Shown: piece by piece, positions 1 to 32,000 of the stretch | Numbering within the stretch: the stretch's first letter is position 1 | Layout: the number at the start of each line of letters is the position of its first letter | Assembly (NCBI RefSeq): GCF_001457615.1 | Contig: NZ_LN831024.1 | Coordinates: 2,940,001 to 2,972,000, forward strand | DNA length: 32,000 nucleotides | Reading direction: 5' to 3' | Origin: Pseudomonas aeruginosa | Lineage (GTDB): Bacteria; Pseudomonadota; Gammaproteobacteria; Pseudomonadales; Pseudomonadaceae | Program-made: the position numbers and the translations under genes | The notes under the pieces: generated by a model | The model's database searches: none | Seen by the model: the letters and a program-made list of their open reading frames with translations, nothing else | Told to the model about the DNA's origin: nothing

Positions 1-1
1 G

Positions 2-106
2 CTGCAAGCCGCGGCGCGACGCATCCACCGCTTGCTGTTCGACGAGGGCGGCGAACCGACGGCGGCCGCGACCCTCGACTTCGCCGATATCCGGCTGGCC
101 CATTGA
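2..106 (+). CDS. 3' end of a CDS entering from upstream (…LDFADIRLAH*); possibly the ATPase of the adjacent ABC transporter
   Basis: Frame is open from the window edge to TGA at 104-106, 17 nt before the next gene's ATG. Function is guessed from context only. Confidence 0.35.
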   Translation: MQAAARRIHRLLFDEGGEPTAAATLDFADIRLAH

Positions 107-122
107 GCAGAGGAATCGATCG

Positions 123-989
123 ATGAGTCGAGTCACGCGCGTTCGCGAAGAATACGAAGTCCAGCTCGAACCCCTGCTGGAGGTCTCCCTGGAGCGGCGC
201 CTGCCCCTGAGCCAGCGTCTCTGGCAACAGGGCTGGCTGCGCAAGGGGCTGATCCTGGCGCTGCTGGCGCTGGCCTGGGAGCTGGCGGCGCGGGTCCAGG
301 GCAACGACCTGCTGCTGCCAGGCTTCCTGCAGACGGCCAGGGCCCTCGGCGAGGGCCTGGCCAGCGGCGAACTGCCGGCCAAGGCGGGGATCTCCCTGCT
401 GGTGCTGTTCAAGGGCTACCTGCTGGGGATCGTCCTGGCCTTCGTTCTGACCAGCCTGGCGGTCTCCACGCAGTTGGGCCGCGACCTGCTCGGGACCCTC
501 ACGGCGATGTTCAACCCGCTGCCGGCGATCGCGCTGCTGCCGCTGGCGCTGCTCTGGTTCGGCCTGGGCCAGAACAGCCTGATCTTCGTGCTGGTGCATT
601 CGGTGCTCTGGGCGCTGGCGCTGAACACCTATGCCGGTTTCCTCGGTGTCTCGGAGACCCTGCGTATGGCAGGGCGCAACTACGGCCTGCGTGGCCTGCG
701 CTTCGTCCTCCTGATCCTGGTGCCGGCGGCGCTGCCGTCGATTCTCGCCGGGCTGAAGATCGGCTGGGCCTTCGCCTGGCGCACGCTGATCGCCGCGGAA
801 CTGGTGTTCGGCGCGAGCAGCGGCAAGGGCGGGCTCGGCTGGTACATTTTCCAGAACCGCAACGAGCTGTACACCGACAAGGTATTCGCCGGCCTGGCCG
901 TGGTGGTGCTGATCGGCCTGCTGGTGGAGAACCTGGTGTTCGGCAGCATCGAGCGCCTCACGGTGAAGCGCTGGGGAGTGCAACGCTAG
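123..989 (+). CDS. ABC transporter permease, nitrate/sulfonate/taurine (SsuC/TauC-like) family
   Basis: 288-aa ORF with RBS GAGGA at 111-115. Multiple hydrophobic helices and an EAA-type loop (SETLRMAGRNYGLRGLRFVLLILVPAALPSIL) typical of this permease family. Confidence 0.85.
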   Translation: MSRVTRVREEYEVQLEPLLEVSLERRLPLSQRLWQQGWLRKGLILALLALAWELAARVQGNDLLLPGFLQTARALGEGLASGELPAKAGISLLVLFKGYLLGIVLAFVLTSLAVSTQLGRDLLGTLTAMFNPLPAIALLPLALLWFGLGQNSLIFVLVHSVLWALALNTYAGFLGVSETLRMAGRNYGLRGLRFVLLILVPAALPSILAGLKIGWAFAWRTLIAAELVFGASSGKGGLGWYIFQNRNELYTDKVFAGLAVVVLIGLLVENLVFGSIERLTVKRWGVQR

Positions 990-1098
990 GGCGGCGGACG
1001 GGTGGAGTGTTACGGCAACTTTCTCGGCAACTGTTGCGCTGGCGCGGCGGCAAAGCGGAGTAACGTCTTGCCCGCACCCACTTCAAAGGATGGAACGA

Positions 1099-1716
1099 AT
1101 GTCGCTCTCCGTGGATCTGCTGCTGGCGTTCTCCCTGTTCGCCTTCGTCACCTCCGTCACGCCCGGTCCGAACAACACCATGTTGCTGGCCTCGGGGGTC
1201 AACTTCGGTTTCGTCCGCTCCATCCCGCACATCCTCGGGATCAGTTGCGGCTTCTTCATCATGGTGATGGCGGTGGGCTTCGGCCTGGGCACGGTGTTCG
1301 AGGCCTATCCGGTGCTGTACACCATCCTGCGCTACGTCGGCGCGGCCTACCTGCTGTACCTGGCCTGGAAGATCGCCACGTCCGGCCCGGCCGGCAACGA
1401 CCCGGAGGGACGTGGCAAGCCGTTGAGCTACTGGGGCGCGGCGGCGTTCCAGTGGGTCAACCCGAAGGCCTGGGTGATGGCGGTCGGCGCCATAAGCACC
1501 TATACGCCGTTGCAGGGCTACTTCACCAACGTGGTGGTGATCTCGACGGTATTTGCCCTGATCAACGCGCCGACCATCGGAATCTGGGCCGGTTTCGGCA
1601 GCATGCTGCGCAACGTGCTGCGCGATCCGCGCTGGCTGAGGGTGTTCAACGTAGGGATGGCGCTGCTGTTGGTCGCGTCGCTGTACCCGATCCTCGCGGA
1701 AAGCCATTCGGCCTGA
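1099..1716 (+). CDS. ambA: LysE/RhtB-family amino-acid exporter AmbA
   Basis: Family signature FVTSVTPGPNNTMLLASG near the N-terminus and about 6 TM segments. ATG 1099 is preferred over the ORF-track ATG 1090 because AAGGA (1086-1090) is correctly spaced only for 1099. It sits directly upstream of the amb NRPS genes. Confidence 0.85.
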   Translation: MSLSVDLLLAFSLFAFVTSVTPGPNNTMLLASGVNFGFVRSIPHILGISCGFFIMVMAVGFGLGTVFEAYPVLYTILRYVGAAYLLYLAWKIATSGPAGNDPEGRGKPLSYWGAAAFQWVNPKAWVMAVGAISTYTPLQGYFTNVVVISTVFALINAPTIGIWAGFGSMLRNVLRDPRWLRVFNVGMALLLVASLYPILAESHSA

Positions 1717-1728
1717 CCTGTCACCACC

Positions 1729-1744
1729 CTATCAATTGTATTAG
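1729..1744. promoter_or_regulatory. Candidate lux-type (LasR/RhlR-like) box CTATCAATTGTATTAG upstream of ambB
   Basis: CT-N12-AG architecture centred about 76 bp upstream of the ambB ATG. It matches 12/16 positions of the box upstream of chiC at 14732-14747 (shared CTnnCAATTGTnnTAG). Confidence 0.35.
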
Positions 1745-1811
1745 CTCGTAACTCGTCGCCATTTCGTGAAGAGTTTTTCGCTCGGTGCCCAGCCTCGGAA
1801 GGGGGAGAGCG

Positions 1812-4800
1812 ATGCAGGAGCGACATGGCTTACCGTTACGCAGCTTTTCGTCGGGCAAGGCGCTGACCGCGGGACGCGCAGTGCGCCCGGAGGTTGCGCA
1901 GGAGCGGCGCTACCTGCAAGGCGCCCCGCTGGGGCTGGAGTTGCCGGGACGAATCGCCTTGCGCGACCCGCATTGCGCCTGGCAATGGTTCGAGCCGGAG
2001 GCGGCCGCGGAAGCGTTCCCGGCGGCGCACTGGCTGGCGGCGTTCCTGGTACTGCTGGGACGCTACGGCAACGAAGAGATCACCCTGGGCTTTCCCGAGC
2101 CGATCACGGTTCGCGGGCGGCAGGCGCCCGCGCTGCTGCGTTCCGCCTACCGGGCGATGGAGTCGTCCGCCGAACGTAGCGCGCGGCTGGCGGAAGAACT
2201 CGATGACGCCCGGCGGCAGCTATCCGCCGACGGCCAGGAGCGCGCCGCCCTGGCCGGGTGCTGCGCGGTCCAGGTGCTGGCGGCGCGGCCAACGGCGAGC
2301 AGCCCCGGCTGGCTGGCCCTGGTGCTGGCGGCGGACGGCAGCGTCGGCCTGGCTCTGCGCGATCCCCAGTACGACGAATTGCGGCGTATCGCCGGCCATC
2401 TCGCGCGCCTGGCGCGCGGCCTGGTCGACGCCCAGGCCTGCGTCGGCCGGCTGCCCTGGCTGGACGCCGACGAAGAGCGCCGTTTGCAGGCCCTGCGCAG
2501 CGAGCCCCAGGCCGCCCCGTCGCGCGGCGTACTCCACCATCTGTTCGAGGCCCAGGCGCGGCGCACACCGCAGCGCATCGCCGTGCACGCCGCCGACCGT
2601 AGCCTCAGCTATGCCGAGCTGGAGCGCGAAAGCGCCGCGCTCGCCGTGCGCCTGCGCGCCGCCGGGGTGGCTCCGGAGCAGCGGGTCGGGGTCTGCCTGC
2701 GGCGCGACAGCGGCCTGCTGGTCGGCCTGCTTGGCGTGCTCCGCGCCGGCGGTTGCTACGTCCCGCTGGACCCGGCCTATCCGGAGGAGCGGGTGGCCTA
2801 CATGCTCGACGACGCCGACTGCCTGCTGGTGCTGGTCGACGCGAGCACCCGCGAGCGGGTCGCCGCGCTGGGCCGGCCATGCCTGACGCTGGAGGAGGGC
2901 GGCGACCAGGCGAACGACCTGGCGCTGCCCGCGAGCGAGGTCGGCGCCGACCACCTCGCCTACATCATCTACACCTCCGGTTCCACCGGACGCCCCAAGG
3001 GCGTCGCCATCGAGCACGGCAGCGCCCATGCCTTCCTGCGCTGGGCCGGCCAGCACTATGCCGCCGAAGAATGGAGCGGGGTACTGGCGGCGACCTCGGT
3101 GTGCTTCGACCTGTCGGTCTACGAGCTGTTCGGCACCCTGGCCGAAGGCGGCACGCTGCACCTGGTGGAAAACCTGTTCAGCCTGCCGGACTACCCGCGC
3201 CGCGACGAGATCAGCCTGCTCAATACCGTGCCCTCGGTGTGTGCCGCGCTGCTCGCCCTCGGCGACCTGCCGGGCGGGGTGCGCACGCTGAACCTGGCCG
3301 GCGAACCGCTGCGCGGCCACCTGGTGCGACAGATTCGTGGCCAACCCCAGGTACGGCGCCTGGTCAATCTCTACGGGCCGACCGAGGACACCACCTATTC
3401 GACGGCGCACGAACTGGACCTGCACGCCGAAGCGCTCGACGAGCCGCCCATCGGCCGACCGCTGCCCGGCACCACGGTGGAGGTGCTCGACGGCTTCGAG
3501 GCGCCGCTGCCGCTGGGCGTGGCCGGGGAGCTGTACCTCGGCGGCATCGGCCTGGCGCGTGGCTATTTCGGCAAGCCGGAGCAGACCGCCGAGCGTTTCC
3601 GCGTCGATCCGGGCAGCGGCGAGCGCCGCTATCGCACCGGCGACCGCGTACGCATGCGCGAGGACGGCGTGCTGGAACACCTCGGCCGGCTCGACGACCA
3701 GGTCAAGTTCAACGGCTTCCGCATCGAGCTGGGCGAGATCGCCTCGTGCCTGGCGAGTTTTCCCGGGGTGAGCGAAGCCTGCGCCATGCTCACCGAGGAC
3801 AGCGCCGGCCTGCGTCGGCTGGTCGGCTACCTGGCGGCGCCGTTCGCCCCGCCGCTCCAGGCGCTGAACGAGCACCTTGGGCAAAGTCTGCCGCACTACA
3901 TGTTGCCGTCAGCGTTCGTGGTCCTGGCGGAGCTGCCCAAGACGCTCAACGGCAAGATCGACCGCAAGGCCCTGCCGCGTCCCCAGGCGACCGGCGCCGA
4001 GCCCCAGGCGCTGCCCAGCGATCCGCTGGAGCAGGCGCTACACCAGGCCTGGCAGGCGCAGCTTGGTGCGCCGCCGCGCGCCGGACAGGGCTTCTACGCC
4101 GCCGGCGGCGATTCCCTGCGGGCGGTGCACCTGCTCGCGACGCTGCGCCAGCGACTGTCCCGACGCGTACCGTTGCAGGCGTTCGCCGGTGGCCCGGCGA
4201 CCCCCGAGGCCCTGCTGGAACTGCTGCGCCAGGCCGCGCCCGAGGGCGACGAGCCGGAGCCGAGCGCCGGCGCCGCCGGGCTGAGCCTCGCCGAACGGCG
4301 CCTGTGGGTGGCCCAGCAACTGGCGCCGGAGGACACCTCCTACAACCTGCTGGCCCACCTGCGCATAGTCGGCGCCACGGCCGACGCCATCGAACAGGCC
4401 TTGCGCCAGTTGCTGGAACGGCATGTGGCGCTGCGCCGGCGTGTCGAAACGGGCGTCGACGGGCCGCAGCCGCATGCGCTGGCGGCGCATGCGGTGCCCC
4501 TGCAACGCCTGCTGGCGAGCGACGCCGTCCACGCCGAGCGGTTGCTGGAGGATGGCGTGCGCCGTGAGGGCGCGCGAGTCTTCGACCTCGCCCACGAGGC
4601 GCCGGCACGCCTGCTGCTGGTCGTCACCCGCGACAGCGCGCGCGCCGACCTCCTGCTCAGCGTCCATCACTACGCCTTCGACGATGTGTCGCTGGCGGTC
4701 TTTGCCGCGGAACTGAAGACGCTGCTCGATGGCGGTCGCCTGGGCGTGCTCGCCAGTACGCCGGAACAGGTTGCCGCCCGCGAGCGCGCGGCGTTGGCCT

Positions 4801-5561
4801 CGGGACGCCTGGACCGTGTCGCCGAGCGCTGGGCTGAGCGTTTGTTGCCGCTGGCGAAGGCTCCCGGCGCCGCGCCGGCGCGCCCGGAGGAGAGCGGCGG
4901 GCGCGCCGGCCAACGCCTCGCCCTGCCGGTTTCCGCCGCCGTCCATGCCGTCTGCCGGGCGCTGGCCGAACGCACCTCGGTAAGCCCGTTCAGTGCTGCG
5001 CTACAGGCCTTCGCCGAAGTGCTCGGCGCCGAACTGGGCGTCGACGACCTGCTCGTCGGCGTGGCCCTGGCCGGGCGTTCGCGCCTGGAAATGCAGGGGC
5101 TGGTCGGCTGCTTCGTCAACCTCCTGCCGCTGGCGGTCGGCCTGCGTCCGGAGCAGTCCGTGGAGTGGCGCCTGCGCCAGGTCGGCCATGATCTGCTGGA
5201 ACTGCTCGAACACCAGGACGTGCCCCTCGAATGCGTGACCCAGGCCCTGAGCCAGCGCGGCGCCAGCGGCCTGCCGATCCGCATCGCCTGCGGCGCGCAC
5301 AACGGTCGGGCGGCCCCGGCGGTGGATGCCGGGGTGCGCGTCGAAGCCGACTTCATCCCGGTGCCTGGCGCGCGCCTGGACCTGACGCTGTGGCTGGAAG
5401 ACCAGCCGCAGGGTTGGCTGGCCGTCTGGACCGGGGTCAGCGCGATCTTCGACCTGCACCGCATCGAGCGCCTGCACCAGGCCTGGGAGCGGCGCCTGCT
5501 GGCGAATGCCGGCGAACCTATCTCGAAACGCATGTCGCCGGAGGGCTGCAACGCTTCCTGA
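1812..5561 (+). CDS. ambB: Non-ribosomal peptide synthetase AmbB (C-remnant, A, T, C)
   Basis: A-domain cores are present: LSYAELE, YIIYTSGSTGRPKG (about 2959-3000), NLYGPTE, GELYLGGIGLARGY, YRTGD and GRLDDQVKFNGFRIELGEI. The carrier motif is GGDSL (about 4099-4113) and the C-domain motif is HHYAFDDVS (4665-4691). ATG 1812 with RBS GGGGGAGAG is preferred over ORF-track start 1785. Confidence 0.95.
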   Translation: MQERHGLPLRSFSSGKALTAGRAVRPEVAQERRYLQGAPLGLELPGRIALRDPHCAWQWFEPEAAAEAFPAAHWLAAFLVLLGRYGNEEITLGFPEPITVRGRQAPALLRSAYRAMESSAERSARLAEELDDARRQLSADGQERAALAGCCAVQVLAARPTASSPGWLALVLAADGSVGLALRDPQYDELRRIAGHLARLARGLVDAQACVGRLPWLDADEERRLQALRSEPQAAPSRGVLHHLFEAQARRTPQRIAVHAADRSLSYAELERESAALAVRLRAAGVAPEQRVGVCLRRDSGLLVGLLGVLRAGGCYVPLDPAYPEERVAYMLDDADCLLVLVDASTRERVAALGRPCLTLEEGGDQANDLALPASEVGADHLAYIIYTSGSTGRPKGVAIEHGSAHAFLRWAGQHYAAEEWSGVLAATSVCFDLSVYELFGTLAEGGTLHLVENLFSLPDYPRRDEISLLNTVPSVCAALLALGDLPGGVRTLNLAGEPLRGHLVRQIRGQPQVRRLVNLYGPTEDTTYSTAHELDLHAEALDEPPIGRPLPGTTVEVLDGFEAPLPLGVAGELYLGGIGLARGYFGKPEQTAERFRVDPGSGERRYRTGDRVRMREDGVLEHLGRLDDQVKFNGFRIELGEIASCLASFPGVSEACAMLTEDSAGLRRLVGYLAAPFAPPLQALNEHLGQSLPHYMLPSAFVVLAELPKTLNGKIDRKALPRPQATGAEPQALPSDPLEQALHQAWQAQLGAPPRAGQGFYAAGGDSLRAVHLLATLRQRLSRRVPLQAFAGGPATPEALLELLRQAAPEGDEPEPSAGAAGLSLAERRLWVAQQLAPEDTSYNLLAHLRIVGATADAIEQALRQLLERHVALRRRVETGVDGPQPHALAAHAVPLQRLLASDAVHAERLLEDGVRREGARVFDLAHEAPARLLLVVTRDSARADLLLSVHHYAFDDVSLAVFAAELKTLLDGGRLGVLASTPEQVAARERAALASGRLDRVAERWAERLLPLAKAPGAAPARPEESGGRAGQRLALPVSAAVHAVCRALAERTSVSPFSAALQAFAEVLGAELGVDDLLVGVALAGRSRLEMQGLVGCFVNLLPLAVGLRPEQSVEWRLRQVGHDLLELLEHQDVPLECVTQALSQRGASGLPIRIACGAHNGRAAPAVDAGVRVEADFIPVPGARLDLTLWLEDQPQGWLAVWTGVSAIFDLHRIERLHQAWERRLLANAGEPISKRMSPEGCNAS

Positions 5562-5590
5562 CGACCCCGAGCCTCCCACGGAGAACAGCG

Positions 5591-6679
5591 ATGGAACGAA
5601 CAGCTCCCAGTCTCACCGGTCGCGGCTTCGCCCGGCCGCGCAATCTCAGCCCGCGCAGCAGCGAGGCGCTGGTGCGGCGCCCGGCGGCGGAGCGCGACGG
5701 CCTGCCGCTGCTGATCGAGGCACAGGCTCCCGGCCTGTCCCTGGCCGACTGGATTCGCGAGCAGGGCCAGTCCCTGCACGACGACCTGAACCTGGCTGGC
5801 GGCCTGTTGCTGAGAGGCTTCGAGGTCGACTCGGCAGAGCGCTTCCGCGCAGCCGCCGCTGCCTTCGCCCCGCAACTGCTCGACTACAAGGAGCGTTCCT
5901 CGCCGCGTAGCCAGGTCAGCGGCGAGGTCTACACCTCCACCGAGCATCCGGTGGACCAGCCGATCTTCCTGCATAACGAGCAGTCCTATACCGCCGACTG
6001 GCCGCTGTACATCATGTTCCATTGCCAGGTCGCGCCGCTCGAGGGCGGCGCCACCCCGGTGGCGGCCAACCGGCTGGTGCTCCGCCACCTGCCGGACGAA
6101 TTGCTGGAACGCTTCGGGCGCCTGGGCATCCTCTACGTGCGCAACTACCGCGCCGGCCTCGGCCTGTCCTGGCGCGAAGCGTTCCAGACCGACAGCCGCG
6201 CCGAGGTCGAGGCGTTCTGCGCTGAGCACCGGATCGCCCATGCCTGGATCGGCGACGAGCACCTGCGCACCTGGCAGAGGCGCGCGGCGTTCCAACGCCA
6301 CCCGTATACCGGCGAGCGCCTGTGGTTCAACCACGGCATGTTCTTCCATGCCACCAGTCTCGAGCCGGGCCTGCGCGATGCGCTGCTGCGCAGCGTCGCC
6401 GAGGAAGACCTGCCGTACCAGACCTACTACGGCGATGGCAGCCCGATCGAGGCGCAGACCCTGGCGACCATCCGCAGCGCCATAGACCGCGAGACGCGGC
6501 GCTTCGACTGGCGCGTGGGCGACGTGCTGATCCTCGACAACATGCTCGCCCAGCACGGCCGCGAGCCGTTCCGCGGGCCGCGACGGATCCTCACCATCAT
6601 GTCCACGCCGTATTCCAGCCTGGCGCCCGCCGACGTCCCGCCGACACCTTCGCGCCTGGCGCTCGGAGGTGCCGCATGA
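5591..6679 (+). CDS. ambC: TauD/TfdA-family Fe(II)/2-oxoglutarate-dependent oxygenase AmbC
   Basis: H-x-E facial-triad motif LHNEQSY (HNE at 5972-5980) and distal His in NMLAQHGREPF. ATG 5591 has RBS GGAGA. The ORF-track start 5231 lies inside ambB and is rejected. Confidence 0.92.
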   Translation: MERTAPSLTGRGFARPRNLSPRSSEALVRRPAAERDGLPLLIEAQAPGLSLADWIREQGQSLHDDLNLAGGLLLRGFEVDSAERFRAAAAAFAPQLLDYKERSSPRSQVSGEVYTSTEHPVDQPIFLHNEQSYTADWPLYIMFHCQVAPLEGGATPVAANRLVLRHLPDELLERFGRLGILYVRNYRAGLGLSWREAFQTDSRAEVEAFCAEHRIAHAWIGDEHLRTWQRRAAFQRHPYTGERLWFNHGMFFHATSLEPGLRDALLRSVAEEDLPYQTYYGDGSPIEAQTLATIRSAIDRETRRFDWRVGDVLILDNMLAQHGREPFRGPRRILTIMSTPYSSLAPADVPPTPSRLALGGAA

Positions 6680-7695
6680 GCGCCTCGTTCAGCGCGCCGC
6701 GCCTGCGCCCCCGGCAGCTCTCGGCCGGCGACCTGGTGGAGGAAAGCCTGCTCGACCCGGCCAACGACTACCTGCGCATCGTCCGCGCGCGCCAGCCGGG
6801 CATGGACCTGCGGCAATGGATCGCCGCCGCCGGCGCAGGGCTGCGCGACAGCCTGCTGCGGCATGGCGGCATCCTGTTTCGTGGCTTCGCGGTAGACGGA
6901 GCGGAGGGCTTCTCCCAGGCGGTACAAAGCTTTTCGCCGAACATGCTCGACTACCTGGAGCGCGCGGCGGCACGCCAGGAAGTGGCGCACCGGGTGTTCA
7001 CCTCCACCGAGTTCTCGCCGGACGGCTGGATTCCGCCGCACCACGAGATGTCCTACTCGCACAACTGGCCGAGCTATATCCACTTCTACTGCCAGACACC
7101 GCCCGCCACCCAGGGCCGCACGCCCCTGGCCGACGAGCGCCGGGTCAGCGCTCGGATACCCGAGGCGATCAGGCAGCGCTTCCTCCGCCATGGGGTGTGC
7201 TACGTGCGCAACTACGGGCCGGAGATCGACCTGACCTGGCAGGAAGGCTTCCAGACCGACAGTCGCGCCGAGGTCGAGGCCTACTGCCGGCAGACCGGTA
7301 CCCAATGGACCTGGCTCGACGACCAGCGCCTGAATACCCGCCAGGTACGCCAGGCGATGGTGCGCCACCCGCTCAGCGGCGAGACGCTGTGGTTCAACCA
7401 CGCGCACATGTTCCATGTCTCCAACATGCCGCCGGCCCTGGCCCGGGCCTTGCTCGACGAGGTCGGCGAACAGGGCCTGCCGCGCAACGCCTACTACGGC
7501 GACGGCAGCCCGATCGAGGCGGAGGTGCTGGACACCATCCGCGCCGCCTACCGCGAGGAAACCCGCGCGTTCGCCTGGGAGCGCGGCGATGTCCTGATGC
7601 TCGACAACTTCATCAGCGTCCACGGCCGCGAGCCGTACACCGGCGAGCGCAAGGTGCTGGTGGCGATGACCGACCTGCATGTCCACCAACCCTGA
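6676..7695 (+). CDS. ambD: TauD/TfdA-family Fe(II)/2-oxoglutarate-dependent oxygenase AmbD (paralogue of AmbC)
   Basis: The start ATG overlaps the ambC stop (ATGA at 6676-6679). Motifs are PPHHEMSY (7039-7047) and NFISVHGREPY. Clear paralogy to AmbC (GFQTDSRAEVEA, WFNH, YYGDGSPIEA). Confidence 0.92.
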   Translation: MSASFSAPRLRPRQLSAGDLVEESLLDPANDYLRIVRARQPGMDLRQWIAAAGAGLRDSLLRHGGILFRGFAVDGAEGFSQAVQSFSPNMLDYLERAAARQEVAHRVFTSTEFSPDGWIPPHHEMSYSHNWPSYIHFYCQTPPATQGRTPLADERRVSARIPEAIRQRFLRHGVCYVRNYGPEIDLTWQEGFQTDSRAEVEAYCRQTGTQWTWLDDQRLNTRQVRQAMVRHPLSGETLWFNHAHMFHVSNMPPALARALLDEVGEQGLPRNAYYGDGSPIEAEVLDTIRAAYREETRAFAWERGDVLMLDNFISVHGREPYTGERKVLVAMTDLHVHQP

Positions 7696-7714
7696 ACCCG
7701 TGCGAGGGATAGCC

Positions 7715-16373: not shown

Positions 16374-16484
16374 GGGGGCGGGCCGGTCCGCGCCGCGGGC
16401 CGGTCCTTTGGCCGGCGAGAGCCACGCACGGGTGGCGCCATATCCATATGCGTTTTCGGTATTTCCGCTTGATCGTTCATGGCG

Positions 16485-16513
16485 TTTACCATCACAGCAT
16501 AACTTGTTATAAC
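16485..16513 (+). promoter_or_regulatory. Candidate sigma70 promoter of the GntR-led operon
   Basis: -35 TTTACC (16485-16490), a 17-nt spacer and -10 TATAAC (16508-16513), in the most AT-rich part of the chiC-GntR spacer. Confidence 0.4.
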
Positions 16514-16517
16514 AAGT
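16502..16517. promoter_or_regulatory. Perfect 16-bp palindrome ACTTGTTATAACAAGT, candidate GntR/HutC-family operator
   Basis: Exactly self-complementary with the GT…AC core characteristic of GntR-family operators. It overlaps the candidate -10 and lies 32 bp upstream of the regulator's ATG. Confidence 0.55.
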
Positions 16518-16548
16518 GTCCGAGCCACTCCGACAAGCGAATCCGACC

Positions 16549-17298
16549 ATGGGCAAACTGCTCCCGCTTTCCCCCGTGCCGCTGTACAGCCAGCTCAAGG
16601 AGCTGCTGCGCGGGCGCATCCTCGACGGCGTCTACCCGCCGCTCAGCCGCATGCCCTCGGAGAACGAGCTGGGCAAGGCCTTCGACGTCAGCCGCATCAC
16701 CGTGCGCCAGGCGCTCGGCGACCTGCAGAAGGAAGGGCTGATCTTCAAGATCCACGGCAAGGGCACCTTCGTCGCCCGGCCGAAGGCGTTCCAGAACGTC
16801 AGCACCCTGCAAGGCCTGGGCGAGTCCATGACGCAGATGGGCTACGAGGTCATCAACCGCCTGCATGGCCTGCGCTACGTGCCGGCCGGCGCGCGGGTGG
16901 CCGAGCGCCTGCGGGTGGAAGAGGGCAGCCCTGTGTGCGAGATCAAGCGGGTGCGGCTGGTCAACCGCGAGCCGGTTTCGCTGGAAGTCACCTACCTGCC
17001 GCAGGCGCTCGGCGAGCGCCTGGAGAAGGCCGACCTGGTGACCCGCGACATCTTCCTGATCCTCGAGAACGATTGCGGCATTCCCCTCGGCCATGCCGAC
17101 CTGGCCATCGACGCGGTGCTCGCCGATGCCGACCTGACCCGCGCCCTGGCGGTCGAGGAGGGCGCGCCGATCATGCGTATCGAGCGCCTGACCCATGCCG
17201 CCGACGGCGCGCCGCTGGACTTCGAATACCTCTACTACCGCGGCGACGCTTTCCAGTATCGCCTGCGCATCGATCGGCAGAAGGGAGAGCGGGCATGA
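16549..17298 (+). CDS. GntR-family transcriptional regulator, HutC subfamily (wHTH plus UTRA effector domain)
   Basis: N-terminal LYSQLKELLRGRILDGVYPPLSRMPSENELGKAFDVSRITVRQALGDLQKEGLIFKIHGKGTFV is a canonical GntR wHTH, and the C-terminal half is UTRA-like. ATG 16549 is preferred over GTG 16516, which lies inside the operator/promoter. Confidence 0.88.
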   Translation: MGKLLPLSPVPLYSQLKELLRGRILDGVYPPLSRMPSENELGKAFDVSRITVRQALGDLQKEGLIFKIHGKGTFVARPKAFQNVSTLQGLGESMTQMGYEVINRLHGLRYVPAGARVAERLRVEEGSPVCEIKRVRLVNREPVSLEVTYLPQALGERLEKADLVTRDIFLILENDCGIPLGHADLAIDAVLADADLTRALAVEEGAPIMRIERLTHAADGAPLDFEYLYYRGDAFQYRLRIDRQKGERA

Positions 17299-19019
17299 AC
17301 ACCCTGGAGCAGGAATACGACATCGTGGTGATCGGCGGCGGCACCGCCGGGCCGATGGCGGCGATCAAGGCCAAGGAGCACGACCGCGAACTGCGCGTGC
17401 TGCTGGTGGACAAGGCCAACGTCAAGCGCAGCGGCGCCATCAGCATGGGCATGGACGGGTTGAACAACGCCATCGTCCCCGGCCACGCCACGGCCGAGCA
17501 GTACACCCGGGAAATCACCGTGGCCAACGACGGCATCGTCAACCAGGCGGCGGTATACGCCTATGCCAGCCACAGCTTCGAGACCCTGCGGCAGCTGGAT
17601 CGCTGGGGCGTCAGGTTCGAAAAGGACGAGACCGGCGACTATGCGGTGAAGAAGGTCCACCACATGGGCGCCTATGTGCTGCCGATGCCGGAAGGGCACG
17701 ACATCAAGAAGGTGCTCTACCGCCAGCTCAAGCGTGCGCGGATCCCCATCGCCAACCGCCTGGTCTGCACCCGCCTGCTCACCGATGCCGAGGGCGCGGT
17801 GAACGGCGTACTCGGTTTCGACTGCCGCAGCGGCGACTTCCATGTGATCCGCGCCAAGGCGGTGATCCTTTGCTGCGGCGCGGCGGGCCGCCTGGGCCTG
17901 CCGTCCTCGGGCTACCTGATGGGTACCTACGAGAACCCGACCAACGCCGGCGACGGCTACGCCATGGCCTATCATGCCGGCGCCGAGCTGGCCAACCTGG
18001 AATGCTTCCAGATCAACCCGCTGATCAAGGACTACAACGGCCCGGCCTGTGCCTACGTCACCGGCCCGCTGGGTGGCTATACCGCCAACGCCAGGGGTGA
18101 GCGCTTCATCGAATGCGACTACTGGAGCGGGCAGATGATGTGGGAGTTCCACCAGGAACTCGAAGGCGGCAATGGCCCGGTGTTCCTCAAGCTCGACCAC
18201 CTGGCGGAGGAAACCATCCAGACCATCGAGGACATCCTCCATGGCAACGAACGCCCCAGTCGCGGGCAGTTCCACGCCGGGCGCGGCACCGACTACCGCC
18301 AGCAGATGGTCGAGATGCACATTTCCGAGATCGGCTTCTGCTCCGGCCACTCGGCCTCCGGCGTGTGGGTCAACGAGAAGGCCGAGACCAGCGTGAAGGG
18401 CCTCTACGCAGCCGGCGACATGGCCGCGGTGCCGCACAACTACATGCTCGGCGCCTTCACCTATGGCTGGTTCGCCGGGCGCAACGCCGCCGAATACGTC
18501 GCCGGGCGCGCCTTCAGCGCGGTCGACAGCGCCCAGGTCGAGCGCGAGCGTGCGCGGATCGAGGCGCCGCTGCTGCGCGAGCATGGCCTGCCGGCGGCGC
18601 AGGTGGAGTACAAGCTGCGCCGGCTGGTCAACGACTACCTGCAACCGCCCAAGGTGACCCGCAAGATGGAATTGGGCCTGCAACGCATCCAGGCCATCGC
18701 CGAGGATCTGGAGCGGATCAAGGCGGACAACCCCCACGAGCTGATGCGCGCCCTGGAAGTCAGCGTTATCCGCGATTGCGCGGAGATGGCCGCGCGCGCC
18801 TCGCTGTTCCGCACCGAGAGCCGCTGGGGCCTGTACCACCACCGGGTGGACTATCCGCGGCGCGACGACGCTGCCTGGTTCTGCCACGCGCACCTGAAGA
18901 AGGACGAGCAGGGACGCATGGCCAGCTTCAGGAAACCGGTCGAACCCTACCTGTTCGCCATCGACGAGGGCGAACAGCAGGCCTACCAGCGCCTGCGGCT
19001 GAGGAACGACGCCGCCTAG
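17295..19019 (+). CDS. FAD-dependent oxidoreductase of the fumarate reductase/succinate dehydrogenase flavoprotein superfamily, AprA-like
   Basis: Rossmann motif DIVVIGGGTAGPMAA, GLYAAGD near the C-terminal FAD contact, and a tail RTESRWGLYHHRVDYPRRDD that I associate with APS-reductase alpha-type proteins. The start overlaps the regulator's stop (ATGA at 17295-17298). Confidence 0.8.
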   Translation: MNTLEQEYDIVVIGGGTAGPMAAIKAKEHDRELRVLLVDKANVKRSGAISMGMDGLNNAIVPGHATAEQYTREITVANDGIVNQAAVYAYASHSFETLRQLDRWGVRFEKDETGDYAVKKVHHMGAYVLPMPEGHDIKKVLYRQLKRARIPIANRLVCTRLLTDAEGAVNGVLGFDCRSGDFHVIRAKAVILCCGAAGRLGLPSSGYLMGTYENPTNAGDGYAMAYHAGAELANLECFQINPLIKDYNGPACAYVTGPLGGYTANARGERFIECDYWSGQMMWEFHQELEGGNGPVFLKLDHLAEETIQTIEDILHGNERPSRGQFHAGRGTDYRQQMVEMHISEIGFCSGHSASGVWVNEKAETSVKGLYAAGDMAAVPHNYMLGAFTYGWFAGRNAAEYVAGRAFSAVDSAQVERERARIEAPLLREHGLPAAQVEYKLRRLVNDYLQPPKVTRKMELGLQRIQAIAEDLERIKADNPHELMRALEVSVIRDCAEMAARASLFRTESRWGLYHHRVDYPRRDDAAWFCHAHLKKDEQGRMASFRKPVEPYLFAIDEGEQQAYQRLRLRNDAA

Positions 19020-19104
19020 GGCCCCACGCCCCGGCGTAGTACCGCTAGACACCGAGCCCGCCGCCACGAAAGCGGGCCAGATCGAACCACGAGGACCGCG
19101 TGCC

Positions 19105-19350
19105 ATGGCCTACCGACCCCAGGACATCTTCTTCCGCAGCAGCGCCCCGGTGACCATCGACGAAGACCGCTGCATCGCCGACAAGGGCTGCACCGTCTGC
19201 GTCGAGGTCTGCCCGATGGACCTGCTGGCCATCGATCCGACGACCCGCAAGGCCTACATGGCCTACGACGAGTGCTGGTACTGCATGCCTTGCGAAAAGG
19301 ACTGCCCGACCGGCGCGGTGAAGGTCGAGATTCCCTACCTGCTGCGCTGA
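19105..19350 (+). CDS. 2x[4Fe-4S] ferredoxin, AprB-N-terminal-like
   Basis: 81 aa with two cluster motifs: C-x5-C-x2-C-x3-CP (CIADKGCTVCVEVCP) and C-x2-C-x2-C-x3-CP (CWYCMPCEKDCP). RBS GAGGA is upstream. Confidence 0.85.
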   Translation: MAYRPQDIFFRSSAPVTIDEDRCIADKGCTVCVEVCPMDLLAIDPTTRKAYMAYDECWYCMPCEKDCPTGAVKVEIPYLLR

Positions 19351-19484
19351 CGCCCGCTCCCGGCAAGCGAGGCAGAACCCGCCATCCGGCCACTCCCGGA
19401 CGCCACTCTGAAACACCCCTCGTTTCCCACCACCGTCCGGGTGGCGGAGACGATTCCCATGACCATGATTCGAGGGGAATCCCC

Positions 19485-20891
19485 ATGCGACTGCGTGCAA
19501 TCCTGGCCAGCCTGGCGCTGGCCCTGACTTCCCTGGGTGCCCAGGCGGAAACCATCCGCGTGGCCATCGGCACTCAGGACACCACCATCAACTGCGCCGC
19601 CGGCGGGCTGCTGATCCGCGAGCTGGGCCTGCTGGAGAAATACCTGCCGCGCGACGGCCGCTACAAGGATGCGGACTACCGGGTGGAGTGGAAGAACTTC
19701 ACCAGTGGCGCACCGCTGACCAACGAGATGGTCGCCGGCAAGCTCGACTTCGGCGCCATGGCCGACTTTCCCGGCACCTTCAACGGTGTGGCCTTCGCCG
19801 CCGCCGGCAAGCGCAGCCTGTTCATCAGCGTGCTGTCCGGCAGCACCCGTGGCAGCGGCAACGGCATCGTGGTACCGAGCGGCTCGCCGGTGCAGTCGCT
19901 GGCCGAACTGAAAGGCCAGACCATCTCCGTACCGTTCGCCTCCACTGCCCATGGCATGCTGCTGCGCGCGGTGGCGGCGCAAGGCTGGGACCCGCAGCGC
20001 GACGTGACCATCATCGCCCAGCCGCCGGAAATCGCCGGTTCGGCCTTGCAGGCGAACAAGATTGCCGCCCATGCCGACTTCGTACCCTTCGCCGAGCTGT
20101 TCCCCAATCGCGGCTTCGCCCGCAAGATCTACGACGGTTCCCAGGCCAACGCGCCGACCTTCCATGGCGCGCTGGTGGACGCCGCCTACGCCGAGCGCTA
20201 TCCGGAGGTGGTGGTGGCCTACCTGCGGGCGAGCATCGAAGCCAATCGACTGCTGGCCGCCGAACCGGAGAAATACAGCGAGCTGATCGAGAAGGTCACC
20301 GGCATCGAGGCCGAGGTCAATTACCTGTTCCACGGTCCGCTCGGCCTGCAGACCCGCGACCAGGCCTGGAAACCCGAATACCGCCAGGCGCTGGCGACCT
20401 CCATCGACACCCTGAAGCTGCTGAAGAAGGCCGACCGTGGGCTGGACGTCGAGCGTTTCGTCGACGACCGCTACATCCGCGAGGCCTACCGTCAGGCCGG
20501 GCTGGACTACCAGGCGGCGCTGGCAGACTACGCACCGTCGCCGCTGCGCGCCAGCGACGCGCGCAGCGGCCGGCCGATCGAGGAGTTCGAACGGGTAGCG
20601 CAGATCTGGGTGAAGGGCGAGGCCAGGGTGCGCCATTACGCTTCGCCGGAGTCGGCCCTGGCCGATCTTGCCGAGCTGAAGGCGCAGGGCAAGGCGATTC
20701 GTGCGATCTACGCCCAGGATCGTGACAGCGGGATCAAGCTGCTGGCCAACCAGGCGTGGTTCGTCCGCGACGGCGAGGGTCGCCTCAACGCCTTCCTGCT
20801 CCGCGAGCAGGCCCAGGACTATGCCCGCCGCCATGGCGGCGAGGTACGCGACTTTGCCGCCGCCAGCCAGCAGGCGCTGGCGCTCCGCTGA
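19485..20891 (+). CDS. Periplasmic ABC substrate-binding protein (NMT1/SsuA-like) with an extra C-terminal domain of about 120 aa
   Basis: Signal peptide MRLRAILASLALALTSLGAQA/ETI and RBS GAGGGGA. The body resembles sulfonate/nitrate/HMP-type binding proteins, and the tail from about 20520 onward lies beyond the usual fold. ORF-track start 19272 is rejected. Confidence 0.8.
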   Translation: MRLRAILASLALALTSLGAQAETIRVAIGTQDTTINCAAGGLLIRELGLLEKYLPRDGRYKDADYRVEWKNFTSGAPLTNEMVAGKLDFGAMADFPGTFNGVAFAAAGKRSLFISVLSGSTRGSGNGIVVPSGSPVQSLAELKGQTISVPFASTAHGMLLRAVAAQGWDPQRDVTIIAQPPEIAGSALQANKIAAHADFVPFAELFPNRGFARKIYDGSQANAPTFHGALVDAAYAERYPEVVVAYLRASIEANRLLAAEPEKYSELIEKVTGIEAEVNYLFHGPLGLQTRDQAWKPEYRQALATSIDTLKLLKKADRGLDVERFVDDRYIREAYRQAGLDYQAALADYAPSPLRASDARSGRPIEEFERVAQIWVKGEARVRHYASPESALADLAELKAQGKAIRAIYAQDRDSGIKLLANQAWFVRDGEGRLNAFLLREQAQDYARRHGGEVRDFAAASQQALALR

Positions 20892-20915
20892 GGCGGGCGT
20901 CTTCGGAGTCCGCCC

Positions 20916-21713
20916 ATGAGTTCGCTTCCGATCTCCCGACCCTGGCGCTGGGCCACCCGCGCCGCTTCGCTGGCGGCCTGCCTGGCGTTCTGGCAGCTCG
21001 CCGCCGGTCTGCAACTGAATCTGGGCCTGGTGACCTTCGCCAACGTGCCGACGCCCGGTGCGGTGTTGCTGGCGGCCTGCAACCTGGCCCAGTCCAGCGT
21101 GCTCCTGGCGCACCTCGGCGCCAGTCTGGCGCGGGTCTTCGCCGGCTATCTGCTGGCCGCCGCGCTGGGCATCGCCCTCGGCCTGGCGATCGGCCGCTCG
21201 GCCTGGGCCGAGGCCTTGCTGCTGCCGCCGCTGGAAGTGCTGCGGCCGATCCCGGCGGTGGCCTGGATTCCCCTGGCGATCCTGATGTTCCCTTCGTCGG
21301 AGGCCTCGATGATCTTCATTACCTTCACCGGCGCGCTGTTCCCGATCCTGCTCAATACCGTGCATGGCGTGGAGGCGCTCGATCCGCGCCTGCTGGCTTC
21401 GGCGCGCAGCCTGGGGGCGGGGCGCCGGGCGCTGCTGCGCGAGGTGCTGCTGCCCGGCGCCGGACCGGGCATCTTCACCGGCCTGGCGATCGGCATGGGC
21501 ACCTCCTGGTTCTGCCTGGTGACCGCCGAGATGATCTCCGGGCAATGGGGACTGGGTTACTACACCTGGGCTTCCTACAACATCCAGAACTACGACGAGG
21601 TGGTGGTCGGCATGCTGCTCATCGGCCTCTTCGGCATGGGCAGTAGTGGGTTGGTGAAGCGCGTCGGCGCGTCGCTGACGCCCTGGTACGCGGCGGGAGG
21701 CAAGGTCCGATGA
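20916..21713 (+). CDS. ABC transporter permease (SsuC/TauC-like family)
   Basis: 265 aa, polytopic, with EAA-type loop LLASARSLGAGRRALLREVLLPGAGPGIFTGL. Confidence 0.88.
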   Translation: MSSLPISRPWRWATRAASLAACLAFWQLAAGLQLNLGLVTFANVPTPGAVLLAACNLAQSSVLLAHLGASLARVFAGYLLAAALGIALGLAIGRSAWAEALLLPPLEVLRPIPAVAWIPLAILMFPSSEASMIFITFTGALFPILLNTVHGVEALDPRLLASARSLGAGRRALLREVLLPGAGPGIFTGLAIGMGTSWFCLVTAEMISGQWGLGYYTWASYNIQNYDEVVVGMLLIGLFGMGSSGLVKRVGASLTPWYAAGGKVR

Positions 21714-22564
21714 CGACGGCCGGCAACAGCCTGGGGCGCATCCAGATCCGCGACCTGAGCATCCGCCTGGGGCAGGGGAGCGAAGCCTTCGAGGCGGTCC
21801 GCGATCTGAGCCTGGAGGCGCGGCCGGGCGAGTTCGTCTGCCTGCTCGGGCCTTCGGGATGCGGCAAGTCGACCCTGCTCGGCGCCCTGGCCGGCCACCT
21901 GCGGCCAAGCGCCGGCAGCGTGAGGGTCGACGGCCGGAGCGTGGAAGGACCTTCGCCGCAGCGTGGCATGGTATTCCAGCAGCACACCCTGTTCCCCTGG
22001 CGGCGGGTCCGCGACAACGTCGCCTTCGGCCTGAAGATGCAGGGCCTGGCCCGCGCCGAGCGCAACCGGCGCGCCATGGAGATGCTCGGACTGGTGGGGC
22101 TGGCGGACTTCGCCGGGCGCTGGCCCGGCCAACTGTCCGGGGGTATGCAGCAGCGCGTGGAGATCGCCCGGGTGCTGGTCAACCGGCCGCGCCTGCTGCT
22201 GATGGACGAGCCCTTCGGCGCCCTCGACGCGCAGACCCGGCTGAAGATGCAGACCTTGCTGCTGGACGTATGGGCGCGGGTCCGCACCACGGTGCTGTTC
22301 GTCACCCACGACATCGACGAGGCCCTGTACCTGGCGGACAGGGTGCTGGTGATGAGCCCCCGTCCGGGACGGATCATCGCCGACCTGGCGCTGGACTTCC
22401 CGCGCCCTCGCGACACCCGGCTGGTGACCAGCGCCGACTTCGTGCGCCTGAAACGCCACTGCCTGGAACTGCTCGACCACGACGACGGCCGCCAGTTGCC
22501 GCGCCTGACCCCGCTCGGCTTGCCGCCGGGCATCACCCCGGACCGACTGCGGATCGCCATATGA
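21710..22564 (+). CDS. ABC transporter ATP-binding protein
   Basis: Walker A GPSGCGKST, signature LSGGMQQR, Walker B LLLMDEPF and H-loop VTHD. The start overlaps the permease stop (ATGA at 21710-21713). Confidence 0.93.
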   Translation: MTTAGNSLGRIQIRDLSIRLGQGSEAFEAVRDLSLEARPGEFVCLLGPSGCGKSTLLGALAGHLRPSAGSVRVDGRSVEGPSPQRGMVFQQHTLFPWRRVRDNVAFGLKMQGLARAERNRRAMEMLGLVGLADFAGRWPGQLSGGMQQRVEIARVLVNRPRLLLMDEPFGALDAQTRLKMQTLLLDVWARVRTTVLFVTHDIDEALYLADRVLVMSPRPGRIIADLALDFPRPRDTRLVTSADFVRLKRHCLELLDHDDGRQLPRLTPLGLPPGITPDRLRIAI

Positions 22565-23526
22565 CCTGTAAAAACGCCACCCTGCCCGAAATCCTCGAAC
22601 TGTCGCCGCGCCTGGAGGACGCCGACCCCGGCGTACGCCGCCTGGCGCTGATCGAACTGGCCGACCTGGAGCTGCCGGAGGCGCTGCCGTTGCTGATTGC
22701 GGCCCTGCGCGGCGATCCCGACCCCGGCGTGCGCGGCGAGGCCGCGCGCCTGCTGGAGGCCTGGGAGGAAGACGCGGTGGTCGATGCGCTCTGTGCGGCC
22801 CTGGCCGATCCGGTGCCGGCGGTGGCCGATGCCGCCGCGCAGAGCCTTGGCGAACTCAAGGAACCGGCCGTCGGGCGGCGCCTGCTGCCGTGGCTCGGGC
22901 ATGCCGATGCCTTCGTCCGCGCCAGCGTATTGCGTGCGTTGCGCGAACTGCGCCTGGAGGAGAGCGCCGTGCCGGCCCTGGCCGCCCTCGGCGATCCGCA
23001 GGCGGCGGTGCGCCGCGAGGCGGTGGCGGTACTCGGCTGGCTCCGCCACCAGCCGGCCCTGGCCGAACTGGCCAGGCTGGCCAGCGCCGATGTCGACCCG
23101 GAGGTACGCCGGGCGGCCACCGGCGCCCTCGGCCTGAGCCGCGAGGCGACGGTGCTGCCGGCGCTCTGCGCGGCGCTGGCGGACGCTCAATGGCAGGTTC
23201 GCGAAGAGGCGGCGACGACCCTTGGCAAGCTGGGCCGGGAGGAGGCCGGCGAGCCGCTGCTGAAGGCCCTGGCGGACGACTACTGGCAGGTCCGCCTGCG
23301 CGCCGCGCGGGCGCTCGGGCGCTTGCGCCACCGCCCGGCGCGGGAGGCGCTGGAAGCATTGCTCGGCCATCCCATCGGCAACCTGCGCAAGGAGGCCGCC
23401 CTGGCCCTCGGCGAACTGGCGGACCCGGCCTCGGCCCAGGCCTTGCGGGTCGCCGAAGGCGACGGCGATCCCGAGGTGCGCAAGGCGGTGCGCATCGCCC
23501 TGGCGCAACTGCGGATGCCGGCATGA
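22561..23526 (+). CDS. HEAT-repeat (PBS-lyase-type) protein
   Basis: 321 aa made almost entirely of about ten 31-aa repeats of the form L..aL.D.d..VR..Aa.aLG.l. The start overlaps the ATPase stop (ATGA at 22561-22564). Confidence 0.85.
   Translation: MTCKNATLPEILELSPRLEDADPGVRRLALIELADLELPEALPLLIAALRGDPDPGVRGEAARLLEAWEEDAVVDALCAALADPVPAVADAAAQSLGELKEPAVGRRLLPWLGHADAFVRASVLRALRELRLEESAVPALAALGDPQAAVRREAVAVLGWLRHQPALAELARLASADVDPEVRRAATGALGLSREATVLPALCAALADAQWQVREEAATTLGKLGREEAGEPLLKALADDYWQVRLRAARALGRLRHRPAREALEALLGHPIGNLRKEAALALGELADPASAQALRVAEGDGDPEVRKAVRIALAQLRMPA
22600..23510 (+). repeat. Intragenic tandem array of about 10 HEAT-like units (about 93-nt period)
   Basis: Recurrent D(P/A)xxxVR(x)2A(x)3LG units, e.g. 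DADPGVRRLA, DPDPGVRGEA, DPQAAVRREA, DVDPEVRRAA, DAQWQVREEA, DDYWQVRLRA, DGDPEVRKAV. Confidence 0.7.
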
Positions 23527-23804
23527 CCCAGCCGCCGCTGCGCCTGCGCAATTCCGCCAGGGACGGCTGGCTGATGCTCGAATGGGCGGACGGCGCGGTC
23601 AGCCGGATCGACCATGCGCGCCTGCGCGCCGCCTGTCCCTGTGCGCAATGCCGGGCGCAGCGCCTGCGCGGACGGATCGTCGCGGCGGAGCAGGGCGTGC
23701 GCCTGCGCGATATCCGCCTGCAGGGCTACGGCGTGCAGTTGCTGTTCGACGATGGTCACGAGCGCGGTATCTACCCCTGGTCCTATCTGCGCGACGAACT
23801 CTGA
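23523..23804 (+). CDS. DUF971-family small protein (gamma-butyrobetaine-hydroxylase N-terminal-like Zn/Cys domain)
   Basis: 93 aa with LEWADG…RLRAACPCAQC (CPCAQC at 23634-23651) and the C-terminal DDGHERGIYPWSYLR typical of DUF971. The start overlaps the HEAT gene's stop (ATGA at 23523-23526). Confidence 0.75.
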   Translation: MTQPPLRLRNSARDGWLMLEWADGAVSRIDHARLRAACPCAQCRAQRLRGRIVAAEQGVRLRDIRLQGYGVQLLFDDGHERGIYPWSYLRDEL

Positions 23805-23970
23805 GGCGGGTATTGTTCCGCTCCCGGCAACAACGTGAAGCGTGTTCATGGGTTTCAGATTGTTGCCAATCCCTGCGTTGTCCCCGTCCCGCCACGGCCA
23901 CCACCCGGGTGACCCGCTCGGAGGCCCGCCGCCTGGCTTCGTTGTCGTTTCCGTAACACTGTTTTCCAGC

Positions 23971-23984
23971 CTGAAACGTTTCAG
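23971..23984. promoter_or_regulatory. Perfect 14-bp palindrome CTGAAACGTTTCAG, candidate LacI-family (Cra/FruR- or PtxS-like) operator
   Basis: Exactly self-complementary, with a TGAAAC|GTTTCA core and central CG as in LacI/GalR-family operators. It lies in the 341-bp AT-rich spacer, about 165 bp upstream of opbA. Confidence 0.5.
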
Positions 23985-24145
23985 CTTTACTTGCAAAGAC
24001 CTTATCATTCGCAAATTAACCATTGTTCTGCTTGGCTCAGATCATGAGTCCTCTTCATAAACCCTTGCTCCTTGCAAGGTTATCGAGGAAGTAGAGCGGT
24101 CGCTGCGTGCGGCCAGTCGATCATTCGCAACGAGGAAGCGTTCGC

Positions 24146-25504
24146 GTGAAATCCCATCTTCTCCGCCCGGCCCTGCGCCCCGTGGCCGGCGGCCTATTGT
24201 CCGCCTCCCTGCTGTGCAACGCGGTGCACGCCGCCGAGGCGTTCTCGCCGAACTCGAAATGGATGCTCGGCGACTGGGGCGGCAAGCGCACCGAGCTGCT
24301 GGAGAAGGGCTACGACTTCAAGCTGGAGTACGTCGGCGAGGCGGCGGCCAACCTCGATGGCGGCTATGACGACGACAAGACCGGACGCTATACCGACCAG
24401 TTCGCCCTGGGCGTGCACATGGATCTGGAGAAGATCCTCGGCTGGAAGGCTACCGAGTTCCAGTTCACCGTCACCGAGCGCAACGGCAAGAACCTTTCCA
24501 ACGACCGCATCGGCGACCCGCGTGCCGGGCACATCAGCTCGGTGCAGGAGGTCTGGGGCCGCGGGCAGACCTGGCGGCTGACCCAGCTGTGGCTCAAGCA
24601 GCAGTACTTCGACGGCGCGCTGGACGTGAAATTCGGCCGTTTCGGCGAGGGCGAGGACTTCAACAGCTTCCCCTGCGATTTCCAGAACCTGGCCTTCTGC
24701 GGCTCGCAGGTGGGCAACTGGGCGGGGAGCATCTGGTACAACTGGCCGGTCAGCCAGTGGGCGTTGCGGGTGAAGTACAACTTCGCGCCGGACTGGTACG
24801 TGCAGGTCGGCGCCTACGAGCAGAACCCGTCGAACCTGGAGACCGGCAACGGCTTCAAGATGAGCGGCAGCGGGACCAAGGGCGCGTTGCTGCCGGTGGA
24901 GCTGATCTGGCAGCCGAAGGTCGGCGCCGAGCAACTGCCGGGCGAGTACCGGCTGGGCTACTACTACAGCACGGCGAAGGCCGATGACGTCTACGACGAC
25001 GTCGACGGCCAGCCGCAGGGGCTGACCGGCAACGACTTCAAGTCGCGCGGCAGCAAGCATGGCTGGTGGGTGGTGGCGCAGCAGCAGGTCACTTCGCACA
25101 ACGGCGATGCCTCGCGCGGGTTGAGCCTGTTCGCCAACCTGACGGTCCACGACAAGGCGACCAACGTGGTGGACAACTACCAGCAGCTCGGGGTGGTCTA
25201 CAAGGGGCCGTTCGACGCGCGGCCGAAGGACGACATCGGCCTGGGCATCGCGCGCATCCATGTCAACGACGATGTGAAGAAGCGCCAGCGCCTGGTGAAC
25301 CAGGTGAACGGCATCGACGACTACGACAACCCGCTGTACCAGCCGCTGCAGGACACCGAGTACAACGCCGAGCTGTACTACGGGGTGCATGTGACCGACT
25401 GGCTGACGGTGCGGCCGAACCTGCAATACATCAAGCAGCCGGGCGGGGTCGACGAGGTCGACAACGCGCTGGTGGCGGGGATCAAGATCCAGACGGTGTT
25501 CTAG
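24146..25504 (+). CDS. opbA: OprB-family carbohydrate-selective porin
   Basis: Signal peptide ending AVHA/AEA. OprB-family N-terminus LGDWGGKRTELLEKGYDFKLEYVGEAAANLDGGY and C-terminal …GIKIQTVF. GTG 24146 with RBS GAGGAAG (24132-24138) is preferred over GTG 24107. Confidence 0.88.
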   Translation: MKSHLLRPALRPVAGGLLSASLLCNAVHAAEAFSPNSKWMLGDWGGKRTELLEKGYDFKLEYVGEAAANLDGGYDDDKTGRYTDQFALGVHMDLEKILGWKATEFQFTVTERNGKNLSNDRIGDPRAGHISSVQEVWGRGQTWRLTQLWLKQQYFDGALDVKFGRFGEGEDFNSFPCDFQNLAFCGSQVGNWAGSIWYNWPVSQWALRVKYNFAPDWYVQVGAYEQNPSNLETGNGFKMSGSGTKGALLPVELIWQPKVGAEQLPGEYRLGYYYSTAKADDVYDDVDGQPQGLTGNDFKSRGSKHGWWVVAQQQVTSHNGDASRGLSLFANLTVHDKATNVVDNYQQLGVVYKGPFDARPKDDIGLGIARIHVNDDVKKRQRLVNQVNGIDDYDNPLYQPLQDTEYNAELYYGVHVTDWLTVRPNLQYIKQPGGVDEVDNALVAGIKIQTVF

Positions 25505-25657
25505 GCTGTTGCTTCGGACAACCGCGATTCGGTCATGGCCAGCGGCCATTTCTTCAGCGCCGCCCAACGCGGCGCGGCGGGCTGAACAGCCCGGCGTGCA
25601 GAACGTAATAGGAGAGTAAGCAATGCCTGTCATCAACCCCGAAGGGAGTACCGGACG

Positions 25658-28069
25658 ATGAGCGAAGGTAACCGCAGTCGATCGCGCCTGCTGCCGAGCC
25701 TGCTCGGCCTGTTGATCCTGCTGTCCGGCCTGGCGCTGCTGGCCGGCGGCATCAAGCTGGCGAGCCTGGGCGGCTCGCTGTACTACCTGCTGGCCGGCAT
25801 CGGCCTGGCCCTGAGCGGACTGTTGCTGCTGCTGGGCAAGCGTGCGGCGCTAGGCCTGTACGCTCTGGTGCTGTTCGCCAGCACCGTCTGGGCGCTGTGG
25901 GAAGTCGGCCTGGACTGGTGGCAACTGGTGCCGCGCCTGGCTCTGTGGTTCGTCTTCGGCCTGCTGCTCTGGCTACCCTGGTTCCGCCGCCCGCTGCTGG
26001 CCGACGGTCCGGCGCCGCTGGGCACCGCGGCGCTGGGCGTGGCGGTGGTCCTGGCCGGCGCCGCCGCGGTGGGCAGCCAGTTCACCAATCCGGGGCAGAT
26101 CGTCGGTCGCATCGACCGCGACAGCGGCATGACCAGCACCGCCCCGGCGATGCCGGACGGCGACTGGCAGGCCTACGGGCGCACCGAGTTCGGCGACCGC
26201 TACTCGCCGTTGAAGCAGATCACCCCGGCCAACGTCGGCCAGCTCGAGGAAGCCTGGCGCATACGTACCGGCGACCTGCCGACCGCCGACGATCCGCTCG
26301 AACTGACCAACGAGAACACCCCGCTGAAGGTCAACGGCATGCTCTACGCCTGCACCGCGCACAGCAAGGTGCTGGCCCTCGACCCGGACACCGGCGCGGA
26401 AATCTGGCGCTTCGATCCGCAGATCCAGAGCCCGGTAGGCTTCAAGGGCTTCGCCCACATGACTTGCCGTGGCGTCTCCTACTACGACGAAGAGCAGTAC
26501 GCCAGGAGCGACGTCGGCGCGCCGCCGGCCGCGCTCTCCGAGGCCGGCAAGGCGGTCGCCGCCAGTTGTCCGCGGCGCCTGTTCCTGCCCACCGCCGACG
26601 CCCGCCTGATCGCGATCAACGCCGACAACGGCAAGGTCTGCGAGGACTTCGGGGTCAAGGGCGCGGTCGACCTGACGGCCGGCATCGGTCCGTTCACCCC
26701 GGGCGGCTACTACTCCACCTCGCCGGCGGCGGTCACCCGCAATCTGGTGATCATCGGCGGCCACGTCACCGACAACGAGTCGACCAACGAGCCGTCCGGG
26801 GTGATCCGCGCCTTCGACGTGCACGACGGCAAGCTGGTGTGGAACTGGGACAGCGGCAACCCGGACGAGACCGAGCCCCTGGCTCCCGGCAAGTTCTATA
26901 CCCGCAACTCGCCGAACATGTGGTCGCTGGCCAGCGTCGACGAGAAGCTCGGCCAGGTCTACCTGCCGCTGGGCAACCAGATGCCCGACCAGTGGGGCGG
27001 CAACCGCACCCCCGGTGCCGAGAAGTTCAGCGCCGGCCTGGTGGCCCTCGACCTGAACACCGGCAAGCTGCGCTGGAACTACCAGTTCACCCACCACGAC
27101 CTGTGGGACATGGACGTCGGCAGCCAGCCGACCCTGCTCGACCTGAAGACCGCCGATGGCGTCAAGCCGGCGCTGATCGCGCCGACCAAGCAGGGCAGCC
27201 TGTACGTGCTGGACCGCCGCGACGGCACGCCGATCGTGCCGATCCGCGAAGTGCCGGCGCCGCAGGGCGCGGTGGAGGGCGACCATACCGCGCCGACCCA
27301 GGCGCGTTCCGACCTCAACCTGCTGCGCCCGCCGCTGACCGAGCGCGACATGTGGGGCAGCAGCCCGTTCGACCAGATGCTCTGCCGCATCCAGTTCCGC
27401 TCGCTGCGCTACGAGGGCCAGTACACCCCGCCGTCGGAGCAGGGCAGCCTGATCTATCCGGGCAACGTCGGAGTGTTCAACTGGGGCGGGGTGTCGGTCG
27501 ACCCGGTGCGCCAGATCCTCTTCACCAGCCCCAACTACATGGCCTTCGTCTCGCAGATGGTGCCGCGCGACAAGGTGCCCAGCGGAAGCAAGCGCGAGGG
27601 CGAGACCAGCGGCGTGCAGCCGAACACCGGCGCGCCCTACGCGGTGATCATGCATCCGTTCATGTCGCCCATCGGCCTGCCGTGCCAGGCGCCGTCCTGG
27701 GGTGACGTGGCGGGTATCGACCTGACCACCGCCAAGGTCGTCTGGCAGCACAAGAACGGCACCAGCCGCGACAACACCCCGGTGCCGATCGGCCTCACCG
27801 TCGGCGTACCGAGCATGGGCGGCTCGATCACCACCGCCGGCGGCGTGGCCTTCCTCAGCGGCACGCTCGACCAGTACCTGCGCGCCTACGACGTGAAGGA
27901 CGGCAAGCAGCTCTGGCAGGCGCGCCTGCCGGCCGGCGGCCAGGCCACGCCGATGAGCTACACCGGCAAGGACGGTCGCCAGTACGTGCTGATCGTCGCT
28001 GGCGGACACGGCTCCTTCGGTACCCGCATGGGCGACTACATCATCGCCTACGCCCTGCCCAGGCAATGA
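25658..28069 (+). CDS. gcd: Membrane-bound PQQ-dependent (quinoprotein) glucose dehydrogenase
   Basis: 803 aa with five N-terminal TM helices followed by a PQQ beta-propeller. Recurrent W/G propeller motifs, e.g. GDRYSPLKQI, HHDLWDMD and LRAYDVKDGKQLWQARLPAGGQATPMSY. Confidence 0.95.
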   Translation: MSEGNRSRSRLLPSLLGLLILLSGLALLAGGIKLASLGGSLYYLLAGIGLALSGLLLLLGKRAALGLYALVLFASTVWALWEVGLDWWQLVPRLALWFVFGLLLWLPWFRRPLLADGPAPLGTAALGVAVVLAGAAAVGSQFTNPGQIVGRIDRDSGMTSTAPAMPDGDWQAYGRTEFGDRYSPLKQITPANVGQLEEAWRIRTGDLPTADDPLELTNENTPLKVNGMLYACTAHSKVLALDPDTGAEIWRFDPQIQSPVGFKGFAHMTCRGVSYYDEEQYARSDVGAPPAALSEAGKAVAASCPRRLFLPTADARLIAINADNGKVCEDFGVKGAVDLTAGIGPFTPGGYYSTSPAAVTRNLVIIGGHVTDNESTNEPSGVIRAFDVHDGKLVWNWDSGNPDETEPLAPGKFYTRNSPNMWSLASVDEKLGQVYLPLGNQMPDQWGGNRTPGAEKFSAGLVALDLNTGKLRWNYQFTHHDLWDMDVGSQPTLLDLKTADGVKPALIAPTKQGSLYVLDRRDGTPIVPIREVPAPQGAVEGDHTAPTQARSDLNLLRPPLTERDMWGSSPFDQMLCRIQFRSLRYEGQYTPPSEQGSLIYPGNVGVFNWGGVSVDPVRQILFTSPNYMAFVSQMVPRDKVPSGSKREGETSGVQPNTGAPYAVIMHPFMSPIGLPCQAPSWGDVAGIDLTTAKVVWQHKNGTSRDNTPVPIGLTVGVPSMGGSITTAGGVAFLSGTLDQYLRAYDVKDGKQLWQARLPAGGQATPMSYTGKDGRQYVLIVAGGHGSFGTRMGDYIIAYALPRQ

Positions 28070-28077
28070 CCCGCCCA

Positions 28078-28170
28078 CCGGGAGCCCACAGCCGGCTCCC
28101 GGCCTTCCGGGCCTCGGCCCGGAAGGGGCTTTGCCAAGGGGAGGCGCGTTCCCGCCCTTGGCAAAGCCCC
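28078..28170 (+). terminator. Three consecutive GC-rich hairpins after gcd (terminator and/or leader structure)
   Basis: - H1: CCGGGAGCC (28078-28086) pairs with GGCTCCCGG (28094-28102).
- H2: CCTTCCGGGC (28103-28112) pairs with GCCCGGAAGG (28117-28126).
- H3: a perfect 16-bp stem, GGGGCTTTGCCAAGGG (28125-28140) with CCCTTGGCAAAGCCCC (28155-28170), around a 14-nt loop. Confidence 0.5.
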
Positions 28171-28200
28171 TTCGATACCTTGCGACCCGCGGAACCCTGC

Positions 28201-30321
28201 ATGCCGTCCCGACCCCGACCCAGCTTCGTCTCCCACCTGTTGCCCGGCTCCCTGGCGCTCTGCGGCCTGGCCATCGCCTGCGCCGTCCAGGGCGAGGAGC
28301 GACGCAGCCTCGAACCCATGGTGGTGACCGGCAGCTACAACCCCAGCGACACCTTCGACCTGCCGTTCTCGGTGGATAGCATCGAGCGTCGGCAGATCGC
28401 CGACGGCCAGCTCGGCATCAACCTCTCCGAAGTCCTGCCGCGGGTACCTGGCCTGGTGGTGCAGAACCGCCAGAACTACGCTCAGGACCTGCAAATCTCC
28501 TCGCGCGGCTACGGCGCCCGCTCGGCCTTCGGTATCCGCGGGCTGAAGCTGCTCGCCGACGGCATCCCGGCCAGTACGCCGGATGGCCAGGGCCAGGCCG
28601 CGACCCTCAACCTCGACGTCGCCGAGCGCATCGAGGTACTGCGCGGGCCGGCCTCGACGATCTACGGCAGCAACGCCGGCGGGGTGATCCAGATGTTCTC
28701 CCGCGACGGCCAGGGCGCCCCGCGGGTCGGCGCGGAAACCTCCGTCGGCAGCGATGGCCTGAGCCGCAACCACCTGTACACGGAAGGCGAGGGCGACGGG
28801 GTCGGTTTCCTGGTGGATGCCTCGCGGATGGACACCGACGGCTACCGCGACCACAGCGCCGCGCGCCGCGACCAGACCTTCGCCAAGCTGAACTTCAGGC
28901 CCGACGCCGACAGCCGCGTGGCGCTGATCTACAGCAGCCTGGAACAGAACGACACTGAAGATCCGCTGGGGCAGACCTGGGACGCCTACAAGCACGACCC
29001 GCGCTCCGTCACCGCCAACGCCGAGCTGTACGACACGCGCAAGAGCATCGACCACCAGCAGGCCGGGATGAACTACGAGCGCTACTTCGGCGAGGCGACC
29101 TTGCAGGTCAACGCCTACGTGGGCAAGCGCAGTGTCGTGCAGTATCTGTCGATCCCCAGGGGGGTGGCCTCCAACAGTCAGCGTGGCGGCGGCGTGGTGG
29201 ACTTCGACCGCGACTTCCACGGTGGCACCGTGCGCTGGCTGCAACCGGTACGCCAGGCGCCGGGCGTGCTGAACCTGACCGTCGGCCTCGACTACGACCA
29301 GAGCCGCGACGACCGTCGCGGCTACCAGAACTTCAACGGCGACCAGCTCGGCGTGAAGGGCGAGTTGCGCCGCGACGAGGTGGACACCGCCACCAGCCTC
29401 GATCCCTACCTGCAGGCGAGCTGGGCCATCGACGCCTGGACCCTGCAGGCCGGGGTGCGCCACAGCACCATGAAGATGGAGGTCGACGACCGCTACCTGA
29501 GCAACGGCGATGCCAGCGGCTCGCGGCGCTACCGGAAGAACACCCCGTCGTTCTCGGTGATGTACGCCTTCACCCCCGACCTGCACGGCTACCTCAGCGC
29601 CGGCAAGGGCTTCGAGACTCCGACCCAGGCGGAGATGGCCTATGCGCCGGTGGCGGCGAACGCGCCGGACGTCTTCAACTTCGGCCTCAAGCCAGCCACC
29701 AGCAGCCAGTACGAAGCCGGGCTGAAGGCGCGCCTGTGGGGCAATACGCGGGTCAACGCGGCGATCTTCCAGATCCGCACCGAGGACGAGATCGTCGTCG
29801 CCAGCTCCCTCGGCGGTCGCACCAGCTACCAGAACGCCGGCAAGACCCTGCGTCGCGGCTTCGAACTGGGCCTGGAGAGCGAACTGAGCGAGCACTGGAA
29901 CGCCAACCTGGCCTATACCCGGCTATCCGCCACCTACGATTCGGATTTCGAGGCCGGCGGCAAGACCATCGGCAAGGGCAAGCACCTGCCGGGCGTGCCG
30001 GAAAGCAGCCTGTTCGGCGAACTGGTGTGGAAGCCCGCGGAGGGCATCAGCATGGGCTGGGAAGGCATGTACCGCAGCCAGGTCTACGTCGAGGACAGCA
30101 ACAGCGAAAAGGCCGCGCCGAGCTATGCGGTATTCAACTGGCGCACCCGCTTCGAGCAGCGCCTGGGAGCCTGGGCCTTCCACCAGCTGGTGCGCCTGGA
30201 CAACCTGTTCGACCGCCAGTACGTCGGCTCGGTCATCGTCGGCGACGGCAACCGGCGTTACTACGAAGCGGCCCCCGGGCTGTCCTGGTACGCGGGAGCC
30301 GGGGTCGAATACCAATTCTGA
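28201..30321 (+). CDS. TonB-dependent outer-membrane receptor
   Basis: Signal peptide, a TonB-box-like LEPMVVTGS and plug motifs (IEVLRGPASTIYGSNAGGVIQMFS). Beta-barrel with terminal …GAGVEYQF. ATG 28201 is preferred over ORF-track start 28066, which overlaps gcd and the hairpins. Confidence 0.9.
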   Translation: MPSRPRPSFVSHLLPGSLALCGLAIACAVQGEERRSLEPMVVTGSYNPSDTFDLPFSVDSIERRQIADGQLGINLSEVLPRVPGLVVQNRQNYAQDLQISSRGYGARSAFGIRGLKLLADGIPASTPDGQGQAATLNLDVAERIEVLRGPASTIYGSNAGGVIQMFSRDGQGAPRVGAETSVGSDGLSRNHLYTEGEGDGVGFLVDASRMDTDGYRDHSAARRDQTFAKLNFRPDADSRVALIYSSLEQNDTEDPLGQTWDAYKHDPRSVTANAELYDTRKSIDHQQAGMNYERYFGEATLQVNAYVGKRSVVQYLSIPRGVASNSQRGGGVVDFDRDFHGGTVRWLQPVRQAPGVLNLTVGLDYDQSRDDRRGYQNFNGDQLGVKGELRRDEVDTATSLDPYLQASWAIDAWTLQAGVRHSTMKMEVDDRYLSNGDASGSRRYRKNTPSFSVMYAFTPDLHGYLSAGKGFETPTQAEMAYAPVAANAPDVFNFGLKPATSSQYEAGLKARLWGNTRVNAAIFQIRTEDEIVVASSLGGRTSYQNAGKTLRRGFELGLESELSEHWNANLAYTRLSATYDSDFEAGGKTIGKGKHLPGVPESSLFGELVWKPAEGISMGWEGMYRSQVYVEDSNSEKAAPSYAVFNWRTRFEQRLGAWAFHQLVRLDNLFDRQYVGSVIVGDGNRRYYEAAPGLSWYAGAGVEYQF

Positions 30322-30384
30322 AGTGCCGGATGCGCTTGTTCGCGCTACCCGGCCAGCCCTTGTCAGCGTCGTCAATTCCGATTA

Positions 30385-30400
30385 CTGTATGGATGTACAG
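30385..30400. promoter_or_regulatory. LexA SOS box CTGTATGGATGTACAG
   Basis: Canonical gamma-proteobacterial CTGT-N8-ACAG box, 42 bp upstream of the ATG at 30442. A -35-like TTGTCA (30360-30365) lies 17 nt before TACTGT (30383-30388), which overlaps the box. Confidence 0.75.
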
Positions 30401-30441
30401 TAATCGGAAATCGCCTGCCTGCGCGACAAGGAGCACCGATC

Positions 30442-30729
30442 ATGAGCCACAACCTTGCCGAACTGCCGCTGTCCCGACGCCGCGCCCTGGAGCGCGAGAA
30501 ACAGGCCTGCCTGCGCCTCCACCTGTCCCGCAATCGTGCCAGCGAACGCCTGGAGCGCGCCGTGCGCGACGAAGTCGAGCGCCTGCTGGGTGCCCGCGAA
30601 CGCCAGGGGGCCGGCTGGCCGGAGTGGGTCAGCGCGGAGCTCTGCGTGGCGGACGACCCGCTCTTCGTGCGCAAGGTGGTGGCGCGCCTGAAAGCCGCGG
30701 TGGACTGGCAACGCCAGCGCGCAGCCTGA
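30442..30729 (+). CDS. Small (95 aa) Arg/Glu-rich hypothetical protein, probable SOS-regulon member
   Basis: Strong RBS AAGGAG (30429-30434), an SOS box upstream and a helical-looking sequence (RRRALEREKQACLRLHLSRNRASERLERAVRDEVERLL). No recognisable catalytic motif. Confidence 0.7.
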   Translation: MSHNLAELPLSRRRALEREKQACLRLHLSRNRASERLERAVRDEVERLLGARERQGAGWPEWVSAELCVADDPLFVRKVVARLKAAVDWQRQRAA

Positions 30730-30741
30730 GCGTTGCTCGCT

Positions 30742-31377
30742 TCAGGCCCCGCTGCCGTCGCTCCCGGGCGCGCGATGATGTTGCAGGGCGCGCTGGCGAT
30801 GGCCGGCGAGGATGTACCGGTAGATCAGTCGTGCGAGTGGCTCCAGCTCCATTTTCTGGCCGTTCAGCGCGGCGCCGCACAGCGCCAGCTTGACCCGCTT
30901 GCCGCCGGCCACCGCGCGGGCTTCGGGGCGGGCGAAAGCCCGCGGGTCGAAACGGGCATGGCTGTCGAAGCGCGGTGCCGTGCAATCGAAGGTGGTCGCG
31001 AAGGTGAGTTCCAGCCAGCGCCCGCGCTCGATCTCCAGCGACTGGAAGGTGTACATCGGCACCTGCGGCGCGTTGGCGAAGGCGATGCTCTCCGGCGTCA
31101 GGGTGAGCGCGACCTGGCCGTGGCGCCGGTAGAGGAACACGCCCGCCAGGCAGGCGTACAGGCCGCCGCCCAGCAGCAGCGCGGCTGGCAGCCAGAACAG
31201 CCATTGGCCACTGGCCAGGCGCCAGGCGTTGGGCAGCGAAGCGAGCCAGAGACCGGTGGCGCCAGCCACCAGGCCAGCGAGCAGGGCAACGCAGGCGGTG
31301 CCCCGCGAGACCTCGCGGATCTCGCAGCGGGCTTCCAGCGGCGGCAGTTCGTCGAGGGTTTCGTCAGTTTCTTGCAT
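30742..31377 (-). CDS. Hypothetical membrane protein (2 TM helices plus a C-terminal soluble domain)
   Basis: TM segments ACVALLAGLVAGATGLWLASL and WLFWLPAALLLGGGLYACLAGVFLY. The start is either ATG 31377 or GTG 31389, and both overlap the upstream gene's 3' end. Confidence 0.6.
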   Translation of the reverse strand: MQETDETLDELPPLEARCEIREVSRGTACVALLAGLVAGATGLWLASLPNAWRLASGQWLFWLPAALLLGGGLYACLAGVFLYRRHGQVALTLTPESIAFANAPQVPMYTFQSLEIERGRWLELTFATTFDCTAPRFDSHARFDPRAFARPEARAVAGGKRVKLALCGAALNGQKMELEPLARLIYRYILAGHRQRALQHHRAPGSDGSGA

Positions 31378-32000
31378 GGGGATTCTCACAGGTCTTGCCG
31401 AGCAGGTCGGCGCTGAGCGCTCGGCTCAACGCCAGGGGGGCGCCGAACCAGACGCCCAGCGCCTGGCTCGGCGGTCGTGTCGGAACGGCCCGGCCGGCGG
31501 TCCCGGCCCAGGTGCGTTCGAAGCTCTCTCCCAGCGCCGTGCAGCGCAGGCCCAGCGGAGGGTGGGTATCCTGCGGATGGACCTGGAGTCCCTCCGCCCC
31601 GGGGGCCGGTGCTTCCAGGCCGGACTGGCCCAGGTAGACGTGGATGGCGTCCACCAGGTTGTCCGGCGCGCGCGCCGGAGCGAGCAGGCAGTGTTCGAGG
31701 AACGCCCGTATCGGCGCGCCGGCCGCCGCGCTGCGCAGCAGGGCCGAGGCCATCGCCGGCGCACCGGCCAGTTGTGCGGCGCGGCGGTCGGCGGCGAATT
31801 CGCGCAGGCGGCTCCAGTGGTTCACGGCGAGGCCGAAACGTTCGAGGAAGTACCCGGCCAACAGTCGCGCCGGTTCCAGTGCCGCACGTTCGAAGACGTT
31901 GGCTTCCTGCTCCTCGATGGCGGCCAGTTGGCTCGCGGCGCCCTGGTAGATCGGCAGGAAGTGCAGGCTGTAATGGGCGTCGCGGCCGGCGAAGTGGGCC
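31364..32000 (-). CDS. M48-family (HtpX/Ste24-like) zinc metallopeptidase-like protein, 5'-truncated by the window
   Basis: The frame stays open from position 31999 (1 nt inside the window edge) down to the stop at 31364. The first in-window residues, AHFAGRD, look like the end of an HExxH motif. Downstream REFAADRRAAQLAG and DTHPPLGLR resemble M48 motifs (E..AD…; HPP….R). Confidence 0.5.
   Translation of the reverse strand, partial: AHFAGRDAHYSLHFLPIYQGAASQLAAIEEQEANVFERAALEPARLLAGYFLERFGLAVNHWSRLREFAADRRAAQLAGAPAMASALLRSAAAGAPIRAFLEHCLLAPARAPDNLVDAIHVYLGQSGLEAPAPGAEGLQVHPQDTHPPLGLRCTALGESFERTWAGTAGRAVPTRPPSQALGVWFGAPLALSRALSADLLGKTCENPHARN

What the first reader, a model, noticed from the sequence alone, without database searches (positions are those of the whole stretch)
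16549..23804. Tightly coupled eight-gene operon of no established function
The gene order is regulator, flavoprotein, ferredoxin, binding protein, permease, ATPase, HEAT-repeat protein, DUF971 protein.

Four junctions are ATGA start/stop overlaps (17295, 21710, 22561, 23523). The other spacers are short at 85, 134 and 24 nt. This implies a single transcript and stoichiometric production.

The combination pairs an import system of the sulfonate/nitrate/HMP type with a soluble FAD/Fe-S redox pair and two accessory proteins that are usually linked to cofactor or Fe-S handling. I cannot match it to any pathway I know. A repressor encoded as the first, translationally coupled gene of its own catabolic-looking operon is also unusual.

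This is my best candidate in the window for an undescribed uptake-plus-redox system.
Basis: inference. Interest (0 to 1): 0.8.

Follow-up and report, generated by a model that had tools for sequence, protein, structure and literature searches.

The report
Sulfur-starvation operon with APS-reductase-like enzyme
A real, widely conserved eight-gene operon of Pseudomonas aeruginosa that switches on when sulfur runs out and pairs a sulfonate-type importer with an uncharacterised flavin/iron-sulfur enzyme related to APS/PAPS reductases, so it probably frees usable sulfur from an imported compound by chemistry not yet described.

Summary
In detail: eight same-strand genes, four ATGA overlaps at the stated coordinates and spacers of 85, 134 and 24 nt. 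The window is P. aeruginosa; I equate the genes with PA2299-PA2292 from memory.

The gene set recurs in several hundred species-level genomes. About 50 of 87 loci examined keep the identical order. A 16-bp palindromic operator precedes the GntR gene.

Published RNA-seq shows PA2299-PA2293 induced 9- to 20-fold in sulfur-free medium, like ssu, while the neighbour chiC falls. It is therefore a sulfur-scavenging operon, not a carbon-catabolic one.

- **Enzyme:** the flavoprotein's closest solved relative is the AprA-type PAPS reductase of a methanogen. It keeps the equivalents of Asn74 and His398 but has lost catalytic Arg265. It has family-specific invariant cysteines and a rebuilt specificity loop, so it is not an APS/PAPS reductase.
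- **Not AsfA:** it is only 23% identical to the asfA marker gene.
- **HEAT protein:** it is fused to the flavoprotein in Nocardia, Rhodococcus and Tsukamurella.
- **DUF971:** this domain is linked to Fe-S maintenance.

I found no characterised member. The substrate and reaction remain unknown. My best guess is ferredoxin-driven, oxygen-independent release of sulfite from an imported sulfo-compound.

The parts
16502..16517 (.). Perfect 16-bp palindrome ACTTGTTATAACAAGT, 32 nt upstream of the regulator's ATG. It is the presumed operator of the GntR/HutC-type repressor.
   Evidence: It is read directly in the sequence and is unique in the window. ACTTGTyATrACAAGT is found roughly 25-75 nt upstream of the GntR start in most loci, including Burkholderia, Acinetobacter, Massilia and Acidithiobacillus caldus; two lie at 113-132 nt. 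Binding has not been tested.
16549..17298 (+). GntR-family regulator of the HutC subfamily (winged-helix HTH plus UTRA effector domain), 249 aa. From memory, PA2299.
   Evidence: Pfam GntR 7.5e-20 and UTRA 8.6e-38. It falls below the cutoff of every NCBIfam named regulator (HutC, PhnF, PhnR, TreR). It lies immediately upstream on the same strand in about 80 of 87 loci. Its stop overlaps the flavoprotein start (ATGA).
17295..19019 (+). AprA-like FAD flavoprotein, 574 aa, the catalytic subunit. From memory, PA2298.
   Evidence: - NF006131 scores 1137 bits (cutoff 587); AprA models score 186-292 bits, below their cutoffs.
- The best solved relative is the M. thermolithotrophicus PAPS reductase alpha subunit 8a8o_A (E 6e-62), then A. 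fulgidus AprA (E 1e-42).
- It is 57-89% identical across four phyla.
- Invariant in 88 of 88 sequences: N57, Y212, H352, C237, C252, C349, C495 and L243 (the position of AprA Arg265).
19105..19350 (+). AprB-like 2x[4Fe-4S] ferredoxin subunit, 81 aa, without the AprB C-terminal tail. From memory, PA2297.
   Evidence: Fer4 dicluster Pfam hits; aprB TIGR02060 3.9e-10. PDB matches are AprB 3gyx_B 4.5e-10, 1jnr_B 2.4e-7 and PAPS reductase beta 8a8o_C 2e-6. It adjoins the flavoprotein in nearly all complete loci; in Tsukamurella the ABC genes lie between them.
19485..20891 (+). Periplasmic substrate-binding protein, 468 aa: signal peptide, SsuA/TauA-like domain and a C-terminal NosL-like domain (about 20475-20888). 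From memory, PA2296.
   Evidence: SsuA_fam scores 111.7 bits (cutoff 163.5) and TauA 82 bits. PDB matches are SsuA 2x26 6.6e-15 and TauA 6ssy 1.9e-14. A profile of the C-terminal domain matches NosL 7og7 at E 1.6e-4.
20916..21713 (+). ABC permease of the NitT/TauT family, 265 aa. From memory, PA2295.
   Evidence: BPD_transp_1 9e-21. It resembles NtrB, SsuC and TauC but is below all cutoffs.
21710..22564 (+). ABC ATPase of the NitT/TauT family, 284 aa. From memory, PA2294.
   Evidence: ABC_tran 1.8e-34. It resembles TauB and SsuB but is below cutoffs. ATGA overlaps lie at both ends.
22561..23526 (+). PBS-type HEAT-repeat protein, 321 aa, the inferred physical partner of the flavoprotein. From memory, PA2293.
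   Evidence: HEAT_2 1.7e-77. It matches the C-terminal third of the 898-aa fusion model NF010374. Flavoprotein::HEAT fusions of about 890-910 aa are widespread in Nocardia, Rhodococcus and Tsukamurella. It is present, separate or fused, in nearly all complete loci.
23523..23804 (+). DUF971 (GBBH-like N-terminal domain) protein, 93 aa, with a CxCxxC motif. It is an inferred Fe-S maintenance or insertion helper. From memory, PA2292.
   Evidence: PF06155 1.7e-21; PDB 3luu 1.7e-15. [quoted passage not shown] In Pseudanabaena an Mrp/NBP35 Fe-S carrier occupies this position.
23826..23867 (+). Hairpin 22 nt after the last stop codon. It may mark the transcript end, but it has no T-run.
   Evidence: Inverted repeat of 14 nt arms, 86% complementary. 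Fold energy -34.6 kcal/mol, z = -1.7 only. This is weak evidence.

Best explanation
This is a sulfate-starvation-induced sulfur-scavenging operon.

**Proposed working**
1. A HutC-type GntR repressor, encoded first and autoregulated, sits on a 16-bp palindrome just upstream of its own gene. It releases the promoter when sulfur is short.
2. An SsuABC/TauABC-like importer brings in an anionic sulfo-compound. Its binding protein carries an extra NosL-like domain.
3. A cytoplasmic heterodimer processes the compound to release assimilable sulfur, most likely sulfite. The heterodimer is built like APS/PAPS reductase: an AprA-like FAD subunit plus an AprB-like 2x[4Fe-4S] subunit. Electrons would come from the cell's ferredoxin pool, and no O2 would be needed.
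4. The HEAT-repeat protein binds the flavoprotein as a structural or docking subunit.
5. The DUF971 protein helps install or repair the Fe-S clusters.

**Shown:** gene content, order and conservation; operator conservation; sulfur-starvation induction; AprA/AprB-type homology; the fusion; loss of AprA Arg265.

**Inferred:** the single transcript, the repressor role, the direction of electron flow, sulfite as product and the substrate class.
For: **Anatomy and conservation**
- Anatomy and coupling.
- The same set is conserved across phyla, with the flavoprotein the most conserved member: 80-82% identical between Pseudomonas and Burkholderia, against 54-60% for HEAT.
- The operator is conserved.

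**Link to sulfur supply**
- Induction of +3.3 to +4.3 log2 in sulfur-free medium, the same size as ssu genes PA3443/PA3444. Neighbours are not co-induced.
- N-acetylcysteine represses PA2298 and PA2299.
- In other genomes the neighbours are sulfur genes: a TauE/SafE sulfite exporter; SfnB-like acyl-CoA dehydrogenase, LLM monooxygenases and extra NitT/TauT transporters; and SrpI encapsulin, cysteine desulfurase and rhodanese in 10 of 87 loci.

**Enzyme**
- It is closest to an assimilatory AprAB-type PAPS reductase.
- It has the non-covalent-FAD 'RSGA' motif, and the Asn74 and His398 equivalents are invariant.
- AprAB-like paralogues of anaerobes have already been proposed to act in sulfur assimilation.

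**Accessory proteins**
- Flavoprotein::HEAT fusion.
- DUF971 linked to Fe-S maintenance, and replaced by Mrp/NBP35 in a cyanobacterium.
- In A. caldus the cluster adds an FdxA ferredoxin and a 1153-aa pyridine-nucleotide oxidoreductase, a plausible electron-input chain.
Against: - No substrate, product or phenotype is known.
- The catalytic Arg265 of AprA is replaced by an invariant Leu. Tyr95 is replaced by Glu, and the specificity loop is rebuilt. N5-sulfite chemistry is therefore not assured.
- About 15 of 87 loci lack the transporter, so the enzyme's substrate need not be the imported compound and could be an intracellular metabolite.
- The extreme sequence conservation fits a universal substrate better than diverse environmental sulfonates.
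- Induction without added substrate means the GntR effector is unknown, and CysB may be the real switch.
- My structural model was too poor to place the conserved cysteines.
Confidence: 0.6

Rival explanations
1. Electron-supply module, working like AsfAB. The flavoprotein/ferredoxin pair has no sulfur substrate of its own. It shuttles electrons to monooxygenases encoded elsewhere (SsuD, MsuD or other LLM/di-iron oxygenases), which desulfonate the compound imported by the transporter.
For: - AsfA/AsfB of arylsulfonate desulfonation are described as a reductase/ferredoxin electron-transport pair that complements ssu.
- Gene order flavoprotein, ferredoxin, binding protein parallels asfABC.
- LLM monooxygenase genes adjoin the cluster in 7 of 87 loci and in C. 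pinatubonensis.
- One source names a Rhodococcus fusion 'reductase (alkanesulfonate metabolism)'.
Against: - The protein is not AsfA. The asfA marker primers miss it and hit a different CH34 gene that is 23% identical and scores 56 bits against NF006131.
- About 240 invariant positions, including substrate-channel segments and the Asn74 and His398 equivalents, are hard to explain for a mere electron shuttle.
- The core cluster is self-contained and carries no oxygenase in most genomes.
Confidence: 0.15
2. Thiol/disulfide or sulfane-sulfur enzyme for intracellular sulfur economy. The family-specific invariant cysteines make it a ferredoxin-dependent reductase of an S-S or S-SO3 bond (thiosulfate, S-sulfocysteine, persulfides or a disulfide). 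It would recycle or mobilise internal or imported reduced sulfur during starvation.
For: - C237 and C252 are invariant in 88 of 88 sequences and specific to this family. By alignment they lie in segments that line the AprA substrate channel. C349 sits three residues before the active-site His.
- The protein resembles thiol:fumarate reductase TfrA at 165 bits.
- The cluster occurs without the transporter in about 15 loci.
- It adjoins SrpI encapsulin, cysteine desulfurase and rhodanese in 10 loci.
Against: - The transporter's binding protein is SsuA/TauA-like, a sulfonate type, not CysP/Sbp- or cystine-type.
- The spatial proximity of the cysteines is untested.
- No thiol-disulfide CxxC motif is present.
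Confidence: 0.15
3. A second, ferredoxin-dependent APS or PAPS reductase, a true AprAB-type enzyme, backing up CysH when sulfur is scarce.
For: The closest solved relative is an AprAB-type PAPS reductase. It has an AprB-like partner and shows sulfur-starvation induction.
Against: - Catalytic Arg265 is replaced by an invariant Leu, whereas PAPS-reductase-like relatives keep Arg.
- The loop that sets APS/PAPS specificity is replaced by an invariant VHHxGxYVLPMPEGH insertion.
- It scores far below the AprA cutoffs: 186 against 642 and 292 against 557.
- A sulfonate-type importer would be pointless for APS reduction.
Confidence: 0.05
4. A carbon or energy catabolic pathway for a sulfonate or related anion, as the first reader's 'catabolic-looking' wording implies.
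For: A HutC-type repressor and a substrate importer are typical of catabolic operons.
Against: - It is induced by sulfur withdrawal in succinate medium with no inducer added.
- The operon has no downstream carbon-processing enzymes.
- Its neighbours are sulfur-assimilation genes.
Confidence: 0.03

Closest known systems
AprAB-type assimilatory PAPS reductase of Methanothermococcus thermolithotrophicus (PDB 8A8O; Jespersen et al. 2023, PMC10322725), and the 'AprAB-like' paralogues of Clostridia and others (DiSCo paper, PMC8477390)
   Same: - Same two-subunit design: an AprA-fold FAD subunit plus a small 2x[4Fe-4S] subunit lacking the long AprB tail.
- Best sequence match among solved structures (213 bits).
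- Non-covalent FAD motif; the Asn74 and His398 equivalents are kept.
- An assimilatory sulfur context.
   Different: - About 33% identity only.
- Catalytic Arg265 becomes Leu.
- The PAPS-specificity loop (K120/R121/S122) is replaced by a longer invariant loop.
- It has extra invariant cysteines.
- Its partners are a HEAT protein, DUF971, a GntR regulator and a sulfonate-type importer rather than Sat, APS kinase or PAP phosphatase.
- It is found in aerobes.
Dissimilatory APS reductase AprAB (A. fulgidus 1JNR/2FJA)
   Same: Same fold and cofactor set. The Asn74 and His398 equivalents are conserved, and Trp234 is replaced conservatively by Tyr.
   Different: - It scores 149 bits.
- Arg265 and Tyr95 are not conserved.
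- It has no AprB tail, no Qmo partner and no Sat.
- It is induced by sulfur starvation in an aerobe.
AsfA/AsfB of arylsulfonate desulfonation (P. putida S-313; asfA marker gene; C. metallidurans Rmet_4334/5)
   Same: A fumarate-reductase-superfamily flavoprotein followed by a ferredoxin, used in sulfur scavenging from sulfonates under sulfate limitation. The order flavoprotein, ferredoxin, binding protein echoes asfABC.
   Different: - It is a different family. It is 23% identical to the CH34 gene that both asfA primers hit, which scores 56 bits against a 587-bit cutoff on NF006131.
- The primers do not match the window or the Variovorax homologue.
- CH34 chromosome 2 has asfAB but no close PA2298 homologue.
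- asf is LysR-regulated and has no HEAT or DUF971 gene.
- The S-313 sequence itself could not be retrieved.
SsuABC / TauABC sulfonate importers
   Same: Binding protein, permease and ATPase all fall in the NitT/TauT family. The nearest named models are SsuA/TauA, SsuC/TauC and TauB/SsuB. They are co-induced with ssu and tau genes.
   Different: All three score below the equivalog cutoffs. The binding protein is about 150 aa longer, with a NosL-like C-terminal domain. No SsuD- or TauD-type oxygenase is present in the operon.
HutC-subfamily GntR repressors (HutC, PhnF, NagR/DasR)
   Same: GntR HTH plus UTRA domain, a palindromic operator with a GT...AC core, and inferred autoregulation.
   Different: It falls below every named equivalog cutoff. 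The effector is unknown. The output is sulfur-starvation induction, which in Pseudomonas is normally attributed to CysB or other LysR-type regulators (my knowledge).

Membership tests
AprAB adenylylsulfate (APS) / AprAB-type PAPS reductase | AprA-fold flavoprotein with non-covalent FAD, reaching the curated family score | tested here: not met
   The fold and the 'RSGA' motif are present, but it scores 186 bits against a 641.75-bit cutoff (TIGR02061) and 292 against 557 (NF005331).
AprAB adenylylsulfate (APS) / AprAB-type PAPS reductase | Small 2x[4Fe-4S] beta subunit encoded next to alpha | tested here: met
   An 81-aa dicluster ferredoxin is encoded directly downstream. It matches AprB 3gyx_B at 4.5e-10 and 8a8o_C at 2e-6. 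Like the PAPS-reductase beta subunit, it lacks the tail.
AprAB adenylylsulfate (APS) / AprAB-type PAPS reductase | Active-site Asn74, Arg265 and His398 (A. fulgidus numbering; the residue list is from memory of Fritz 2002 and Schiffer 2006) | tested here: not met
   N57 and H352 are invariant, but the Arg265 position is an invariant Leu243 in 88 of 88 sequences. PAPS-reductase-like relatives (P0338, P0387, 8a8o) keep Arg.
AprAB adenylylsulfate (APS) / AprAB-type PAPS reductase | Nucleotide-binding and specificity loop (Gln145 in APSR; K120/R121/S122 in MtPAPSR) | tested here: not met
   It is replaced by the invariant insertion VHHxGxYVLPMPEGH (residues 121-135).
AprAB adenylylsulfate (APS) / AprAB-type PAPS reductase | Reduction of APS or PAPS to sulfite | not testable with these tools
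   This needs an enzyme assay.
AsfAB (arylsulfonate desulfonation reductase/ferredoxin) | Orthology to the asfA marker gene | tested here: not met
   The primers asfAF1all and AsfBtoA have no match in the operon with up to 3 mismatches, nor in the Variovorax homologue locus. Both hit CH34 L009:22881-24862, whose AsfA is 23% identical and scores 56 bits on NF006131.
AsfAB (arylsulfonate desulfonation reductase/ferredoxin) | Identity with the original P. putida S-313 AsfA sequence | not tested
I infer that it is of the CH34 type, because the 'all-asfA' primer encodes LSGMEF whereas Pseudomonas PA2298-type genes encode LANLECF (5 mismatches).
AsfAB (arylsulfonate desulfonation reductase/ferredoxin) | Required for growth on arylsulfonates as sulfur source | not testable with these tools
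   This needs genetics. From memory, PAO1 does not use arylsulfonates unless given asfRAB, which argues against functional equivalence.
SsuABC/TauABC aliphatic sulfonate/taurine importer | Binding protein reaching the SsuA or TauA family score | tested here: not met
   SsuA_fam scores 111.7 bits against a 163.5-bit cutoff, and TauA 82.4 against 304. It shares the superfamily fold with 2x26 and 6ssy.
SsuABC/TauABC aliphatic sulfonate/taurine importer | Sulfate-starvation induction | tested here: met
   PA2296, PA2295 and PA2294 are induced by +3.5, +3.3 and +3.7 log2 in sulfur-free medium (published data).
GntR family, HutC subfamily | N-terminal GntR wHTH plus C-terminal UTRA domain | tested here: met
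   PF00392 7.5e-20 and PF07702 8.6e-38.
GntR family, HutC subfamily | Palindromic operator near its own promoter | tested here: met
   ACTTGTTATAACAAGT lies at 16502-16517 and is conserved upstream of the regulator gene across genera. Binding itself is untested.
DUF971 Fe-S maintenance proteins | PF06155 domain | tested here: met
   1.7e-21, covering residues 10-90. The Fe-S role rests on cofitness of other family members, not on this paralogue.

The most novel reading that the evidence does not exclude
The flavoprotein, ferredoxin and HEAT protein form a new enzyme class derived from APS/PAPS reductase. Using low-potential electrons and family-specific active-site cysteines, it would cleave a C-S, O-S or S-S bond of an imported sulfo-compound without O2 and release sulfite. 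This would be an oxygen-independent route of organosulfur assimilation in aerobes and facultative anaerobes, including P. aeruginosa, A. baumannii, Burkholderia and Nocardia. It would run in parallel with the O2-dependent Ssu, Tau, Msu and Ats enzymes.
Probability: 0.25. Interest if true: 0.8.

Novelty: new variant of a known kind. Interest (0 to 1): 0.6.

Why it matters
[quoted passage not shown] This operon is switched on as strongly as ssu when P. aeruginosa is starved of sulfur. It is found in several hundred species, including major opportunistic pathogens and plant-associated bacteria. Its enzyme is one of the most conserved proteins of its size that still lacks a function, at 57-89% identity across four phyla.

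If the enzyme releases sulfur reductively, that would add a new reaction to the sulfur cycle. It would explain sulfur acquisition in anoxic niches such as cystic-fibrosis mucus and biofilms. It would also give roles to two widespread 'accessory' domains, PBS-type HEAT repeats and DUF971.

The finding also warns that genes of this family should not be scored as asfA (arylsulfonate) or aprA (sulfate respiration) in metagenome surveys.

Tried and rejected
1. **AsfAB identity was rejected.** See the primer, alignment and HMM tests.
2. **True APS/PAPS reductase was rejected** on catalytic Arg265, the specificity loop and the HMM cutoffs.
3. **Literature search found no functional study.** I searched PAO1 and PA14 locus tags, DUF971, asf terms, 'AprA-like' terms and sulfur-starvation terms. 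It returned only transcriptome and Tn-seq tables. The Tn-seq 'essential' call for the 81-aa ferredoxin is unreliable for so small a gene. The Gordonia and Rhodococcus sulfur-omics papers do not mention the fusion gene.
4. **The AlphaFold2 model of the flavoprotein was unusable.** Built on a 51-sequence alignment, it had mean pLDDT 51.6 and was below 50 for residues 194-357. The geometry of the conserved cysteines is unresolved, and I ran no fold search on it.
5. **The promoter and terminator consensus scan was uninformative**: no sigma-70-like site, and terminator-like sites at chance level. The intergenic folds were weak, with z of -2.0, -1.7 and +0.4.
6. **Source names and cluster members carry only generic names**.
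7. **The C-terminal domain of the binding protein gave nothing with a single sequence** against the PDB. The profile search gave NosL.

Full report
**1. What is there**

The window is Pseudomonas aeruginosa: the flavoprotein is 99-100% identical to P. aeruginosa entries. From memory, the eight genes are PA2299 to PA2292. They lie between the amb toxin cluster and chiC on one side and an OprB-family porin and the PQQ glucose dehydrogenase on the other.

ATGA overlaps sit at 17295, 21710, 22561 and 23523, and the spacers are 85, 134 and 24 nt.

Pfam and NCBIfam give the following:
- a GntR/UTRA (HutC-subfamily) regulator;
- a 574-aa FAD_binding_2/Succ_DH_flav_C flavoprotein;
- an 81-aa two-cluster ferredoxin;
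- a 468-aa NMT1/SsuA-like binding protein with a signal peptide;
- a NitT/TauT-type permease and ATPase;
- a 321-aa PBS-type HEAT-repeat protein;
- a 93-aa DUF971 protein.

**2. Is it a unit?**

I mapped the eight proteins onto 80 of those loci plus seven plasmid or chromid loci.
- About 50 of the 87 loci have the identical order.
- About 15 have a core-only form (GntR, flavoprotein, ferredoxin, HEAT, DUF971) with no transporter.
- Five have HEAT placed before the transporter.

Rearranged versions of the same set occur in Rhizobium, Acidithiobacillus caldus plasmid pTcM1, Pseudanabaena and Tsukamurella.

The flavoprotein is the most conserved member: 80-82% identical between Pseudomonas and Burkholderia, and 57-64% identical to actinobacteria and cyanobacteria.

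A perfect 16-bp palindrome, ACTTGTTATAACAAGT (16502-16517), lies 32 nt before the regulator's ATG. The consensus ACTTGTyATrACAAGT recurs at the same place in Burkholderia, Acinetobacter, Massilia, Herbaspirillum and A. caldus. This is a typical HutC-type operator and implies autoregulation from one upstream promoter.

**3. Physiological context**

The supplement of a 2025 PAO1 study (PMC12581299) compares sulfur-free medium with the same medium plus 500 uM sulfate. Positive values mean up in starvation.

| Gene | log2 change |
|---|---|
| PA2299 | +3.93 |
| PA2298 | +3.92 |
| PA2297 | +4.30 |
| PA2296 | +3.46 |
| PA2295 | +3.25 |
| PA2294 | +3.74 |
| PA2293 | +4.06 |
| PA3443 / PA3444 (ssu, for comparison) | +4.1 / +4.5 |
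| chiC (upstream neighbour) | -5.09 |
| PA2301 | +0.63 |

PA2292 was not in the stored part of the table.

N-acetylcysteine exposure lowers PA2298 and PA2299 by 0.7 log2.

The operon therefore belongs to the sulfate-starvation response. It is not carbon-catabolic, because it is induced in succinate medium without any added substrate.

Neighbouring genes in other genomes point the same way:
- a TauE/SafE sulfite exporter and YeiH in Pseudanabaena;
- an SfnB-like acyl-CoA-dehydrogenase-family gene, an LLM monooxygenase and an SsuA gene in Cupriavidus pinatubonensis;
- extra NitT/TauT transporter genes in 15-27 loci;
- LLM monooxygenases in 7 loci;
- an SrpI-type 2A encapsulin with a long cysteine desulfurase, a hexapeptide (SAT-like) protein and a rhodanese in 10 of 87 loci.

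**4. The enzyme**

The flavoprotein scores 1137 bits on NF006131, a model NCBI types as 'equivalog' that has only a generic name. It scores 849 bits on NF010374, an 898-aa flavoprotein-plus-HEAT fusion model whose C-terminal part is also matched by the separate HEAT protein.

Among solved structures, the best match is the alpha subunit of the AprAB-type PAPS reductase of Methanothermococcus thermolithotrophicus (8a8o_A, E 6e-62). Archaeoglobus AprA follows (E 1e-42), and succinate dehydrogenases are much lower. The ferredoxin matches AprB and the PAPS-reductase beta subunit and, like the latter, lacks the AprB tail (compare).

I read residue equivalences from the HMMER alignments and checked them on 88 family members and on more distant representatives. 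The list of important AprA residues is from my memory of the A. fulgidus papers.
- Non-covalent-FAD 'RSGA' motif: present.
- Asn74: conserved as N57 (invariant).
- His398: conserved as H352 (invariant).
- Trp234: replaced by Y212 (invariant).
- Tyr95: replaced by E73 (invariant).
- Catalytic Arg265: replaced by L243 (invariant), whereas PAPS-reductase-like relatives keep Arg.
- Loop that confers APS/PAPS specificity: replaced by an invariant, longer VHHxGxYVLPMPEGH segment.

Four cysteines are invariant in 88 of 88 sequences. C237 and C252 are specific to this family and fall in segments that line the AprA substrate channel. C349 lies three residues before the active-site His. C495 is shared with relatives at 37-44% identity.

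In a 50%-identity clustered library the family collapses into essentially two full-length clusters: the stand-alone protein and the fusion. Below them is a step down to relatives at 37-44% identity and then to PAPS-reductase-like proteins at about 33%.

I conclude that this is an AprA-derived enzyme with a different substrate. It is not an APS/PAPS reductase.

**5. The accessory proteins**

The HEAT protein is fused to the C-terminus of the flavoprotein in Tsukamurella and in at least 120 clusters from Nocardia, Rhodococcus and relatives. It is present, separate or fused, in nearly all complete loci, so it is almost certainly a physical partner. Its only close structural relatives are consensus-designed alpha-Rep proteins, which makes it a generic binding scaffold.

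[quoted passage not shown] In Pseudanabaena an Mrp/NBP35 Fe-S carrier takes its place.

The binding protein has an SsuA/TauA-like core and a conserved C-terminal domain of about 130 aa. As a profile, this domain matches NosL at E 1.6e-4.

**6. Is it AsfAB?**

My first lead was the asfRABC system of P. putida S-313. It comprises a flavoprotein 'reductase', a ferredoxin and a binding protein, and it is needed to use arylsulfonates as a sulfur source.

- The published asfA marker primers have no match in the operon or in the Variovorax homologue locus with up to 3 mismatches.
- Both primers hit one locus on C. metallidurans CH34 chromosome 2, where the genome paper places AsfA/AsfB.
- That AsfA is 23% identical to the window's flavoprotein. 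It scores 56 bits on NF006131 and follows a fatty-acid-desaturase-family gene.
- CH34 chromosome 2 has no close homologue of the window's protein.

The asfA marker gene is therefore a different, distantly related family.

I could not obtain the S-313 sequence itself. The 'all-asfA' primer encodes LSGMEF, whereas all Pseudomonas members of the present family encode LANLECF. S-313 AsfA is therefore most likely of the CH34 type. This is an inference.

**7. Mechanism**

The best-supported reading is a sulfur-scavenging module:
1. starvation-responsive derepression at the palindrome;
2. import of an anionic sulfo-compound;
3. processing by the flavoprotein, ferredoxin and HEAT complex to release assimilable sulfur, probably sulfite, with Fe-S upkeep by DUF971.

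The scavenging role is well supported. The reaction is not.

Three observations caution against a simple 'imported sulfonate to sulfite' picture and keep the thiol/sulfane-sulfur rival and the AsfAB-like electron-supply rival alive:
- the loss of Arg265;
- the existence of transporter-less clusters;
- the extreme conservation of the flavoprotein.

**8. Novelty and verdict**

I found no characterised member in the annotation resources or in the literature library. An AprAB-like clade of anaerobes had been proposed to act in sulfur assimilation, and one member was later shown to be a PAPS reductase. The present family is distinct from both.

I rate it a new variant of a known kind: a sulfate-starvation organosulfur utilisation operon built around an AprAB-derived enzyme instead of an oxygenase. 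Interest is 0.6.

Noticed in passing
window 20475-20888 (C-terminal third of the binding protein); loci L007, L079, L081, L087, L089: The SsuA-like binding protein carries a conserved NosL-like domain (profile against NosL 7og7, E 1.6e-4). A divergent subclade has cysteines at the position aligned with the 'lCGM' motif of NosL, which I take from memory to be its Cu-binding site (LCK/LCN). The main clade, including P. aeruginosa, has none.
   Followed up: partly
L016, L043, L048, L052, L054, L058, L067, L069, L074, L077 (flanks of the operon): An SrpI-type 2A encapsulin gene lies next to the operon in 10 of 87 genomes from Pseudomonas, Cupriavidus, Paraburkholderia, Acinetobacter and Aquabacterium. 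It comes with a cysteine desulfurase of about 700 aa, a hexapeptide (SAT-like) gene and a rhodanese gene. This is a second sulfur-starvation module that travels with the operon.
   Followed up: partly
window 14922-16373 (chiC) versus 16549-23804: Adjacent, same-strand genes show opposite regulation in sulfur starvation: chitinase chiC is at log2 -5.1 and the operon at about +4 (PMC12581299 supplement). This places a sharp regulatory boundary in the 175-nt gap that holds the palindrome.
   Followed up: partly
proteins P0311, P0313, P0315, P0318, P0321, P0325, P0327 (no loci available): A clade of full-length relatives at 37-44% identity sits between this family and PAPS-reductase-like AprA. They also lack the AprA Arg265 equivalent but, except P0318, lack C237 and C252. 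Their genomic context could not be examined with the tools.
   Followed up: no
L009:22881-26014 (C. metallidurans CH34 chromosome 2, 927.9-931.0 kb): The genuine asfA/asfB marker locus is preceded on the same strand by a fatty-acid-desaturase-family (membrane di-iron) gene. TctC and rhodanese genes lie on the opposite strand. This suggests that AsfAB feeds electrons to a di-iron oxygenase.
   Followed up: no
window 19351-19484: The unusually long 134-nt spacer between the ferredoxin and binding-protein genes folds into two hairpins (-49 kcal/mol, z = -2.0). It might set different levels for the enzyme and transporter halves. I did not check its conservation.
   Followed up: no
window 1-14702: This stretch holds an ABC-transporter permease gene (123-989), a LysE-type exporter (1090-1716), two NRPS genes (1785-5561 and 7679-14092), two TauD-family dioxygenases (about 5231-7712) and a YbaK/tRNA-editing-domain gene (14055-14702). 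From memory, everything after the permease is the ambABCDE antimetabolite cluster plus PA2301.
   Followed up: no
L003:10102-14035 (Acidithiobacillus caldus plasmid pTcM1): Here the core cluster (GntR, flavoprotein, ferredoxin, HEAT) is followed by an FdxA-type ferredoxin and a 1153-aa pyridine-nucleotide-disulfide-oxidoreductase-family protein. Together they are a candidate NAD(P)H-to-ferredoxin electron-input chain for the enzyme.
   Followed up: partly

Follow-up and report, generated by a model that had tools for sequence, protein, structure and literature searches.

The adjacent flavoprotein and ferredoxin encoded in this 32,000-nucleotide stretch of Pseudomonas aeruginosa DNA (the window) are, by sequence and predicted structure, nearer to AprA and AprB than to any other characterized proteins, and may supply the catalytic center of a sulfur-scavenging operon that is complete in itself, PA2299–PA2292 (Table 1). 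On this reading, to which we give roughly an even chance, they would act as a ferredoxin-fed reductase on an imported organosulfur compound other than a nucleotide and free sulfite from it. A literature search found no paper characterizing the system, whether by biochemical or genetic tests.

Table 1. Features of the operon and its upstream palindrome, in window coordinates
Feature	Coordinates	Strand	PAO1 tag and remarks
Palindrome, 14 bp, perfect, CTTGTTATAACAAG	16503..16516	.	one copy in window
Regulator, GntR/HutC family (HTH + UTRA effector domain)	16516..17298	+	PA2299; Pfam GntR 71 bits, UTRA 130 bits
FAD flavoprotein, 574 aa, AprA/PAPS-reductase-alpha-like fold, remodelled substrate channel	17295..19019	+	PA2298
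2x[4Fe-4S] ferredoxin subunit, 81 aa, like AprB N-terminal domain, without AprB tail	19105..19350	+	PA2297
Periplasmic substrate-binding protein, 468 aa, SsuA/TauA-like N-domain + conserved ~140-aa C-terminal domain	19485..20891	+	PA2296
ABC permease, NitT/TauT type	20916..21713	+	PA2295; Pfam BPD_transp_1
ABC ATPase, NitT/TauT type	21710..22564	+	PA2294; Pfam ABC_tran
HEAT-repeat protein, 321 aa, obligate third component	22561..23526	+	PA2293; HEAT_2 256 bits
DUF971/GBBH-like_N protein, 93 aa	23523..23804	+	PA2292; PF06155 77 bits

Both reading frames lie where the earlier note had placed them, and Pfam matches and a count of cysteines confirmed an FAD fold in one and two [4Fe-4S] motifs in the other. 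Four gene pairs overlap by 4 bp (GntR–flavoprotein, permease–ATPase, ATPase–HEAT, and HEAT–DUF971), the remaining gaps span 24–131 bp, and gntR and the operon are syntenic in all 80 Pseudomonas, Cellvibrio, and Porticoccaceae loci, which together indicate a single operon. The regulator gene may in fact start at the ATG at 16549. Profile searches with Pfam and NCBIfam detected neither sat nor cysC in the cassette and no further catalytic gene in the operon. Window genes were assigned to PAO1 tags PA2292–PA2299 through gene order, product names, and the general layout of the PAO1 map rather than sequence look-up.

Published RNA-seq data tie these genes to sulfur limitation. When sulfur was withheld from PAO1, PA2293–PA2299 changed by a log2FC of +3.25 to +4.30 (FDR 1e-9 to 1.5e-4; PMC12581299 supplement), corresponding to a 10- to 20-fold rise on starvation (PMC12581299)—individually, +3.93 for PA2299, +3.92 for PA2298, +4.30 for PA2297, +3.46 for PA2296, +3.25 for PA2295, +3.74 for PA2294, and +4.06 for PA2293. 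In the same table, the ssu genes PA3443/PA3444 reached +4.1/+4.5, and the adjacent chiC fell to -5.1 (PMC12581299). PA2293–PA2299 thus belong to the sulfate-starvation regulon, with tags matched through gene order and product names.

The flavoprotein matched the Pfam families FAD_binding_2 (120 bits) and Succ_DH_flav_C (57 bits) and, over its full length, the NCBIfam model NF006131 (PRK08275; 1137 bits versus a cut-off of 587). The name of that model, 'fumarate reductase/succinate dehydrogenase flavoprotein subunit', is generic, and its family is uncharacterized. Scores against AprA models were well below the cut-offs (TIGR02061, 186 bits versus 641.75; NF005331, 292 bits versus 557). The same held for three of the other families that the earlier note had named for comparison, leading us to reject identity with SdhA/FrdA (84–175 bits versus 567 or more), L-aspartate oxidase (NadB models, 66–126 bits versus 453–723), and tricarballylate dehydrogenase (TcuA, 63 bits versus 369). 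A neighbor-joining tree placed the flavoprotein family in a clade apart from AprA and PAPS reductase. Among PDB sequences, PAPS reductase alpha (E 6e-62) and AprA (1e-42) matched better than SdhA (1e-26), and a Foldseek search with the AlphaFold2 model (pLDDT 93) gave TM-scores of 0.91 for 8a8o_A, 0.89 for 2fja_A, and ~0.83 for FrdA/SdhA. The model is predicted to adopt the three-domain AprA fold, with TM 0.89–0.90 to 2fja_A and 1jnr_A. Flavoprotein identity is 84–89% across 80 Pseudomonas, Cellvibrio, and Porticoccaceae genomes and 57–81% in Burkholderiales, Acinetobacter, rhizobia, cyanobacteria, and actinobacteria, a breadth of conservation expected of real genes and not of chance open reading frames.

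Agreement with the AprA active site, a comparison proposed in the earlier note, was partial. Using published residue definitions (PMC2211403), in which Asn-A74 and His-A398 touch the sulfo group, we found two of the four active-centre positions strictly kept (Asn57 for A74 and His352 for A398), whereas Trp-A234 is replaced by Tyr212 and Arg-A265 by Leu243; none of the four positions varies among 14 family members ranging from Pseudomonas to Streptomyces. As Arg-A265 is one of the four invariant active-centre residues of AprA, its exchange for Leu means that stabilization of a sulfite adduct is not assured. The channel and clamp of AprA (Tyr-A95, Trp-A144, Phe-A261, Val-A273, Gly-A274, Phe-A277, Leu-A278, and Arg-A317) are not preserved—Glu73 stands in place of Tyr-A95, followed by Tyr127, Gln239, Ala251, Cys252, Val255, and Thr/Ala256, and the Arg-A317 segment is deleted. 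Glu-A141, Trp-A144, Gln-A145, Phe-A261, Val-A273, Gly-A274, and Leu-A278 are likewise all replaced. Residues that hold AMP have thereby been swapped for another set that is itself invariant within the window family, which suggests a different leaving group rather than a dead enzyme. Judged by these alignments, the flavoprotein cannot bind adenylylsulfate as AprA does.

The closest known system in both sequence and fold is MtPAPSR alpha/beta of Methanothermococcus thermolithotrophicus (8a8o; Jespersen and Wagner 2023, PMC10322725; TM 0.91/0.94, rmsd 1.9 Å). In both, an FAD alpha subunit is paired with a short beta subunit consisting largely of a 2x[4Fe-4S] ferredoxin domain; the Asn and His at the flavin are shared, and the assimilatory, reductive character of MtPAPSR was counted as a further likeness. 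Their identity, however, is 28–29%, and no HEAT partner, importer, or DUF971 protein is reported for MtPAPSR. MtPAPSR retains the AprA catalytic residues and recognizes the 3'-phosphate with a Lys120-Arg121-Ser122 loop (PMC10322725); the window protein instead has Leu243 for Arg, lacks the Arg-A317 segment, and replaces the loop with the longer, different KKVHHMGAYVLPMPEGHD. PAPSR-like representatives carry N-Y-R-S-W-R-T-G-Q-R at the mapped positions, a pattern absent from the window family. Although its closest solved structures would suit a genuine APS or PAPS reductase, assimilatory or dissimilatory, we consider this extremely improbable, given the AprA scores, the altered residues (Arg-A265, Arg-A317, Tyr-A95, and the PAPS loop), the separate clade, and a cassette without sat or cysC. 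Membership of the AprA family was rejected on the HMM scores and the replaced adenylate-channel residues. 'AprAB-like' paralogues, in which an AprA-like protein is paired with a tail-less AprB-like one near sulfur-assimilation genes and nitT/tauT transporters, have been proposed to serve sulfur assimilation and occur mainly in Clostridia, Negativicutes, Deltaproteobacteria, Nitrospira, and Archaeoglobi, beside sat/cysC/asr (PMC8477390). These DiSCo paralogues correspond to the PAPS-reductase-type clade, whereas the window family is a separate clade with a HEAT partner in aerobic taxa.

The ferredoxin, matched in Pfam by 4Fe-4S dicluster domains (Fer4_7 and related), has eight cysteines arranged as C23-x5-C29-x2-C32-x3-C36-P and C57-x2-C60-x2-C63-x3-C67-P. 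Its spacer reads CP-MDLLAID-PTTRKAYM-A-YDE-CWYCMPCEKDCP, which upholds the CP-MDLLAID-x8-A portion of the motif described earlier but corrects the x5 before CWYC to x3. The Trp of CWYC and a C-terminal EIPYLLR are conserved. Its score against the aprB model TIGR02060 was 39.7 bits, below the cut-off of 135.65, and its best single-domain PDB alignment was to AprB itself (3gyx_B, 36 bits), with which it shares the CPxDL..DP...KA...CWxC arrangement and a Trp beside cluster I. Together with the PDB E-values and TM-scores of the flavoprotein, this bears out the earlier impression of likeness to AprA and AprB. The flavoprotein, which carries RTESRWGLYHHRVDYPRRDD at residues 506–525, also has the C-terminal ...ESRW..Y..R.DYP motif and a fold at TM 0.89–0.90 in common with AprAB (A. 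fulgidus 1jnr/2fja; D. gigas 3gyx). Differences from AprAB are nonetheless extensive: identity is 27–32%, scores fall under the family cut-offs, and the adenylate channel and Arg-A265 are not kept; the first cluster motif is C-x5-C-x2-C-x3-CP rather than C-x2-C-x7-C-x3-CP; and the AprB beta-hairpin and 80–90-aa tail are missing. As had been noted, the ferredoxin is indeed short, ending 14 residues past the second CP motif at 81 aa, compared with 150–166 aa for AprB chains. The genomic setting differs as well, being sulfur scavenging in respiring bacteria rather than the sat-apr-qmo-dsr context of AprAB.

Components encoded around the pair point to uptake and Fe-S upkeep. The binding protein matched NMT1_2 and NMT1, with a weak match to NosL, and its nearest PDB entries were SsuA (2x26, E 7e-15) and TauA (6ssy, E 2e-14); it scored below the curated SsuA_fam (111.7 bits versus 163.5) and TauA (82.4 bits versus 304) cut-offs, so that the description of a sulfonate-type importer survives as a matter of closest solved relatives, not of family assignment. 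Its C-terminal domain is kept in Burkholderia, Cupriavidus, Rhizobium, Methylocystis, Methylobacterium, Variovorax, and Pseudanabaena, and in part in Streptomyces. The permease resembles NtrB, SsuC, and TauC but lies under their cut-offs, and the ATPase is TauB-like (258 bits versus 357). The HEAT protein matches the C-terminal part (631–896) of the fusion model NF010374, adjoins the flavoprotein and ferredoxin in every family member whose locus could be read far enough, and is fused to the flavoprotein in the actinobacteria Streptomyces and Tsukamurella. Cofitness data led to the proposal that DUF971 is a protein for Fe-S maintenance (bioRxiv 10.1101/072470), and PA2292 is probably an Fe-S cluster maintenance factor; cyanobacterial clusters carry an Mrp/NBP35 Fe-S carrier in its stead. 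Upstream of gntR, a version of the palindrome, CT[TC]GT[TC]AT[AG]ACAAG (up to 3 mismatches), occurs at the same site in 73 of 77 related loci, compared with a background of 11 matches in 1.58 Mb, and is probably the operator of the HutC-type repressor.

Across phyla, the flavoprotein, ferredoxin, and HEAT genes always occur together, usually accompanied by an ABC importer of the long, SsuA-like kind and by DUF971 or Mrp as an Fe-S helper. Several neighborhoods involve sulfur compounds: on two Pseudanabaena plasmids, flavoprotein-ferredoxin-HEAT-Mrp is immediately followed by genes for a YeiH protein and for a sulfite exporter, TauE/SafE; in Nostoc, two sulfonate binding-protein genes lie upstream of the unit; in Cupriavidus, it adjoins FMN monooxygenase, acyl-CoA-dehydrogenase-like, and SsuA-type genes; and in P. 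citronellolis, a sulfatase gene lies downstream. The sulfite-exporter arrangement is limited to one cyanobacterial lineage. Combined with the induction of the operon under sulfur starvation, the sulfite-exporter and sulfonate-gene neighbors strengthen the link to imported organosulfur compounds that the earlier note had raised. Other features count against the scavenging reading—the first gene of the operon encodes a HutC-type repressor and not one of the known sulfur regulators, the importer is missing from a few P. putida-group genomes that retain the enzyme, and distant clades (37–45% identity) lie beside TctABC or NhaC-type carriers, whose usual cargo is carboxylates. Proteins of the TauE and NitT/TauT families also handle sulfur-free compounds, which weighs on the same side. 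The pair might instead dehydrogenate or reduce a small molecule that lacks sulfur, such as a carboxylate, an amine, or a heterocycle (compare SdhA, NadB, and TcuA), and be induced only indirectly by starvation. Membership of the fumarate-reductase superfamily, the carboxylate-type carriers, the regulator, and the GNAT and amidase genes found repeatedly close to the unit in Nostoc and Methylocystis would allow this. We think such an activity unlikely, since the whole operon responds about as strongly as ssu while flanking genes do not, relatives have the sulfite-exporter and sulfonate-gene neighbors, and the SdhA, NadB, and TcuA models score far under their cut-offs. Moreover, the His-Pro-Thr and catalytic Arg of E. 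coli SdhA, which provide the dicarboxylate-binding residues of Sdh/Frd, align to Asn241-Pro-Leu243 and Gly257.

The nearest functional analogue is AsfA/AsfB/AsfC, the arylsulfonate desulfonation 'tool-kit' of Pseudomonas putida S-313, of which asfA serves as a marker gene; it likewise combines a flavoprotein of the Frd superfamily with a small 2x[4Fe-4S] ferredoxin and includes both an SsuA-like binding protein and an ABC transporter. In the desulfonation of arylsulfonates, the classic proposal has AsfA/AsfB passing electrons. By extension, the window pair could be an electron-transfer module only, feeding a separate desulfonating oxygenase (SsuD or MsuD), a view favored by the like architecture of asf, by its presence in metagenome loci with asfA marker primers, and by an operon with no other catalytic gene. 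We give this little weight. A Pfam search found no NAD(P)H-binding domain in the flavoprotein, and relatives carry ferredoxin-NADP reductase as a separate gene, along with FdxA, which would make the flavoprotein the acceptor end of the chain rather than a donor; the AprA-type channel, furthermore, is rebuilt with family-invariant residues instead of decayed. AsfA also belongs to another subfamily: compared via loci carrying the marker primers in place of the S-313 sequence, the AsfA-type flavoprotein is 25% identical (83 bits), with TfrA and NadB, not AprA, as its best families. Against their sites in the window, the asfA/asfB primers showed 6 and at least 5 mismatches, and the AsfB-type ferredoxin shares 37% of residues with the window ferredoxin across 57 aa. 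Orthology to AsfA/AsfB was rejected on the 25% identity and the primer mismatches, leaving a likeness of architecture. In asf, in addition, the binding protein lacks the C-terminal domain of its window counterpart, the regulator is LysR-type, and there is no HEAT or DUF971 partner. The asf genes are sulfur-regulated and needed for organosulfonate as sulfur source (PMC4267179). Like TauABCD and SsuEADCB, the window operon would combine an importer with one sulfite-releasing enzyme induced by sulfur starvation, and the transporter parts are homologous; the Tau and Ssu enzymes, however, depend on O2 (an alpha-ketoglutarate dioxygenase and an FMNH2 monooxygenase), whereas the window enzyme, an Fe-S flavoprotein, would need none.

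Under the preferred reading of a sulfite-releasing reductase, an organosulfur compound would enter through the NitT/TauT-type importer with its unusually long binding protein and be reduced in the cytoplasm at the FAD of the AprA-like flavoprotein, acting with the tail-less ferredoxin and the HEAT protein as a three-component enzyme. From the cellular pool of NAD(P)H, ferredoxin-NADP reductase, and FdxA, electrons would travel by way of both clusters and the conserved Trp58; the sulfite freed, presumably by way of an AprA-style flavin-N5 adduct using the retained Asn57 and His352, would proceed to assimilation. DUF971 may keep the clusters intact in air, with the HutC-type repressor controlling the operon; a part in the enzyme for the HEAT protein and an Fe-S care role for DUF971 are likewise suggested, the latter because DUF971 or Mrp/NBP35 genes occur in the clusters. 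We infer a reductive direction because the Methylobacterium cluster closes with FdxA and ferredoxin-NADP reductase genes and the unit on the A. caldus plasmid pTcM1 is accompanied by FdxA and by a pyridine-nucleotide oxidoreductase of 1153 aa. The reverse, in which the flavin takes electrons from sulfite or from an organosulfur compound (a sulfinate or thiosulfonate, for example) and hands them to ferredoxin, seems improbable. AprAB is reversible in sulfur oxidizers (PMC2211403), the Asn and His at the flavin are retained, and the unit is present in the sulfur oxidizer Acidithiobacillus caldus, but oxidizing sulfite during sulfur starvation would be counter-productive, the donor genes of relatives point to reduction, and the AMP site for making APS is gone.

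More tentatively, and with somewhat less confidence than the scavenging role, the pair could be the founding member of an unrecognized class, a 'sulfo-group reductase' descended from APS reductase, dependent on ferredoxin but not on O2, that would cut an S-O, S-N, or activated S-C bond in an imported organosulfur compound other than a nucleotide via a flavin-N5-sulfite adduct, with the HEAT subunit replacing the AprB tail. If so, Pseudomonas, Burkholderiales, Acinetobacter, rhizobia, cyanobacteria, and Streptomyces would possess an oxygenase-independent route to organosulfur sulfur. The family also occurs in strict aerobes, in keeping with the label 'aerobe' given to the source of this DNA, although for P. 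aeruginosa the label needs qualifying, as this species also respires nitrate.

The flavoprotein and ferredoxin genes belong to a cassette of eight genes running head to tail, with a 4-bp overlap between several of them (16516-23804, + strand). Both open reading frames, the RTESRWGLYHHRVDYPRRDD segment and the two cluster motifs described in the earlier note were all found in the window, with one amendment—the arrangement of the ferredoxin motif stands, but the spacer before CWYC is three residues, not five. P. aeruginosa protein clusters match the flavoprotein at 100% and 99% identity. The cassette is flanked upstream by an AmbE-like NRPS and a GH18/CBM5 chitinase (chiC) and downstream by a PQQ glucose dehydrogenase and a TonB receptor. 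We take the cassette to be PA2299-PA2292 of PAO1, presuming on gene order and the PAO1 map rather than on a sequence look-up. Individual tags were deduced from gene order, with chiC listed as PA2300 in a published RNA-seq table, and the product names given to these tags in the literature agree with the cassette genes.

Features of the cassette and its upstream flank. The eight cassette genes were assigned by domain and family profile searches; log2FC, PAO1 in sulfur-free medium versus 500 uM sulfate (PMC12581299)
Feature	Position	Strand	PAO1 tag	log2FC
chiC chitinase	14922-16373		PA2300	-5.09
142-bp gap	16374-16515			
14-bp palindrome	16503-16516			
GntR/HutC regulator with UTRA domain	16516-17298	+	PA2299	+3.93
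574-aa flavoprotein	17295-19019	+	PA2298	+3.92
81-aa ferredoxin	19105-19350	+	PA2297	+4.30
468-aa periplasmic binding protein	19485-20891	+	PA2296	+3.46
Extra C-terminal domain of binding protein	20475-20891			
ABC permease	20916-21713	+	PA2295	+3.25
ABC ATPase	21710-22564	+	PA2294	+3.74
321-aa HEAT-repeat protein	22561-23526	+	PA2293	+4.06
93-aa DUF971 protein	23523-23804	+	PA2292	

The likeness to AprA and AprB put forward in the earlier note proved real in sequence searches of the PDB, in structural comparison and in the ferredoxin's AprB-type pattern. Among solved structures, the flavoprotein matched first the alpha subunit of Methanothermococcus thermolithotrophicus PAPS reductase (MtPAPSR; E 6e-62) and second A. 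fulgidus AprA (E 1e-42), with E. coli SdhA reaching only 1e-26. A first AlphaFold model, based on a shallow alignment whose 21 sequences all came from Pseudomonas or Streptomyces, had a pLDDT of 47.6 and was discarded; a second, based on a diverse 65-sequence alignment, reached a pLDDT of 93 and a pTM of 0.94. Compared by Foldseek, this model gave TM-scores of 0.91/0.94 (rmsd 1.9 A) against the PAPS reductase 8a8o_A, 0.89-0.90 against AprA (2fja_A and 1jnr_A) and about 0.83 against FrdA and SdhA. The best single-domain alignment of the ferredoxin was to the N-terminal part of D. gigas AprB, the two having in common the pattern CPxDL..DP...KA...CWxC. In the second motif, the Trp that follows the first Cys is conserved; its AprB counterpart, Trp-B48, lies between cluster I and FAD (PMC2211403).

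That the flavoprotein is itself a true APS or PAPS reductase, like its two best solved matches, is extremely improbable, being ruled out by HMM scores and residue replacements together. It scores 186 bits against the aprA model TIGR02061 (cut-off 642) and 292 bits against NF005331 (cut-off 557), and the ferredoxin 40 bits against the aprB model (cut-off 136), while the flavoprotein clears the cut-off of the uncharacterised NF006131/PRK08275 (1137 bits versus 587). For residue mapping, 14 family members (from Pseudomonas, Cellvibrio, a metagenome clade and Streptomyces) were aligned with A. fulgidus and M. thermolithotrophicus sequences rebuilt from HMMER alignments, using the AprA residue roles compiled by Meyer and Kuever (PMC2211403).

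AprA residues and their counterparts in the window family
AprA	Window family
Asn-A74	Asn57, invariant
His-A398	His352, invariant
His-A446	His381, invariant
Trp-A234	Tyr212, invariant
Arg-A265	Leu243
Tyr-A95	Glu73
Glu-A141	Lys/Arg119
Trp-A144 / Gln-A145	Tyr127 / Val128
Phe-A261	Gln239
Val-A273 / Gly-A274	Ala251 / Cys252
Leu-A278	Thr/Ala256
Arg-A317 segment (adenine clamp)	deleted; DYWSGQMM in its place

From Pseudomonas to Streptomyces the replacements do not vary, and the pocket, as read from the alignment, is rebuilt rather than decayed. Where Sdh and Frd have the His-Pro-Thr motif and catalytic Arg, with the roles assigned in E. coli SdhA, the window protein has Asn-Pro-Leu and Gly. PAPS-reductase-like representatives retain the AprA residue pattern that the window family lacks. 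The two also differ at the loop Lys120-Arg121-Ser122, from which MtPAPSR derives its 3'-phosphate specificity (PMC10322725), and in place of which the window family has a longer conserved loop, KKVHHMGAYVLPMPEGHD. By these residue comparisons the window enzyme has lost adenylate binding; with the adenylate-channel residues replaced and the Arg-A317 segment deleted, APS-type substrate binding was not upheld.

Expression data connect the cassette to sulfur supply. In the supplementary table of an RNA-seq study of PAO1 in sulfur-free medium versus 500 uM sulfate, the cassette genes are induced with FDRs of 1e-9 to 1.5e-4; for comparison, the ssu genes PA3443 and PA3444 show log2FC values of +4.1 and +4.5, and PA2301 +0.63 (PMC12581299). 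The induced block has the same extent as the cassette. In the same data, chiC falls 34-fold while the neighbouring cassette (16516-23526) rises 10- to 20-fold, opposite responses that place a sharp regulatory boundary within the gap between them. A functional tie to the chitinase and NRPS neighbours was dropped, given this opposite regulation and the lack of synteny in other species. Directly 5' of the annotated GTG start of the GntR/HutC gene lies a perfect 14-bp palindrome, CTTGTTATAACAAG, with near-identical copies at the same position in 73 of 77 related loci; it is probably the repressor's operator, and it also points to the ATG at 16549 as the likely start codon.

Across 80 genomes of Pseudomonas, Cellvibrio and Porticoccaceae the order of the eight genes is unchanged; the chitinase and NRPS neighbours are not conserved. 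Five P. putida-group loci are complete except for the transporter. A wider tblastn search against plasmids and chromids recovered flavoproteins from Paraburkholderia, Burkholderia, Ralstonia and Cupriavidus (about 80% identity to that of the window), Acinetobacter baumannii (77%), Variovorax (71%), Acidithiobacillus caldus (68%), Methylobacterium, Methylocystis and rhizobia (65-67%), Pseudanabaena and Nostoc (63-64%) and Actinobacteria (57-58%). Every window-family locus read far enough to tell has flavoprotein, ferredoxin and HEAT-repeat protein together. In Streptomyces and Tsukamurella the flavoprotein carries the HEAT protein as a C-terminal fusion, a form described by NCBIfam NF010374, whose C-terminal part the window HEAT protein matches. 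The pair is an AprAB-derived FAD/2x[4Fe-4S] enzyme with an obligate HEAT partner. An Fe-S helper is usual in the unit—DUF971 in gamma- and alphaproteobacteria, an Mrp/NBP35 carrier in cyanobacterial clusters—and DUF971 has been proposed as an Fe-S maintenance factor from its cofitness with Mrp, BolA and YggX (bioRxiv 10.1101/072470). Regulators vary by phylum (HutC-type GntR, Crp/Fnr or LysR). The long binding protein, together with an additional C-terminal domain of some 140 aa, accompanies the unit in Burkholderia, Cupriavidus, Rhizobium, Methylocystis, Methylobacterium, Variovorax and Pseudanabaena, with the domain only partly present in Streptomyces. This domain, kept with the cassette from Pseudomonas to cyanobacteria, is missing in asf-type binding proteins; a copper-binding role for it was dropped, as the NosL match is weak (E 0.006) and neither Cys nor Met occurs in the segment.

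Neighbouring genes also point to sulfur. The nearest solved relatives of the binding protein are SsuA and TauA. On two Pseudanabaena plasmids, YeiH and a TauE/SafE sulfite exporter (Pfam TauE, 111 bits) follow the flavoprotein-ferredoxin-HEAT-Mrp genes, and a YeiH gene also adjoins a clade 44% identical to the window flavoprotein. Two sulfonate binding-protein genes lie upstream of the unit in Nostoc, a sulfatase gene lies downstream in P. citronellolis, and in Cupriavidus pinatubonensis the unit borders genes for an NtaA/DmoA monooxygenase, an acyl-CoA-dehydrogenase-like protein and an SsuA-type protein. The enzyme is encoded with an SsuA-like importer as part of the sulfur-starvation response, and of the earlier note's reading the scaffold and the organosulfur link survive—the latter on starvation induction, the SsuA/TauA-like binding protein and the sulfite-exporter and sulfonate-gene neighbours—while APS-type substrate binding does not. 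Against the same evidence, a substrate free of sulfur is unlikely. Electron-donor modules appear in relatives, with FdxA and a ferredoxin-NADP reductase at the cluster end in Methylobacterium radiotolerans, and FdxA and a 1153-aa pyridine-nucleotide (NAD(P)H-type) oxidoreductase beside the cassette on A. caldus plasmid pTcM1; these suggest that the enzyme is reduced by ferredoxin, as APS and PAPS reductases are. An oxidative sulfur reaction, set beside these modules, is rated lower still.

The reading we favour, at roughly even chances, is reductive release of sulfite from an imported non-nucleotide sulfo compound. In the imported compound, a non-nucleotide leaving group would bear the sulfo group; reduced FAD would attack the sulfur in the manner of AprA, Asn57 and His352 serving to position and protonate the sulfo group, and the sulfite freed would then be assimilated. 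Electrons would pass from NAD(P)H through Fpr and FdxA to the two clusters and Trp58. Possible roles for the HEAT protein are to hold the tail-less ferredoxin in place or to give the donor a docking site, and DUF971 may shield the clusters from air. With its acidic Glu73 and many invariant aromatics, the rebuilt pocket could fit a substrate that is cationic or zwitterionic.

A pure electron-transfer role, as proposed for AsfAB of the arylsulfonate desulfonation (asf) system, seems improbable to us, though no more so than a sulfur-free substrate. The asf system is required together with ssu for arylsulfonate sulfur (PMC4267179). We found asf loci by scanning metagenomes with the published asfB primer, the asfA and asfB primers both coming from the literature, and many of these loci carry both primers, about 1.1 kb apart. 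Primer-positive loci likewise encode an Frd-superfamily flavoprotein, a small ferredoxin and SsuA-like binding proteins, but their flavoprotein is only 25% identical to that of the window and lies nearest to TfrA and NadB models, not AprA. Neither primer fits the window or the Variovorax orthologue, which also lacks the primer peptide. For these reasons asf is an architectural and physiological analogue of the window system, not the same family, and the identity of the window pair with AsfA/AsfB is ruled out. A search for the Cupriavidus metallidurans CH34 'AsfA' (Rmet_4334) in a 49-kb stretch guessed around 0.8 Mb of NC_007974 turned up no homologue. The asfA product in L152 (8131-10073) and in some 40 further metagenome loci (L098-L177) is itself a flavoprotein of the fumarate-reductase superfamily, ends ...SRTETRGMHKREDFPKKDD and is not a classical ferredoxin reductase. 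This calls into question the textbook picture in which AsfAB only transfers electrons; the product of this widely used marker may be a catalytic enzyme instead.

An unbootstrapped NJ tree held three groups: the window family, joined by several clades 37-45% identical to its flavoprotein; AprA with the PAPS reductases; and a large radiation of unnamed proteins. No sampled clade carries an NCBIfam name specific to it. The 37-45% clades, from metagenome contigs (L082, L084, L085-L087), are also ferredoxin-paired, their 66-78-aa ferredoxins ending (F/L)PYL(I/L)(K/R), with other carriers alongside (YeiH, an NhaC-type carrier, TctCBA) and without the HEAT gene. Together with the unnamed radiation, they point to many uncharacterised AprA-like enzyme pairs. 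Two further representatives, P0170 and P0224, have the LTGMEF motif but were set aside, their contexts being unrelated and anaerobe-type.

To our knowledge, the well-characterised aerobic routes to sulfonate sulfur all require O2 (TauD, SsuD, MsuD, SfnG); for sulfate esters, the enzymes are hydrolytic sulfatases or AtsK, an O2-dependent dioxygenase. If sulfite release is reductive, the cassette would represent a new O2-independent mechanism of organosulfur mineralisation, at work in bacteria from soil, rhizosphere, freshwater and the clinic. A seven- to eight-gene operon that is induced 10- to 20-fold in sulfur-starved P. aeruginosa would then have a function, and the case would illustrate re-use of the APS-reductase scaffold outside sulfate reduction. 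We found no functional study of PA2292-PA2299, of PA2297/PA2298 orthologues or of related families in the literature, and database names for PA2297/PA2298 and orthologues are generic. 'AprAB-like' paralogues have been noted in anaerobes and loosely tied to sulfur assimilation (PMC8477390), one being shown to be a PAPS reductase (PMC10322725); the window family forms a clade of its own and differs from these in its pocket, its HEAT subunit and its aerobic hosts.

Several loci carry further genes beside the cassette. On Pseudanabaena galeata plasmid pPg_02 (L220, 6676-8676) and in L224, a divergent LysR-type regulator of 666 aa includes, besides HTH and LysR_substrate domains, a region 34% identical to the N-domain of the cassette binding protein, and may be a cytoplasmic sensor re-using the transporter's ligand-binding fold. 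GNAT acetyltransferase and amidase genes recur on Nostoc edaphicum pNe_5 and a Methylocystis iwaonis plasmid (L221 and L223), which may hint at an amine or amide on substrate or product; in the Nostoc locus, the flavoprotein gene is even separated from the ferredoxin gene by HAD hydrolase, methyltransferase and VOC genes. The cassette is frequently on plasmids or chromids, for example the 65-kb mobilizable pTcM1 (L218) of the acidophilic sulfur oxidiser A. caldus, which suggests horizontal spread as a module.
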